Translations under genes and position numbers: made by a program
Notes under the pieces: generated by a model
Database searches by the model: none
Seen by the model: only the letters and a program-made list of their open reading frames with translations
What the model was told of the DNA's origin: nothing
NCBI GenBank assembly: GCA_017355425.1
Contig: CP070233.1
Coordinates: 5,341,272 to 5,389,271, forward strand
Source of the DNA: Dolichospermum sp. DET69
GTDB taxonomy: Bacteria > Cyanobacteriota > Cyanobacteriia > Cyanobacteriales > Nostocaceae
Direction of reading: 5' to 3'
Length of the DNA: 48,000 nucleotides
In this document: one piece after another, positions 1 through 48,000 of the stretch
How positions within the stretch are numbered: the first letter of the stretch is position 1
Layout of the letters: each line of letters opens with the position of its first letter

Positions 1-161
1 CCCCCAGGACTATCAATGCGTAGTAGTAAAGCGGGAAATTTACTTTCTTCTACGGTTTTCAGGGCTGCTAGGACGTGCTTACGGGTTGCACCAGCGATCG
101 CACCGCTTACTTCAATCCGCGCAATTTGTTTCCGAAAGTTGGGCTTAAAAGGCCAAATCAT
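1..161 (-). CDS. sppA: Signal peptide peptidase SppA (36K type), first 53 codons only; the gene runs off the left edge
   Basis: Hand translation of the minus strand from the ATG at 161-159 gives MIWPFKPNFRKQIARIEVSGAIAGATRKHVLAALKTVEESKFPALLLRIDSPG. The LLRIDSPG(G) block is the conserved SppA/ClpP-fold motif. It is absent from the ORF track because it is truncated. Confidence 0.6.
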   Translation of the reverse strand, partial: MIWPFKPNFRKQIARIEVSGAIAGATRKHVLAALKTVEESKFPALLLRIDSPG

Positions 162-645
162 GGGCAATTAAATAACTTTTTAATCTTTGTGAATATCTTT
201 AATATAGAACCCCCAGCGTGAAGCTAACGGGCTTTACCTTTAATCCGATTGGGAATTAGGGATTGAAAAGGGGACAGGGAGCAACAATTTTTTTATTTTG
301 AATTGTTTTCTCCGCTCCTGGCTGTGAATAAAAGTTAGTAGCTAGATCATTATTGAAAAGCTTTAGGAAATTTTTAGATTTGATGTGTAGTTTTATTTGG
401 TATGTTTAAGGGGCAAAAGACAAGTATTGAAAAATATTCGCTTTTACTAAATATAGACATCTGAAAATATTGTGTCGTACCACTGCACTACACAAGCATT
501 TGGGAAAATAAGGATCTTAAAAAACAGAATTTTTCAGCACAAAGTCAATAGCTTTTAGAAAAATTAGCTACAATTAACAATTGGTTAAGATTATTTGTTT
601 TTGATTGTGTAACTCATCAACACTGATTTGATGCGTTATTAACTT

Positions 646-942
646 TTAAGAGTCGGTGCGGAGAATTTGATAGCGGTAATAAACGTAGATATCAAATAAC
701 GCCCCGACAAAGCCGCAAGTCAAACCAATTGTCAGGAGACCGTTGAGGGAACTACCACTGCCGAAAGTGGCGAGAAAATGCAGAATTTGGATAGAGACAT
801 CCGAAATCATCCCTTGTAGACCAGGAACATAACTAAAAAGGGATAAAACCACCAACAAACCACCCACGAGGAAGACAGGCACAAGAAAACTAAAAATGGT
901 GGTGAGGATGAGAGAGCGAAAAAAGTTACTAAAAATAGTCAT
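646..942 (-). CDS. Small hydrophobic membrane protein, function unknown
   Basis: 98-aa ORF with 2-3 long hydrophobic segments (LILTTIFSFLVPVFLVGGLLVVLSLF, LLTIGLTCGFVGALF). I recognise no family motif. Confidence 0.45.
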   Translation of the reverse strand: MTIFSNFFRSLILTTIFSFLVPVFLVGGLLVVLSLFSYVPGLQGMISDVSIQILHFLATFGSGSSLNGLLTIGLTCGFVGALFDIYVYYRYQILRTDS

Positions 943-1682
943 AAGACCTCGCAGTAAGTGGGAACCTCAGTGTCTTTAGACCTGAGAGGGAAGCGACACG
1001 TGCGGTTTTAACCGCTGTGGATATTAAAATTGAAACCAGATTTTTGATTGGAATCTGGAAACCAACTCCCATTTCTGGGGTGATGTTAGCAACGACTGCG
1101 TTATAAGAGCTTGTTAGACTTGCAACACTGTTTCTGTTACCTTAAAACTGTTTAATTGCAAATGACAGAGCAGGGAACTAGCTATGCCTGACGGCACGCT
1201 GGCGCGAACGCATTCGGTGGGTGTCGTGACTCAAATAACGGCTACCCTTCGACTACCCTTCGACATCGCTCAGGGTGGTCTGGTCAGCACGGCTTGCTTG
1301 ATTACTCTTGCAAGCCCAGTCCCTTTAGGGCTGGGTTACTGACTGTGAGACCGAGGTAGTGGGTAACTTGAGAGAGCGGAAAAATTTATCTGCTACTTTC
1401 TACAATACTAGCGATCGCTCTCAAACATTCATTTCGTCAAGAATCTTAAGTTTTCATTAAATTGTACGGGTAATAGTTATCCCAAGTGCATTGGATATTT
1501 TTGATATTTAAAATCTGTAACCCCCTTAATAAATAAGGATTTATCTCTCAGTGTGCAGTTTACCAGAAGTAAAAACACTGTAAAAACCTGCTCAATTTTA
1601 TGAGACTAGCCGTAAACTAAGTTAATAATTCGATGAACAAGCAAAACGCTGATAGGACAGCGTAGCTGCTAGTAATAAAGAT

Positions 1683-2945
1683 ATGAAAAATGCTTCTACA
1701 AATCCTCAACGGATTTTATTTTTACACCCCAACTTTCCCGCTCAATTTCGCCACTTGGCTACCGCTTTAGCCCAAAATAGCAATTACCAAGTTGTATTTG
1801 GCACTAATCGTCAGGAAGGAACAATACCTGGTGTATTTAAAGCCATATATCAACCTTCCCGTCAAGCTACTGCACCAACTCATCATTATGTCCGTAATTT
1901 AGAAAATGCGGTTATTACAGGACAAGCTGTATATAGGATGACAGAACAACTTAAAGCACAGGGTTTTGTACCAGACATAGTTTATGGTCATTCTGGTTGG
2001 GGTCCAACATTATTTATGAAAGAAATTTTTCCCAAAGCGAAATTATTGTGTTTCTTTGAATGGTTTTATCACGCTCACGGGTCTGATGCCGATTTTGACC
2101 CCAGCGAGCCTCTAAGTATAGATGATAAATGTCGAATTTCTGTAAAAAATGCCCCAATTTTGATGGACTTATATGGTTGTGATCGCGGACTTGCGCCCAC
2201 TAATTGGCAACGTCAACAATTTCCTTCAGAATATCATAGTAAAATTACTGTATGTCACGATGGTATTGATACTAATTTTTTTAAACCCAACCCCGGAGCT
2301 AAATTAGTTTTACCCCGTATTCATCTTGATCTTTCCCACGTAGAAGAATTAGTAACTTATGTAGGTAGGGGAATGGAACCTTATCGAGGATTTCCCCAGT
2401 TTATGGAAGCAGTCGCCTTAATTCAACAACGACGACCTCACACTCATGTTGTAGTTGTGGGAGAAGATAGAGTAGCCTATGGAAAAAATCTCCCCGATGG
2501 TAAGACTTATAAACAGTTAATGTTAGAAAAGTTAGATTTGGATTTATCTAGATTGCACTTTACGGGTAGACTTCCTTACAATGAATATCTGCAAGTATTA
2601 CAAGCTTCCTCAGCCCATATTTATTTAACCCGTCCATTTGTTTTATCCTGGTCAATGTTAGAAGCCATGTCCACTGGATGTTTATTAGTAGCTTCTAATA
2701 CTCCGCCAGTTTTAGAGGTAATTAAAGATGGAAAAAATGGACTGTTGGTAGATTTCTTTTCTCCCCGGGAAATTGCTCAAAGGGTAGATGAAGCTTTAGA
2801 TAATTCCGAAGATATGATATCTATTCGTACCAAAGCGCGAAAAACAATTATCCAGAATTATGATTTAGATACCCTTTTACCACAGCATTTAGATTGGTTA
2901 CTAGGTAAAAAAACCATCGTTAAGTCTCATGGGTTTGCTAAGTAA
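1683..2945 (+). CDS. Glycosyltransferase, GT4 / group 1 family
   Basis: 420 aa. The C-terminal half has the GT-B group-1 pattern (VGRG..YRGF, then LSWSMLEAMSTGCLLVASNTPPVLEVIKDGKNGLLV, the E-x7-E type sugar-nucleotide pocket). Confidence 0.75.
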   Translation: MKNASTNPQRILFLHPNFPAQFRHLATALAQNSNYQVVFGTNRQEGTIPGVFKAIYQPSRQATAPTHHYVRNLENAVITGQAVYRMTEQLKAQGFVPDIVYGHSGWGPTLFMKEIFPKAKLLCFFEWFYHAHGSDADFDPSEPLSIDDKCRISVKNAPILMDLYGCDRGLAPTNWQRQQFPSEYHSKITVCHDGIDTNFFKPNPGAKLVLPRIHLDLSHVEELVTYVGRGMEPYRGFPQFMEAVALIQQRRPHTHVVVVGEDRVAYGKNLPDGKTYKQLMLEKLDLDLSRLHFTGRLPYNEYLQVLQASSAHIYLTRPFVLSWSMLEAMSTGCLLVASNTPPVLEVIKDGKNGLLVDFFSPREIAQRVDEALDNSEDMISIRTKARKTIIQNYDLDTLLPQHLDWLLGKKTIVKSHGFAK

Positions 2946-3092
2946 TGTGATTGACACAGCGCAGCCACAGAAAATTCAACTAATGCAGGTAAGCCGCAGG
3001 TATCGCTTCTTGGTAGAATTCAAGTATGCACCATAACATGACCCATTTTAGAGATCAATATCCTTAGTGTTAAAAATCATTGTAGGGGCAAA

Positions 3093-3336
3093 GTGTCAAC
3101 TTAAGTAGGGGCGTATTGCAATACGCCCCTACTTGTATACGCCCCTAGTTATATACACCCCTAGTTATCCGTTGACTTCCACACCCGTCAGGGAATTTAT
3201 TCCCTGTCTAATAGCTCAAGTCCACACTTAGTGGACTAAGGAATCTTTCAAGTGTTTAGTCATCAAAAGACAACTTTGGCTATGAGCAAGGAACTTGAGT
3301 TCCTATTGGGATTTAGGTTTTACGTTAAGTTGACAC
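3093..3336. mobile_element. MITE-like element of about 244 bp, bounded by perfect 12-bp terminal inverted repeats
   Basis: gtgtcaacttaa at 3093-3104 and its exact reverse complement ttaagttgacac at 3325-3336. The interior is a chain of small hairpins (gtaggggcgtattgcaatacgcccctac, gtcagggaatttattccctgtc, agtccacacttagtggact). A related gggcgtattgctatacgcccctac hairpin recurs at 42065-42090. Confidence 0.5.
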
Positions 3337-3408
3337 CAATGAGCAATGCTCTTCCCCTACCTAGTTCATATATTTATTGTTGATTCTACTCCCAATTACC
3401 AGTAACCA

Positions 3409-4188
3409 ATGACCAAATCCAGTTTAGGAACATGGAGTCAGCGATTGCTGGCCGCGATTTTTTTAGGTGGACAAGTCTTATTTCACCTAATCCAAGGTAA
3501 AATTCACCGTCGTAATACCCTAGAACAATTGGCAATGGTGGGGCCAGACTCCCTATTTATTGCCTTATTGACAGCTATATTTGTCGGTGCTGTATTTACA
3601 ATTCAGGTAGCACGGGAATTTATCAACTTTGGGGCTGGAAACCTCGTTGGTGGCGTGTTAGCCGTAGCATTAACCAGAGAACTTACCCCCGTATTGACAG
3701 CGGTAATTTTAGCAGGAAGAGTAGGTTCAGCCTTTGCGGCAGAAATCGGCACAATGAAAGTCACAGAACAAATAGATGCTCTGTTAATGTTAAAAACAGA
3801 TCCGATTGATTATTTAGTCATTCCCCGGCTTCTGGCTTGCTTAATCATGCTACCTATTTTAACTTTGCTATCCTTAATAACAGGAATGTCTGGAGGAATG
3901 CTTATAGCCACTCGTATTTACAACCTTTCCGATACAGTATTTTTAGACTCAGCGCGGGACTTTCTCGATATATGGGATATTGGCAGTGCTATGATTAAAG
4001 CTTGTTGCTTTGGTGTATTAATCGCCATTATCGGTTGTAGTTGGGGCTTGACCACTACTGGAGGTGCTAAAGGTGTAGGACAATCAACTACAACGGCTGT
4101 TGTCACTGCCTTACTAGTTATATTTGTTAGCAACTTCTTTCTCTCTTGGGTGATGTTTCAAGGTCCAGGTAGTGGATTAAAACATTAA
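3409..4188 (+). CDS. mlaE: MlaE-family ABC transporter permease (lipid asymmetry / Ttg2B type)
   Basis: 259 aa, polytopic. Typical MlaE blocks: GPDSLFIALLTAIFVGAVFTIQ, ALTRELTPVLTAVILAGRVGSAFAAEIGTMKVTEQIDAL. Confidence 0.8.
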   Translation: MTKSSLGTWSQRLLAAIFLGGQVLFHLIQGKIHRRNTLEQLAMVGPDSLFIALLTAIFVGAVFTIQVAREFINFGAGNLVGGVLAVALTRELTPVLTAVILAGRVGSAFAAEIGTMKVTEQIDALLMLKTDPIDYLVIPRLLACLIMLPILTLLSLITGMSGGMLIATRIYNLSDTVFLDSARDFLDIWDIGSAMIKACCFGVLIAIIGCSWGLTTTGGAKGVGQSTTTAVVTALLVIFVSNFFLSWVMFQGPGSGLKH

Positions 4189-4245
4189 GGGTGATTTAGA
4201 GTTAAGAGAAAGTAATTATGAATTATAGAAATAGGAGAAAAGATT

Positions 4246-4635
4246 TTGACTAGTTCATTGACACCTAAAATCACATCAACAGTGGAACTGAAGCCAAGTT
4301 ACAATATTCCTGTTGTTTTGGTGCTGGTTGCTATTCCCGTACTGTTGATACAACCTTGGATAGGTGGCATATTAACCCTATTAGGTTTGTTTTTGATGTT
4401 GCAAGCTGTAACACTGCGCTTTCAATTTACTGCTACCGATTTTGATCTTTATAGAGGAGAGAAGTTAATTCGGCGTTTTCCTTACCAAGAATGGCAAAAC
4501 TGGCGGATATTCTGGAATCCGGTACCCATTTTGTTCTATTTTAAGGAAGTTAACAGTATTCACTTTTTGCCAATTTTGTTTGACCCCAAAACCTTAAAAT
4601 CTTGTTTAGAAGAACGTTGTCCAAGGATTGATTAG
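4246..4635 (+). CDS. Conserved cyanobacterial membrane protein (DUF3119-like, from memory of the mlaE neighbourhood)
   Basis: 129 aa with two adjacent TM helices. TTG start preceded by aggag about 10 nt upstream. Family assignment is recalled synteny only, not a search. Confidence 0.5.
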   Translation: MTSSLTPKITSTVELKPSYNIPVVLVLVAIPVLLIQPWIGGILTLLGLFLMLQAVTLRFQFTATDFDLYRGEKLIRRFPYQEWQNWRIFWNPVPILFYFKEVNSIHFLPILFDPKTLKSCLEERCPRID

Positions 4636-4822
4636 GTTTTGGAGCTATTCGATTGTATATTTTGTGAAAGATATTTTTTGGATCATGGGAAATTTGGTAC
4701 TCAATCATGTATGAATTATATTATGCCTATGACACGCTGCGCGAATGTGCATAGACGCGAAAGGTAAGAGTTTTGAATATTAAAGTCAAAGAATTTCATG
4801 GCGAAAATTTAGATTATTATTT

Positions 4823-6004
4823 ATGAACCCAGAGGAATCTCAAACTCCAGAATCAATAGATGAGTGGTTGGAACAAATAGAAGTGCAACCCCCTACAGAT
4901 AAAATGTCTGAAACTCCATCTACTGATTTAGAATTAGAAACTGAAGAATTGAATCAGGAAGTAGATTTTAATTCAGCCATTATTGACGCAACGACTCTAG
5001 AATTGGAAAACTCAGTATATACACAAGCAGCGGCAAGATTAACCCATTTGCAGCAAAGGTCATTAGACCTAAACGCGGAAATTGCTCAATTGGAAACTAC
5101 GTATAAAACCCTTCAAAGTCAAGTTAGTGTTACTCAAACTGCACTTTCACAAGTTGTCCAAGAGTCATTATCACAGTTAGAACAACGCAAACAAGCTTTA
5201 CAAATTTCTGTAGAACAACTCGAACGTCGTCAAGAACGGATTCGCAATGAAATGCGGACTACATTTGCGGGAACATCTCAAGATATAGCAATTCGGGTAC
5301 AGGGTTTTAAAGACTATCTCACAGGCAGTTTACAAGATTTGGCATCATCAGCGGAACAAATGCAACTTGTACAACCAGTGAAAGAACGGGAAAAACCAGC
5401 ACCCAGAGAAGCAAAACCTGTTAAAGAACAGTCCGAAATGCCACAACTTGGACAGCAGCAGTTTCAGGATACTACTAAAAAAATCCGTCGCTTGCTTGAC
5501 CAATACCGCAACCAACCAGATTACTATGGACCACCTTGGCAGTTACGCCGCACCTTTGAACCAATTCATGCAGAAAAAATCTCAAATTGGTTGTTTACTT
5601 TAGGTGGACGGGGTGCTTTGCGGACAATGGGTAGCCGCTTACAAAATATTTTAATTGCTTCGTCGGCAATTTCGATATTGCATCAATTATATGGCGACCG
5701 TGTGCGAACTCTAATTTTAGCCAATACACCGGAACGTTTAGGCGAATGGCGGCGGGGTTTACAAGATTGTTTAGGTATCGCTCGTCCTGATTTTGGACCT
5801 GATAGAGGCGTGGTATTATTTGAAGCCCCAACAGCGTTGGCTCAGAAAGCAGAAAGATTAGTTAAAGCCAATCAAATGCCTTTCATTATTATTGATGATT
5901 CTGAAGAACAAATCAGTTTAGCTTTGCTACAATTCCCTCTCTGGTTAGCTTTTGCCCCTGACCCAAAAACTATGAAAGATCGGGATTTTGATGATGATTT
6001 TTAA
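4823..6004 (+). CDS. Coiled-coil protein with a conserved C-terminal domain (DUF3086-like, from memory)
   Basis: 393 aa. Acidic N-terminus, Q/E/L-rich heptad region (LQQRSLDLNAEIAQLETTYKTLQSQ...), globular C-terminal third. Sits between the DUF3119-like gene and plsY, as in other cyanobacteria as far as I recall. Confidence 0.5.
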   Translation: MNPEESQTPESIDEWLEQIEVQPPTDKMSETPSTDLELETEELNQEVDFNSAIIDATTLELENSVYTQAAARLTHLQQRSLDLNAEIAQLETTYKTLQSQVSVTQTALSQVVQESLSQLEQRKQALQISVEQLERRQERIRNEMRTTFAGTSQDIAIRVQGFKDYLTGSLQDLASSAEQMQLVQPVKEREKPAPREAKPVKEQSEMPQLGQQQFQDTTKKIRRLLDQYRNQPDYYGPPWQLRRTFEPIHAEKISNWLFTLGGRGALRTMGSRLQNILIASSAISILHQLYGDRVRTLILANTPERLGEWRRGLQDCLGIARPDFGPDRGVVLFEAPTALAQKAERLVKANQMPFIIIDDSEEQISLALLQFPLWLAFAPDPKTMKDRDFDDDF

Positions 6005-6007
6005 TTA

Positions 6008-6093
6008 GTCAGTGGTCAGTGGTCAGTGGCAAAACAACTGACAACTAACAACTGACAACTAACAACTGACAACTAACAACTGACAACTGACAA
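6008..6093. repeat. STRR-type heptamer tandem repeats (3 x GTCAGTG, then about 7 x CAACTGA/CAACTAA)
   Basis: Read directly: gtcagtggtcagtggtcagtgg ... caactgacaactaacaactgacaactaacaactgacaactgacaa. The array ends 4 nt before the plsY ATG. Confidence 0.9.
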
Positions 6094-6097
6094 ACTT

Positions 6098-6790
6098 ATG
6101 TTTATTTGGTTAACTTTGTGTGTAGTAGTGATTTTATTAGCTTACCTCTTTGGTTCTTTTCCGACTGGATATATTGCCGGGAAGCTATTAAAAGGAATTG
6201 ATATTCGAGAAGTTGGTTCTGGTTCAACAGGGGCAACTAATGTTCTGAGAACTTTAGGCAAAGGTCCTGGAGCATTTGTGTTATTAATTGATGCTTTCAA
6301 GGGAGTATTAGCAATAAATCTAGCTTATGCTTTATGTACTATTGAACCCGTTCAAAATTTAATTCCAGCAAATATCAATATTGAAATTTGGCAACCTTAT
6401 TTAGTCACATTAGCTGGATTTGCTGCCCTTTTAGGACATAGTAAATCAATCTTTCTTGGCTTTACAGGTGGTAAATCTGTGGCTACTGGTGTGGGAATTT
6501 TATTAGCTATAAGTTGGCAAGTAGGATTATCAACATTAGGGGTTTTTGCTGTCGTATTTGCCATTTCTAGAATTGTGTCTTTGAGTTCTATTGCTGGGGC
6601 TGTAGCGGTTTCTATTTTAATGGTAATTTTCCAGCAACCTTTAGCCTATATTCTTCTTGGTATTGCTGGTGGTTTATATGTCATTATCCGTCACCGCACT
6701 AATATTGAGCGATTAATTGCGGGTACAGAACCGAAAATTGGGCAGAAAGTAGAAACAGAAGAGAATTCAAACTTAACAATTCAAAATTAG
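6098..6790 (+). CDS. plsY: Glycerol-3-phosphate acyltransferase PlsY
   Basis: 230 aa polytopic protein with the PlsY signature FGSFPTGY ... GSGSTGATNVLRTLG ... LLGHSKSIFLGFTGGKSVATGVG. Confidence 0.9.
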   Translation: MFIWLTLCVVVILLAYLFGSFPTGYIAGKLLKGIDIREVGSGSTGATNVLRTLGKGPGAFVLLIDAFKGVLAINLAYALCTIEPVQNLIPANINIEIWQPYLVTLAGFAALLGHSKSIFLGFTGGKSVATGVGILLAISWQVGLSTLGVFAVVFAISRIVSLSSIAGAVAVSILMVIFQQPLAYILLGIAGGLYVIIRHRTNIERLIAGTEPKIGQKVETEENSNLTIQN

Positions 6791-6968
6791 CAGCTACAAC
6801 TTTACACTAAGAGAACTCCACAAAAAAATGAACTGCTTGCAGCAGCGCTAGTTCCCTCCGGGACGCTCTCGCGTTCGCTATCCAATGGTATCTTGCCCGT
6901 CCTTGTATTATTAGGGGACCAGATGCCCGCACTACAAGAAATTTTAGGATATTTTTTAAATTGGAAGT

Positions 6969-7428
6969 CTCTAAGAGGATGTTTTAAAAGTTTTCAAGGT
7001 ATAAATTAACCCCTCTGGTAAACCTCTCCCCTATAAGGAGAGAGGCTTTAAAATCCCCCTTCCCTTGTAGGGAAGGGGGGTCTGACAAGTGTAGGTTTTT
7101 TACATTGAGATTGATAATAGGGGCCAGACTTGGCAGACAAGGAGGGAAAGTGGACAAGGAGGAAGGAGAAAGAAGAATTAAAACCTATGAAGATAGGGAA
7201 CATATCGGGCAGAATTTTCCGGTTCTTTTTCTTCATACTCCCTTGTCTACTTTCCTTCCTTGTCTTCCAAGTCCAGCATAAAACCCAATTGTAAAAAACC
7301 TACACCTGTCAGGGAAGGGGGGTAGGGGGGTTAGGTTTTTGGAGATTATTGGTTTTATTTAATACTTTATGGCTAACGCCACGCTATGCCTTCGGCACAC
7401 TTCGTGAACGCTATCAAACACCCTCTAA
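6969..7428. mobile_element. MITE family A, copy 1 (TIR about CTAAGAGGATGTTTTAAAAG), carrying a nested second MITE
   Basis: Left end ctctaagaggatgttttaaaag at 6969; right end caaacaccctctaa ending at 7428, which is its imperfect inverse. The same element without the nested insert lies inverted at 45189-45428. A shorter relative lies at 37257-37429. Confidence 0.7.
7082..7312. mobile_element. Nested 231-bp hairpin MITE with about 24-bp TIRs and a duplicated target
   Basis: Left end ctgacaagtgtaggttttttaca, right end tgtaaaaaacctacacctgtcag (one mismatch). gggaaggggggt is present on both flanks (7070-7081 and 7313-7324). The uninterrupted site gggaaggggggcagggggg is visible in the paralogous copy near 45310 (reverse strand). 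The interior is a long imperfect palindrome. The 62-aa ORF at 7048-7236 lies inside it and is spurious. Confidence 0.75.
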
Positions 7429-7533
7429 CTGAGGAGGTTCATTGAACGCGGATAAACGCAGATAAAAATGTGTTAATCAATGGATTTTAGAATTCTGTGC
7501 AGTATGTTTAATCGCTAATGGGTGCAGGACTAA

Positions 7534-7569
7534 TAAAAAATTGTAGAGACGTTCAGGCTGAACGTCTCT
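7534..7569 (-). terminator. Rho-independent terminator of chlP
   Basis: On the minus strand, 15 nt after the chlP stop: agagacgttcag/ctgaacgtctct 12-bp stem followed by acaatttttta. Confidence 0.6.
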
Positions 7570-7583
7570 TAATTAAGATTCCA

Positions 7584-8804
7584 TTAGGGAGCTAAAGCGT
7601 TACCACGAATCAAACTACCAATGGTTTTGGCAGTAATTTTTAATTGGGTAAAGGGGTTAGCGGGAACTACAGTTTTATAAAGATAACTATCAAAAGTTAG
7701 CTTTTGTACATCCAAATCATCACACATTTCTACAAATGCTTCGCGGGTAGCATCGGAACGATAGAAGACGTTTTGGAGAATGTCTAATACTTTGTAGGTG
7801 AGTCCGTATTTCTTATCCCAACGCTTGATGTATACCTTGAGGTCGCCTTCTGTGGGAATCTGCGCCCCACCGTTAGCGGCTTCTACTATGGCTTCAGCAC
7901 ACATTCTACCAGATTTGGCGGCGAAATAAATACCTTCACCGGAGGACTTGGTAACATAACCAGCCGCATCTCCTACCAAGGCAATCCGTCCAACGACGCG
8001 ACGGGGACGGGGATGTTCAGGAATGGGGTGAGCTTCTACTCTAATGATTGTACCGCCGGCTAGTTTTTCGGCAGCACGGGCGCGAATACCTGCTTGTAAT
8101 TGTTTGATACTGGTTTTATTGACGTGCATTGTACCAGTACCTACTGCGACGTGATCATGTTTGGGGAATACCCAAGCGTAGAAGTCGGTAGAAACATCAT
8201 CGCCAACGTACATTTCGGCGAGTTCGTTGTAATAGGCCATTTTGTCTTCGGGAAGACGAATGCGTTCTTGGAAAGCGATCGCATAATTGTAATCCCCTGC
8301 ATCCATATCCTTAGCAATGCGGGAATTTGCCCCGTCAGCACCAACGATTAAATCCACCTTTAGGGTTTTAGTAACGCCCTGTACCCCTTCTCCTGAGTGG
8401 TCAACGTAATGGATTGTATAGGGGTCTTTATTGTTGCCAGGAATATCAACTTTATGAACGGTAGCGTTAATTAAATTTGTACCTAATTTTACCGCTCTGT
8501 CCCGCAAAAAGCCATCCAGCACTTCTCTACGGCACATTCCTATATATTCATCTTCATTTATCAAATTGATATCAACCTCACGATTAGAGGGAGAAATCAT
8601 TTTCATTTTCCGGACCCGACGGTCAATAATTTCTGGTGGTAAGTCAAACTCCTGCACCATGCACAGGGGAATAGCACCCCCACAAGGTTTGACGTTATCT
8701 AATTTTCGTTCAAACAAATAAGTTTCAATTCCAGCTTTAGCTAGTGTTTCAGCAGTGCATGAACCCGCAGGGCCAGAACCAACAACAGCAACCCGTAGTG
8801 TCAA
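7584..8804 (-). CDS. chlP: Geranylgeranyl diphosphate/chlorophyll reductase ChlP
   Basis: Very close to the remembered Synechocystis ChlP (LRVAVVGSGPAGS...AGIETYLFERKLDNVKPCGGAIPLCMV.EFDLPPEIIDRRVRKMKMISPSN...). The ORF is open to an ATG at 8900, but homology starts at (M)TLRVAVVG. I therefore place the start at the in-frame TTG at 8804-8802, giving 406 aa. Confidence 0.9.
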   Translation of the reverse strand: MTLRVAVVGSGPAGSCTAETLAKAGIETYLFERKLDNVKPCGGAIPLCMVQEFDLPPEIIDRRVRKMKMISPSNREVDINLINEDEYIGMCRREVLDGFLRDRAVKLGTNLINATVHKVDIPGNNKDPYTIHYVDHSGEGVQGVTKTLKVDLIVGADGANSRIAKDMDAGDYNYAIAFQERIRLPEDKMAYYNELAEMYVGDDVSTDFYAWVFPKHDHVAVGTGTMHVNKTSIKQLQAGIRARAAEKLAGGTIIRVEAHPIPEHPRPRRVVGRIALVGDAAGYVTKSSGEGIYFAAKSGRMCAEAIVEAANGGAQIPTEGDLKVYIKRWDKKYGLTYKVLDILQNVFYRSDATREAFVEMCDDLDVQKLTFDSYLYKTVVPANPFTQLKITAKTIGSLIRGNALAP

Positions 8805-9113
8805 AGGTTTTCTCCCAATTATAAATATTTTCCCAAAGTATCCTATCACGGACTTTTGTCCGAAATCCCGCTTACGGTTCAGGTTTTGACAGAAATACAA
8901 TATTCCTTAACATTTCGACATAAAAACTACATATTTTTGGATCTTATGCTAAGATAGTTTTGAGAAAAAGCGCGTAATCGTCATTGTTTCGCAAGTATAC
9001 TGATTTAAGCAAAATTATAATAATCCAAGCATAAATTAGTTTGGTGAATGCGGCTGAGATTTCACAAGATTATTAAAAACCTAAATTTGTAAGGTTTTAG
9101 CACTGCTGAACCC

Positions 9114-9200
9114 CTACTTATCTTCCTGCATACTTCTAACAATTTTTGTGACGATTTTTCTAGGAATAAACCTTACACATTTTGCCATCATTTTATTCAT
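9114..9200 (-). pseudogene. Orphan relic of the 3' end (last 28 codons plus stop) of an SDR gene homologous to the one at 16837-17628
   Basis: Minus strand reads ATGAATAAAATGATGGCAAAATGTGTAAGGTTTATTCCTAGAAAAATCGTCACAAAAATTGTTAGAAGTATGCAGGAAGATAAGTAG = MNKMMAKCVRFIPRKIVTKIVRSMQEDK*. The intact gene ends ...FMNKLMSKCVRFIPRKMVTKIVRSMQEDK* (16923-16837). 74 of 87 nt are identical, and the two copies have the same orientation. Confidence 0.8.
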
Positions 9201-9607
9201 AAAATTAAATTCTGTCATTATTATAATGTGAGGCGATGAGTCTAATTAGTAATTTGCTAACTATTCTTCACTTGTGATACACTCAACGAGAGTTAATCTG
9301 TAGCCTTTGCAATGAGAGTTAATCTATCGCGTTTGGCTACAGCGTGTAAATCTACTGAGAAATAACCGATCCCATCCTCCTGTTGAAGTAAAAAGTAAAG
9401 TCTAGTTTTGTCTAGGTTTTATATAGTAGCAAAACACCTTTTGGGAGAAATCTTAACTTACAGCACTTCCCGGTGTTATGAGGTACATATCTAGCTGGCA
9501 AGATGCCCGCATCACAAGAGTTTCATAATTCAACTTTGTACCTCATCTTCAGCGGAAAACGCTGTATATGTTTGTTGATTAATATTAGTTAGTAAAAAAG
9601 TATCGTC

Positions 9608-11359
9608 ATGGGATCTCACAAAAACGAAGAGAAGAAAGGAGAATATTCGATGTTCCAATGCGAAAAAGTTTTCCTAGAGCAGTTAGAACCCACGACATCA
9701 CTAGAATACCAGTGGGATTTAGTATTTGATGATGAACGAAGAGTTAGGTGGAAAGGTTTTTATACTGGACCTCTGACTTTGACCACTGAAAAAATTGCAG
9801 CACTGTGTCTAAAGCTTTTGGGGATAGACATCACAGAATTGCAAAAAGTAGCATCTCAGGAATTACAGCCTACTCCCCTCGGAAAGAATTGGCCAGCCCT
9901 AATCATGCACTCACAAACCCCCGATGTCAAATCCTTTGAACAAGATCTCCTCGATCTGATGAATGGTCCGACTCCTTTAGACCACACAACTTATGCTGAA
10001 GCTCGTTCCGCTTATTTTGCGCGACAACAGGATCTAGCGATTGGTCGTACTAACCCGTGGAAAACCGCAGTTGAATTGGAGAAGATTAATGCCATTGAAA
10101 TTCCGGGTATTGATTACTACTACCTTTCCCATGCGCTGCTGCTACTTGCTGAAGAGCATCTAATCTCACCCAGTTTAGAAATTAATCAGATCCTTGAGTT
10201 TTTGAGAAGCAACGAATATACGATTGTTCGCGTATATAACCTGGAGAAAGAGATGCAAATATTTCTTATCTGGCTAAAGCGCTTGGCAAATTTAGAAAAC
10301 CTATCTATAGACACCAATACTCCTGATGTAGCTCAATCTTGGAATCGCAAAAGTATACTCTATCCAACAGTTCGAGACGCACTGGCACTGGAAACAATTT
10401 TACTAAACCACTCCCCTCGACATATATTAGAGGTTGAATCACGTTCTTCACTTTTATATAAAAAACTAAACCTGACGATTCCCGTACTACCGGGCTATAC
10501 AATTGAACGTTCGGGAGAAGATATAGACTCTTTTGTTCAGCAAACAATTCAGGCCACAAGGTTGCTCAAGACAAGATATGGACTTGAACGCGCTTGTCTA
10601 AAAGCTTCCGAAGCAGCTGATGGCGCACGTATTTTTGCGGGTCTTGATCTCAGAGATGAATTGAAAATCGAGGATCTTGCCAAGGATGCTTATCAGCATG
10701 GAGATGACTATCTCCTCGAAGCACATATTGAATATCTGCAAGTTAACGTAGGTGGACAAATGCTGAAAACTACACCCTCTGCACATATCCGTTGGGGAGA
10801 GGTTGCAGAAGGTTTAACCCTGCAAATGACACAGGGAACTTCCTGGAAAGGTAATATTTATATCAACGAAGCAGTTGGGGATTTATTCGGAGTCTCCAAA
10901 GCACATTATCAGATTATTGCTGAAACAATGAACGATTTTCTATGTGCCTTTCAAAGTAAAAACCTTGGCTTAATGATTGCCGGCTTTGATTTCGCTATTG
11001 GTAGAATCGGGGGAGTATTTGAGGACGAGGTGCTGGTAGCCGCACAAGACCCGAATGTTTCTTTCAATGGTGCCGAATGTCTCAGAATCTTTAGAGAAAA
11101 GGTTAAGGATCACCACTTATGGACAGATGATCACTTTTATGCAGTTACCAGGGTGATACGTCCAACCCTTCAGGGCACACTCCCCGTTATTCGACAAATC
11201 ACTGATGTTGTTACTGATACAGAAACTTATGCCACCACGATTGCCTCAATTCCTGGTTGTTGGGGTATGATCGCGGTGGCAAATAGAGATCCTGAAGAAG
11301 TGCTCAAAAAGCTTTCTTCTCTTTATGATTCTTTGATTCGTCAGAATCTCATTACCTGA
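9608..11359 (+). CDS. Hypothetical 583-aa protein; the C-terminal half looks ATP-grasp-like (possible amide ligase)
   Basis: Long clean ORF with no recognisable N-terminal domain. The C-terminal half has a pattern reminiscent of ATP-grasp folds: LKASEAADGARIF ... YLLEAHIEY ... GFDFAIGRIGG..EVLVAAQDPNVSFNG (compare K-x-S, E-x-x-I and D-F-x...E-x-N). This is pattern recognition only. Confidence 0.35.
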   Translation: MGSHKNEEKKGEYSMFQCEKVFLEQLEPTTSLEYQWDLVFDDERRVRWKGFYTGPLTLTTEKIAALCLKLLGIDITELQKVASQELQPTPLGKNWPALIMHSQTPDVKSFEQDLLDLMNGPTPLDHTTYAEARSAYFARQQDLAIGRTNPWKTAVELEKINAIEIPGIDYYYLSHALLLLAEEHLISPSLEINQILEFLRSNEYTIVRVYNLEKEMQIFLIWLKRLANLENLSIDTNTPDVAQSWNRKSILYPTVRDALALETILLNHSPRHILEVESRSSLLYKKLNLTIPVLPGYTIERSGEDIDSFVQQTIQATRLLKTRYGLERACLKASEAADGARIFAGLDLRDELKIEDLAKDAYQHGDDYLLEAHIEYLQVNVGGQMLKTTPSAHIRWGEVAEGLTLQMTQGTSWKGNIYINEAVGDLFGVSKAHYQIIAETMNDFLCAFQSKNLGLMIAGFDFAIGRIGGVFEDEVLVAAQDPNVSFNGAECLRIFREKVKDHHLWTDDHFYAVTRVIRPTLQGTLPVIRQITDVVTDTETYATTIASIPGCWGMIAVANRDPEEVLKKLSSLYDSLIRQNLIT

Positions 11360-11408
11360 GTTTTCCATTCTTAATTAGGGTTTGCTGAATAAGTCTTTTC
11401 GTAAGGAC

Positions 11409-11452
11409 TAGGAGTCAGGAGTCACCGAGTCAGGAGTCACCGAGTCAGGAGG
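11409..11452. repeat. STRR-type heptamer tandem repeats (GGAGTCA / CCGAGTCA series)
   Basis: taggagtcaggagtcaccgagtcaggagtcaccgagtcaggagg. Related arrays lie at 47124-47154 (inverse), 47950-47985 and 42090-42105. Confidence 0.85.
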
Positions 11453-12266
11453 AATAAGGGACTTCCAAGAAATAAATTATCCCAATAAACGAACCACAGA
11501 GGCACAGAGAACACAGAGAGAGAATTTTTGCGTCAGTTTTGGGACATTTTTTTATTTGGAAGTCCCTAAAGAGGAGGAATAAAGAGGAGGAAGAAGAAGG
11601 AAGAGAAGGTTGGACAATTAGTCCTCAAATTTACGCGATTATTTTTGATGAAAATGCCAGGGTTTTAAACATCTATTGTCAATAATCTTGCACTTGTTTG
11701 GTTATAAAACCCTGCAAACCTTTATCTATCAACCCTTTTGCTTTCTTTTTTGCAAACCCTAATTAGACATCTCCAGAAAGGAAATACGCCTATCGTAGAA
11801 GCGGGTAGGAATTCTCGGATCTACATTTTTTTTGGAGGTGTCTATTGTATCCTACCTTCCGCACCCTAAACTGTCACACAACGAAAATTGGTTGTTTGGA
11901 GATTTGGTTTTAGCGAACTGCTTGCAGCAGCACTAGTTCCCTGCGGGACGCTCCGCGTAGTTTGCTTCCCGTAGGATACGCTATCGCCTGCCAATATTTT
12001 TTGATATTAGTATAAAATTTAATAATCATGGTTAATTTGTACAGTGTATAATTCCTAAAAATTTTCCTCATGACAAGATTCTTAAATCAATTTCTTTAAT
12101 ACAAAGTTCTCTCTGTGATATTATCAATCGTATGTTGTACTGTCTCAATATACCTACCATTTTTGAGCCTCGTAATCAATCAAATTTTCTTGGCTTTTAT
12201 ATGGTCATGTTATTTAAACCGTGTTACATTAATCAGTGAAAGACGCAATCCATAGTGTAGTTTAAG

Positions 12267-13259
12267 ATGATTCATGAATCAGTAGCAAGCTCTATAGGTC
12301 AAACACCCTTAGTATCTTTGTCTAGATTATTCCCCTATAAAAACATTAAAGTTATAGCAAAACTGGAGTTTTTAAATCCTGGAGGTAGTATTAAAGACCG
12401 TCCGGCTCGCTTTATTATTGAACAAGGGTTGCAGGATGGAAGCATTTCTAGAAAAACCCACCTAATTGAAAGTACGTCTGGGAACTTAGGTATTGCCTTG
12501 GCCATGCTGGCACGAGTCCACGAGCTTAAATTCACGTGTGTAGTAGATCCCAAAATATCAACAGTGAACTTACAGATGTTGAAGCTTTTGGGGGCTAATA
12601 TTGAGATGGTTGACACACCTGACAATCAAGGCGGCTATCTACAGTCTAGAATTAAACGGGTGCAGGAATTATTAAAGACCATTCCCCAAAGTTATTGGAT
12701 TAACCAGTATGCTAACGAACTTAACTGGAAGGCACATTACTATGGAACTGGCGCTGAAATTGTTTCCAGTCTAGACCACCCCATTGATTGTCTGATCATT
12801 GCTACCAGTACCACAGGAACACTATTGGGAGTGTCGAAACGTCTCCGTCAGGAGTTTCCTAACTTGCGAGTTGTTGCCGTGGATGCTGTGGGTTCGGTTA
12901 TTTTTGGGGCACAACCAGGCGCGAGGGAGATACCTGGCATTGGTGCAAGTCGGGTACCTGAACTTAGCAGTCAGCTTGAAGTAGATGAAGTTATCTACGT
13001 TAACGATAGAGAGTCCGCTTTGGGGTGTCGCGCTCTTCTTGAACATGAAGGTATTTTTGCTGGTGGTTCTTCAGGGTCAGTGATTGCCGCTATTCAGAAA
13101 CTCATCCCGACTTTGCCTTCTTCTTACCGTGTCCTCACTATTTTACCTGATCGAGGAGAACGGTACTTAAATTCAGTCTATGACGATAACTGGTTAATGC
13201 AATTGCCCACGCCACTAACAACGGCTAAACTACCTGATATGATCACCCAGATGGTCTAG
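12267..13259 (+). CDS. sbnA: SbnA-type PLP enzyme: N-(2-amino-2-carboxyethyl)-L-glutamate synthase (step 1 of L-2,3-diaminopropionate synthesis)
   Basis: 330 aa. Block-for-block similar to the remembered S. aureus SbnA: KLEFLNPGGSIKDRPA, HLIESTSGNLGIALAM, CVVDPKIS, YWINQYANELNW, PGIGASRVPE, EGIFAGGSSGS, ILPDRGERYL. Confidence 0.85.
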   Translation: MIHESVASSIGQTPLVSLSRLFPYKNIKVIAKLEFLNPGGSIKDRPARFIIEQGLQDGSISRKTHLIESTSGNLGIALAMLARVHELKFTCVVDPKISTVNLQMLKLLGANIEMVDTPDNQGGYLQSRIKRVQELLKTIPQSYWINQYANELNWKAHYYGTGAEIVSSLDHPIDCLIIATSTTGTLLGVSKRLRQEFPNLRVVAVDAVGSVIFGAQPGAREIPGIGASRVPELSSQLEVDEVIYVNDRESALGCRALLEHEGIFAGGSSGSVIAAIQKLIPTLPSSYRVLTILPDRGERYLNSVYDDNWLMQLPTPLTTAKLPDMITQMV

Positions 13260-13299
13260 TTTGCAAACGAATCTAGCACTTATCCCCAGCAAAAAAAAT

Positions 13300-14328
13300 A
13301 TGACCTCCCAACTTACACAACCGCCAAAGATTCTTTATCTGAGCAAATCAGACATTATTCAACTGTGCGGAAATTCTTCTCAGTTGTACATAGATGCAGT
13401 CAGCCATGCTCTTGTTCTTCATGCTGAGGGCAAAATTGTCCAACCCCTCAAGCCATATTTGCGCTGGCGCGGTGATGAAAATCATATTGCTGACCGGATA
13501 ATAGCCATGCCGGCCTATTTGGGTGGTGATAACCCAGTCGCTGGTTTAAAGTGGGTTGGAAGTAAGCATGATAATCCTTCTGTACACGGTATAGACCGAG
13601 CTAGTGCGATCATCATTCTGAATGACACCCAAACTCATTACCCAATTGCTATTCTTGAGGGCAGTCTAATCAGCGGTATGCGAACCGCGGCTGTTACTTC
13701 GGTAGCGGCTAAGTACCTAGCGCGAACAGGTTTTTCTCGTGTAACCTGCATTGGCTGTGGACCCATTGCCAAGATGCAACTATTGACAATTCTTGAGCAA
13801 TTCCCTTTAATTACTACCATTTATCTATTCGACCTCAACTCCCTCGCTGCTAAGAATTTAGTTCTTGAGCTAAACCAACACTTCCCAGGAGTAGAATACC
13901 ATATTGCAGCAACGGCAGAGGAAGCAGTGCGCCAGGGCGAGGTGGTTATAACCTGTACGGTTACGGACAAACCCTATATACCCTACGAATGGCTGCAAAA
14001 AGGAACTTTTGTGAGCAATATTTCCATTATGGACCTACACAAAGAGGTCTTCTTGAAAGCTGATAAGGTAGTAGTGGACGACTGGGAACAATCCAATCGT
14101 GAGAAGAAAATAATTAATCAGTTAGTAATTGAAGGGAGCTTTTCCCGCGAGCATCTACACGCGGAACTAGGTGAAATAATCCTTGGAAACCGATCAGGTC
14201 GGGAGTCAAATGAAGAAATCATCGTTCTTAATCCCATGGGAATGGCAATTGAAGATATGGCTTGTTCCCAAAGCATCTACGAGAAAGCCCTGGCTACGGG
14301 GGTTGGCTTTTGGTTGAATCTTGATTAA
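13300..14328 (+). CDS. sbnB: SbnB-type NAD-dependent ornithine-cyclodeaminase-family enzyme (step 2 of L-2,3-diaminopropionate synthesis)
   Basis: Matches the remembered S. aureus SbnA partner SbnB: VQPLKPYLR, HIADRIIAMP, GLKWVGSKHDNPS, SLISGMRTAAV, GEVVITCTVTDKPYIPYEWLQKGTFVSNISIMDLHKEVFLKADKVVVDDW, NREKKIINQLV, LNPMGMAIED. The track ORF opens at a TTG at 13261. I prefer the ATG at 13300 (MTSQLTQPPKILYLSKSDI), which aligns with the SbnB N-terminus. Confidence 0.85.
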   Translation: MTSQLTQPPKILYLSKSDIIQLCGNSSQLYIDAVSHALVLHAEGKIVQPLKPYLRWRGDENHIADRIIAMPAYLGGDNPVAGLKWVGSKHDNPSVHGIDRASAIIILNDTQTHYPIAILEGSLISGMRTAAVTSVAAKYLARTGFSRVTCIGCGPIAKMQLLTILEQFPLITTIYLFDLNSLAAKNLVLELNQHFPGVEYHIAATAEEAVRQGEVVITCTVTDKPYIPYEWLQKGTFVSNISIMDLHKEVFLKADKVVVDDWEQSNREKKIINQLVIEGSFSREHLHAELGEIILGNRSGRESNEEIIVLNPMGMAIEDMACSQSIYEKALATGVGFWLNLD

Positions 14329-14453
14329 GGGCAAATCACAAATTGGACAGGGAGATAATATTTAATATCAATGCAACGGGATACAAGTGTTGGCATTGTG
14401 TTATGTAAATCTCAATCAGTTGTATACTACTTGAATTTTAAAGGAGTTGTCAG

Positions 14454-15497
14454 GTGCTAAGTATTAATCAGTTACAGGAAAAGTCCTCAAATTTACAAGA
14501 TCGGAGTTGGCCTCCTGTCAACAAATTTCAGGGTTTCAGCGGTTTAATCAAAGACTTTCTTTATTTAGATGTAACTCAGCAATATGAAATATTAGCTAAA
14601 AGCAGGGATAACTCTGAAGAACATGGTAAATTTATTCACGAAAGTTTAGGATTAATTTATGCCTATGTACTCGGTTATGAAGATAGCCCTTGCTATATCA
14701 CGACCAATGAAGAATTAGAAATAAAATTACAGCAATTAAAGATTGTTTTAGAAAGAGAATTAATGAATTATTGGTTAGATATACCAGCAATTCCCCAACA
14801 GCTAAATCAGGGGGAAGCGGTTGATTATCTTAACAAAAAAATACTTGATAATTCCGGCGTTTACCATGAACTATTTGATTATATTGCGACAAAGGCCTCA
14901 AAAACGGCTGTTATAACTTTTTTACAAAATGAAGTCATCCGCAATGAGGTGGTTGATGATGAGGTAGCTTTACTGGTAAAGGGTTTACAAGGGCTACTAA
15001 AAAAGGTAGTTGCATCAAATCTTTGGGATGAGTGCGGTCGTGGCAAGCTTAATGATTTCCACACATATTGGTTAAGAATGTTGTTGGAAGAATTAAATGG
15101 TTGGAATCAACTATCTGATTATCGAAAACTAACGAGTCCCTGGTACGCTAAGATAACATCAAACTCATTTAATATGCTGTTGACACGTCCAGGATACAAA
15201 TATATGGCATATGGAGCTTTCTTGGTATTTGAAAGTTGGGTGCATCCACATTTTGAAAGAATTATTGCGGGTTTAAAAAGAGTTGGTATTGATCAGGAAG
15301 ATTTGAGTGTTTATTTTACTGCTCACCTAGCCATTGATCAATATCACACAAGAGAGTTACTTGCCGGTATAGCTAATCAAGAGCCGAGGTTAAATCAAGC
15401 AGAAGTTGACCAAATTCTTCTGGGATCACATTTAGCAATAGCAGCGGGAACAGCACAGTATGGGCGGATGTTGTCTTATCTTTCAACTCTCAAATAG
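14454..15497 (+). CDS. Heme-oxygenase-like diiron oxidase/oxygenase (HDO; iron-containing redox enzyme family)
   Basis: 347 aa, all-helical. Candidate six-ligand diiron set: E193-x9-H203 (WDECGRGKLNDFH), E260 (FESW) and H291-x3-D295-x2-H298 (HLAIDQYH). GTG start with AAGGAG 7 nt upstream (14441-14446). Confidence 0.6.
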   Translation: MLSINQLQEKSSNLQDRSWPPVNKFQGFSGLIKDFLYLDVTQQYEILAKSRDNSEEHGKFIHESLGLIYAYVLGYEDSPCYITTNEELEIKLQQLKIVLERELMNYWLDIPAIPQQLNQGEAVDYLNKKILDNSGVYHELFDYIATKASKTAVITFLQNEVIRNEVVDDEVALLVKGLQGLLKKVVASNLWDECGRGKLNDFHTYWLRMLLEELNGWNQLSDYRKLTSPWYAKITSNSFNMLLTRPGYKYMAYGAFLVFESWVHPHFERIIAGLKRVGIDQEDLSVYFTAHLAIDQYHTRELLAGIANQEPRLNQAEVDQILLGSHLAIAAGTAQYGRMLSYLSTLK

Positions 15498-15621
15498 TAA
15501 GCTGTTCGGAATTTAAACTGTATAACTTAAAACAAGTTTAATTATTGTGGGGTGGGACTCCTTACCCGCCCTGTTTATTTTGTACAACATTACCTCCAAA
15601 AGTCTTTGCCACAAAATCATT

Positions 15622-16593
15622 ATGACTAATACCGTGGAATTGCCAGAGCAACAGACAGATTTTAGATCCGATAAAATACAGATTATTTTATTGTTCGTAG
15701 CAGTATTTACTTTATCACTAGCAGCAATCTTAATCAAATTTAGCGAACAATATATTGGTCCTAATGCTACGATTTTCAATCGCTTCTGGATAGCCACTTT
15801 TATTCTAGGACTGTGGAAAGGTGGTAAATATTTAGCTTCTCAACTATTCCAAGATACTTCCAGTGTAAAAGAAAGTTATACAATATTCGATATATCACTA
15901 TTGGTGTTAACGGCTATCTTAATTTCACTTTCCCAGCTTTCCTGGGCTTGGTCTATAACTACAACAAGCGTTGCTAACGCGAATTTATTACATAATATGA
16001 CCCCAATTTTCACCATATTAGGGGGATGGCTGCTATTAAATTATTCCTTTAACAGTAAATTTCTCATCGGTATGGTTTTAGCTATAGGAGGAGCTATAAC
16101 TATTAGCATTCAAGATTTACAAATTTCTACAGATCATCTGAATGGTGATAGTTTAGCTTTACTATCTGCTATATTTTTTGGAGCTAACAATTTAGTGGTA
16201 GAAAAATTAAGAGTCAAGTTTTCGACAATAAGCATATTATTATGGTCTTGTTTTTTCCGAATATTTTTGACATTTCCAGTAGTGATATTAACTGAAGATA
16301 AAATTTTCCCATCTTCCTGGCAGGGATGGTTACCAGTCATCTTTCTAGCTATTTTCTGCCAAGTGATTGGTTCGGGGATTCTCTTCTATAGCCTCAAACA
16401 CTTCTCTTCAGGATTTATTTCTTTGTTCCTTCTGCTTGAGCCGATCATTGCTACAATTCTTGCATGGATCTTCTTTGGTGAAGATTTAAGTCTCCTAAAT
16501 GGGTTAGCTTTTATTGTAGTTTTAGTTGGTATATATGTCGCTAAATCTGCTCAAGAATCTGATGGTGAGGTTAACCCTCTTCCGTCAAAATAA
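15622..16593 (+). CDS. EamA/DMT-superfamily transporter (probable metabolite exporter)
   Basis: About 10 TM segments arranged as two EamA-like halves. The track ORF starts at a GTG at 15547. The ATG at 15622 (MTNTVELPEQQTDF...) just before the first TM helix is more plausible. Confidence 0.7.
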   Translation: MTNTVELPEQQTDFRSDKIQIILLFVAVFTLSLAAILIKFSEQYIGPNATIFNRFWIATFILGLWKGGKYLASQLFQDTSSVKESYTIFDISLLVLTAILISLSQLSWAWSITTTSVANANLLHNMTPIFTILGGWLLLNYSFNSKFLIGMVLAIGGAITISIQDLQISTDHLNGDSLALLSAIFFGANNLVVEKLRVKFSTISILLWSCFFRIFLTFPVVILTEDKIFPSSWQGWLPVIFLAIFCQVIGSGILFYSLKHFSSGFISLFLLLEPIIATILAWIFFGEDLSLLNGLAFIVVLVGIYVAKSAQESDGEVNPLPSK

Positions 16594-16836
16594 GTACCTG
16601 GAAAAAATTAATTACACAAACATCAGGGCTGAAATCCTTGACTGGTAAAGAATTGGTAAATAACTAATATGTAATTAATTCTGTCTAGGTACTTATGAAT
16701 CTGAATCGCAAAAATAATTGCCTAATTTCCAAATCCAGATGAAACATTAATAAATCGCCAAGAACTTTATGTGGCGTTAAAATTCGTTTTTATGACAAGG
16801 GGACAGGGAAGAGGTCTTGGGAGATTTTACTTTTTA

Positions 16837-17628
16837 TTACTTATCTTCTTGCATACTTCTGACAATTTTCGTCACCATTTTCCTAGGAATAAACCGCACA
16901 CATTTTGACATAAGTTTATTCATGAAACCAGGAATAATAATAGTTTTTCCTTTAATTAAAGCATCATAACCAATCTGTGCAACCGTTTCCGCATCCATCA
17001 TTTTTTTACCTTTAAGCATTTTAGAATCAGCCATGCCGCTTCTTTCATGAAATGCTGATACAGTAGAACCCGGACAAAGAACTGTTACAGTTACACCTGT
17101 ACCTTCTAATTCATTAGCGATCGCTTCTGAAAATGATAAAATATAGGCTTTAGTGGCAAAATACACTGCCATTAACGGACCTGGTTGAAATGCAGCCGCA
17201 GAAGCAACATTTAATATCTTGCCATGACCTTGTTTAACCATTTGTTTGAGAAATAACTTGGTTAAATGGGTTAAACAAACTAAATTTACCTGTAACATTT
17301 CCAGTTCGGTACTGAGGTTAGTTTCATTAAATAATCCATGATTTCCAAACCCGGCATTATTTACTAAAATATCAACCTTAATTCCAGCCTCTTGCAACTC
17401 TGTAAAAATTTCTTCTGGAGATGTGGATATAGATAAATCTTTGATAATAGGTTTAACAGAAACCCCAAACTCTTCTTGAAAATCAACAGCTATTTTCGTA
17501 AGTTTTTCACCTACCCTATCTACCAATACAAGATTGTAATTTTCACGAGCAAAAATCCGGGCTAACTGATAACCAATACCATTGGCTGAACCCGTAATTA
17601 AAACAGTTCCCTGACATTTTACGTTCAT
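16837..17628 (-). CDS. Classical short-chain dehydrogenase/ketoreductase occupying the hetN position of the HGL island
   Basis: 263 aa. TGSANGIGYQLA (TGxxxGxG), NNAG, S...YFATK (YxxxK). It lies directly downstream of hglB/hetM, as hetN does in Anabaena PCC 7120, but it has no RGSGR motif. Confidence 0.8.
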   Translation of the reverse strand: MNVKCQGTVLITGSANGIGYQLARIFARENYNLVLVDRVGEKLTKIAVDFQEEFGVSVKPIIKDLSISTSPEEIFTELQEAGIKVDILVNNAGFGNHGLFNETNLSTELEMLQVNLVCLTHLTKLFLKQMVKQGHGKILNVASAAAFQPGPLMAVYFATKAYILSFSEAIANELEGTGVTVTVLCPGSTVSAFHERSGMADSKMLKGKKMMDAETVAQIGYDALIKGKTIIIPGFMNKLMSKCVRFIPRKMVTKIVRSMQEDK

Positions 17629-17675
17629 TTTAAAAAAGTTAATTAGCTAGGCACGGTTTACCCGTGCCAATACCA

Positions 17676-19184
17676 TTAGGCAAGAGTCAAGAAACCAGTT
17701 TGCACTAAATAGGATGTATAAGTCATCAACAATTGAGAATCAATAGGAGGACAAACAATAGAACTGCCTTTTAGTGCTTCTAGAGTTTCTTCACAACTAA
17801 TAATTGGTCTTCTAGCTTGTAAATACAAATCAGGAATAGTGATTTGTTCATCAGACCAACGTTCTAGTAAAAACGGACGCAAAGTGTATAAAGGATTATC
17901 TTGAGATGTCACATTATTAATTAACTCTGCTTGCCATTCTTCGTAGGGAATCATCTTCAATGAAAATCCAAAAGAACGCACCCAATCAACCAAAGATTTT
18001 AAGGAAGCAGGTTGAGGATGTTGTAAGTGAAAAGCCTTACCTACAGATGTTTCTTGTCGAGAAAGATAAACAACAGATTTGCTCACATAATCAACAGGAG
18101 ACATATCTAACATATAATCTACATCAGGAAAAGATCCCATTTGTAGACAACCTTTAATCATCAAATTGATAAAGTCATGGGTATTACAAATCCCAGTTTT
18201 GCTATCTCCAGAAATTAAAGGAGGTCGGTGAATAGTAATAGGTAATCCTCGACTACCAGCAATTTTCACTAATTTTTCCGACACCCATTTAGTTTGGGAA
18301 TAACCGAGAAAAATGCCTTCCCAGTCATCAAAACTATCCTGCTCTTTAACTACCTGACCAGCATAGGCACTTGACTCAAATACAGCCACACTAGAAACAT
18401 AATGCAATGGCTTCACTTTCGTTTGACAAGCTAAACGCAAAACTTCCTGTGTCCCTAAAACATTGGCTGTTTTTAATGCTGAGTAAGGATAAACATAATT
18501 CAGTAAAGCTGCACTATGATAAATAGTATCAATATTAGCGGCTAAACTTTCAAATTGTTCTGCACCAATTCCCAAATGTGGCTGTGCTAAATCACCAATG
18601 ATAGGGATAATACGGCTACTATATTCATCTTGCCAAATTCCATATTGTTGCAAATTATTTTCTAATTTGCTTTTACCTTCTTCCACATTACTAGCACGAA
18701 CCAAGCAATAAAGAGTTGCTTCAGATACTTCTAGCAATTCCTTGATGATAAAAGCCCCTAAATAACCCGTTCCTCCGGTTAAAAAGATATTTTTGGGGTT
18801 AGTGATAAAAACTGTATTACCTACAGGTTGAATAGTAGGGTCTAGGACAGCTTCCGCAGCTAAATCTAGAAGAGGAGGAGCAAAACTAACAGGGGAATTT
18901 GTCCCTGAATCTTTTGCTTGAGAATCATCAGTTGATTCTTCTGACAACCGTTGAGAAAGGGCTGCAATATTGGGATAATGCCAAAGTAAAATAGGAGAGG
19001 GTTTAAATCCTAGTAATTCTTCTAATTTACTAATGATCATCATGGCTTGAGCGGAATCCAAACCATAATTTTCTAAATTTTCATTAACATCAATTTCTGC
19101 GGTTTCTACTCCGACAACTTCCGCGAGATGAGAAACTAGAAATGCTTGAATACTTTCAGCATTATAAGACTGTTTTAAACTCAT
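17676..19184 (-). CDS. hglB: HglB/HetM: acyl-carrier domain fused to a thioester reductase (terminal reductive release)
   Basis: 502 aa. N-terminal carrier domain ([13 protein letters not shown]). The reductase part has [15 protein letters not shown] (NAD(P) binding) and YSQTK (YxxxK). Its start is 2 nt after the hglA stop. Confidence 0.85.
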
Positions 19185-19186
19185 TT

Positions 19187-20854
19187 TTACTTCTCCAATA
19201 TAGAAGGAATTGGTTGATATTGACTGTAATAAGCAGGCATTTGCAAACCTTGCATTTTTAAACTGTGGCTGCGATATAAAAACCCAGCCCCTTTCATAAT
19301 TTGGTTAGCAACATCAACAACATGACGATGATTAGGTTCTGACAAATATGAACCACGTACCCAGTCATTGAAGCCACCCATAGCTGGTCCACACCAAATT
19401 TGATAATCAACTTCCCGACCTTTTTCACCAGTGCTAGACCAGCGGGAAGATAATCCTAAATACCAGCGAAAGATTACAGCCATTTTGAGTTTAGGATTGT
19501 TAACAGCTTTCCCCAATTTTTCTGGATTCTTTTGGGATAAATAAGCCGCTGCACCTTCCCAAACTTCTGCAAGACTTTTACGGAAAATTTGTTTTTCTAA
19601 CTTATCTTTTTCTGCTTGCGGAATCTGTTCAATAGAGTCGTAAGTGCGATATAATTCATACAATTTTTGCGCTCGCATGGGAAACATTGTCCCCCGTTTG
19701 AGAACTTGTAATTTCACTCCCATTTCAAACATATCGGCTGCGGGAGCCATAATCATATCCGCCATTTCTGCTTGTGCTAATAACTTTTTAGTATGTTCAC
19801 AAGCACCAGACTCAACACAAGATTGATTAATTGAACCAGTCATTATATAAGCAGCACCCATCATAAAACCAGCTAAAGCTGATTCTGGTGTGCCAATTCC
19901 TCCAGCTACTCCAATCCTAATAGGAACTGAGTAATTATATTGAGCTTGAGTTCCATCTCTGAGCGCAATAATTGAAGGTAATAAACATACTAAAGGACGA
20001 TTATCTGTATGACCACCAGAGTCAGCTTCAACAGTAATATCATCAGCCATGGGCACTTGACTAGCCAAATTGGCTTGTAATTCAGTAATTAGTCCTTGCT
20101 GAATTAATTCTTTGAGAATTCGTTCTGGTGCGGGTTGCAAAAATTTAGTAGCAACTTCCCGTCGGGAAACTTTAGCTATTACCTTATTTCTGATATCAAT
20201 TTGGTTAGCTGCATTCAATCTTAACCCAGCAACTCGATAATAAACAATATTCGGAGTTAAGTCTAAAAATGCTGATGCTTCTACTGTTCTGACACCATAT
20301 TTTAGATATAAATCTACAGCCCGGCGTTCAATAGCTGGTTCGTTAGGACTGTGAATTAAATTGAACGCGTAGGGTCCATCGGGTAACGCTTGTTGAATAT
20401 TATTAATCGCAGATTCTAAGCGTTCTGGAAGTAAACCACCTGCACCAAAGGAACTTAAAATTTTCTCTTTTCCTAGGGCAATTACCATTTCTTCAGAAGA
20501 AATACCTCCAGCCATTGCTCCCGTCATATAGGCATATTTTACACCATAAGCAGCAAGAAAACTAGAATCCCCAAGTTGTTGTAACCGTAGGGGTGGAAGT
20601 GATATTAAAAGTTCTGCTTGTCCAGATACACTATCATCAGCAGGTGCTAAATAGCCATCATTAGTAGCACCAATTTTTCCGGCTATTTTAATGAGATAAC
20701 AAGGTTTATCTAATGTTAAAAGTTTATCTTTGATAGCACTTTTTTCAAAGCTAACACAATCTAATGAACCTTTCCAAACTTGGTTTTGATGATTACAGGT
20801 AAAAAAACCAAGCCCATTATCATGTTTATTTAGTACCGTCTCGATTGTTGTCAC
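19187..20854 (-). CDS. hglA: HglA: PfaD-type FMN enoyl reductase
   Basis: 555 aa. PfaD/nitronate-monooxygenase-like blocks ([35 protein letters not shown]). GTG start with gagga upstream. Confidence 0.85.
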
Positions 20855-20965
20855 GGTAATTATTCCTCAAATAAAAAAAAGTTGAGAATGAAGAATTTAG
20901 CTCACGCAAAGGCGCAGAGGCGCAAAGAAAGAGAGTAAATACAATTTCTATTAAATTTTTTCTTC

Positions 20966-20995
20966 CCTCTGTGTCCTCTGTGCCTCTGTGGTTCG
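20966..20995. repeat. Dispersed short repeat with core GAACCACAGAGGCACAGAG
   Basis: cctctgtgtcctctgtgcctctgtggttcg here is the inverse of cgaaccacagaggcacagagaacacagagag at 11490-11520. Related GAACCACGAAGGAGCG-type copies lie at about 25843 and 42040-42062. Confidence 0.7.
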
Positions 20996-21029
20996 TTTAA
21001 AAAAGAGCTTTAAGCTCAACCCAAGTGCA

Positions 21030-24000
21030 TTATTTCTCTTCGTTAAGCAAATTTTGAGCGCAAGCTAATTGCAATTGAATGATTTCGCTCATTTGCTGAC
21101 TAAAATCTTGTCTAGCTGTTAAAAAACTTGTGTGCGTTTTAGTTAATTTGGCAGTGTTGTTACTCAGTTTTTGATACTGAGAAATTTTTAAATCATTCAT
21201 GCTAACTTTTTCACCAGATTCTTGATTTATATTTTGCTTGAGGATTTTAGTTGACTCAAAGAATTTTAGTTTCTTTGACAATTCCAAACCGTTCTCCATG
21301 ATAGTTTTCATGGTATTTTTTGCTAGTTTAGGTTGGGGTTTGGGGTAAATGTCTGTAGGGGCTATTTTCTCCGATGTTTGTAAGGAATTGATGATTTTAT
21401 ACTCTTGATGAGTAAAAATTGTTTGCTTTTGGTTATTAGCAAAAATTTGCCGATTTTCTGCATTTAAAATTGCAGAAGTCATGGAATTACCACCTAAAGT
21501 AACTGTCCTCAGTGCAGCTTTTTTCTGTTGTGTATTTTCTGAGGATAAGTTATACAAAGGAGTTAGATTCACATTTACTTGATGACTCAATAGTTTTGCT
21601 AATGCTTTAATTAGGGAACTATGGTCATCTGTGCCGCGTCGGTTTAGGGATACGGTAAGATGTTCTTGATTACCCAGATTTTTATCTATCCAGCGTGAAC
21701 AAATACCACCAGCACCGGCTTCAATAAAGATTTTTGCTCCGTCAGCATAGACGCGATTAACTAAGCGGGGAAAGTCGAGTTGTTGACATAATCCTGTGGC
21801 AATATTGTGGGCAATTTGTTGGCTATCAATTTCAATTGATTGATATTCAGCAGCGGAGTAAAACTTGACTCCGGGGATTTTTTGCGCTGGTATAGTGTAT
21901 AGTTTTTCCAATTCTTGAGACTCTGATTTCATTGCTTGACAATGAATTACATGATCAAAAGGAGCAGGAAAAGAATTACAACCCAGGGTTTTAATCACTC
22001 GTCCACAAGCTGCGGGATCTCCAGCAATTAATACTTCTTCTGGTGTATTAATCTGTGTTAAGTAAACGCGAGTTTCATTTTTTAAACATTCTCTGACTTG
22101 CTCAGGACTAGCCATAAGAACGTAATTACTCCACAACTTATTCTCTGGAGTTGTGGCAGTTTTTGGTAGTCCCCAATACTCACGCACAGCATTTTTAGAA
22201 CCTGATAATCTATCTCCAAATAAAGCTGATGAATTAAAGGTGTGACTAACTTCATAAAAATTGCTCCATACTCCTTGAGCAACCATCATGCTAGTTTCAC
22301 CTAAGCTATATCCGAAAATATATTTGGGTTTAATTTGAAAATCTTCGGTAATAATTGTGGAGATTAATCTGGTAAAAAGCACTTCGGCTTCAAACATTGC
22401 TAATGAATCAGCCAACAATTTCTTTTCTAGAGTTTCCAATTGTCGAGTTGATAATTTACTTAAACTTCTAGGAAATACCAGTTTTTCAACATCGGCTGCC
22501 CGTTCGTCAAGACTTTTGATAATTACATCATCTAAGACTTTAGGAAATAGCCGGAAAAGACTCCGACCGATACCCAGATAAGTATTGACAGCAGCGGGAT
22601 AAACAAAGGCTATTTCTCCATCTTTACCCAATGGTTTTGGTGTAAAATAACTACCTATGGGAGTCTGCCAATCTTTACCATTTGCAAAGGCATTAGTTAC
22701 ACCTTTTTTAGCAGAATTAATTTCTTTAATTAATTCTTTTTGGTTACGTCCAGTCAGAGATAAGGTATATTTTGGCTGAGAATGTTGTTGAAATTTAACA
22801 AAGGTTTGACTAGCAATATTTTTGAGAGAATCAGCATTTTCAATTGTTTGTTGCAAATGATCCAATGCTACTAATAAGCTAGATTGATCATCTGCTGCAA
22901 TGGGTAACAAATGCAAAGGTCTTGATTCTAGGTATGTGCTAATGCGTTCTGGTTGTTGGATTTCTTCTGATAAGATGACATGAGCAAAAGAACCGTCACA
23001 ACCAATACTATTAATCGCCGAAATTCGAGATTTGACCTCTTTTTGCAAGAACCAAGGTCTGGATTCCGTCGCAACATAGAAAGGACTGCCTTCCCATACT
23101 TGCGGTGTTTTAACACCAGACCAATTAGGAGTTCCTGGAATATATCTGTGATAAATACTCAGTGCAGTTTTAATTAAACTGGCAATTCCTGATGCAACGA
23201 AGGTATGACCAATATTAGATTTAATGCTACCTATAGCGCAGTGTAAACCATCTCCAACTTGAGGATAAGCTTGCAGGATACCGTTAATTTCGGCTTCGTC
23301 TTCTGCGGGAATACCACTAGCGCAGACTTCTAAATAGTTGACTTTTGTGGGTTCAATCCCTGCTTGTTGAAAAGCCTGTTGACAGACTTGAGTAATGGTA
23401 TTGCTATCTACAGCCATTGAGGGAGATTGACCAATGCTAATACCATCAATTACTGCATAGATACGTTCATTGTTGTTTAATGCCGTATCATGACGTTTGA
23501 GAACAACTGCACCGGCACCTTCTCCCACATTCCAACCATTAGCTTTTTCGTCAAAACTTAAAGTATTGACTCCTGTATTAATTTTTCCAAATTGACTTCG
23601 CAGTAATACATTTTCTACACCTCCTGCTAAGTCAACAGCACCGACAACTACAGCATCTACTTCATTAGTATCAAGTAGCATTTGCGCGAGTTCTAAAGCT
23701 TTAAAAGCGGCAGTTTCGACGGCACTAATTGTGAAAGATGGGCCTGAGAAATTCCATAAAGAAGAAATCCGGCTGGCCATAATGTTGGTAACATAACTGA
23801 GATATTCACTAAGTTCAACTTGATTATGAATACTATCTTGAACAATGCCTTCTAATTGATGGATTTTTTCTGGTGATAAAGCAATTTCTGCACCATTCAA
23901 ACCATCTTTAATTTGCCAAGATGAATTCCATCTTTGCTGTAGTTGGTGTACAGATAATTCTGTATCTGCGGCGATAATTACCGCTACATTGCTATTAGGT

Positions 24001-24344
24001 GAAATATTCGCATCTTTGAGGGCGCGGTCAGCAACTCTTAATAATAAAAGTTGTTGAGAGTTGATTTTTTCAACTTCATTAGGAGGTATCTTGTAACCTA
24101 AAGTATCAACTTCAAAATTATCAATATACGCTCCTTGTGGTACTTTTCCAGCTTCTAAACCATACTCTCGCAGTAAAGTTTCTTGCTCATTAATCCCATG
24201 CCATCTGGATTCTGGCAGAGGAATAAAATGCTGTTTTCCGTCATAAATACTGCTCTCAAAAGCATCTAATTCTTGACATTCACCAAAGAAGGCATCCATG
24301 CCCACAATTGCCATTTTTGCAGTCAGATTTTGCTCAATATTCAT
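21030..24344 (-). CDS. hglC: HglC: KS-like chain-length-factor domain fused to an acyltransferase-like domain
   Basis: 1104 aa. The N-terminal KS fold lacks the active-site Cys (GPSFTISAVETAAFKAL, with Glu where KS has Cys) but retains GSIKSNIGHT. The central GYSLGETSMM is an AT-type GxSxG. Its start is 4 nt after the hglD stop. Confidence 0.85.
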   Translation of the reverse strand: MNIEQNLTAKMAIVGMDAFFGECQELDAFESSIYDGKQHFIPLPESRWHGINEQETLLREYGLEAGKVPQGAYIDNFEVDTLGYKIPPNEVEKINSQQLLLLRVADRALKDANISPNSNVAVIIAADTELSVHQLQQRWNSSWQIKDGLNGAEIALSPEKIHQLEGIVQDSIHNQVELSEYLSYVTNIMASRISSLWNFSGPSFTISAVETAAFKALELAQMLLDTNEVDAVVVGAVDLAGGVENVLLRSQFGKINTGVNTLSFDEKANGWNVGEGAGAVVLKRHDTALNNNERIYAVIDGISIGQSPSMAVDSNTITQVCQQAFQQAGIEPTKVNYLEVCASGIPAEDEAEINGILQAYPQVGDGLHCAIGSIKSNIGHTFVASGIASLIKTALSIYHRYIPGTPNWSGVKTPQVWEGSPFYVATESRPWFLQKEVKSRISAINSIGCDGSFAHVILSEEIQQPERISTYLESRPLHLLPIAADDQSSLLVALDHLQQTIENADSLKNIASQTFVKFQQHSQPKYTLSLTGRNQKELIKEINSAKKGVTNAFANGKDWQTPIGSYFTPKPLGKDGEIAFVYPAAVNTYLGIGRSLFRLFPKVLDDVIIKSLDERAADVEKLVFPRSLSKLSTRQLETLEKKLLADSLAMFEAEVLFTRLISTIITEDFQIKPKYIFGYSLGETSMMVAQGVWSNFYEVSHTFNSSALFGDRLSGSKNAVREYWGLPKTATTPENKLWSNYVLMASPEQVRECLKNETRVYLTQINTPEEVLIAGDPAACGRVIKTLGCNSFPAPFDHVIHCQAMKSESQELEKLYTIPAQKIPGVKFYSAAEYQSIEIDSQQIAHNIATGLCQQLDFPRLVNRVYADGAKIFIEAGAGGICSRWIDKNLGNQEHLTVSLNRRGTDDHSSLIKALAKLLSHQVNVNLTPLYNLSSENTQQKKAALRTVTLGGNSMTSAILNAENRQIFANNQKQTIFTHQEYKIINSLQTSEKIAPTDIYPKPQPKLAKNTMKTIMENGLELSKKLKFFESTKILKQNINQESGEKVSMNDLKISQYQKLSNNTAKLTKTHTSFLTARQDFSQQMSEIIQLQLACAQNLLNEEK

Positions 24345-24348
24345 TTGC

Positions 24349-25716
24349 TTACTTCCCCTGTTCTAGAATGATGTGAGAGTTTGTTCCACCAAAACCAAAT
24401 GCACTTAAAGCTACTCTTTTAGTTTCTTGACTCGGCCATTTAGTAGGCGTTCTGACAATGTTTTTTGGAGAGACAACATTATTTTCAGAACCTATGGGTT
24501 GAGTCACATTAATAGTGGGAGGAATAACGCCATGAGACATACTTAAAATTGTCTTGGTTATCCCCACCATGCCCGCAGCAACAAGTAAATGACCAACATT
24601 TGTTTTAGTTGAACCTACTAAAGGTGCTGCTTGATATGGACTAAAAAAGCCTTCAATGGAGTTACATTCGGTGGTATCTCCCAATAGAGTGCCAGTAGCA
24701 TGACACTCTAAATAATCAATTGTTTGGGGGTTAAGTTTAGCTTCTGAATAAGCTCTTTGATATGCCAGAGTTTGCCCTTGAGGATTAGGACTAAGAAGAT
24801 GTTTACCTTTACCATCATTAGATAAACCATTACCACAAATTGTTGCCAGAATTTTATCCCCATCTCTAACAGCATCACTATATCTTTTGAGCATTACCAT
24901 TCCTATGCCTTCGGAGGTAATTAACCCGCGTGATGACTTGTCAAGAGGACGACTAATACCATTATCGGGATATCCTTGAATCCCAGAAAATAACATTCTG
25001 ATAAATAATGGATCTGAACAACTAATAGCACCAGCTAACATCAAATCAGCTTTGCCAGATTGCAGATAATGGGATGCTAATTTAATGGCATAAAATGATG
25101 AGGAACAAGCAGCATCTATAGAGAAATGAGTTGGAGACAGAGAGAATGCTTTGGAAACTATAGCAGCAGGTAAACCTGAAACCATAGCATTGTATGGAGA
25201 GACTTTTTGAGAGGTGGATAAACCCCCTAAACGAAAATCTTTTTCCTGTAAAAGTTCACCAATTGCAGGTTCAATATTTTGCTGATAAATAGGAGCAAAT
25301 AATTGATTAGATGCTTTCGTTGGTAATCCCAGAGTTCCTAAAATGACTCCACATTTTGCCAGTGCAGTTTGATTTCCCCAATAACCACTTTGAACAATGG
25401 CTTGTTTTGCAGCGTACAATGACCATTTGAAGGTGTTATCTAAGCTTTCTAGAAATGATTCAGGTAAATTATATTCATTAGCATCAAACTTAAAGTTGCG
25501 GATAAATCCACCTTTTGAAAAGTAGAATTTTTCCGGTTTACCTTTATTAGAATCGTAGAATATAGCGGGATCTATTCCCAAATCCGCTATAGTTATAGAT
25601 GATGTGGAATCTTTTTCTTCGGTAAGATTCTGCCAAAATTCTTCAGGATTATGAGCATCGGGAAATAGGCAAGATAACCCGATGATTGCTATTTTTTCCA
25701 CTTTTGAAATCCTCAT
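24349..25716 (-). CDS. hglD: HglD: beta-ketoacyl synthase
   Basis: 455 aa. Complete catalytic triad context: IDAACSSSFYAIKLA, ECHATGTLLGD, GSTKTNVGHLLVAAG. Confidence 0.9.
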   Translation of the reverse strand: MRISKVEKIAIIGLSCLFPDAHNPEEFWQNLTEEKDSTSSITIADLGIDPAIFYDSNKGKPEKFYFSKGGFIRNFKFDANEYNLPESFLESLDNTFKWSLYAAKQAIVQSGYWGNQTALAKCGVILGTLGLPTKASNQLFAPIYQQNIEPAIGELLQEKDFRLGGLSTSQKVSPYNAMVSGLPAAIVSKAFSLSPTHFSIDAACSSSFYAIKLASHYLQSGKADLMLAGAISCSDPLFIRMLFSGIQGYPDNGISRPLDKSSRGLITSEGIGMVMLKRYSDAVRDGDKILATICGNGLSNDGKGKHLLSPNPQGQTLAYQRAYSEAKLNPQTIDYLECHATGTLLGDTTECNSIEGFFSPYQAAPLVGSTKTNVGHLLVAAGMVGITKTILSMSHGVIPPTINVTQPIGSENNVVSPKNIVRTPTKWPSQETKRVALSAFGFGGTNSHIILEQGK

Positions 25717-25928
25717 TGGGGGATGAGGGAAAGAGATATTTTTTACTCTGTTCCCTATGTTATTTAGGATTTACGCGATTCCCCAATGTTTATGGATTTA
25801 TGGACGCAGGAAGATAATTAAGAGAAATTAACCACGAAGGAGCGTTCGCGGAGCGTCTCGTAGAGATAGGACACGAAGGAAGAAAGGAAGAAGAAGAGAA
25901 CAGAAGAAAGAAAATAAATTGTGGTTTT

Positions 25929-27659
25929 TTACTTCTTATTTAACATTTTCATTGGCCAAATTACGGCTTTTGCTCCTAAGATTTTGGAGTAGATTTTTCC
26001 TTCACGATTATGGATAATGAAGTTGACGGTTGCTCCAGTGTCAGTTTTAGCAATGATTTCACAGGAAACATAAAAGGGGACGTTAAATGGCACTGCTAAA
26101 TATTGTTCACAGTATGTTAATTGTCCTGGTAAACAAACTTCTTGATGGATATGATTTAACCATAGCCATAATGTTTGGGTACTCAAGTCAATGATATAAG
26201 GATTGTGCCATTTGACGGGAAATTGTCCTTGTTGTTGAGGGGTGATTTCTTGCCAGCAACATTCGGCTGTGAGTTTTTCAGAACTAATGTTTAAAACTCT
26301 GGTAATTTCTTGGAATGCTGGTCCATGAAATAAGGATAAATCACCATTTTGATAGAATCCTTTACCTGTGGTTGTGACAATATTATCTTCTCTGAGATCC
26401 ATTGCTTCATAAATGGGTGCTTCTGGCATATTTTTTACCAGTTTTATCAGAGAACTGAAATGATAATGAGTTTTACCTTCAGGTGTTTTACTCCATATTT
26501 TGGTCTGAAATTCTACAAAATCACCATCGCTTTTGGCAACTTCTTTGATTTCTAAAATATGTTCTTTAGCTAGGGTAGCATTAAAGGTAATTCCTTTTAA
26601 AACTTTGAAGTCTTGACAACTAAAATATGTATACCCTGGATAAATTTCTTCACAACCATTAACCATCCATGATTTAGCACAGGTAGCGGGTAATACGGGT
26701 GATCCTGCAATTGTATGATCATGCAAAAATGGATTTTCTGCTAATGTCATCCGTCGTCTAATTCGGTAGCTCCGCAGTTCTGAACCTAAAGGAGCAGGTG
26801 GTAATTTCATGGGGCTACCAATGACAACTTGAGCATCATTAGTGTAGAGAGGATGTAGTTCATTAACTAACATTTGTGTGCCAACTTCTATAGGGATAAT
26901 ATCAATTCCTCTTTCTGCAAATGCTTTTTTTAATTGTGGTGTTACCATACCACTATCCCAACCACCCCAGTTAATTGCCACTACATGACAATTAGGGTTA
27001 TATTGTTTCATTAAGTGGGCTGATTTACTCAGAATTTCGTTGGCTATAGCATAGTCACTTTGACCAATATTCCCATAAAAACCAGTCACTGAAGAAAACA
27101 ATACTAAATGTTCTAATTGTTGGGGATTAACACAACTGAGGAGATTTTCTAAACCCTGAACTTTAGCTGTGTAAACTTTCTCAAAATCATCTTCTGTCTT
27201 TTTTTCAATTAATTTATCTGCTAAGTTACCAGCACCGTGAATAATCCCGGTAATTTGACCAGTTTTTTGAGATATTTCCTGGAGTTTTGCTTTCAATTTT
27301 ACGGTATCAGTGACATCAACGCTGATATATTCAGCCGTTCCTCCTGCTGCTTCAATAGCTGCTAAGGTCTTTTTAATTTCTCGACTAGAATTAATTTGAT
27401 TAAATATCTTTTGTACCATTATGGGTGTTGGTTTCTCTCCTTGAGAAATCAACTTTTCCATGATGCGCTTTTTTAAGGCTGAATCTTCTAAACAATCCCG
27501 AACATATTCTGGTTCTGTGGTAATTTCTGAACGACCTAAAAGAATAAATTTACAAGGTTGTTCTTGTGCTAATTTAATTGTACATTGAGCAGTGATTCCC
27601 TTTGCGCCACCACTGACAACAAAGACAGAAGATGGTCTAACTTGAACGGTTGCAGTCAT
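25929..27659 (-). CDS. hglG: HglG: ketoreductase (catalytic half) fused to a polyketide-type dehydratase
   Basis: 576 aa. VVSGGAKGITAQ Rossmann motif, SSVTGFYGNIGQSDYAIAN (KR Ser/Tyr/Asn), then HDHTIAGSPVLP, the HxxxGxxxxP hot-dog DH motif. It is the gene immediately upstream of hglD, as in PCC 7120. Confidence 0.8.
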   Translation of the reverse strand: MTATVQVRPSSVFVVSGGAKGITAQCTIKLAQEQPCKFILLGRSEITTEPEYVRDCLEDSALKKRIMEKLISQGEKPTPIMVQKIFNQINSSREIKKTLAAIEAAGGTAEYISVDVTDTVKLKAKLQEISQKTGQITGIIHGAGNLADKLIEKKTEDDFEKVYTAKVQGLENLLSCVNPQQLEHLVLFSSVTGFYGNIGQSDYAIANEILSKSAHLMKQYNPNCHVVAINWGGWDSGMVTPQLKKAFAERGIDIIPIEVGTQMLVNELHPLYTNDAQVVIGSPMKLPPAPLGSELRSYRIRRRMTLAENPFLHDHTIAGSPVLPATCAKSWMVNGCEEIYPGYTYFSCQDFKVLKGITFNATLAKEHILEIKEVAKSDGDFVEFQTKIWSKTPEGKTHYHFSSLIKLVKNMPEAPIYEAMDLREDNIVTTTGKGFYQNGDLSLFHGPAFQEITRVLNISSEKLTAECCWQEITPQQQGQFPVKWHNPYIIDLSTQTLWLWLNHIHQEVCLPGQLTYCEQYLAVPFNVPFYVSCEIIAKTDTGATVNFIIHNREGKIYSKILGAKAVIWPMKMLNKK

Positions 27660-27683
27660 AACTATGATTTTTGTGATTAAATA

Positions 27684-30535
27684 GTCGGAACTATGATTTA
27701 TGTAATTTGTTTGATTGGGATGATTAATTTGTCTGAACTGTGATTCTTGTGATTAGTTTGATTAAGATGATTTGATTTGTTAATCATCTCAATCACATAA
27801 ATCAAATTAATCATAGTTCAGAAATTATTCGTCTGAACTGTGATTCTTGTGATTAGTTTGATTAAGATGATTTGATTTGTTAATCATCTCAATCACATAA
27901 ATCAAATTAATCATAGTTCAGAAATTATTCGTCTGAACTGTGATTCTTGTGATTAGTTTGATTAAGATGATTTGATTTGTTAATCATCTCAATCACATAA
28001 ATCAAATTAATCATAGTTCAGAAATTATTCGTCGGAACTGTGATTCTTGTGATTAGTTTGATTAAGATGATTTGATTTGTTAATCATCTAAATCACATAA
28101 ATCAAATTAATCATAGTTCAGAAATTATTCGTCGGAACTGTGATTCTTGTAATTAGTTTGATTAAGATGATTTGATTTGTTAATCATCTCAATCACAAAA
28201 ATCAAATTAATCATAGTTCAGAAATTATTCGTCTGAACTGTGATTCTTGTGATTAGTTTGATTAAGATGATTTGATTTGTTAATCATCTCAATCACATAA
28301 ATCAAATTAATCATAGTTCAGAAATTATTCGTCGGAACTGTGATTCTTGTGATTAGTTTGATTAAGATGATTTGATTTGTTAATCATCTCAATCACATAA
28401 ATCAAATTAATCATAGTTCAGAAATTATTCGTCGGAACTGTGATTCTTGTGATTAGTTTGATTAAGATGATTTGATTTGTTAATCATCTCAATCACATAA
28501 ATCAAATTAATCATAGTTCAGAAATTATTAGTCTGAACTGTGATTCTTGTGATTAGTTTGATTAAGATGATTTGATTTGTTAATCATCTCAATCACATAA
28601 ATCAAATTAATCATAGTTCAGAAATTATTAGTCTGAACTGTGATTCTTGTGATTAGTTTGATTAAGATGATTTGATTTGTTAATCATCTCAATCACATAA
28701 ATCAAATTAATCATAGTTCAGAAATTATTAGTCTGAACTGTGATTCTTGTGATTAGTTTGATTAAGATGATTTGATTTGTTAATCATCTCAATCACATAA
28801 ATCAAATTAATCATAGTTCAGAAATTATTAGTCTGAACTGTGATTCTTGTGATTAGTTTGATTAAGATGATTTGATTTGTTAATCATCTCAATCACATAA
28901 ATCAAATTAATCATAGTTCAGAAATTATTCGTCGGAACTGTGATTCTTGTGATTAGTTTGATTAAGATGATTTGATTTGTTAATCATCTCAATCACATAA
29001 ATCAAATTAATCATAGTTCAGAAATTATTCGTCTGAACTGTGATTCTTGTGATTAGTTTGATTAAGATGATTTGATTTGTTAATCATCTCAATCACATAA
29101 ATCAAATTAATCATAGTTCAGAAATTATTCGTCTGAACTGTGATTCTTGTGATTAGTTTGATTAAGATGATTTGATTTGTTAATCATCTCAATCACAAAA
29201 ATCAAATTAATCATAGTTCAGAAATTATTCGTCGGAACTGTGATTCTTGTGATTAGTTTGATTAAGATGATTTGATTTGTTAATCATCTCAATCACATAA
29301 ATCAAATTAATCATAGTTCAGAAATTATTCGTCGGAACTGTGATTCTTGTGATTAGTTTGATTAAGATGATTTGATTTGTTAATCATCTAAATCACATAA
29401 ATCAAATTAATCATAGTTCAGAAATTATTCGTCGGAACTGTGATTCTTGTAATTAGTTTGATTAAGATGATTTGATTTGTTAATCATCTCAATCACAAAA
29501 ATCAAATTAATCATAGTTCAGAAATTATTCGTCGGAACTGTGATTCTTGTGATTAGTTTGATTAAGATGATTTGATTTGTTAATCATCTCAATCACATAA
29601 ATCAAATTAATCATAGTTCAGAAATTATTAGTCTGAACTGTGATTCTTGTGATTAGTTTGATTAAGATGATTTGATTTGTTAATCATCTCAATCACATAA
29701 ATCAAATTAATCATAGTTCAGAAATTATTAGTCTGAACTGTGATTCTTGTGATTAGTTTGATTAAGATGATTTGATTTGTTAATCATCTCAATCACATAA
29801 ATCAAATTAATCATAGTTCAGAAATTATTCGTCGGAACTGTGATTCTTGTGATTAGTTTGATTAAGATGATTTGATTTGTTAATCATCTTAATCACATAA
29901 ATCAAATTAATCATAGTTCAGAAATTATTCGTCTGAACTGTGATTCTTGTGATTAGTTTGATTAAGATGATTTGATTTGTTAATCATCTAAATCACATAA
30001 ATCAAATTAATCATAGTTCAGAAATTATTCGTCTGAACTGTGATTCTTGTGATTAGTTTGATTAAGATGATTTGATTTGTTAATCATCTTAATCACAAAA
30101 ATCAAATTAATCATAGTTCAGAAATTATTCGTCTGAACTGTGATTCTTGTGATTAGTTTGATTAAGATGATTTGATTTGTTAATCATCTCAATCACATAA
30201 ATCAAATTAATCATAGTTCAGAAATTATTCGTCGGAACTGTGATTCTTGTGATTAGTTTGATTAAGATGATTTGATTAATCACAAAAATCAGATAAATCA
30301 TAAAAATCATAGTTCAGAAATTATTCGTCTGAACTGTGATTCTTGTGATTAGTTTGATTCAGATGATTTGATTTGTTAATCATCTCAATCACATAAATCA
30401 AATTAATCAAATTAATCATAGTTCAGAAATTATTCGTCTGAACTGTGATTCTTGTGATTAGTTTGATTAAGATGATTTGATTTGTTAATCATCTTAATCA
30501 CATAAATCAAATTAATCATAGTTCAGAAATTATTC
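27684..30535. repeat. Tandem array: degenerate half-unit, then 25 units of exactly 100 bp, then three irregular units (96, 109 and 100 bp). Each unit is an imperfect palindrome.
   Basis: The consensus unit gtctgaactgtgattcttgtgattagtttgattaagatgatttgatttgttaatcatctcaatcacataaatcaaattaatcatagttcagaaattattc recurs in perfect 100-bp register from 27731 to 30230. Only 5 positions vary. There are stops in all six frames and no ORF of 60 aa or more. Confidence 0.97.
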
Positions 30536-33500
30536 GGCTTTGGCTACTAGGGTTACTCGTCCTTGAGAACTATAACCAACTTCACCAATATATCTATTGG
30601 AATCATGCAATTCAGCAACAATATATTCGGCAGATTCGTGAGGATCTAAAGTAGGATTGAGGTCAATTGCTCGGAAAAATACCTGTGGCCATTCCCATCG
30701 CAAACTCTTAGTTAAACCAAACAAACCAGCAGCAATTGCACTAAAATTACCTTGATGTCCTAATCCAAATTCACCGTCAAGATGGGCAACTGTGCAGAAA
30801 CTTGTTCTTCCTTCTAAAGCTGCGGCATTATTCAAAGTTGCTTTCAGGTTTTTAGCCATTAAAAACACTTGTTTAATAATTGCTTTTTCGGCTTCTGGAT
30901 AGGAAATATGCCCAGGTTTTTCAGGAGTAAATTGAGGATGTAGGTGAATAAATGCCCCAATCGGTCCGTGTTTAGTCATCACACTTTGCAATAATAATTG
31001 CAGATGTTGTTCACTCATATTTGCCAAAGTTACGCGGGTAACACCTACGGGTAATGGCAATTGCTCGGAAACTAACGATTGGGGGAAACTCAAAACTACT
31101 ATTTGCCAACCTTGTTCAATCAGTGCATGGGCTAGTTTGGTGGTAGTTAAAGAACCATCATCAGTGATTAAAGCAATGTGTCCTTCTGGTAATTTCGCTT
31201 CCCAAAAATCTGGGCGTGGTAAGGTTTTGAGTTTAGCAGGACGACGGGGAAGATTTGTGGGTACTATTGGTGGTGGGGTTAAATCGGCTGTGATATTAGA
31301 CCCCACCCCTGTGGTTGTTACCGAGTTAACATCAAACTGCGACTTTTTTTTTTCACCTCCCACCAATGATTGGAGGTAGTTTACGATTTGCCCGATTGTC
31401 CGTAGGTCGCCTAATTCTTCTATATTTGGTTTGGGTAAGTCGGGATATGCTTCCTGCATTGCTCCCAGTATTTCTACCCGTTTGATGGAATCTATGCCTA
31501 AGTCGGCTTCCATGTCCATGTCCAGTTCTAGCATTTCCACTGGATAACCTGTTTTTTCACTGGTGATGTTTAACAGGGTTTGTCCTAAATCAGCGTATTC
31601 GTTGCTGTTTTCTGAACTGGCTTCTGGAGGTGTGAAGACGGGAATAAATTCGGAAGTAGGAACTAATGGTAACTCAGGTATACTGATGATTGGTTCGGGG
31701 GCAATTTCTTCTTTTACCTCTTCCTTATCACCTTCTTTACTGTTACCTGTAACCTGTCCCCTGTCACCCATTCCTTGCAGATATTCAACAACTTGACCAA
31801 TAGTGCGTTTTTCTGCGAGTTCTTCAAGGTTAGGTTTGGGTAAGTTAGGGTATAACTCTTGCAATCCTCCCAGAATTTCTACTCGTTTAATAGAGTCAAT
31901 TCCTAAGTCTGCTTCCATATCCATATCGAGTTCTAGCATTTCGATAGGATAACCAGTTTTTTCGCTGGTAATACTTAATAAGTTGTTAGCTAGATCATCC
32001 AGATTCAGATTGCTGGTTACAGGTTCTGGTTCGGGAATAAATGCAACTACGGGAGCAACTGGTTCTGGAGTTGGTTCGGGAATAAATGCAACTACGGGAG
32101 CAATTGGTTCTGGAGTTGGTTCGGGAATAAATGCAACCACAGGAGCAACTGGTGCAGCAATTACAGGTTCTGCAACTTTCACGACAGGGGGAATAGTTGC
32201 TTCTACAAGTTGAACTTTTGGCTCAATTACTGGTAGTGCCTGAGGAGGAATAATGTTAACGTTAGCAGCACTGGTATTTACAGATGTTCCTTCTTGGGTA
32301 TCAGAAATTAGTTGAGAATATTCTTCTTGAATGAGTTGGAAAAAGTGTTTGGTATATTCCACCTGTTCCCGCAGATATTGTTCATGAATGCGGAGGGTTT
32401 CACCTTGTTGGGAATGAAACTGCATCATGCTGCGCTCTAAGCTTTCCATGATTACTTGCTTAATTTGAGCAGCATCTACGGAAGATTTAACATTAGCAAA
32501 TAAGGTGTTTTGCTGTTGCATTAATTGGAAGAAGGTTTTGGCATATTCCATCTGATGATTGAGATATGTACCGTGAACTTCTAAATTCTCGCTTTGATTG
32601 TCTTGAAACTGGCTCAAAAGTGTTTCTAAGCTAGTGAGAATTTGTTGGCAATTTACAAGCTTATTTGGTGTTTGCATCTTCTCTATGGATTGCTGCGCGA
32701 AAATTGCTGGAACTGGTTCTTTTATAATAGTTGCAGTTGTCATTTGGGGCTGTAACAGGGTTTCAATGACAGGTTGTTTTTTATGTCCATTACCGTTGCC
32801 GTTATGTCCATTGGTTGCGGCAATTTTGGTAATTACAGAAGTTTCAATTTCTGCAATTTTTGGCGCGGTTTCTGGTTCTGGATTTTTGGGTGCAGACCCT
32901 GCGCTCCTACTTCCCACTTGATGCCCGTCTGCTAATGCTTCCTGAAAGGCATTTCTGGTTTTGTCGGAAACGTAGTTAATGCCGGTTAATTTGACGCTGA
33001 GGGTCTTTTTGGTGGAAATGGGAGGCAATACGGCAGGAAGTTGGTAGGGGTCGAGATTGCTAAGATTCATCCCGATAACGCGCAACTGAACTGCGGCTTC
33101 TCGCAAAGAGCGATCGCTGTTTTTTGAGCTACTAGGATTCAGCGATATGGTAAGATGTGGGCGATCGCCTAAGGTATCTTTTACCAAGTTACTCAAAACC
33201 CGTTTGGGACCAAATTCTACGAAGCAATAACCACCAGCCCCATAGATATTTTCAATCTCTTGCTTAAACAAAACTGAACTAGCTAAATGGCTTTCTAAGT
33301 TCTTTTGAATTGCTGCTGCATTCTGGGGATAATGTTTACCGGTGACGTTACTAAAAACGGGAATTTGGGGATTTTGGAAAGTTACAGATTTGGTCGCAAT
33401 AGCAAAGGATTTTTGCGCGAATGCAATCAACGGAGTATGGAAAGCCGCAGATACAGGCAATAAAACTGCACTATATCCCAACTTTTGGCAAGCATCCTGG

Positions 33501-35962
33501 ATTTTCTGAATTTCTAACTTTGGCCCAGCCAAAACAATCTGCGTGGGAGAATTAAAGTTAGCAATACTTACTTTGGGAAATTGCTTCAGCACAGGTTCAA
33601 TTTTGCTGATATCTTCCTTCACCGCTAACATACTTCCAGCATCATGATCTGGGTCTTTGGGTGCAGCCATTGCTTGTCCTCTAGCCTTCACCAGAAACAA
33701 GTAATCAGCCTCACTCAACACTCCAGCCGCCCACAAAGCCGTTAATTCACCAAAACTATGTCCAGCGGTGAAATCTGCTTTAAACCCAGCTTGCTGCAAA
33801 ATCCCATATAAACCAGCACTAAATACCCCAATTGCTGGCTGTGCATATTCGGTTCTTTGTAAAGCTGCAATTTGCGCTTTTTTCTCAACTTCATCAAAGG
33901 AAGAATGGGGGAAAACAATTTCAGAAACTGGTTGCAAATTACTTTGCTTGAATAGATGATCCATCTTGCCATATAACTGTCGCAAGCTGGGGAAATTCAT
34001 CACCGCTTCTCTTCCCATTTCCAGATATTGAGAACCTTGTCCAGAGAATAAAGCGACAACTTTTCCAGCTAATTCTATGCCATTAGAACGGTAATAAATT
34101 CCTTGAGGATGTTCCCAAGCTGTTACATCAGGCTTATTTTTAAGTAAATCAATCCCAGTTTTGAGTAACTTACAAGCCTCTGGCAAATTCTCAGCTACAA
34201 ACCCAATTCTTGCTGCCGTTTTGGGAATAGTTAGAGATTGACAATCTAGGACTAATTGGGAATAGTATCTATCCCCATCATTAGCTTGTAAATTATTGAA
34301 AGTTGCTTCTAACTTAGTAATTAATTCGGCGTGAGTTGCACCAAATAACAACACTTCACTAGCCCCACCATGTAAACGATAAGGATTTTGTTGTTCTGGT
34401 TCGTATTCTTCTAAAACAACGTGGTAATTTGTGCCACCAAAACCAAAAGCACTTACACCCGCACGTCGGGGAGTTTCACCTTCTGCTTTTATCCAAGGTC
34501 TAGTTTGAGTGTTGAGATAAAAGGAGGAATTTTCAATATCTAATTTGGGATTTGGTTCGGTAATATTGATAGTTGCTGGTAATATCTTGTGATGCAATGC
34601 TAAGGCAGTTTTAATTAAACTAGCTGTACCAGCAGCGGCTTTTGTATGTCCAATTTGGGATTTTACACTTCCCAAAGCAATATGTTGTTTTTGGGTATCA
34701 TGTTTACCAAAGAAATCTCTTAAAGAACTAAATTCTATAGGATCTCCTGCCATTGTTCCTGTACCATGTGCCTCCATCAAACCTACAGTAGCAGGAGAGA
34801 AACCAGCATCATCATAAGCCCGTTCTAAGGCTTTAACTTGTCCTTCTTTTCTAGGAGCATAAATACTCTTGTAACGACCATCACTAGAAGTACCAATTCC
34901 CTTAATTACCGCATAGATTTTATCCCCATCTCTTTGGGCATCTTCTAAGCGTTTGAGGAGAATCATCCCAATACCTTCTCCTAACATCATCCCGTCAGAT
35001 TTAGCATCAAATGGTTTGACATTTTCGCTAGAAGTAACTGCTGGAGTTTTGCTAAAAGAGATGTAAGCCATGATAGTGTTATCGGTGTCTACTCCACCAG
35101 TTAACATCATATCGCTACGATGTTCAACTAATTCACTAATGGCCATTTTTAATGCGCCAAAGGAACTAGCACAAGCCGCATCAACTACACAGTTTGTACC
35201 ACCAAAATTGAAACGATTAGCAATTCTACCAGCAACCACATTTGCTAACATTCCAGGAAAAGCATTTTCATCCCATTTCACATAAGCAGATTTAATTTTA
35301 TCAACGATTTTTTTAGTATCTTCGTCAGATAAACCACTGCTTTTAAGGACTTTTTCCCAAACCGGATATTCTAATCTGGCAGCTAATGGCATTCCCAATT
35401 GTTTGCCCATTGCTACACCCAAAATTACGCCGATATTCTCGCGGCTAAATTCACGGGAGTCACCATAACCAGCATCTTCCATTGTTTCTTTCGCAACTAC
35501 TAAACTTAATAGTTGGGAAACATCTGTAACTTCTAAAATGCTGGGAGGAATGCCAAATTCCATGGGGTTAAAATCAACTTCAGGAATAAAACCACCACGT
35601 TTACAATAGGTTTTATCTTCTGGTGTTCTAGGATTAGGATCATAGTAGTCTTCTACACTCCAATGACTAGAAGGAACATCAGTAATACAATCAATTTTAT
35701 TAACAATATTTCGCCAATAGTCTCTTAATGTTCTGGACTGAGGCATTAAAGATGCCATACCAACAATAGCTATGGGAGTTGTATGTAGTTTTCTATTAAT
35801 TTCGTTAGTTGGCATGGAATTTTCTGATTGCGTGGCGTTAGTCATGTTCATTTTTTCTTCCTTGATAAACCTAAGCAAAGCTTGTTCACAACTATTAATT
35901 TGGGATTCTAATTCCGCTAAACCATTATTAATTGTGTCTATCTTTTTGGGGGGACAAGACAT
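30530..35962 (-). CDS. hglE: HglE: type I PKS/PUFA-synthase-like protein, KS-AT-ACP-ACP plus a C-terminal KR structural region
   Basis: 1810 aa. KS (VVDAACASSFGALKMA, EAHGTGT, KSQIGHTKAAAG), AT (GHSFGELTALWAAG), two carrier domains (LGIDSIKRVEILG twice), and a C-terminal PfaA-like pseudo-KR (GLFGLTKSLRWEWPQVFFRAIDL). The start is uncertain: 35962, or the internal MNMTNATQ about 38 codons later. Confidence 0.9.
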   Translation of the reverse strand: MSCPPKKIDTINNGLAELESQINSCEQALLRFIKEEKMNMTNATQSENSMPTNEINRKLHTTPIAIVGMASLMPQSRTLRDYWRNIVNKIDCITDVPSSHWSVEDYYDPNPRTPEDKTYCKRGGFIPEVDFNPMEFGIPPSILEVTDVSQLLSLVVAKETMEDAGYGDSREFSRENIGVILGVAMGKQLGMPLAARLEYPVWEKVLKSSGLSDEDTKKIVDKIKSAYVKWDENAFPGMLANVVAGRIANRFNFGGTNCVVDAACASSFGALKMAISELVEHRSDMMLTGGVDTDNTIMAYISFSKTPAVTSSENVKPFDAKSDGMMLGEGIGMILLKRLEDAQRDGDKIYAVIKGIGTSSDGRYKSIYAPRKEGQVKALERAYDDAGFSPATVGLMEAHGTGTMAGDPIEFSSLRDFFGKHDTQKQHIALGSVKSQIGHTKAAAGTASLIKTALALHHKILPATINITEPNPKLDIENSSFYLNTQTRPWIKAEGETPRRAGVSAFGFGGTNYHVVLEEYEPEQQNPYRLHGGASEVLLFGATHAELITKLEATFNNLQANDGDRYYSQLVLDCQSLTIPKTAARIGFVAENLPEACKLLKTGIDLLKNKPDVTAWEHPQGIYYRSNGIELAGKVVALFSGQGSQYLEMGREAVMNFPSLRQLYGKMDHLFKQSNLQPVSEIVFPHSSFDEVEKKAQIAALQRTEYAQPAIGVFSAGLYGILQQAGFKADFTAGHSFGELTALWAAGVLSEADYLFLVKARGQAMAAPKDPDHDAGSMLAVKEDISKIEPVLKQFPKVSIANFNSPTQIVLAGPKLEIQKIQDACQKLGYSAVLLPVSAAFHTPLIAFAQKSFAIATKSVTFQNPQIPVFSNVTGKHYPQNAAAIQKNLESHLASSVLFKQEIENIYGAGGYCFVEFGPKRVLSNLVKDTLGDRPHLTISLNPSSSKNSDRSLREAAVQLRVIGMNLSNLDPYQLPAVLPPISTKKTLSVKLTGINYVSDKTRNAFQEALADGHQVGSRSAGSAPKNPEPETAPKIAEIETSVITKIAATNGHNGNGNGHKKQPVIETLLQPQMTTATIIKEPVPAIFAQQSIEKMQTPNKLVNCQQILTSLETLLSQFQDNQSENLEVHGTYLNHQMEYAKTFFQLMQQQNTLFANVKSSVDAAQIKQVIMESLERSMMQFHSQQGETLRIHEQYLREQVEYTKHFFQLIQEEYSQLISDTQEGTSVNTSAANVNIIPPQALPVIEPKVQLVEATIPPVVKVAEPVIAAPVAPVVAFIPEPTPEPIAPVVAFIPEPTPEPVAPVVAFIPEPEPVTSNLNLDDLANNLLSITSEKTGYPIEMLELDMDMEADLGIDSIKRVEILGGLQELYPNLPKPNLEELAEKRTIGQVVEYLQGMGDRGQVTGNSKEGDKEEVKEEIAPEPIISIPELPLVPTSEFIPVFTPPEASSENSNEYADLGQTLLNITSEKTGYPVEMLELDMDMEADLGIDSIKRVEILGAMQEAYPDLPKPNIEELGDLRTIGQIVNYLQSLVGGEKKKSQFDVNSVTTTGVGSNITADLTPPPIVPTNLPRRPAKLKTLPRPDFWEAKLPEGHIALITDDGSLTTTKLAHALIEQGWQIVVLSFPQSLVSEQLPLPVGVTRVTLANMSEQHLQLLLQSVMTKHGPIGAFIHLHPQFTPEKPGHISYPEAEKAIIKQVFLMAKNLKATLNNAAALEGRTSFCTVAHLDGEFGLGHQGNFSAIAAGLFGLTKSLRWEWPQVFFRAIDLNPTLDPHESAEYIVAELHDSNRYIGEVGYSSQGRVTLVAKAE
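32022..32165 (-). repeat. 45-bp in-frame tandem repeat (about 3 copies) inside hglE, encoding a Pro/Ala/Val-rich linker
   Basis: ggttcgggaataaatgcaac starts at 32028, 32073 and 32118. The protein reads APVVAFIPEPTPEPI / APVVAFIPEPTPEPV / APVVAFIPEPEPV, just upstream of the first ACP. Confidence 0.9.
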
Positions 35963-37256
35963 AGGACATAGACTAATTTTGAGTACCGTGAATGATGCAA
36001 CACACTGCGCTATTAGTAGGTAGCTATCCTATCTGTCTTCGCGCAACTACCGCAGGTAATACTAAGAGGATGAATGAACAAGTCTCTCATTGTGTATCAA
36101 ATGTTGTTTTACCCCTCCCTAACCCTCCCCTTAGAAAGGGGAGGGGACTTGATTTTCTGTTATCCCCCCTTTCTAAGGGGGAACTAAGGGGGGTAAATAA
36201 TCATACTCAACTTGTGAATATTGAAAAAGTGTCAATCACTTTGTGGTAATAACTGGCAAAAGGACATACTTAAATGGAGGGATATGTATGAAGACAGAAG
36301 CATTTTTATCTCTTAATCATTGAATGTTTTACCTAGTGGAGAATAATGTTCTGTATGTTGATATAGCAGTTGCCAGTTTTTAAAGTCCAGGATAACCTAT
36401 TTTAGATGATTAGACTGATAAAAGCTGCCAAAATCGTTACAAAATAATAAGCACTCTGTGGCAAATTCTCTAAATAGTGAAAAAATACTTAAACAGCTTT
36501 TCAAGAGTCTAGCAGTTTGTAACTTAATCAGATACAGAACCAAATTTATCAAGGGATAGGTTTTGTTTCTTTAGGCAATTCTGCTGTAAAAAACTGAATG
36601 GATTTTAGTATTTCTTCTGTTTATGGATATCAACTCAACAATTTATTTTTCATCTGTAAATGTTGAATTAATAAAAAGACTAGCATAGCTTATGAAAACT
36701 GAATAGTTCATTTTTGCTAATTTTTGGAGGAAAATATTTGTTGATTTACCTCCTTTTAAATAAAACATAATTAGCTGAGTATAATCTACAACCGTATTTG
36801 TTAATAACATTCCCTGGGTAATTACGGAGTTAACAGGCATATTTTCCTGATAATTCTAGGATTTTATCTAAATTGTCTCATAAGTAACTAATCAATAAAT
36901 ATACACAGGAAACATTTGAACATAATTGGGGTTTTTTTGAGCAAACTATCATAATCAAGCCTTGGTTTTTGATGAATTTATAAGATAACTCACCTTTTCC
37001 AGATAATTGGTTATTTATAAACCAAACATTAATTTTCGGGATGTTGAACACTAACCTATAGATATATCAATTGTGATGAAATGTGGACAGTTGCCATTTA
37101 TTTATGATAATTTGCTAAAAAAAGTACAGATTTTTATATTAATTCATGAGTAATTAAATATAGTATGTAGTTAAGGATTTTATTAATTAAAATAACTAAT
37201 TTTAGTTGACAATATCAAAGTTATTTGGGATAATTGCAGGTAAGTTTATTCATTCC

Positions 37257-37429
37257 CTCTAAGAGGTTGTTTGAAAAGTTTTGGGTGGTGATCTTAGGCG
37301 CTTGCTGATCCCCCCTAACCCCCCTTAAAAAGGGGGGAACTAGAGTCAAAGTCCCCCTTAAAAAGGGGGATTTAGGGGGATCTGAAAATATTTGATACAC
37401 CACGAAGGACTTTTAAAACATCCTCTAAG
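37257..37429. mobile_element. MITE family A relative (173 bp)
   Basis: Left end ctctaagaggttgtttgaaaagt and right end acttttaaaacatcctctaag are inverse. The core is made of ccccccttaaaaagggggg hairpins. The 60-aa ORF at 37221-37403 lies inside it and is spurious. Confidence 0.65.
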
Positions 37430-37485
37430 TTATTAGCATCATTACTGCTGGGAATTGAAGATTTTCATTTCTCCCTAGAGCTATC

Positions 37486-37527
37486 GTATTTTAGGCTACT
37501 TAATTAAATGCCAATTCAAGATAAAAT
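37486..37527 (+). promoter_or_regulatory. Candidate NtcA-activated (class II) promoter for hgdB
   Basis: GTATTTTAGGCTAC (GTA-N8-TAC) at 37486-37499, exactly 22 nt upstream of TAAAAT (TAN3T) at 37522-27. This is the canonical GTAN8TAC-N22-TAN3T geometry, about 205 nt upstream of the hgdB ATG. Confidence 0.35.
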
Positions 37528-37733
37528 TGATAGCATAGCGTGGCCTTAGTTATGAATGATTGGAAGTAAAAAACCCGTTAATCCTACCGCTAATTTTGGT
37601 ATTTATAACAGCTAGAACTGCTGGCAACAATTCATACATAAATAATTAGACGTATCACCTCTATGCAAGCAACAGAGGATAAGTCTGTAAACATGACAAG
37701 TATTTTCCGAAATAATACCATTGGAATAAAAAT

Positions 37734-38945
37734 ATGGCAGTAAATAAAGAACGCCAATTATTCAACCTAGCTGCGTTAAAGTGGAGAATAATTCTGGCAA
37801 CTTCTCTAACTTTAGCTACGGGATTAGTATCTGTATACATTTTTCATCAGTCGAAAGTAAATTCTCAGACTCAAGCTCCTGCTGTTACTTCGGTAATTAA
37901 ATCCCAACCCACTTCTGTTAAAGTTGCTGTCACGGCTTTAGGAAGATTACAACCACAGGACAAAATTACATATTTATCTGCTCCTAATTCTATCAACGGT
38001 GTCCGAGTAGAAAAACTGTTGGTAAAGGAAGGAGATAATGTTAAAAAAGGACAAGTATTAGCTTATCTAGAAAACTATACTCGTTCTCAAGTAGCTATCC
38101 AACAAGCATTTGATAAATTGTTAATTGCCAGAACTAAACTCGCACAGGTAAAAGCTGGAGCAAAAACTGGAGATATCAATGCTCAAAAAGCCACAATTAC
38201 GCGGTTAAATTCCCAATTGAAAGGAGATATTGCGGCTCAAGCAGCCACAATTAACCGCATTCGGGCTGAAGTTGAAAATGCTCAAAAAGAGAGTAACCGC
38301 TATCAGCAATTATCGAAAGATGGTGCTGTTTCGGTTTCTGTTTTTGATAGTAAAAATTTAGTTCTAAAAACTACACAACAGCAGTTAAAAGAAGCCGAAG
38401 CTACTCTCAAACGCACACAAGATACTCTGCAAGATCAACTCAAAGAAGGACAATCCAAACTTAATAGTATTAAAGAAGTCCGGGTTGTAGATGTAGAATT
38501 GGCAAAAAGTGAAGTTAAAAGTGCAGAAACGGCAATTCAACAAGCCAAAGCCGACCATGATTTAACTTACATTACTTCTACTCTAGATGGCACAATTTTA
38601 CGAATTCATTCCAGAAATGGCGAAGTAATTGGTACTTCTGGCTTTGCCGAAATCGGCAATACATCAAAAATGCAAATTTTAGCAGAAGTGTATCAAACCG
38701 ATATTCGAAATGTTCGACTTGGACAAAAAGCTACCATTACCAGCACTACATTTCCGGGCAAATTACAAGGAACTGTCCAAGAAATTGGTTGGCAAGTTGA
38801 TAAACAAGGCATCTTTAGTATTAATCCCAATTCTGACGCAGACCGCAGAGTAATTGAAGTCAAAATATCTATTGATAATCCCACCGATAGTCAAAAGATA
38901 TCTCGATTAACTAACTTACAAGTTGATGTAGCAATTCAAATTTAG
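37734..38945 (+). CDS. hgdB: DevB-family membrane-fusion (HlyD-type) protein of the HGL exporter
   Basis: 403 aa. N-terminal TM anchor, long coiled-coil hairpin and a beta-barrel C-terminus typical of DevB/HlyD adaptors. Located in the HGL island, followed by a devC homolog and no devA. Confidence 0.8.
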   Translation: MAVNKERQLFNLAALKWRIILATSLTLATGLVSVYIFHQSKVNSQTQAPAVTSVIKSQPTSVKVAVTALGRLQPQDKITYLSAPNSINGVRVEKLLVKEGDNVKKGQVLAYLENYTRSQVAIQQAFDKLLIARTKLAQVKAGAKTGDINAQKATITRLNSQLKGDIAAQAATINRIRAEVENAQKESNRYQQLSKDGAVSVSVFDSKNLVLKTTQQQLKEAEATLKRTQDTLQDQLKEGQSKLNSIKEVRVVDVELAKSEVKSAETAIQQAKADHDLTYITSTLDGTILRIHSRNGEVIGTSGFAEIGNTSKMQILAEVYQTDIRNVRLGQKATITSTTFPGKLQGTVQEIGWQVDKQGIFSINPNSDADRRVIEVKISIDNPTDSQKISRLTNLQVDVAIQI

Positions 38946-38974
38946 TCATGGGTCATTAGTTATTAGTCATTTTC

Positions 38975-39021
38975 AACAACTGACAACTGACAACTGACAA
39001 CTGACAACTAACAACTGACAA
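38975..39021. repeat. STRR-type heptamer tandem repeats (CAACTGA/CAACTAA, about 6.5 copies)
   Basis: caacaactgacaactgacaactgacaactgacaactaacaactgacaa. The array ends 4 nt before the hgdC ATG. It is the same heptamer as the array in front of plsY. Confidence 0.9.
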
Positions 39022-39025
39022 ATAT

Positions 39026-40204
39026 ATGAATATCAAAATTCCTTTAGGTTGGCTACAGCTTGTCCAGCAAAAACTCCGCTTTGTGATAGCTGTAGCCGGA
39101 ATTGGCTTTATTGTGCTGTTAATGTTTATTCAACTTGGTTTCCAAGATGCGCTATTTTCTAGCGCCACAGCCCTACATCAAAAATTACACGGTGATTTAT
39201 TTTTAGTTAGTTCTCAATATAAATCTTTGACAGCAATTCAAAGTTTTTCTCGCACTCGGTTATACCAAACTTTAGGATTTGATGGTGTTGATTCAGTTAG
39301 TTCAATTTATTTGCAATTTGCAAAATTAAAAAATCCCGTTAGCGGAGAGAAATATTCAATTTACGTTATTGGTTTTGATCCTGGAAAATCTGTGCTAGAC
39401 ATTCCAGAAGTACAACAAAATTTAGATAAACTGAAAATTTCTGATGTCATGCTATTTGATAGAGATGCCCGTCCAGAGTTTGGACCAATAGCAGAATTAT
39501 TTAAACAGGGAAATATCGAACAGCCAATTGAAATTTTTCCCTTTGATGCTGTTAAAGGTTATCGAGTCAGAGTTGGTGGTTTATTTAGTTTAGGGCCTTC
39601 CTTTGGTGTTGATGGTAATTTAATAGTTAGCGACTCAACATTCCTAAGAATAAATCCTAACAGCCGTCCAGTTGAAAAAATAGATATGGGAGTAATTAAA
39701 CTCAAAGATGGTGCTGATATAAAACAGGTTTTAGCAAATTTAAAAGCCAATCTACCAAAGGATGTAAAAATATTCACTCGTCAAGAATTTATTGATTTTG
39801 AAAAACAATATTGGTCAGTCAGAACTCCCATTGGTTTCATTCTTAACTTGATGTTAATTATGGCTTCAGTTGTCGGTGTGGTAATTGTTTATCAAATTCT
39901 CTATAGCAATATTTCTACTCAATTTATTGCCTATGCAACTTTAAAAGCTATTGGTTATGCTAATGGATATTTATTAAATGTTGTTTTTCAACAAGCATTA
40001 ATCTTAGCATTATTAGGTTATATTCCTGGCTTTATTGTTTCCATCGGGTTATATGATTTTGCGATGAAAGCAACTAAATTACCCATCATGATGACAAGCA
40101 ATAATGCCTCACTTGTCTTAATCTCTACAGTTCTAATTTGCATTACTTCTGGAGCATTAGCTATCAATAAACTCCGTTCTGCTGATCCTGCTGATAGTTT
40201 CTAG
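39026..40204 (+). CDS. hgdC: DevC-family ABC exporter permease (FtsX/MacB-like)
   Basis: 392 aa. One N-terminal TM, a large periplasmic domain and three C-terminal TMs (FtsX-type topology). Positioned directly after hgdB. Confidence 0.8.
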   Translation: MNIKIPLGWLQLVQQKLRFVIAVAGIGFIVLLMFIQLGFQDALFSSATALHQKLHGDLFLVSSQYKSLTAIQSFSRTRLYQTLGFDGVDSVSSIYLQFAKLKNPVSGEKYSIYVIGFDPGKSVLDIPEVQQNLDKLKISDVMLFDRDARPEFGPIAELFKQGNIEQPIEIFPFDAVKGYRVRVGGLFSLGPSFGVDGNLIVSDSTFLRINPNSRPVEKIDMGVIKLKDGADIKQVLANLKANLPKDVKIFTRQEFIDFEKQYWSVRTPIGFILNLMLIMASVVGVVIVYQILYSNISTQFIAYATLKAIGYANGYLLNVVFQQALILALLGYIPGFIVSIGLYDFAMKATKLPIMMTSNNASLVLISTVLICITSGALAINKLRSADPADSF

Positions 40205-40422
40205 AAATTTGTTGCATTACAAATTAATCAGCTTCTGGCAAATATTTTCTAAATTAACACCAACCAAAGATAGAAGTTGAATGTTATTAATAACAGTAAG
40301 ATTCTCTTGCGAGTACAACAGTTCATAGTTGCATCTCATCGCAATTATTCAACTTAGATTGTACAACTTTGTCAAATGTATGGCTAAAGCCATTTTATCA
40401 CCAAACACCTATCTAAAACTCC

Positions 40423-41427
40423 ATGAACCTCCAAAACAAAACTCTGCTGATTACTGGAATTGATGAATTTATTGGTTTACGTGCAGCCGAACTAGCTATA
40501 GCGCAAGGGATGAAAGTCCGAGGGATACAAAGTTCCCAAGTTAAGGATCAAACAGCACAAAAATTAGGTATTGAAATTTTAGTTGGTAATATCACTGATT
40601 CTGTATTTTGTGTGAAAGCTTGTCAGGGAGTAGATATAGTTTTACACAATGCTCAACTTGCCGAAGAAGCCGGAGATATTAAGCATTTTCGAGAAATAAA
40701 TGTTTCTGGCACTGTTAATATCGCCAAGGCTGCTAAACAAGCTGGTGTAAAAACATTTGTCCATCTTTCTACCGCTTTAGTATATGGATTTGACTACCCA
40801 GAAAAAGTTACAGAATTAGGTGCGCTTTCTGGCGAAAATAATGCTTATTGTCAAACAAAAATTGAAGCAGAAATCGAAGTTTTAAAACTCAATAATGCCC
40901 CAGAATTTGGAGTCATTGTCATTCGGGCTGGAGATGTTTATGGGCCAGGAAGTCTTCCTTGGATTGTGCGGCCAATTCACATGATGCGACAAAAATTATT
41001 TGCCTATGCTAATGAAGGCAAAGGTGTGATGAATCATCTATATGTTGATAACTTAATTGATGCCATCTTTTTAGCTATAGAAAAATTAGCTTATGGAGAG
41101 GTTTTCAATATTACCGACGGTAAAGAAACTTCCTGGAAAGATTATTTTATTCATCTCGCTTCACTAGAAAATTTACCAGCACCAATGTCTTTACCTAAAG
41201 AGGAAATGAAATTATTTCTTCGAGTGCGTCTTCAAGGACAAAAACTATTTCGTAAAAAAGCTGATATTCTCCCCGAATCAGTTGATTTTATGAGTCGTCC
41301 TTATGCTTATTCTATTGCTAAAGCAGAAAGTGTTTTAAATTATCAAGCCAAAGTTGATTTAGCCGAAGGAATGCGCCGTACTCACGAATGGTTACAAAAA
41401 ACTGACATTCAAAAATTGATGAAATAA
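40423..41427 (+). CDS. hgdA: NAD-dependent sugar epimerase/dehydratase (HgdA-type UDP-hexose 4-epimerase)
   Basis: 334 aa extended SDR. LLITGIDEFIGLRAAE (variant of the GxxGxxG motif) and YCQTK (YxxxK). It follows hgdC, as in PCC 7120. Confidence 0.7.
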   Translation: MNLQNKTLLITGIDEFIGLRAAELAIAQGMKVRGIQSSQVKDQTAQKLGIEILVGNITDSVFCVKACQGVDIVLHNAQLAEEAGDIKHFREINVSGTVNIAKAAKQAGVKTFVHLSTALVYGFDYPEKVTELGALSGENNAYCQTKIEAEIEVLKLNNAPEFGVIVIRAGDVYGPGSLPWIVRPIHMMRQKLFAYANEGKGVMNHLYVDNLIDAIFLAIEKLAYGEVFNITDGKETSWKDYFIHLASLENLPAPMSLPKEEMKLFLRVRLQGQKLFRKKADILPESVDFMSRPYAYSIAKAESVLNYQAKVDLAEGMRRTHEWLQKTDIQKLMK

Positions 41428-41458
41428 ATCAAACTTCATAAGAGCAAATTTTCATGAC

Positions 41459-41938
41459 ATGAAAAGGAAAAATAAACTCATGCTAAAAATTACAAATCTG
41501 TTCATTGCTACCTTGCTAACTATTAGCTTTGCTGAAGTAGCTTATGCTGAACCAACAACCTCTTTAACTGTAGTTGTTAATGGTATTCGTAACCAAACTG
41601 GGGAAATTTGTATGCGAGTTTATAACTCAGAAAAAGGATTTCCCAGCAGTGATAAAAGTGGCATTAAGAGTGGCTGTACTAAAATTACAGGAAATTCTAT
41701 TAAACAGGTATTCTCTGGCTTAAAACCTGGTAATTATGCTGTAGCTGTAGTTGATGATCAAAATGGTGATCACAAACTGAATAAAGACTTTTTTGGAATT
41801 CCTCAAGAAGGTTTTGGAATTTCTAAAAATCCTCCTGTTTCTATCAGCACTGGCGCACCTAAATTCAATAATGCCAGTTTTAAAGTTGACAAGAATACTA
41901 GCATTAATATCTTTTTAAAGTATTCTCTTGATCCCTAA
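41459..41938 (+). CDS. Secreted DUF2141-family protein
   Basis: 159 aa. Signal peptide (LFIATLLTISFAEVAYA) and DUF2141-like blocks (GEICMRVYNSEKGFP, DQNGDHKLNKDFFGIPQEGFGISKNP). Confidence 0.6.
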   Translation: MKRKNKLMLKITNLFIATLLTISFAEVAYAEPTTSLTVVVNGIRNQTGEICMRVYNSEKGFPSSDKSGIKSGCTKITGNSIKQVFSGLKPGNYAVAVVDDQNGDHKLNKDFFGIPQEGFGISKNPPVSISTGAPKFNNASFKVDKNTSINIFLKYSLDP

Positions 41939-42125
41939 TTGAGAATCAGGAATTGGGTATAAATCCTAATTCCTTATTTTCTTATTTCTTCTTCTTCTTC
42001 TTTCTTCTTATTTCTTCTTCTTCTTCCTTCTTTCTTCGTGTACTTCGCTCCTTCGTGGTTCAGTACGGGCGTATTGCTATACGCCCCTACTGACTCGGTG
42101 ACTCCTTCCTAAGACTATAGAGATA

Positions 42126-43385
42126 ATGCCAGATTTCATAATATTTCTATCTAAGTCTTTGTTCGGTTGGCTGATAATTCAAACTTGTTTAACGTTAGTA
42201 TTTTTATGGTATTTACGTTCATACAAACCAAAGTTATTACCAGATGAACAGTTACCAAAAACGGCTGTAATACTTTGTTTACGAGGTGCAGATCCTTTTT
42301 TGCCTAATTGTTTGCGATCGCTCTTCCAACAAAATTACCCAGAATACGATTTAAAGCTAATCATTGATAGTAAAGACGATCCAGCTTTTAAAATCGCCAC
42401 AGAAACAATCAATCAAATCGGTGCAACCAACGTCCAAATTAGCACATTAAGAGCAGTTCGTCATAATTGTAGTCTTAAATGCAGTTCCTTAGTACAAGCT
42501 GTTTCTGATTTGGATAATGCTTATCCAGTTATAGCTTTTATAGATGCTGATACCGTAGTTCATTCTAATTGGTTGCGAGAATTAGTTACCCCTCTTCTTG
42601 ATGATCAAGTTGGAATCACAACCGGAAACCGTTGGTATGTTCCCACAGGTAATTATTGGGGTTCATTAGTTCGCTACTCCGGTAACGTTTCTACAGTTGT
42701 GCAAATGTTTCTCTTTCAAATTCCCTGGGGTGGAACTTTAGCAATCAAAACAGAAGTATTAAACCGGATCAAACTTTTAGATAAGTGGGGAGAAGTATTA
42801 ACAGATGATATGCTTCTCCATAAACTTATCAAGCAAGAAAAGTTACAAATAAAGTTTATCCCTTCTTTATTGATGCTAAATCGGGAAGAAAGTAGTTTAC
42901 GTAACTTACTAGAATCATTAAAAAGGTTAATAATTGGTTCTAAACTTTATCATCCCCGGTGGTTAGCAATAGTCAGTGAAGCATATTCTAGTATTCTCGT
43001 ACCCAATGTAGTCATCATCCTTATCTTCCAACTATTGCTTGAGGCTAAATGGGACGCAGCGGCGTTATTATTTTCCGTGTATACTTCCTACACCATTGGC
43101 TTAGTCTTACTAATGCTATTAATGGAATTAGGGATACATCAAATGCTGCACAAGCAAGGTAAAAAAATACCTAAATTATCGCCTTTAATCATCTTCAAAA
43201 TGTTGATAGTTATTCCCTTAACACAGTGGGTTTATGGTTTAACAATCCTATCTTCCTTGTGGACATCAAGCATTACATGGCGTGGACTTACTTATCGAAT
43301 TAAAGGGCGTGAAAATATTCGCTTAATTGAATACCGTCCTTACCAGTGGTTAGATCAACCAATTGATCCAAAAGCTTCACTTTAA
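42126..43385 (+). CDS. Membrane-bound GT2 glycosyltransferase (ceramide-glucosyltransferase / HpnI-like)
   Basis: 419 aa. N-terminal TM, AVILCLRGADPFL...YPEYDLKLIIDSKDDPA, FIDADTVV (DxD), TGNRWY, then several C-terminal TMs. Confidence 0.7.
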   Translation: MPDFIIFLSKSLFGWLIIQTCLTLVFLWYLRSYKPKLLPDEQLPKTAVILCLRGADPFLPNCLRSLFQQNYPEYDLKLIIDSKDDPAFKIATETINQIGATNVQISTLRAVRHNCSLKCSSLVQAVSDLDNAYPVIAFIDADTVVHSNWLRELVTPLLDDQVGITTGNRWYVPTGNYWGSLVRYSGNVSTVVQMFLFQIPWGGTLAIKTEVLNRIKLLDKWGEVLTDDMLLHKLIKQEKLQIKFIPSLLMLNREESSLRNLLESLKRLIIGSKLYHPRWLAIVSEAYSSILVPNVVIILIFQLLLEAKWDAAALLFSVYTSYTIGLVLLMLLMELGIHQMLHKQGKKIPKLSPLIIFKMLIVIPLTQWVYGLTILSSLWTSSITWRGLTYRIKGRENIRLIEYRPYQWLDQPIDPKASL

Positions 43386-43507
43386 AGGAATAGGGAAAAA
43401 TTTTAGATTTATTATTTACACTTCAATATCTAAAATCCCCAATCCAATAATTATTATAAACCAGCGCATCAGTAATCTATTTTTGCAGAAAAAATTACCT
43501 CAAAATC

Positions 43508-44788
43508 ATGAAAAATAAACCTCTTCGCATTGCCTTATTTACAGGATTATATGCTCCATTCTTAACAGGAGTTTCTGTTGCAGTTCATCAACGAGTTCAC
43601 TGGCTATTAAAGCAAGGACATGAAGTTTTTCTAGTCCACCCAGAAATCAATGATAAATATCCTCCACAAGTTGGGAATCGTCCCATGTCGGGAATAGAAG
43701 AACTAGAACCTTTTATCAACTTTTCTTCCTATTCATTTCCTACAGAACCACTGAGATTTTATAAATCTTTACCCCAACCATTAAACCATCGTTATTGGAG
43801 TGATACAAAATTACTGACTCACTTTCAACCTGATATTATTGTTGTGGAAGAAGCCCCACAAATGAGAGGTTTATACTCTGGATTTTTGCAAGGTTATGGG
43901 CGTTCTGTGGGAGTAGAATATGCAAAAAAAACTAAAACACCCATTATTTCAATTTTCCATACAGATATTATTGCCTATATCCAATATTATTTCGGGAATA
44001 AGTTTTTTAATTTAGTCCGTCCTCTTTTGCCAATTTTAGTGAAACAATTTAGCGAAACTTACGATTTAAGTTTATTCTCTTCCCGTGAACAATTAACCAA
44101 ATACCAAAAACTAAAAGCTCAACGCAGCGAATATCTCCCCTATCAAGGAATTGATTGCGAGAAATTTCATCCTCGCAATATTTCTCATGATCCAATTCCT
44201 AATGATAAACGCCCAACCATTTTATTTGTGGGACGCATTACCCCAGAAAAAAATGTTAATCAACTTTTAGATATTTATCCTCTCATTGCTGCTAAAATTC
44301 CTGATGTGCATTTAGTAATTGTTGGTAGCGGTCCATTAGATGCAGAAATTCGCCGTCGCGCTGAAAAATTCCCCAATGGTGTCACAATTTGGGGTGAATC
44401 TCATGGTAAAGAACTTTTAGGTTGGTTTGCGAAAGCAGATATATTTGTCAACCCTTCAGTGACGGAAAATTTCTGTACTACAACTAACGAAGCCTTAGCC
44501 TCTGGAACTCCCGTAGTTGCTGTTGTTGCCCCTTCAACTGCTGAACAGGTTATTTCTGGAGTTAATGGTTTTTTAGCTGCACCTAATAACCCTGAAGACT
44601 TTGCCCAAAAGGTAATTACAATTCTCGAAAATCCTGACCTCAAAAACCAATTAACAGCACAAGCACGTCCCTCAATTCTGGAATTTGATTGGTCAGCTTG
44701 TACCCAAAAATTTGAAAACAAGCTTTATGAATTAGTGAATAAAAATCAAGCAGTTCAAGAGTCCAGAAGTTCAAAATTCTTCGGATAA
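43508..44788 (+). CDS. hglT: GT4 glycosyltransferase; probable heterocyst glycolipid glycosyltransferase HglT
   Basis: 426 aa GT-B enzyme (RIALFTGLYAPFLTGVSVAV; FVNPSVTENFCTTTNEALASGTPVVAV). It is the last gene of the hgd string, the position of hglT (all5341) in PCC 7120 as I recall it. Confidence 0.6.
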   Translation: MKNKPLRIALFTGLYAPFLTGVSVAVHQRVHWLLKQGHEVFLVHPEINDKYPPQVGNRPMSGIEELEPFINFSSYSFPTEPLRFYKSLPQPLNHRYWSDTKLLTHFQPDIIVVEEAPQMRGLYSGFLQGYGRSVGVEYAKKTKTPIISIFHTDIIAYIQYYFGNKFFNLVRPLLPILVKQFSETYDLSLFSSREQLTKYQKLKAQRSEYLPYQGIDCEKFHPRNISHDPIPNDKRPTILFVGRITPEKNVNQLLDIYPLIAAKIPDVHLVIVGSGPLDAEIRRRAEKFPNGVTIWGESHGKELLGWFAKADIFVNPSVTENFCTTTNEALASGTPVVAVVAPSTAEQVISGVNGFLAAPNNPEDFAQKVITILENPDLKNQLTAQARPSILEFDWSACTQKFENKLYELVNKNQAVQESRSSKFFG

Positions 44789-44796
44789 TTTTGTAG

Positions 44797-44813
44797 GGTG
44801 GGCATTGCCCACC
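44797..44813 (+). terminator. Candidate terminator hairpin after hglT
   Basis: ggtgggc-att-gcccacc 9 nt after the stop, followed by agcatttta. The U-tract is weak, and this hairpin is also a common Nostocales repeat word. Confidence 0.35.
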
Positions 44814-45188
44814 AGCATTTTATAATACCTCTCCAAAGATAGAGGCAATGTGGGATACCACCTTTACCAACTCAGTTGGTGATGTTGTACTGGATGTTCA
44901 CGATGTCGGAGAATGTCTCGGTTAAAAGTATCAGCAGAATCAAACTCTTAATTCATTTTAAAAAACGCCAACTTGGCTACTGAGATACAAACACCTCTGC
45001 TACAGTATTTAGGTAGTTGACCTGTGGGCTTTTAGGTTCTTAGTTTGAGATGCTGACAAAGCTATTTTGTGATCAGTCTAAAGATTGCCTACTCCAACTG
45101 ATGACAAGATTGCTATTGTTCTCAATCGTTCCTAAAACTCTTTATACCTCAGAAGTTCTTGCTTCTGGGGTTTTTGTTATTTTAGTCA

Positions 45189-45428
45189 TTAGAGGGTGTT
45201 TGATAGCGTTCACGAAGTGTGCCGTATCCCTGCGGGAGCCGGAGGCATCAGGCATAGCGTGGCGTTAGCCATAAAGTATTAAATAAAACCAATAATCTCC
45301 AAAAACCTAACCCCCCTGCCCCCCTTCCCTAGGAGGGAAGAGGGGTTTCAAAGCCTCTCCCCGCTTCGGGGAGAGGTTTACAAGAGGGGTTAATTTATAC
45401 CTTGAAAACTTTTAAAACATCCTCTTAA
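45189..45428. mobile_element. MITE family A, copy 2 (inverted relative to 6969-7428, without the nested insert)
   Basis: From ttagagggtgtttgatagcgttcacgaagtg to ttttaaaacatcctcttaa. It is colinear with the reverse complement of copy 1 apart from small indels. The 72-aa ORF at 45050-45268 overlaps it and is probably spurious. Confidence 0.7.
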
Positions 45429-45701
45429 TCATTAGTCATTGCTCAAGCAAGAAAATCCTAGACCAAACAATCTTAATTATGTCCGCAATTTCTCAGATTT
45501 CCCACCTTTTTTAGGCATGGGAGATATTCATATGTATAAATTATTATCAATAAATCCCCATTTCTTCAGACATAAATAGAGGAATTATGTCCTAACTCTT
45601 AGATCAAACCACTTGATTTTCTAAAATTAATTCGTAAAAATATAAATAAGTCTAACATCTTGTAGGCTCTCTTGGTGACAACTTAACCTTATCCAATGTA
45701 C

Positions 45702-45726
45702 AAAGTCCGCTTGCGCGGACTTTTTT
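45702..45726. terminator. Bidirectional Rho-independent terminator (serves the TPR gene on the minus strand)
   Basis: aaaGTCCGC-ttgc-GCGGACtttttt. There is an A-tract on one side and a T-tract on the other. It lies 18 nt beyond the stop of the minus-strand TPR gene. Confidence 0.6.
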
Positions 45727-45743
45727 ATTTATCTTGATATCTT

Positions 45744-46970
45744 TTACATTTTTATCTCAGTTTTTAACTTTTCAATCTGTTTAGTAAAGTATGACTCTTG
45801 ATACTTAAGTTGTTGTGCTATTTCTAATCCCTTCTGAAATGCTGTTAATGCTTGTGCATATTCTCGGCGTTCTAAATATAGATTACCAATTTCGCCATAA
45901 GCTAACATTAAACCATAAAAGTTGTTAGCTAGTGTTTGTGTTTCAATGAGAATTTTACTAGTTTCTAAAGCTGAATCTACTTGTTTTTGTGAACGGTAGA
46001 AAGCAATTAATTTCTCTAATGCTTCTGATGCCCTAGCGTACTGTTCTAATTGCCATGCAGTAGTATAAGCTGCTTGATAATTATCAAAAGCCAGTTGTTT
46101 TAAATTGGGATTTTCTTGAGCCAGAGATTCATAATTTGCAGCGATGGCTAATTTCAAAGCTGGAATCTCATCCAGATTTCGTTCACGAGTATAAACCTGG
46201 GCTAATTTATTCAATATATCTATTGCTGCTTGGGGTTGTTTTTCTCGCGTATAAATATAAGCTAACTGTTGTAAATATCCTAGTTCATTAGTTTTATCAC
46301 CCTGATTAATTGCCAAATCTAATAATTTTTGGTAAGTATTAGCAGCTTGGGGATAATCAAACCAACTTAAATGTAATTCTCCAATATTTTTTAAAGTCTC
46401 AATTTCTCCAGATAAATCTTTTTGTTGTTTTACTAAGATTAAAACTTGTTCATAAGCCAATATTCCCAATTTAGGAAGACGGATTTTTTCATAAGCATTA
46501 CCAAGAGATTTCCATAATTGTAAATCGTTACTTTTTTGTTTTCCTATCTCGCTTTGAATTACTTGTAATCGCTGACTAATATATTGCACCTCTTCCCGTT
46601 CATTTTGATTCCAAGCAATTTCCCCCACCCGTGATAACGCTTCCAATTCGGACAACGTACCCACATACCGTCTTAATCGTAATTCACGATTCCAAACCTC
46701 AAAGGCTTTCTTTTCATCTCCTCTTTGTAGTGTTACCTGTGCCTCTTGATTCAACCCATCTAAATCCGTCCTTAATTTTTGCAATTCTGTTAATGTTAAT
46801 TGGCGTTTATCTGGCAAATTTGGTAACAGTGGATCAGGTAAAGTTATTTCTAGGGGGTTGGGAGGAAACTTATCTAAATCTTCAATTCTTTTTTCCTTGG
46901 CGAGTGTGCCAGAAATGCACAAATGCCAGACAATGATAGTAGTAATGATTAAAATAAAACGCTGTAGCAT
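45744..46970 (-). CDS. Secreted or periplasmic tetratricopeptide-repeat protein
   Basis: 408 aa. N-terminal signal-like helix (FILIITTIIVWHLCISGTLA), followed by repeated about 34-40-aa A/Y/L-patterned units (ALGNAYEKI..., IGELHLSWFDYPQAANTYQKLLDLA, etc.). Confidence 0.65.
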   Translation of the reverse strand: MLQRFILIITTIIVWHLCISGTLAKEKRIEDLDKFPPNPLEITLPDPLLPNLPDKRQLTLTELQKLRTDLDGLNQEAQVTLQRGDEKKAFEVWNRELRLRRYVGTLSELEALSRVGEIAWNQNEREEVQYISQRLQVIQSEIGKQKSNDLQLWKSLGNAYEKIRLPKLGILAYEQVLILVKQQKDLSGEIETLKNIGELHLSWFDYPQAANTYQKLLDLAINQGDKTNELGYLQQLAYIYTREKQPQAAIDILNKLAQVYTRERNLDEIPALKLAIAANYESLAQENPNLKQLAFDNYQAAYTTAWQLEQYARASEALEKLIAFYRSQKQVDSALETSKILIETQTLANNFYGLMLAYGEIGNLYLERREYAQALTAFQKGLEIAQQLKYQESYFTKQIEKLKTEIKM

Positions 46971-47123
46971 AGTAAATTTACCTTTCTGACATTAATTAAA
47001 CGCAGTATGACAGATCAATAAAGGATCTAATTTAGGTTATAAGCAAATATCAAGTTTTACAAGTATTCTGACTCACTTACTCTTTATTTATTCTTCTTTT
47101 TCCTCCTCCTCCTTATTCTTCCT

Positions 47124-47154
47124 CCTGACTCCTGACTCGGTGACTCCTGACTCC
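47124..47154. repeat. STRR-type heptamer repeats directly upstream of the pstB-like start
   Basis: cctgactcctgactcggtgactcctgactcc. This is the inverse of the array at 11409-11452. Confidence 0.85.
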
Positions 47155-47166
47155 TTTCTTATAAAT

Positions 47167-47946
47167 ATGAGTAAAATAATTCCGGCCATTAGTGTAAAAA
47201 ACTTTAGTTTTTACTATAACAAGCAAAAAATTCTGGAAAATCTGTCAATGGATATTCCCCAAAATAAAATTATTGCCATTATGGGACCGAGTGGTTGTGG
47301 AAAATCTACCTTTTTAAAGTCTCTGAATCGCATGAGTGACTTAGAGGGAGAAGTCCAAACTGAAGGAAAAATAGAATTTTTTGGTCAAAATATTTATGAA
47401 CGACGAATTAATCTCAATCGTCTTCGTCGTCAAATTAGTACAATTTACTCTAAGCCTAATCTTTTCCCCATGAGCATTTATGATAACGTTGCTTATGGTG
47501 TGAAACTAATTGGCTGGCGACCAAAACCAGAATTAGATGGAATTGTGGAATTAGCTCTTAAATCTACCGATATTTGGGAAGAAGTCAAAAATAAGCTCTA
47601 TAAACCTGCTTTAGAACTCTCTTGTGGACAACAACAACGGCTGTGCATTGCTCGCGCTTTAGCTGTTAAACCCCAGGTTATTCTCATGGATGAACTTTGC
47701 TCTGGACTTGATCCCATCACTACCACAAAAATTGAAGAACTAATTGAGTGTTTGCGTTCTGAACTAACAATTATATTTATCTCTCAAAATATCCAACAAG
47801 TTTCTCGGCTCTCAGATTTTACAGCTTTATTTCAATACAACGAAAACCATGTTGGACAATTAAGAGAGTTTGCCTCAACTAAAAAAGTCTTAGCTCAAGC
47901 CACAGATTATCGTATCCGCGATTATGCTACTAGTTATTGCAGATAA
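47167..47946 (+). CDS. PstB-like ABC ATPase with degenerate catalytic motifs
   Basis: PstB-family blocks: GPSGCGKST Walker A, KPNLFPMSIYDNVAYG, QQQRLCIARA. The track ORF starts at a GTG at 47140 inside the STRR array. I prefer the ATG at 47167 (MSKIIPAISVKNFSFYY). There is no pstS/C/A next to it. Confidence 0.7.
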   Translation: MSKIIPAISVKNFSFYYNKQKILENLSMDIPQNKIIAIMGPSGCGKSTFLKSLNRMSDLEGEVQTEGKIEFFGQNIYERRINLNRLRRQISTIYSKPNLFPMSIYDNVAYGVKLIGWRPKPELDGIVELALKSTDIWEEVKNKLYKPALELSCGQQQRLCIARALAVKPQVILMDELCSGLDPITTTKIEELIECLRSELTIIFISQNIQQVSRLSDFTALFQYNENHVGQLREFASTKKVLAQATDYRIRDYATSYCR

Positions 47947-48000
47947 TTGTAGGAGGAGTCACCGAGTCAGAAGTCAGGAGGAAGAAAATTATTTACCTAT

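Follow-up and report, generated by a model that had tools for sequence, protein, structure and literature searches.

How did a five-gene islet come to lie between two copies of the 3' end of a single gene? The question is posed by a 48,000-nucleotide stretch of Dolichospermum sp. DET69 contig CP070233.1 (the window). Here an SDR gene on the minus strand (16837-17628; an ORF of 263 aa, Pfam adh_short), the last of the heterocyst-glycolipid (hgl) cluster, is followed by five plus-strand cargo genes, an orphan SDR 3' end and, again on the minus strand, chlP (geranylgeranyl reductase; 7584-8900). This order bears out the geometry of the original prediction, which saw in it the classic footprint of DNA that integrates into the 3' end of a gene and supplies a replacement end. 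The evidence below points to another mode of arrival. The Dap islet was probably imported by homology-facilitated illegitimate recombination (HFIR), with SDR/hgl homology as the anchor on one side and an illegitimate joint at a microhomology on the far side.

The two SDR ends are direct repeats on the minus strand. The functional copy (16837-16926) and the orphan (9114-9203) both correspond to SDR nt 703-792 and encode the final 28 codons and the stop, TAA in the functional gene and TAG in the orphan. At 87% identity over 90 nt, they form the longest direct repeat within 7000-19000 (repeat search, which gives the pair as 9115-9204 and 16838-16927; blastn E about 1e-24), and 13 nt is the longest exact run that they share. 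The orphan's match to the native gene begins at 9203 (SDR nt 703), three bases past the limit of 9200 first proposed, and comparison of the window with the SDR genes of relatives revealed no further SDR sequence upstream of it. A direct count of 9114-9200 against 16837-16923 gives 75 of 87 identical positions, correcting the earlier figure of 74. Ten sense codons differ, three by replacement (M4L, A6S, I16M) and seven synonymously, leaving peptides identical at 25 of 28 residues. The number of synonymous changes stands as predicted, while their description as third-position changes needs amending, as AGG/CGG differs at the first position. The possibility that 9114-9200 belongs to a widespread repeat family, raised in advance as a point against the prediction, is not borne out: no dispersed family was found, SDR 3' ends being the sole matches to the 87-mer across the window and about 36 loci of Nostocales.

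An empty site of the kind expected exists in Dolichospermum sp. ST_sed8 (L002), where a single SDR gene directly adjoins chlP. Its sole 3' end, a functional one, matches the orphan at 86 of 87 positions with one synonymous difference, supporting the view of the orphan as the old resident end, now displaced. The window is collinear with L002 across 1066-9203 and 16838-27640. From the orphan towards chlP, window 9203-8850 and L002 10703-11056 are 98.6% identical over 354 nt. This collinear tract includes the native SDR-chlP intergenic region (8901-9113), and chlP itself (TIGR02028, 723.7 bits) is the old downstream flank, in synteny with L001, L002, L003, L008, L017 and others. The empty site and its collinear flanks therefore define the insertion as 9204-16837, confirming that the cargo is inserted DNA. 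Islet genes are absent from 27 Nostocales reference loci, and the chlP-linked relatives L001, L002, L003, L007, L008, L009, L017, L086 and L087 hold no trace of the islet.

The cargo begins at the chlP side with a 583-aa protein (9608-11359), for which structure prediction and a fold search uphold the earlier ATP-grasp-like call. It continues with sbnA (12267-13259) and sbnB (13261-14328), both above their equivalog cutoffs, a heme-oxygenase-like iron enzyme (14454-15497) and an EamA/DMT transporter (15622-16593), these four assigned by Pfam/NCBIfam. Between the islet and the SDR stop lies a 140-nt spacer (16697-16836) that moves with the islet. Leaving aside a 9-nt indel, it matches L074/L075 at about 97%; it is also 84-85% identical to the sequence immediately 3' of the SDR stop in Aphanizomenon flos-aquae FACHB-1287 (L004), and absent from L002. 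Comparison and a repeat search also delimit a 134-nt insertion (16563-16696), flanked by the 8-nt direct repeat TCAGATTC and containing an inverted repeat. This insertion is present in the window and contig L097, not in L074, L075 or L004, and provides the present EamA stop codon. At the other end, the imported DNA closes with a non-coding stretch (9204-9607), of which 9234-9607 is common to the window, L075 and L089-L093, and 9204-9233 only to the window and L089-L093. As first noted, there is no integrase in or beside the cargo, and neither a recombinase there nor a transposase within the cargo was found; the cargo ORFs belong to other families, and the small ORFs lack such matches. A transposon or MITE is not supported: no inverted repeat pairs the two islet ends in the repeat search, and the 90-nt repeat is gene sequence of 87% identity rather than a target duplication.

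The functional SDR gene is itself a mosaic. Against L002, its nt 1-402 show 10 mismatches and resemble backbone relatives, and its nt 403-792 show 53. This second, diverged part has no matching allele among the sequences compared, the best result being 5/87 mismatches in the last 87 nt. A maximum chi-square analysis puts the breakpoint at nt 402, and none of 10,000 permutations gave so extreme a value. The diverged tract thus starts near nt 403, about 300 nt upstream of the 90-nt repeat, which is difficult to reconcile with a replacement end bounded by that repeat, and the resident nt about 403-702 are missing from the window by comparison with L002. Homologous exchange with the resident gene probably bounds one side of the insert, and mismatch positions against L001 and L002 suggest a left crossover at about nt 376-402 (17227-17253, minus strand). 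This placement is approximate because the SDR gene and hgl cluster are patchily mosaic among strains. L001 and L002 switch near nt 504, L002 and L005 are nearly identical over nt 505-648, and the window resembles L005 over nt 361-504. As the mosaic extends over the whole hgl cluster, the nt-402 breakpoint may not belong to the same event. The original view of the functional end as derived from a functional but diverged homolog is supported. The actual donor is not among the sequences compared, and the co-import of this end with the islet is therefore inferred rather than directly seen.

The nature of the far junction emerges because donor-type, recipient-type and recombinant sequences can be compared. 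Five independent metagenome contigs (L089-L093) match the window down to 9199 and then diverge. Their donor-type junction reads ...AATTTTAT followed by CTGGCTC, the recipient-type junction in L002 reads ...GGGTTTAT followed by GAATAAA, and the window reads ...AATTTTATGAATAAA. The sole overlap of the three is TTTAT (9199-9203, read on the minus strand). When donor and recipient are joined at random, 0.75% of the joints overlap by at least 5 nt. Illegitimate joints of this kind usually have microhomologies of 3-10 bp (PMC3240628), and the 5-nt microhomology found here is typical of illegitimate joining, at odds with the integration mode first proposed.

The same islet occurs in other lineages. 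In L074/L075 it is 98.7-99% identical to that of the window and also lies beside an SDR gene, in a backbone 99.3% identical to A. flos-aquae FACHB-1287 and only 90% to the window; islet identity of about 99% against backbone identity of about 90% indicates a recent transfer. FACHB-1287 retains a 77-nt EamA remnant at the same place, so the SDR-spacer-EamA linkage is present in L074 and survives as a remnant in L004. Together, the islet in a distant backbone and this remnant make the SDR-islet linkage older than the event in the window. High identity between the window and L074 ends at the SDR stop codon, and the last 87 nt of the gene differ at 8 positions, a drop that calls for either a donor outside the present sample or one more recombination event.

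On the far side, the junction differs in three lineages whose islets are at least 98.9% identical, while the near side is constant. The window has this far junction at 9199 and L075 has it at 9234, where 108 nt and then a Uma2 gene follow; in L089 it is shifted outwards by at least 247 nt. L074/L075 lack an orphan, and the L075 junction carries no SDR remnant at all. In L089-L093, a piece of the SDR (nt about 188-636) follows the islet at a distance of 247 nt, in an orientation fitting a right recombination arm; in L089 this relic, downstream of the islet, is decaying and has an in-frame stop. L005 shows the order SDR, Uma2, orphan (nt about 641/654-792), methylase and chlP, and its orphan is decaying through replacements. 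The start points of orphans and relics therefore vary among the three lineages, at SDR nt about 188, about 641-654 and 703. The SDR relics of the two other lineages are independent of that in the window, and the process recurs with the same polarity in the L005 orphan and the L089 relic. An ISAZ013 transposase lies close to the islet only in L089, where it is inserted into the SDR relic.

Under HFIR, a related bloom-former of the ADA clade (Anabaena/Dolichospermum/Aphanizomenon) would already have carried the Dap islet joined to its hgl-cluster SDR on the 3' side. The donor fragment would have started within the donor SDR, taken in the 140-nt spacer and all five cargo genes, and ended about 400 nt past the ATP-grasp gene. 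It would have met an L002-like chromosome with chlP directly after the SDR. SDR/hgl homology would have served as the anchor, with a homologous crossover near nt about 400, and the non-homologous far end would have been joined illegitimately at TTTAT, resident SDR nt 699-703. Resident nt about 403-702 would have been replaced, the donor 3' part completing the gene, and the last 90 nt of the resident would have been left 7.6 kb downstream as the orphan beside its original chlP flank. Machinery encoded by an element would play no part in these steps.

The main rival divides the process into two steps and is unlikely. A double homologous crossover would have used the donor functional SDR as its left arm and a donor SDR relic beyond the islet, as in L089, as its right arm, giving a long hybrid orphan. 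A later deletion between two TTTAT repeats would then have taken out SDR nt about 191-702 together with the 247-nt flank, so that only 90 nt of the orphan remained. The fragment in L089-L093, 247 nt beyond the islet, has the required orientation, TTTAT occurs at both would-be deletion end points, and homologous recombination is far commoner than the one-sided kind in laboratory systems (PMC3240628; PMC5361080). However, the scheme has to fit one more event into the little time that has passed since transfer, as the islets are only about 1% diverged, and no intermediate is seen among the compared sequences. The L075 junction, free of any SDR remnant, calls for an illegitimate event there in any case.

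Another explanation, which we consider improbable, holds that the two 90-nt copies were identical at first, as would follow, for instance, from a staggered or repair-generated duplication of the target at islet insertion, and that allelic gene conversion from another strain later overwrote the functional copy. The SDR patchwork of the ADA genomes and the drop in identity at the stop codon between the window and L074 are both compatible with conversion. Yet the 140-nt spacer beyond the stop runs directly into the islet and does not belong to the L002-type backbone, so a conversion tract ending there needs an islet-bearing donor and the explanation collapses into co-import. A 90-nt target duplication also has no known mechanism here.

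Site-specific integration of a mobile island at the SDR 3' end, with the 87-nt repeat as attachment site, is the model of the original prediction and appears very unlikely. It fits the order of gene, new end, cargo, old end and old flank, and the empty site that it calls for exists. It is already contradicted on several defining features: besides the lack of a recombinase gene at the island end, the repeats are only 87% identical, with exact matches of at most 13 nt, the replaced tract reaches far upstream of them, and junctions are not the same everywhere, other lineages having other far ends, other orphan starts or no orphan. Nor does the island carry a substitute 3' end, given that the window and L074 islets are 98.8% identical and the adjoining SDR ends still differ at 8/87. 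No plasmid, phage or viral copy of the islet was found. Least probable of all is an ancestral islet with a duplicated end, or a tandem SDR paralog remnant, lost from L002-like relatives by repeat recombination: direct repeats can mediate such deletions and leave one chimeric end, but every chlP-linked relative lacks any trace of the islet, its identity to the copy in another species far exceeds that of the backbone, no more SDR sequence precedes the orphan, and at most 13 exact nt make a poor recombination substrate.

Beyond HFIR at this one locus, the relics raise a broader prospect, on which we judge the evidence evenly balanced: the SDR at the hgl cluster edge may be a recurrent one-sided anchor that passes the Dap islet and cargo such as Uma2 between species-level lineages of Anabaena, Dolichospermum and Aphanizomenon. 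Each passage would leave a displaced piece of the resident SDR, and the relics (nt about 188, about 650 and 703) would therefore form a readable record of successive transfers. If this is true, they would also point to uptake of linear DNA by these cyanobacteria in nature.

Compared with known systems, the locus shares with integrase-borne 3'-end islands, such as those of tRNA and tmRNA genes, the order of gene, substitute 3' end, cargo and displaced 3' end. Unlike them, it has no integrase, constant junctions or perfect repeats, and its substitute end does not travel with the islet. It also bears a resemblance to the displacement arrays of rhs, CDI and Vibrio cholerae T6SS loci, where orphan 3' tips stand with orphan immunity genes. 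There, too, recombination in a conserved 5' part brings a new 3' end and downstream cargo, the old 3' end is displaced downstream and orphaned, and repeated rounds leave a trail of relics, as SDR relics do here in three lineages. Polymorphic toxin tips differ in function and have cognate downstream genes, whereas the SDR ends are alleles of equivalent function (7 of 10 differing codons synonymous), and the locus shows neither immunity logic nor any sign of selection to keep its orphans, which decay. The process at the SDR locus resembles displacement, and the locus is no member of the rhs/CDI/T6SS systems.

HFIR has been proposed as the mechanism of displacement arrays (PMC5361080) and is described in Acinetobacter baylyi, Streptococcus pneumoniae, Pseudomonas stutzeri and E. 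coli conjugation (PMC3240628). As in those cases, one end is joined by homology and the other at a microhomology (3-10 bp in HFIR, 5 nt here; PMC3240628). In the donor, anchor and foreign DNA adjoin, as L074 and L004 indicate, and the resident DNA between the two points, about 300 nt here, is lost. The differences are that the event is read from natural genomes rather than from experiment, that the host is a filamentous cyanobacterium, that the insert measures 7.6 kb against an average of about 1 kb in the laboratory (PMC3240628), and that the anchor crossover is placed with uncertainty because the region is mosaic. Taken together, the locus is probably a clear example from nature of one-sided recombination of an already described kind, with no mobile element at work.

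The 3′ end of the 263-aa short-chain dehydrogenase gene (SDR; 16837-17628, minus strand), which closes a heterocyst-glycolipid (hgl)-type cluster with an ACP-thioester reductase, PfaD and ketosynthases, occurs twice in the window. A repeat search returns the two copies as the longest direct repeat within 7-19 kb (90 nt, 87%), and blastn recovers the pair at E ~ 1e-24, confirming the diverged minus-strand copies described in the original prediction. The functional copy reads ATGAATAAACTTATGTCA...GATAAGTAA on minus strand 16923-16837, and the orphan copy reads ATGAATAAAATGATGGCA...GATAAGTAG on minus strand 9200-9114. A recount gives 75 of 87 identical positions in place of the 74 first reported, while the codon tally stands: 10 sense codons differ, seven of them synonymously, and the stop codons are also unlike. 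Five plus-strand genes lie between the copies, encoding a 583-aa protein, SbnA, SbnB (both above their NCBIfam equivalog cutoffs), a heme-oxygenase-like iron enzyme and an EamA transporter; chlP is the next gene past the orphan. Among ~36 Nostocales loci, only the window and Dolichospermum LEGE 00240 (L005) have a second, C-terminal SDR copy.

HetN of Anabaena PCC 7120 contains the sequence ERGSGR. Judged by eye, the SDR at 16837-17628, earlier placed at the hetN position, has KQGHGK there and thus seems to lack the RGSGR patterning motif; the Anabaena sp. FACHB-709 homologue (P0172) has QQGEGK at the corresponding position. Elsewhere in the window, a 100-nt AT-rich unit repeated 28 times in tandem (27727-30536; 96% matches, GC ~0.26) fills the space that separates two hgl polyketide-synthase genes.

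Comparative analysis reveals the empty site. With the SDR protein as query, a scan limited to a single genome per species yielded 27 Nostocales loci, none with islet genes, and in the closest relatives chlP directly follows the SDR. The window, which is 100% identical to contig JABWAG010000001.1 of GCA_018295985.1, is collinear with Dolichospermum sp. ST_sed8 (L002) over 1066-9203 and again over 16838-27640, and across 9203-8850 an identity of 98.6% runs from the L002 SDR end through the intergenic region into the start of chlP. The orphan differs from the functional L002 end by one synonymous base, and the window's functional end differs from it at 11 positions. This near-identity, together with the collinearity, bears out the key expectation of the original prediction, an islet-free relative in which chlP follows an SDR whose end resembles the orphan. 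The orphan is the resident SDR end, and the inserted DNA spans 9204-16837; the locus was thus rightly read as an insertion scar, in both geometry and direction.

The inserted genes specify 2,3-diaminopropionate (Dap), the proposed precursor of the neurotoxin BMAA (PMC9414260). The 583-aa protein (9608-11359) has no sequence match in Pfam, NCBIfam or PDB, and its predicted fold (pLDDT 93, pTM 0.91) matches ATP-grasp structures, including biotin carboxylase, PurK and ATP-grasp peptide ligases (Foldseek E ~1e-11 to 1e-10). Streptomyces and Bacteroidota are among the taxa with homologues. The two nearest islet relatives outside the Anabaena/Dolichospermum/Aphanizomenon (ADA) clade carry a SAM-dependent methyltransferase immediately upstream of the ATP-grasp gene (L071 8568-9353; L073 695-1495); the window is without such a gene, and 9204-9607 holds no remnant of one. 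Its presence may bear on whether such islets yield BMAA, the N-methylated form of Dap, given that few cyanobacteria are reported to have sbnA/sbnB (PMC9414260).

Smaller features also mark the islet. A 134-nt insertion (16563-16696), bounded by the 8-nt direct repeat TCAGATTC and containing an inverted repeat (16590-16616 / 16670-16696), substitutes for the native EamA C-terminus and stop. It is present in metagenome contig L097 and missing from L074, L075 and L004, and no further copies were seen among the compared loci. Short dispersed repeats in non-coding DNA at 9284-9335, 9345-9570 and 11410-11960 recur at 6830-6874, 20964-20999 and 47126-47155 and in other ADA genomes; 9284-9335 also holds a 26-nt tandem pair.

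The islet also stands beside the SDR of another species. Metagenome contigs L074 and L075, 100% identical across their 2.2-kb overlap, carry an islet 98.7-99% identical to that of the window, whereas the L074 backbone agrees with that of Aphanizomenon flos-aquae FACHB-1287 (L004) at 99.3% and with the window at only 90%. In the L074 lineage, the islet begins just beyond the SDR stop after the same 140-nt spacer as in the window; high identity ceases at the stop codon, and the SDR ends differ at 8 of 87 positions. FACHB-1287 has a 77-nt EamA 3′-end remnant and then a CRISPR array at this spot which, together with the islet beside the SDR in L074, indicates that the linkage is old in that lineage. 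From L004 10916-11030 onward, only these 77 nt of EamA are kept and lead straight into the long array, which comes with cas2 and cas1; a CRISPR-Cas locus has thus replaced or truncated the L004 islet. No hgl-type SDR stands alongside the more distant islet of L095/L096 (84-90% identical), so the linkage is specific to ADA lineages. Positions 1-99 of L074, at the contig end, are 100% identical to a Uma2 gene interior (L075 71-169) and fused directly to the HDO gene start (window 14458), reflecting either an assembly artefact or a variant from which the ATP-grasp gene, sbnA and sbnB have been deleted.

The far junction varies among these backbones. L075 departs from the window at 9234 and continues for 108 nt into a Uma2 gene, 96.5% identical to the one beside the SDR of L005, with no orphan. 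Five contigs from separate assemblies (L089-L093), whose ATP-grasp gene is 98.9% identical to the window's, match as far as 9199; they include the 30 nt at 9204-9233 that are missing from L075 and had no match in the first set of loci by short-word BLAST. Past 9199, all five carry the same 247 nt, unlike the window. Read in the SDR direction, this donor type runs ...GACAGAATTTAATTTTAT and then CTGGCTC, the recipient type (L002) ...ATTCCTGGGTTTAT and then GAATAAAATG, and the window ...GACAGAATTTAATTTTATGAATAAAATG. Only TTTAT (window 9203-9199) is common to all three, and an overlap of at least 5 nt arose in 0.75% of random joints simulated with these sequences. Derivation of the L089 arrangement from that of the window is unlikely, because a second breakpoint would have to hit the same five bases by chance. 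Empty site, donor-type flank and recombinant are rarely all available in nature, and here they make the junction readable to the base.

The functional SDR is itself a mosaic. Against two relatives, L001 and L002, its mismatches number 10-11 over nt 1-360 and 44-53 over nt 361-792, and relative to L002 it switches from backbone to diverged sequence at nt 402 (0 of 10,000 permutations as extreme), so the foreign-looking tract spans ~390 nt, not 87. This switch must be read with care: the SDR is a patchwork among the compared genomes in general, different stretches of the window SDR's 3′ half resemble different genomes, and the hgl cluster has further diverged patches.

The best-supported account is that islet DNA was imported from a related cyanobacterium, crossing over homologously inside the SDR/hgl anchor and joining illegitimately, through microhomology, at resident SDR nt 699-703; this would have replaced ~300 nt of the resident SDR and orphaned its last 90 nt. 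That import took one step is inferred, as is the arrival of the diverged 3′ part in the same event as the islet: a search covering 69 genome loci, the top protein clusters and the contigs of these clusters found no donor SDR allele (best, 5/87 mismatches). L097, an EamA-side contig of a donor-like population, ends 84 nt before the SDR. The main rival has two steps, first a legitimate double crossover in which the donor's relic SDR fragment acts as second arm, then a deletion from TTTAT to TTTAT. Donor-type L089 does carry its own SDR relic past the 247 nt (nt ~188-636, 96% to the Anabaena sp. LE011-02 allele), with an in-frame stop and an ISAZ013-type insertion sequence interrupting it. The mobile-element mechanism implied by the original prediction is not supported, and site-specific integration is contradicted on each of its defining features. 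The islet contains no integrase, as originally noted, and no transposase or terminal repeats, and plasmid, phage and viral collections hold no copy, only distant sbnA/sbnB matches. Composition, suggested as a check, is weakly informative, the islet being marginally atypical (GC 0.395 vs 0.376; tetranucleotide distance 0.145 vs 0.112 +/- 0.017 for other window chunks), which fits the import account with a donor inside the same clade.

The hgl-cluster edge emerges as a recurrent hotspot, where the gene after the SDR is, by lineage, chlP, fpg, a TPR gene, CRISPR-Cas, or Uma2 plus a methylase. In L005, the SDR is followed in turn by Uma2, an orphan (nt ~641/654-792), a DNA methylase and chlP; the L005 orphan and functional copy share 90.6% identity, 6 of 45 amino acids having changed, and a 70-nt intergenic segment is duplicated too, as though two haplotypes were joined end to end. 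The relics of the window, L005 and L089 all lie downstream of cargo in SDR orientation, with different start points. This polarity is expected if the conserved hgl cluster always provides homology and the variable side none.

These findings document that a Dap-biosynthesis islet has passed, without mobile-element machinery, between species-level lineages of bloom-forming cyanobacteria only ~90% identical. They also warn that a pattern of gene, new end, cargo and old end is not always an integrase footprint. The process matches homology-facilitated illegitimate recombination (HFIR) as defined by experiment, whose joints usually bear 3-10 bp of microhomology (PMC3240628). The literature searched holds no earlier description of such displacement in cyanobacteria. 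The resulting pattern matches that of rhs, CDI and Vibrio T6SS loci, where 3′ ends are displaced and genes orphaned, with HFIR as the proposed mechanism (PMC5361080). Those systems exchange variable toxin tips, whereas the SDR ends are equivalent alleles, so this locus is not a member of them; it is a well-resolved natural example of a recombination process already known.

Follow-up and report, generated by a model that had tools for sequence, protein, structure and literature searches.

What becomes of the L-2,3-diaminopropionate (Dap) that a cyanobacterium of the Anabaena/Dolichospermum/Aphanizomenon (ADA) clade, the source of the 48-kb stretch of DNA analyzed here (the window), appears equipped to make? 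The chemistry of the SbnA/SbnB family, which yields Dap from O-phosphoserine and glutamate, is established: SbnA, a PLP enzyme, forms ACEGA from the two substrates, and the NAD+-dependent SbnB converts ACEGA to Dap and 2-oxoglutarate. Dap is the demethyl skeleton of the neurotoxin BMAA. As summarized in PMC9414260, the cyanobacterial genome survey of Mantas et al. (2022) suggested a siderophore role for SbnA/SbnB genes, and the parts of this literature considered here discuss the cyanobacterial genes so far only with respect to BMAA or siderophores. The islet consists of five co-oriented ORFs that lie exactly at 9608-16593, all of them real and with family assignments that stand. The features of the islet and its borders are as follows.

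9115..9204, minus strand: 90-nt remnant of an SDR-gene 3' end, left arm of a direct repeat (repeat search)
9608..11359, plus strand: ATP-grasp-fold enzyme, putative carboxylate-amine ligase (start probably ATG 9650)
11379..11759, no strand: MITE-like insertion of 381 nt between the ATP-grasp gene and sbnA (absent from metagenome contig L081)
12267..13259, plus strand: sbnA (matches to TIGR03945 and S. aureus SbnA, PDB 5d84)
13261..14328, plus strand: sbnB (matches to TIGR03944 and S. aureus SbnB, PDB 4m54; GenBank start 13300)
14454..15497, plus strand: heme-oxygenase-like diiron enzyme (HDO) of an sbnAB-linked family, putative Dap N-oxygenase (PF14518)
15547..15574, plus strand: terminator-like GC-rich hairpin plus T-run in the HDO-eamA intergenic gap (consensus scan)
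15622..16593, plus strand: eamA, EamA/DMT transporter, putative exporter (two EamA domains; mechanical ORF start GTG 15547)
16838..16927, minus strand: 3' terminus of the complete SDR gene (16837-17628), right arm of that repeat

We give an even chance to the reading that the islet makes Dap, N-oxygenates it and exports the product, the participation of the ligase being uncertain. The start of the ATP-grasp gene is probably ATG 9650, because its homologues are 569-571 aa long and an AAGGAG motif lies upstream. The sbnA gene ends at 13259 and the sbnB ORF begins directly after it, at 13261; the GenBank calls begin sbnB at 13300 (342 aa) and eamA at 15622 (323 aa). The MITE-like element carries terminal inverted repeats (GGTTTGC/GCAAACC) and a 7-nt TAATTAG duplication at 11372-11378 and 11760-11766; the ATP-grasp-sbnA gap is 908 nt in the window versus ~320 nt in the 99%-identical contig L081, which lacks the element. 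The two arms of the direct repeat (family D1), which are 87% identical, bracket the islet, and a 34-aa ORF at 9114-9218 on the minus strand matches the SDR C-terminus. The intact SDR gene is the first of a neighboring PKS gene set, which is probably a heterocyst-glycolipid (hgl) island.

The assignment of SbnA and SbnB made in the first-pass annotation is confirmed, as both proteins exceed their NCBIfam equivalog cut-offs (TIGR03945, 424 bits versus 350; TIGR03944, 400 bits versus 327) and match the S. aureus enzymes at 59% (E=2e-126) and 58% identity (E=6.5e-128), respectively. The PLP-lysine motif GGSxKDR of SbnA is present, GGSIKDRPA aligning to GGSMKDRPA of S. aureus. By sequence, both are closely related to the S. 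aureus Dap-synthesis enzymes, and as in staphyloferrin B synthesis they form an adjacent pair of PLP enzyme and NAD+-dehydrogenase. However, the window lacks the NIS synthetases SbnC/E/F and the other sbn genes, and the pair is instead followed by a diiron oxidase.

This oxidase belongs to the HDO superfamily. It scores 105 bits against PF14518 (cut-off 28.9); its AlphaFold2 model is all-helical (pLDDT 92.2), with the heme-oxygenase-like fold, and matches HDO structures; and its 3-His/3-carboxylate ligands E193, H203, E260, H291, D295 and H298 do not vary across 23 sequences and align to those of HrmI. The family is sharply bounded, with 37 representatives at E<=1e-30, beyond which the full-length matches are only to distant HDOs at <=28% identity. 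When its profile was compared with the PDB, the only matches at E<=1 were N-oxygenases (HrmI at 8e-19, RohS and SznF). HrmI was likewise the best fold match (E=6e-10, TM 0.67), the next being ~6000-fold, or about four orders of magnitude, weaker by E-value, and BesC, PolF and UndA ranked far below. Judged by sequence and modeled fold, the enzyme is thus probably nearest to the N-oxygenases, with a putative role as a Dap N-oxygenase. HrmI and BelK are HDO-family L-lysine N6-oxygenases that make 6-nitronorleucine, and HrmI modifies a diamino acid at its terminal amine, as proposed for the window enzyme. Orthology to HrmI/BelK is nevertheless not supported, given an identity of just 20-21% and the absence from the window of a gene for an HrmJ/BelL-type Fe/2OG partner (cyclopropanase). 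The genomic partner of the window HDO is instead Dap synthase, which implies a C3 and not a C6 substrate.

The first-pass annotation had treated the five genes as one islet, but comparison across genomes shows that they are not a conserved set: phyla share the unit sbnA-sbnB-HDO, in most cases with a lactate-permease-like gene behind it, and the ATP-grasp gene and eamA belong together as a pair of their own. HDO-family genes were found at 70 genome loci spanning Cyanobacteria, Myxococcota, Pseudomonadota, Actinomycetota, Chloroflexota and Fibrobacterota (six phyla). According to tblastn, SbnA- and SbnB-like genes are both adjacent at ~36 of the 70 and at least an SbnA-like gene at ~52; SbnA-like genes without SbnB occur at ~16, and neither gene lies within the fetched flanks at ~18. 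Both equivalog cut-offs are passed by the HDO neighbors in L011, L012, L015, L018, L025 and L068, and the SbnB cut-off in L024, where SbnB alone was tested. One and the same HDO family (47-55% HDO identity) is combined with two divergent lineages of SbnB, which argues for functional coupling and not shared descent; the staphylococcal-type lineage, 58-59% identical to S. aureus SbnB, occurs in the window, Crocosphaera and Crinalium, and the other is ~30% identical. The genes flanking the cassette on the outside show no conservation. The lactate-permease-like gene follows HDO in 22 loci, including all other cyanobacterial cassettes examined, and is missing from the window trio. The sbnA-sbnB-HDO trio is therefore a compact, uncharacterized cassette found in many bacterial phyla. 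The earlier statement that no described pathway matches the locus also holds for the literature searched, where no paper links SbnA/SbnB with an HDO or brings together SbnA, SbnB and the term 'heme oxygenase-like'.

The protein encoded upstream of the trio (583 aa as an ORF) has no Pfam or NCBIfam match at E<=0.01 and no PDB sequence match; no ATP-grasp or PGM1 sequence model matches it, its family profile retrieved no ATP-grasp chain from the PDB by sequence, and none of its 107 homologues has a functional name, the named ones being called 'hypothetical protein' or 'Uncharacterized protein'. The confident AlphaFold2 model (pLDDT 93.6) points to an ATP-grasp fold enzyme with a putative carboxylate-amine ligase role: Foldseek aligned it to ATP-grasp enzymes at E ~1e-11 and probability 1.0, the top matches being PurK, biotin carboxylase, the peptide ligases 8ynq and 3wvq (PGM1), DcsG and BacD, with a target-normalized TM of ~0.6 to PurK, biotin carboxylase, PGM1, 8ynq and DcsG. 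The first-pass annotation was correct as to the fold but had confined it to the C-terminus, whereas the match covers 480-590 alignment columns, most of the protein length. The residues K318, E357, D467 and N469, invariant in the family, would fit ATP/Mg2+ binding. The overall fold is that of the amino-acid/peptide ligases PGM1, BacD and 8ynq and of the cyclase DcsG; however, the window protein is longer (569 aa versus ~300-490 for most of the best-matching targets), and outside the window lineage its family usually adjoins a DAO flavoprotein of ~600 aa. The transporter was identified as described earlier, with PF00892 matching two stretches (124.5 bits).

Do all five genes then serve one pathway, in which HDO oxidizes newly made Dap, the ATP-grasp enzyme ligates it to a partner or cyclizes it, and EamA exports it, as the first-pass annotation had modeled it? 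We regard this as doubtful. In its favor, the window genome record shares the five-gene order with three related lineages, of 99%, ~88% and ~80% identity (L113, L081, L009/L010 and L114; the L114 contig stops ~1 kb past HDO, without a called eamA), the ATP-grasp-sbnA gap was ~320 nt before the MITE insertion, the structural neighbors of the ATP-grasp protein include amino-acid/peptide ligases and a cyclase, and the lack of the permease would fit reliance on a resident exporter. Against this, the layout is confined to close relatives of 79-99% identity (L009, L010, L081, L113 and L114). None of the 70 HDO loci outside the lineage has the ATP-grasp gene or this EamA, and no ATP-grasp locus outside it has the trio, L008 having just a distant SbnB-like OCD gene ~6 kb away; the usual flavoprotein partner of the ATP-grasp family is absent from the window. 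In L005, another cyanobacterium, the ATP-grasp gene is directly followed by an EamA gene whose product is 78% identical to that of the window. The blastn match between the window and L005 is limited to these two genes, so that the 4.2-kb trio lies inside the pair, and the layout looks like an insertion of the trio into an existing ATP-grasp/eamA gene pair.

The reaction of the HDO might also differ from N-oxygenation, being a C-C cleavage, desaturation, C-N ring closure or rearrangement of Dap or ACEGA, as with BesC, UndA, PolF and AetD. Ligands and fold predict HDO function poorly: a 2026 review of the HDOs, of which about a dozen have been characterized, describes very different chemistry from the same ligands and similar substrates, as in HrmI versus BesC, and its text does not mention Dap. 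The ~16 loci that pair HDO with an SbnA-like gene in the absence of SbnB, one of which was tested and passes the SbnA cut-off (L059), point in the same direction. We nevertheless consider such chemistry unlikely, since the profile matches were restricted to N-oxygenases and HrmI led the fold matches by so wide a distance. Very unlikely, in our view, is a siderophore or metallophore module, with Dap as a building block as in staphyloferrin B or with N-hydroxy-Dap acylated to a hydroxamate. SbnA and SbnB are indeed staphyloferrin B enzymes and a siderophore role has been suggested for them in cyanobacteria (PMC9414260), but the 25 window ORFs of >=150 aa include no NRPS, IucA/IucC-type NIS synthetase or methyltransferase, in agreement with the earlier remark that known Dap consumers are absent. 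The sole ABC ATPase, HlyD and FtsX genes of the window sit in the neighboring hgl-type gene set, and no TonB receptor or uptake-type gene recurs beside the cassette elsewhere among the selected neighbor families annotated. Least credible, and extremely improbable in our estimate, is the supply of free Dap as a precursor of BMAA, a link raised speculatively in the first-pass annotation. It could draw on the shared skeleton and on the 90%-identity clusters of the window ATP-grasp and HDO proteins, whose members carry the names of bloom-forming ADA strains, Aphanizomenon flos-aquae UKL13-PB among them. Yet no methyltransferase occurs in the window or among the recurrent neighbor families annotated in other genomes, and the gene conserved beside sbnAB encodes an oxidase, not a methylase. 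With no methyltransferase, NRPS or siderophore synthetase in the window, the BMAA and siderophore readings are without support.

In the preferred reading, Dap synthesis followed by N-oxygenation and export, SbnA and SbnB would make L-Dap from O-phosphoserine and glutamate, and the HrmI-like diiron enzyme would use O2 to oxidize it, the beta-amino nitrogen being the likeliest site. This would give N3-hydroxy-Dap, which may be further oxidized to 3-nitroso- or 3-nitro-alanine. Because ~18 of the 70 HDO loci lack SbnA/SbnB in the fetched flanks and ~16 have an SbnA-like gene without SbnB, the substrate could also be ACEGA or another amine and not free Dap. The usual permease is missing and the trio lies between the ligase gene and its EamA partner; from gene position, therefore, EamA probably exports the small polar product. 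The hairpin that separates the HDO gene from eamA counts against this export, although it is weak evidence (8 sites were found versus 6.4 expected), and the stretch containing it, 15500-15584, is unaligned with L009 and L005. The ATP-grasp enzyme may form an amide bond on this product, may cyclize it, or may be an unrelated neighbor. A related system is the L-alanosine (ala/aln) cluster of Streptomyces alanosinicus, in which SbnA/SbnB homologues make Dap and the beta-nitrogen is then N-oxygenated. In that cluster, however, NRPS machinery is believed to carry the Dap, a flavin enzyme is credited with hydroxylating it and nitrite-forming CreE/CreD homologues are encoded. All of these are absent here, and no HDO has been described for the alanosine cluster.

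Taken further, and only tentatively, sbnA-sbnB-HDO(-permease) is possibly a widespread undescribed route to an N-oxygenated C3 amino acid (N3-hydroxy-Dap or 3-nitroalanine), which in ADA bloom formers, including those named Aphanizomenon flos-aquae, is linked to an exporter and an orphan ATP-grasp enzyme and might give rise to a new allelochemical or toxin that is secreted. Such a product could be, for example, a Dap-derived hydroxamate, an N-hydroxy-beta-lactam or an isoxazolidinone; 3-nitroalanine might, in addition, lose nitrite through beta-elimination. The reaction is known for only about a dozen HDOs, and since the substrate supply of this HDO family is encoded next door, its function is directly testable with three genes. 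A Dap-specific N-oxygenase would represent a new route to nitro or N-hydroxy amino acids, and one that, if true, would be common to Pseudomonas, Streptomyces, myxobacteria, marine symbionts and cyanobacteria. In the ADA bloom formers, Dap most likely serves as an intermediate that undergoes oxidation, not methylation, and our analysis shifts the discussion of cyanobacterial SbnA/SbnB from BMAA and siderophores toward Dap oxidation.

The stretch at 9608-16593, which the first-pass annotation had read as a five-gene L-2,3-diaminopropionate (Dap) islet making an exported, oxidised and possibly ligated product, encodes five co-oriented ORFs whose placement proved exact. The blocks of near identity to the S. 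aureus proteins were borne out as well, with 59% overall identity for SbnA (E=2e-126) and 58% for SbnB (E=6.5e-128). Both proteins are true to family by model cut-offs, with 424 bits against a cut-off of 350 for SbnA (NCBIfam TIGR03945) and 400 against 327 bits for SbnB (TIGR03944). The fourth ORF encodes a Haem_oxygenas_2 (PF14518) protein, here termed HDO for heme-oxygenase-like diiron enzyme, and the fifth a protein with two EamA domains. The true start of the first gene (ATP-grasp) is probably the ATG at 9650, and those of sbnB and eamA probably lie at 13300 and 15622.

For a survey of HDO neighbourhoods, the HDO-family alignment was searched against one genome per species, yielding 70 loci in which neighbours were called by tblastn with the window proteins within the fetched flanks.

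Genes found near the HDO gene in the 70 loci
SbnA-like and SbnB-like genes both adjacent, usually directly upstream: about 36 of 70
SbnA-like gene only: about 16 of 70
neither SbnA-like nor SbnB-like gene within the fetched flanks: about 18 of 70
ATP-grasp gene or window-type EamA gene: 0 of 70

Thus, the five genes do not hold together as one set, since none of these 70 HDO loci has the ATP-grasp or window-type EamA gene, and it is the sbnA-sbnB-HDO trio that is conserved instead. Tested neighbours of HDO genes in Pseudomonas, Sorangium, Kitasatospora, Crocosphaera, Crinalium and Thiodubiliella pass both the SbnA and SbnB equivalog cut-offs, as does SbnB, tested alone, in the Nostochopsis locus. 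Outside the trio, no conserved genes were found in the HDO loci except for a lactate-permease-like gene, which lies directly 3' of the HDO gene in 22 loci and accompanies all the other cyanobacterial cassettes examined (L011, L015, L024 and L115). The HDO family is sharply bounded, comprising 37 representatives at E<=1e-30 in a search of 1.84 billion, and the only full-length matches beyond this threshold are distant HDOs, none of them above 28% identity. The window SbnA and SbnB share 59% and 58% identity with their S. aureus counterparts versus only about 40% and 30% with the proteins beside most other HDOs, and HDO identity is steady at 47-55% throughout the family. This joining of two divergent lineages of Dap synthases to a single oxidase family argues that the HDO is functionally coupled to Dap synthesis, needing either Dap or the SbnA product, ACEGA.

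In nine loci, from Streptomyces rimosus, S. monomycini and others (L048-L052, L054, L056, L059 and L061), an SbnA-like gene is followed by the HDO gene without SbnB, and the one such SbnA-like gene tested, that of L059, passes TIGR03945. Genes that recur in these SbnB-less neighbourhoods encode, among others, a flavin amine oxidase, a class-III aminotransferase and GMC oxidoreductases, and the loci may represent a second type of pathway, with a substitute for SbnB.

The 583-aa product of the first gene has no sequence match in Pfam, NCBIfam or PDB, and its family profile likewise gave only noise against PDB. Its confident AlphaFold model, built from 39 homologues (pLDDT 93.6), places it among the ATP-grasp enzymes according to Foldseek (E about 1e-11), with matches to PurK, biotin carboxylases, the peptide ligases 8ynq and PGM1 (3wvq), the cyclase DcsG, and BacD. 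Its 107 homologues, about 570 aa long, occur in cyanobacteria, Bacteroidota, Acidobacteriota, Streptomyces and Vibrio; none has a functional name, and those named at all are hypothetical or uncharacterized. The commonest neighbour of this family is a DAO flavoprotein (13 of 42 loci), often accompanied by a 339-aa protein. The flavoprotein, of about 600-725 aa, recurs beside the ATP-grasp gene in L001, L005-L007, L083-L088, L091 and L094; the 339-aa protein lacks a Pfam domain, and a methyltransferase or GNAT gene is sometimes found nearby. ATP-grasp and DAO genes constitute an uncharacterised module separate from the Dap cassette, and the window encodes neither the DAO flavoprotein nor the 339-aa protein, 413-aa protein, GNAT or methyltransferase that otherwise recur beside the ATP-grasp gene. 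In Vibrio ruber (CP134780, L003 6140-15294), a homologue is encoded in another type of putative biosynthetic operon, preceded by genes for a TenA/HDO-like protein, an aminotransferase, a Lys/Orn N-monooxygenase-like flavoprotein and TauD and followed by kinase and ABC exporter genes.

The relation between the two gene sets is revealed by the cyanobacterial locus L005, where the gene order is methyltransferase, ATP-grasp, EamA, DAO, and the ATP-grasp and EamA proteins are 78% identical to those of the window. The blastn matches between the two are limited to 9623-11379 and 15600-16563, so that the 4.2-kb sbnA-sbnB-HDO stretch sits inside a pair that exists elsewhere without the trio. The ligase and exporter genes are a second module, and in the window the cassette occurs as a lineage-specific fusion with this pair. 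The five-gene order is kept in a metagenome contig (L081, 99% identity), in L009 and L010 (about 88%) and in the genome record of the strain itself (L113), while in L114 (about 80% identity) the ATP-grasp gene and trio are kept and the contig stops shortly past the HDO gene. The window itself matches NCBI assembly GCA_018295985.1. The 90%-identity clusters of the ATP-grasp and HDO proteins name Aphanizomenon flos-aquae UKL13-PB, Anabaena sp. AL93, and Dolichospermum sp. DET50, DET66 and JUN01, which places the window in the bloom-forming Anabaena/Dolichospermum/Aphanizomenon (ADA) clade.

Repeated and inserted elements at the islet
9115-9204 and 16838-16927: 90-nt direct repeat, 87% identical, bracketing the 7.6-kb islet
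11379-11759: MITE-like element of 381 nt, with inverted repeats GGTTTGC/GCAAACC and a TAATTAG target duplication

The right arm of the direct repeat is the 3' end of an intact SDR gene, and the left arm is a truncated remnant comprising the last 29 codons and stop of SDR; the repeat resembles a scar left where an insertion or duplication took place at the 3' end of SDR. An integrase is absent, and a search for an islet-less site by exact SDR protein match retrieved only islet-bearing contigs. Composition does not single the islet out as foreign, with a GC content of 0.39-0.42 against 0.35-0.43 in the flanks. The gap before sbnA measures 908 nt in the window versus about 320 nt in L081, from which the MITE-like element is absent, and a further indel (about 11862-12060) follows this element at a distance of about 100 nt; the 908-nt gap is recent. 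Inside the element are short repeats, tandem heptamer-like and purine-rich. A tandem 26-nt repeat (9284-9335, two copies, 85% identical) precedes the ATP-grasp gene, and an inverted repeat (16590-16696; 27-nt arms, 89% complementary, 53-nt spacer) separates the eamA and SDR stop codons. The sole Rfam match in the islet was a sub-threshold L20-leader, with no riboswitch in the 908-nt gap, and no NtcA site (GTAN8TAC) was found in either promoter region, its count in the window being at chance level. Promoter and terminator scans gave counts near shuffled expectation and provide weak hints only.

Upstream of the islet are housekeeping genes (DUF3086, plsY and geranylgeranyl reductase). Downstream, on the other strand, is a PKS gene set encoding the SDR, an ACP-thioester reductase, a PfaD-type enoyl reductase and several KS proteins, with genes for HlyD/FtsX and glycosyltransferases further along; its domain content suggests a heterocyst-glycolipid (hgl) island. 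Between two hgl-type PKS genes, a 2.9-kb stretch (27660-30530; GC about 0.26-0.29) has no ORF of at least 50 aa. A HEARO RNA (Rfam RF02033, HNH endonuclease-associated RNA and ORF) was detected at 1080-1343 on the minus strand (102 bits, gathering threshold 83, E=6e-20), and its associated ORF would extend past the window start.

SbnA converts O-phosphoserine and glutamate to ACEGA, from which SbnB yields L-Dap and 2-oxoglutarate. In the proposed pathway, the window enzymes would carry out these two steps, the HDO would oxygenate Dap at N-beta by analogy with HrmI, and EamA, judged by its position, would export the product. The HDO ligands E193, H203, E260, H291, D295 and H298 are invariant, and the family profile matched only N-oxygenases in PDB at E<=1, namely HrmI (8e-19), RohS and SznF. 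HrmI is also the best fold match of the HDO model (pLDDT 92.2, E=6e-10), well ahead of FlcD, RohS, CADD, SznF, BesC, PolF and UndA. HrmI coordinates the side-chain amine of lysine to iron and oxidises it to a nitro group via an N-hydroxy intermediate. Because neither ligands nor fold predict the chemistry of an HDO, we propose Dap N-beta-oxygenase activity with moderate confidence only. The window cassette lacks the usual permease and has eamA in its place; a terminator-like hairpin upstream of eamA (15547-15574) counts weakly against the export reading. The ATP-grasp enzyme may act on the product or may be an unrelated neighbour.

The combination matches none of three related systems. Staphyloferrin B genes are accompanied by NIS synthetases, whereas the window cassette is not; the HrmI/BelK pathway includes a cyclopropanase that is missing here, and the HDO shares only 20% identity with HrmI; and the NRPS tethering, flavin hydroxylase and CreE/CreD homologues of the alanosine cluster are not matched. 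As anticipated by the first-pass annotation, the 48-kb window contains no NRPS or NIS synthetase that could consume Dap among its 25 ORFs of at least 150 aa. The annotation's speculative link to the neurotoxin BMAA found no support, as no methyltransferase occurs among these ORFs either. In the literature, the SbnA/SbnB genes of cyanobacteria have been discussed in terms of BMAA and siderophores, and neither reading is supported here. In the library searched, only a review of N-N bond formation mentions both Dap and HDOs, Dap only under alanosine; Dap is absent from the text of a 2026 HDO review, and neither of two genome-mining papers on the ADA clade mentions Dap, Sbn or BMAA. Searches of this library found nothing joining SbnA, SbnB and "heme oxygenase-like", and no description of the cassette under Dap/OCD with HDO, HrmI with Dap, nitroalanine, or SbnA with the ADA genera. 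The sbnA-sbnB-HDO cassette, with parts drawn from known families, is widespread, compact and testable.

Follow-up and report, generated by a model that had tools for sequence, protein, structure and literature searches.

A tandem array of palindromic elements between hglE and hglF of a Dolichospermum genome and its relatives in other phyla

Bacterial MITEs, such as Correia of Neisseria and Nezha of Nostocales, are dispersed, non-coding elements of 80-140 bp with terminal inverted repeats, which are co-transcribed with their neighbours, and cyanobacteria such as Aphanizomenon have been reported as MITE-rich in a survey (PMC11602168). Bacterial minisatellites (VNTRs), in comparison, consist of near-identical head-to-tail units with higher-order variant blocks, and close strains differ in copy number. 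In a stretch of 48,000 nucleotides from Dolichospermum sp. DET69, here called the window, an array of 100-bp units between two heterocyst glycolipid genes shares these features with both. It differs from the MITEs in that no target-site duplication was seen, no DDE transposase is its partner and the copies appear to have been amplified head-to-tail in situ, and from the minisatellites in that its unit is a palindrome of mobile-element type with relatives in other phyla. We consider it probable that the array arose by tandem amplification of one non-autonomous palindromic element, MITE- or REP-like in its behaviour. Searches of the full-text literature, for the MITE survey of its main text, revealed nothing describing the element or the array.

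The array and the genes around it are listed in the order of the transcript; gene names of the glycolipid string follow PMC8064123.

30530..35962, minus strand: hglE-like gene (KS-AT-ACPs), N-terminal part of PfaA (Pfam ketoacyl-synt, Acyl_transf_1, PP-binding; TIGR02813 PfaA, 1789 bits)
30436..30535, minus strand: unit 1 in transcript order, 100 bp, beginning directly with GAA TAA TTT followed by CTGAACTATGATT
30327..30435, minus strand: 109-bp variant unit with one additional 9-bp sub-repeat, AATCAAATT
30231..30326, minus strand: 96-bp variant unit, one arm in common with the 100-bp type, shorter centre
27731..30230, minus strand: 25 regular units, each exactly 100 bp
27684..27730, minus strand: degenerate half unit (solo arm), AATCATCCCAATCAAACAAATTACATAAATCATAGTTCCGAC on the transcript strand (arm HMM E = 5.9e-4)
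27660..27683, minus strand: truncated arm AATCACAAAAATCATAGTT, abutting the ATG of the next gene (arm HMM E = 0.018)
25929..27659, minus strand: KR-DH gene, C-terminal part of PfaA, first gene downstream of the array (Pfam KR, PS-DH, PKS_DH_N; TIGR02813 positions 1993-2573)
16837..25716, minus strand: remaining co-oriented glycolipid gene string, made up of the following genes
24349-25716, minus strand: KS gene
21030-24344, minus strand: KS/CLF-AT gene
19187-20854, minus strand: PfaD-type enoyl reductase gene
17676-19184, minus strand: ACP-thioester reductase gene, hglB-like
16837-17628, minus strand: SDR gene, hetN-like

Tandem Repeats Finder reported a single array at 27727-30536 (period 100, 28.0 copies, 96% matches, score 5238). 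Its architecture had been described in the first-pass annotation as 25 in-register 100-bp units with five variable positions, terminal units of 96, 109 and 100 bp and a half unit, and was confirmed in every part. All 27 departures from the consensus of the regular units fall at unit positions 4, 21, 60, 68 and 100, and the 25 units represent 10 haplotypes in the order AAABCADEFFFADAGDBCEFAHIJA, which recur along the array as repeated multi-unit variant blocks. Each regular unit consists of a 91-bp palindrome (CTGAAC…GTTCAGAC) and the junction CGAATAATTT, a copy of the last codon and stop codon of hglE, and the unit displays terminal inverted repeats CTGAACTRTGATT / AATCAYAGTTCAG. The 96-bp unit is identical to the 100-bp type in 87 of 100 columns, with the differences bunched in the arm that is not shared. 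Both the stop codon of the hglE-like gene (TAA, 30530-30532) and its last codon fall within the first repeat unit. The claim that the array takes the place of an ordinary spacer holds, but element-derived sequence reaches further than was assumed, to 27660, and makes up the complete 2,870-bp gap from the hglE-like stop codon to the ATG of the next gene. This next gene had been taken for a synthase gene, hglG; it encodes a KR-DH protein and no KS, and corresponds by position to alr5352 ('hglF'), the second gene of the alr5351-5357 cluster (PMC8064123). Its homologues are found across Nostocales.

Comparison with relatives revealed how variable this spacer is. Element-free relatives have 94-315 bp between hglE and hglF (94-104 bp in close relatives, L134 having the 94-bp type), and the element is absent from the spacer in L124, L134, L135, L138, L141 and L145, whose HglF is 77-91% identical to that of the window (90-91% in five of them), as well as in A. 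cylindrica, T. azollae and the PCC 7120 group. All examined element-free relatives with HglF at least 77% identical carry a GC-rich stem-loop (GGTGGGCAATGCCCACC or similar) directly after the hglE stop codon, which is gone in the lineage of the window. At this locus the native spacer was replaced and not split, which does not correspond to a simple insertion. L132 and L133 (93% identical) carry 1.5 units, and L003 and L002, with HglF identical to that of the window, at least 4.5 and at least 5.5 units, respectively; the latter counts are lower bounds, since short-read assemblies can collapse identical units and probably did so in these two. A half unit homologous to 27684-27730 is present in L132/L133, L002 and L003. 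Toward closer relatives, the copy number accordingly rises from 0 over 1.5 and at least 4.5-5.5 to 28.5 in the window. With head-to-tail units in numbers that vary from one close strain to another, the array is a VNTR, and among the roles that had been proposed for it a fast-evolving VNTR fits best.

The short-read contigs, which show 4.5-5.5 units next to identical flanking proteins, might also suggest that an assembler inflated a few units to 28. We regard such an artefact as very improbable, as the source is a contig of 5.8 Mb, the 27 differences lie at 5 of 100 positions in recurring blocks, unlike random consensus error, the three distinct unit types occur in the order 100-109-96 also in the independent assembly L002, and other taxa contain arrays of this family too. 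Rather, the repeated multi-unit variant blocks, the gain of a 9-bp sub-repeat and the units sharing one arm suggest that the array grew by unequal recombination or replication slippage between neighbouring copies.

The unit has relatives far beyond this locus. A query with GAACTRTGATTNNTNTGATT yielded at least 120 loci, and GTCT, which lies outside the query, precedes the match in 101 of the at least 120 loci listed. Members of this family have the termini (ATT)GTCTGAACTRTGATT … AATCAYAGTTCAGAC(AAT), two to four subterminal TGATT/AATCA motifs 9 bp apart and a variable centre; the arm consensus reads ATTGTCTGAACTRTGATTN4TGATTN4TGATT. Among 184 family arms, TGATT is found at +28 in 64 and at +37 in 67, and a motif spacing of exactly 9 bp was counted 263 times in the family. 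In the window unit, the GTCTGAAC arm has TGATT at +10, +19, +28 and +37, and the other arm keeps the same 9-bp phase. The array contains 58 matches to the terminal 15-mers GTCTGAACTRTGATT / AATCAYAGTTCAGAC (at most 2 mismatches; 0 expected). An arm HMM built from foreign loci alone, none from the window, identified 59 arms within 27660-30527 (best E = 5.6e-9), those of unit 1 at 30434-30478 and 30527-30486, and no further match elsewhere in 301 kb of related DNA; nor was a second copy of the element seen outside the array in the 48-kb window and its flanks.

Complete palindromes of 63-136 bp were found in seven phylum-level groups, and copies of 80-130 bp in Chloroflexota, Bacteroidota, the Ignavibacteria/Chlorobi group, Desulfobacterota, Thiotrichaceae, Leptospiraceae, other cyanobacteria and phage contigs, with arms conserved from Dehalococcoidia to cyanobacteria. 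In Dolichospermum ST_sed8, the element follows a gene for a 443-aa protein at a locus unrelated to hgl, and in another cyanobacterium it lies 3 nt after carB. Tandem copies occur elsewhere in Spirosoma (L047), Thiotrichaceae (L014, L108) and Dolichospermum (L077), the two arrays of L108 comprising at least 4 and at least 6 units. On one phage contig, all 26 detected arms show a single orientation. The plasmid collection gave no match to the unit. Small, non-coding and bounded by terminal inverted repeats, the unit resembles a MITE, and the view of the first-pass annotation that it has no MITE structure is not borne out given these conserved ends and a dispersed family; that a target-site duplication is missing agrees with our data, since 39 unique short elements were all without flanking direct repeats.

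An ordinary dispersed repeat at unrelated loci had been named beforehand as the outcome that would undo a special role of the array, and at the level of the family this is what we found. With the same element at unrelated cyanobacterial loci and in at least six other phyla, the implied tie to heterocyst development is not supported. The NsiR1 array upstream of hetF in Anabaena PCC 7120 resembles ours in that tandem short structured units lie beside a heterocyst gene, and the about-100-nt units of the window, which also adjoin heterocyst genes, could by analogy be tandem sRNA genes, each a heterocyst-induced transcription unit of its own. We hold this to be extremely unlikely. The sequence is different, neither promoter-like nor terminator-like signals rise above shuffled controls, a terminator is found in no unit, the TCCGGA motif is absent from the unit, the same unit type occurs in non-heterocystous, non-cyanobacterial phyla and on phage contigs, and close relatives that do form heterocysts lack the array. 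Rfam searches of the window (gathering threshold) and of seven foreign loci (E-value threshold) did not match the unit and gave only a HEARO RNA elsewhere and microRNA-like hairpin noise. For heterocyst biology, a tempting false lead is removed, since the array is no conserved regulatory feature of the glycolipid genes.

Family elements favour sites directly after stop codons, and in many cases the stop codon comes from the element itself. ORFs of 100 codons or more end within -12 to +45 of 48 out of 202 outward arms (24%), compared with 5.7% at random positions, and for 23 of those 48 ORFs the stop is the element's own TGA. The window conforms to this placement, with the hglE TAA 4 nt ahead of the element terminus. 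In a gene for HsdS (L104), the reading frame runs through an element. The idea that an element always fills the gap from stop to start was rejected, as adjacency to a downstream ATG (6/202 vs 4.5%) is not enriched.

Split into codons, the terminal 15-mer is GTC-TGA-ACT-RTG-ATT, and every unit contains, on the transcribed minus strand, an ATG-to-stop mini-ORF of 28-38 codons, shortened to 8 codons in 3 of the 28 units. A conserved micropeptide was rejected, because of these three truncated units and because every unit variant inside the mini-ORF is non-synonymous, altering or truncating the peptide; the earlier description as non-coding was right, as was the exclusion of a CRISPR array, since successive units touch and even the 7-10-nt junction recurs. 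Ribosomes might nevertheless stop and restart unit by unit, so that the spacer stays translated and translation of hglF is coupled to that of hglE: in every unit an ATG occupies the conserved RTG position and the frame closes either at the junction or at the TGA of the following unit, the stop-to-ATG gap measures 3-13 nt in 24 of 27 successive-unit gaps, upstream ORFs elsewhere end at the TGAs of the terminal 15-mer while phage genes start at its ATG/GTG, and open frames from RTG are mildly enriched family-wide (21 vs 13.6 expected, z = 2.4). Such a relay seems highly unlikely to us, as the three units that stop after 8 codons leave gaps of 73 nt, the variants change the peptide, 38 nt separate the end of the last mini-ORF from the hglF ATG and inward ORF starts inside arms are not enriched overall (11% vs 16%), which also led us to reject the arms as general gene-start modules.

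Regarding RNA structure, the hairpin of one unit was calculated at -35.3 kcal/mol and that of two units at -71.5 kcal/mol (z = -11.4). With the native stem-loop lost, a hairpin of about -35 kcal/mol per unit in its place and the family situated just behind stop codons, as REP elements are, the array could be a co-opted RNA element which acts as a 3' stabiliser of the hglE mRNA, as a platform for RNase III/E or as a partial barrier to transcription or translation, and which sets the HglE:HglF ratio in the native stem-loop's stead. To us this is unlikely: one hairpin would be sufficient and 28 are left unexplained, near-identical strains differ in copy number, and no T-run terminator is present. 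Moreover, the stems consist of 5-bp blocks and the 4x4 loops between the motifs show a complementarity of 33.6%, against 38.7% in the background, which argues that base-pairing itself is not the conserved feature. A selected perfect hairpin was rejected on the same ground of non-complementary spacers.

Members from different phyla share the motif and its 9-bp phase but not the sequence of the inter-motif spacers, a pattern known from multiple protein-binding sites at transposon ends, and the array holds 256 TGATT/AATCA motifs, 89 per kb versus 4.1 per kb in the remaining window. Cooperative binding of the GxxExxY nuclease described below, or of a host factor, might turn it into a centromere- or silencer-like nucleoprotein block. 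We rate such nucleation as quite improbable: there is no known binder, the window contains no candidate gene, reading the motif as repeated ATGATT/GTGATT start sites is just as possible, and single elements at other loci make do with 4-8 motifs.

Apart from the short form, the family has a long form in which arms of the same kind surround a gene for a GxxExxY PD-(D/E)XK nuclease of 125-140 aa, with the last ATGATT of the left arm as its start codon. By tblastn, a protein 65-85% identical was found between or beside arms in 11 loci. It matches TIGR04256 GxxExxY (1.5e-41) and PF13366 (2.5e-39), has D71, E81, K83 and Q95-x3-Y99 as invariant residues, and its AF2 model (pLDDT 82) most resembles Cas4 SSO0001, lambda exonuclease and RecB-type nuclease domains. 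The nuclease gave no matches in PADLOC, in PHROGs or in a sequence search of the PDB. One such gene lies in the cultured Mucilaginibacter ginsenosidivorans (CP042436.1; L149, 3001-3414). Where a MITE would have an autonomous partner that encodes a transposase, the family has a form with the same ends that encodes this putative nuclease. No GxxExxY gene was found in the 48-kb window, its flanks or L001. Arm pairs more than 1 kb apart (L083, L039, L023) were rejected as carriers of cargo, since they enclose ordinary host genes. GxxExxY proteins form at least 7,998 clusters at E ≤ 1e-20, and the genes also occur on eight plasmids, the one inspected (Persicobacter, L148) having no canonical arms.

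According to the preferred reading, amplification of a non-autonomous selfish element, one copy replaced the native hglE-hglF spacer together with its GC-rich stem-loop and then expanded as a VNTR. The array would travel passively on the hglE-to-hglF transcript, a run of hairpins that is probably tolerated and not required, at most taking over from the lost stem-loop in a 3'-stabilising or partial barrier function. A 2.85-kb structured insert in an operon needed for N2 fixation in air should, on the other hand, come at a cost, and its persistence at 28 copies could mean that it is useful. The family itself probably owes its mobility to the GxxExxY nuclease acting in trans, and the lack of a visible target-site duplication leads us to infer a nuclease-initiated, recombination-dependent route.

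The element family with its nuclease cargo is a more interesting result than the array itself, and in combination with stop-codon donation it appears to be undescribed so far. It is possible, though we remain doubtful, that it represents an undescribed class of mobile DNA with termini conserved in at least seven phyla and phages, which is mobilised by a minimal Cas4/RecB-like GxxExxY nuclease, settles exactly at gene ends, where GTC-TGA-ACT-RTG-ATT provides the upstream gene with a stop codon and its own or the following gene with a restart codon, and multiplies in situ into long arrays. The very widespread GxxExxY family here receives a defined DNA partner, the palindromic arms, making its function directly testable. 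Strains with 0, 1.5, few or 28 hairpin units between the halves of a split PfaA-type synthase furthermore constitute a natural experiment, which could show how much internal structure a developmental operon tolerates. For genome assembly, such arrays break short-read contigs, as illustrated by L108, which starts and ends inside arrays.

Among the remaining known systems, Rickettsia palindromic elements are likewise selfish palindromes able to lie in coding sequence and be translated, for which the HsdS gene of L104 may be compared, but most copies of our family lie just outside ORFs and the family is found in more than one genus. Integron attC sites (VCRs), too, are imperfect palindromes (60-140 bp) whose ends are conserved around …AAC / GTT… and whose centre varies; they likewise bound small gene cassettes and occur in a comparable range of phyla. 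In contrast to attC, the core TCTGAAC/GTTCAGA does not fit RYYYAAC/GTTRRRY, no integrase was present among the neighbours inspected, units follow each other without cassettes, and the sole cargo between arm pairs in this sample is one gene family. REP/REPIN-RAYT of gammaproteobacteria also comprises short extragenic palindromes just behind stop codons inside operons, many gene-less copies besides a protein gene between the same palindromic arms, no target-site duplication and, now and then, tandem clusters. While its partner is a Y1 transposase of IS200 type, the cargo here belongs to PF13366/TIGR04256 and is a Cas4/RecB-like PD-(D/E)XK protein; REP sequences are species-specific with GC-rich stems, whereas the termini described here are conserved across phyla and the arms repeat a 5-nt motif every 9 bp.

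Run on the window, Tandem Repeats Finder returns the repeat as a single array at 27727-30536 (period 100, 28.0 copies, 96% matches). The structure described in the first-pass annotation was borne out in full, namely 25 units of exactly 100 bp in the register proposed there, five variable positions among them (unit positions 4, 21, 60, 68 and 100), ends of 96, 109 and 100 bp, and a half unit. The array and its flanking genes are arranged as follows.

25929-27659 (-): KR-DH gene, C-terminal part of PfaA (product: HglF)
27660-27683: truncated arm beyond the half unit, touching the ATG of the KR-DH gene
27684-27730: half unit
27731-30230: 25 units of 100 bp
30231 (start): 96-bp unit
30327 (start): 109-bp unit
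30436 (start): 100-bp terminal unit
30530-35962 (-): hglE-like gene, KS-AT-ACPs, N-terminal part of a PfaA-type synthase (TIGR02813, 1789 bits)

Since the truncated arm reaches the KR-DH start codon, the entire 2,870-bp gap is element-derived; the G+C content of the array is 26%, compared with 36-43% in its surroundings. The 25 regular units form 10 haplotypes from 27 differences to the consensus, and their order, AAABCADEFFFADAGDBCEFAHIJA, contains recurring blocks such as BC and EF. The KR-DH gene is followed by genes for KS, KS/CLF-AT, a PfaD-type enoyl reductase, an ACP-thioester reductase and an SDR. This string corresponds to the heterocyst-glycolipid cluster, which in Anabaena PCC 7120 consists of alr5351-alr5357 plus hetN (PMC8064123, whose naming we follow). 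The array thus fills the gap between hglE and the next gene, as previously stated, but that gene is the second of the cluster and encodes KR-DH rather than KS. HglF of the window shares 89% identity with its counterparts in Anabaena UHCC 0451 and A. cylindrica and belongs to a cluster of 445 members that is typical of bloom-forming Nostocales.

Some further features of the region deserve mention. Inside hglE, a single ORF of 1810-1820 aa in the window and in contigs L001-L003, the ACP/linker region contains a 45-bp in-frame tandem repeat (32027-32153, 2.8 copies); HglE has 1810 aa in the window and 1820 aa in the near-identical strain L003, so that the coding repeat is variable as well. In the PCC 7120 group (L129/L130 1-4886), the hglE homologue was annotated with 1541 aa, and an additional ORF of 216 aa separates it from the KR-DH gene. 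Upstream of hglE and on the opposite strand, 37734-40204 (+) carries two genes of 403 and 392 aa, whose identical copies in L002 show membrane-fusion-protein and FtsX/MacB domains, consistent with a devBCA-type glycolipid exporter adjoining the synthase genes. A HEARO (HNH endonuclease-associated RNA and ORF) RNA lies at 1080-1343 (-), scoring 102 bits (gathering score 83); the longest ORF that follows it on the minus strand measures 106 aa, so that it is apparently a solo copy without an IscB-type gene. Short tandem heptamer repeats, long known from heterocystous cyanobacteria, occur at 6033-6093, 38976-39021, 11410-11451 and 47122-47155 (ACAACTG, 8.6 and 6.6 copies; AGGAGTC; CTCCTGA).

On the transcribed strand, one unit reads CGAATAATTT-CTGAACTATGATT-AATT-TGATT-TATG-TGATT-GAGA-TGATT-AACAAATC-AAATCA-TCTT-AATCA-AACT-AATCA-CAAG-AATCACAGTTCAGA, a 91-bp palindrome plus a short junction, with TGATT every 9 bp in one arm and AATCA every 9 bp in the other. 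The array holds 256 of these motifs, or 89 per kb, versus 4.1 per kb across the remaining window. The junction CGAATAATTT repeats the hglE end (GCC GAA TAA TTT) exactly, and each unit therefore has a copy of the last hglE codon and stop codon. RNA folding gave -35.3 kcal/mol for one unit and -71.5 kcal/mol for two (z = -11.4). One 9-bp sub-repeat has been added in the 109-bp unit; the 96-bp unit has one arm in common with the 100-bp type, its differences being clustered in the other. On the transcript strand, every unit has a frame that runs from an ATG to a stop over 28-38 codons, shortened to 8 codons in three units, and all unit variants inside the frame alter or truncate the peptide, in agreement with the earlier view that the array is not coding; nor is it a CRISPR array, unique spacers being absent. 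The suggestion of NsiR1-like sRNA genes found no backing, as promoter-like sites in the unit do not rise above shuffled controls, a T-run terminator and the TCCGGA motif are both missing from it, the array has no Rfam match, and non-heterocystous organisms have the element too.

Relatives allow the history of the gap to be traced. Six contigs, with HglF 77-91% identical to that of the window (five of the six 90-91%), are element-free (L124, L134, L135, L138, L141 and L145) and have a native spacer of 94-104 bp, GAATAATTTGTAGGGTGGGCAATGCCCACC…AGGTGAGGTTTT-ATG. Spacers without the element measure 106 bp in A. cylindrica PCC 7122, 315 bp in Trichormus azollae and 114 bp in the PCC 7120 group, and the element is also absent from this gap in the more distant Nostocales examined. 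Every examined element-free relative with HglF at least 77% identical, including the six contigs, A. cylindrica and T. azollae, shows a GC-rich stem-loop that follows the hglE stop codon without a gap (GGTGGGCAATGCCCACC or GGGGCAA…TTGCCCC; spacers of L124/L134/L135/L145, L125 4895-5000, L127 4686-5000), which may act as a 3' stabiliser or attenuator between hglE and hglF. In the window lineage, this conserved stem-loop was lost. Two metagenome contigs with HglF 93% identical, L132 and L133, have one family member of about 140 bp plus a solo arm, together exactly spanning stop to ATG (175-184 bp). The HglF-identical contigs L003 and L002 hold 4.5 and 5.5 units, both lower bounds because short-read assemblies may collapse identical 100-bp units. 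Their unit order is 100-(109)-96-100-96'-half, compared with 100-109-96-(100)x25-half in the window, and as the 96' unit is missing from the window, the structures truly differ. Copy number, singled out for checking in the first-pass annotation, does vary between strains, with 0, 1.5 and at least 4.5-5.5 units in relatives versus 28.5 in the window. The element was acquired once the 90-91% lineage had branched off. It took the place of the native spacer, stem-loop included, and expanded afterwards, presumably by unequal recombination or slippage, as indicated by the variant block structure, the 9-bp gain and the arm exchange. The main rival sees in the array a barrier or processing element, a REP-like substitute for the lost stem-loop; we consider this unlikely, as it accounts neither for 28 copies nor for the strain differences.

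The element is not restricted to this locus. Searching one genome per prokaryotic species, the query GAACTRTGATTNNTNTGATT matches at least 120 loci, about as many as expected by chance for a pattern of this length. The matches are not due to chance, since GTCT, absent from the query, directly precedes 101 of those listed, the consensus extends to ATTGTCTGAACTGTGATT, and extra TGATT motifs follow outside the query at +28 and +37, with 263 motif spacings of exactly 9 bp. From the matches listed, 39 distinct complete palindromes of 63-136 bp were recovered, in Dehalococcoidia and other Chloroflexota, several Bacteroidota orders, Ignavibacteria, Kapaibacterium, Thermochlorobacteriaceae, Desulfobacterales, Syntrophales, Thiotrichaceae, Parabeggiatoa, Leptospiraceae and cyanobacteria; several genomes contribute 2-4 loci each among these matches. 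A stricter pattern found 19 stretches in viral contigs (about 0.2 expected). With an HMM built from foreign arms only, 59 arms were detected in the window, none of them outside 27660-30527 (best E = 5.6e-9), and no others in 301 kb of related cyanobacterial DNA. The implied tie to heterocyst development was not supported, the unit type being present in non-cyanobacterial phyla and at cyanobacterial loci unrelated to hgl: 1.5 units after a 443-aa gene in Dolichospermum sp. ST_sed8 (L077), and a 129-bp copy beginning 3 nt after carB in an uncultured cyanobacterium (L102), one arm of which matches the window arm at 37/41 positions. The array is thus probably a selfish palindromic element amplified as a VNTR within the operon, with no heterocyst-specific invention.

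Tandem copies recur within the family, with two units in Spirosoma (L047), 1.5 units each in Thiotrichaceae (L014) and Dolichospermum (L077), and arrays at both ends of the Thiotrichaceae contig L108 (1-356 and 6736-7165; at least 4 units of period 107 and at least 6 of period 66). As L108 starts and stops inside arrays, such arrays break short-read assemblies. That the window array is itself an assembly artefact is improbable, given that unit variants are restricted to few positions, the 100-109-96 order is common to the window and the independent assembly L002, and similar arrays are present in other taxa.

Regarding placement, for 48 of 202 outward arms (24%) an open frame of at least 100 codons terminates between -12 and +45 relative to the terminus, versus 5.7% at random positions; in 23 of the 48, the stop is the element's own TGA (GTC-TGA at +3 or RTGATT TGA at +10), recR (L039) and kdsB (L149) being examples. 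Neither start-codon adjacency downstream of elements nor ORF starts within arms were enriched. In a type I restriction HsdS gene (L104 1210-2535, -), a whole element is translated in frame between the two target-recognition halves (…LNYDSSDLCDEHDLERKLKNNQGNHNNHKNQGSDN…), and a second element makes up the C-terminal tail. No target-site duplication was visible around 39 elements. The 4-nt spacers of the two arms show 33.6% identity after reverse-complementing, against a background of 38.7%; motif and phase are therefore conserved, base-pairing is not. Judged from these sequences, this is the pattern of several putative protein-binding sites at the ends of the element, not that of an RNA helix under selection. 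Such motif statistics are also compatible with the array being a protein-nucleation site, a doubtful reading for which no binder is known; amplification of a selfish element remains our preferred explanation.

A 26-kb phage contig, IMGVR_UViG_3300023179_000445 (L158, L159, L165, L166), revealed 26 single arms, all oriented as its genes. They are intergenic, many are fused to a second hairpin repeat (CGTCATTGCGAGGCACGTAGTGCCGAAGCAACC), and in some cases the upstream gene ends at the arm's TGA and the next gene begins at its ATG or GTG. The variable R in the terminus CTGAACTRTGATT yields ATG or GTG, both start codons (e.g., L166 5424-5451; window 30519), one codon past an in-frame TGA (GTC-TGA-ACT-RTG-ATT). 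These anecdotal cases, with a weak open-frame enrichment (z = 2.4), suggest that the family terminus is a stop-restart module.

Besides the gene-less palindrome, a long form exists in which a small ORF lies between these arms or next to them (11 of 120 loci among the matches listed), with ORFs 65-85% identical across Bacteroidota, Thermochlorobacteriaceae and Syntrophales. The protein belongs to GxxExxY (TIGR04256, 1.5e-41; PF13366 PDDEXK_3, 2.5e-39), a family of at least 7,998 clusters at E <= 1e-20. The ORF starts at the final ATGATT (or ATGATA/GTGATT) in the left arm and stops inside or just ahead of the right arm. Most long elements reside in type I restriction-modification operons next to hsdS, hsdR, RhuM or methyltransferase genes; the cultured Mucilaginibacter ginsenosidivorans has a copy between kdsB and pyrG. 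No GxxExxY gene was found in the 48 kb of the window. The one functional annotation found for PF13366 lists it as unknown, with multiple transfers between divisions (PMC3424549), and the literature searched nowhere links PF13366/GxxExxY to flanking repeats. Across 30 members, the nuclease residues D71, E81, K83 and Q95-x3-Y99 do not vary, and the structures most similar to an AlphaFold model (pLDDT 82) are Cas4 SSO0001, lambda exonuclease and RecB-type nuclease domains.

The array is a real and large finding, yet ordinary in kind; out of the ordinary is the element family. In this family, termini that are conserved in phages and at least seven phyla, without target-site duplication, occur together with a terminal module that supplies stop codons to upstream genes, and its only cargo among the matches listed is a predicted minimal nuclease resembling Cas4 and RecB.
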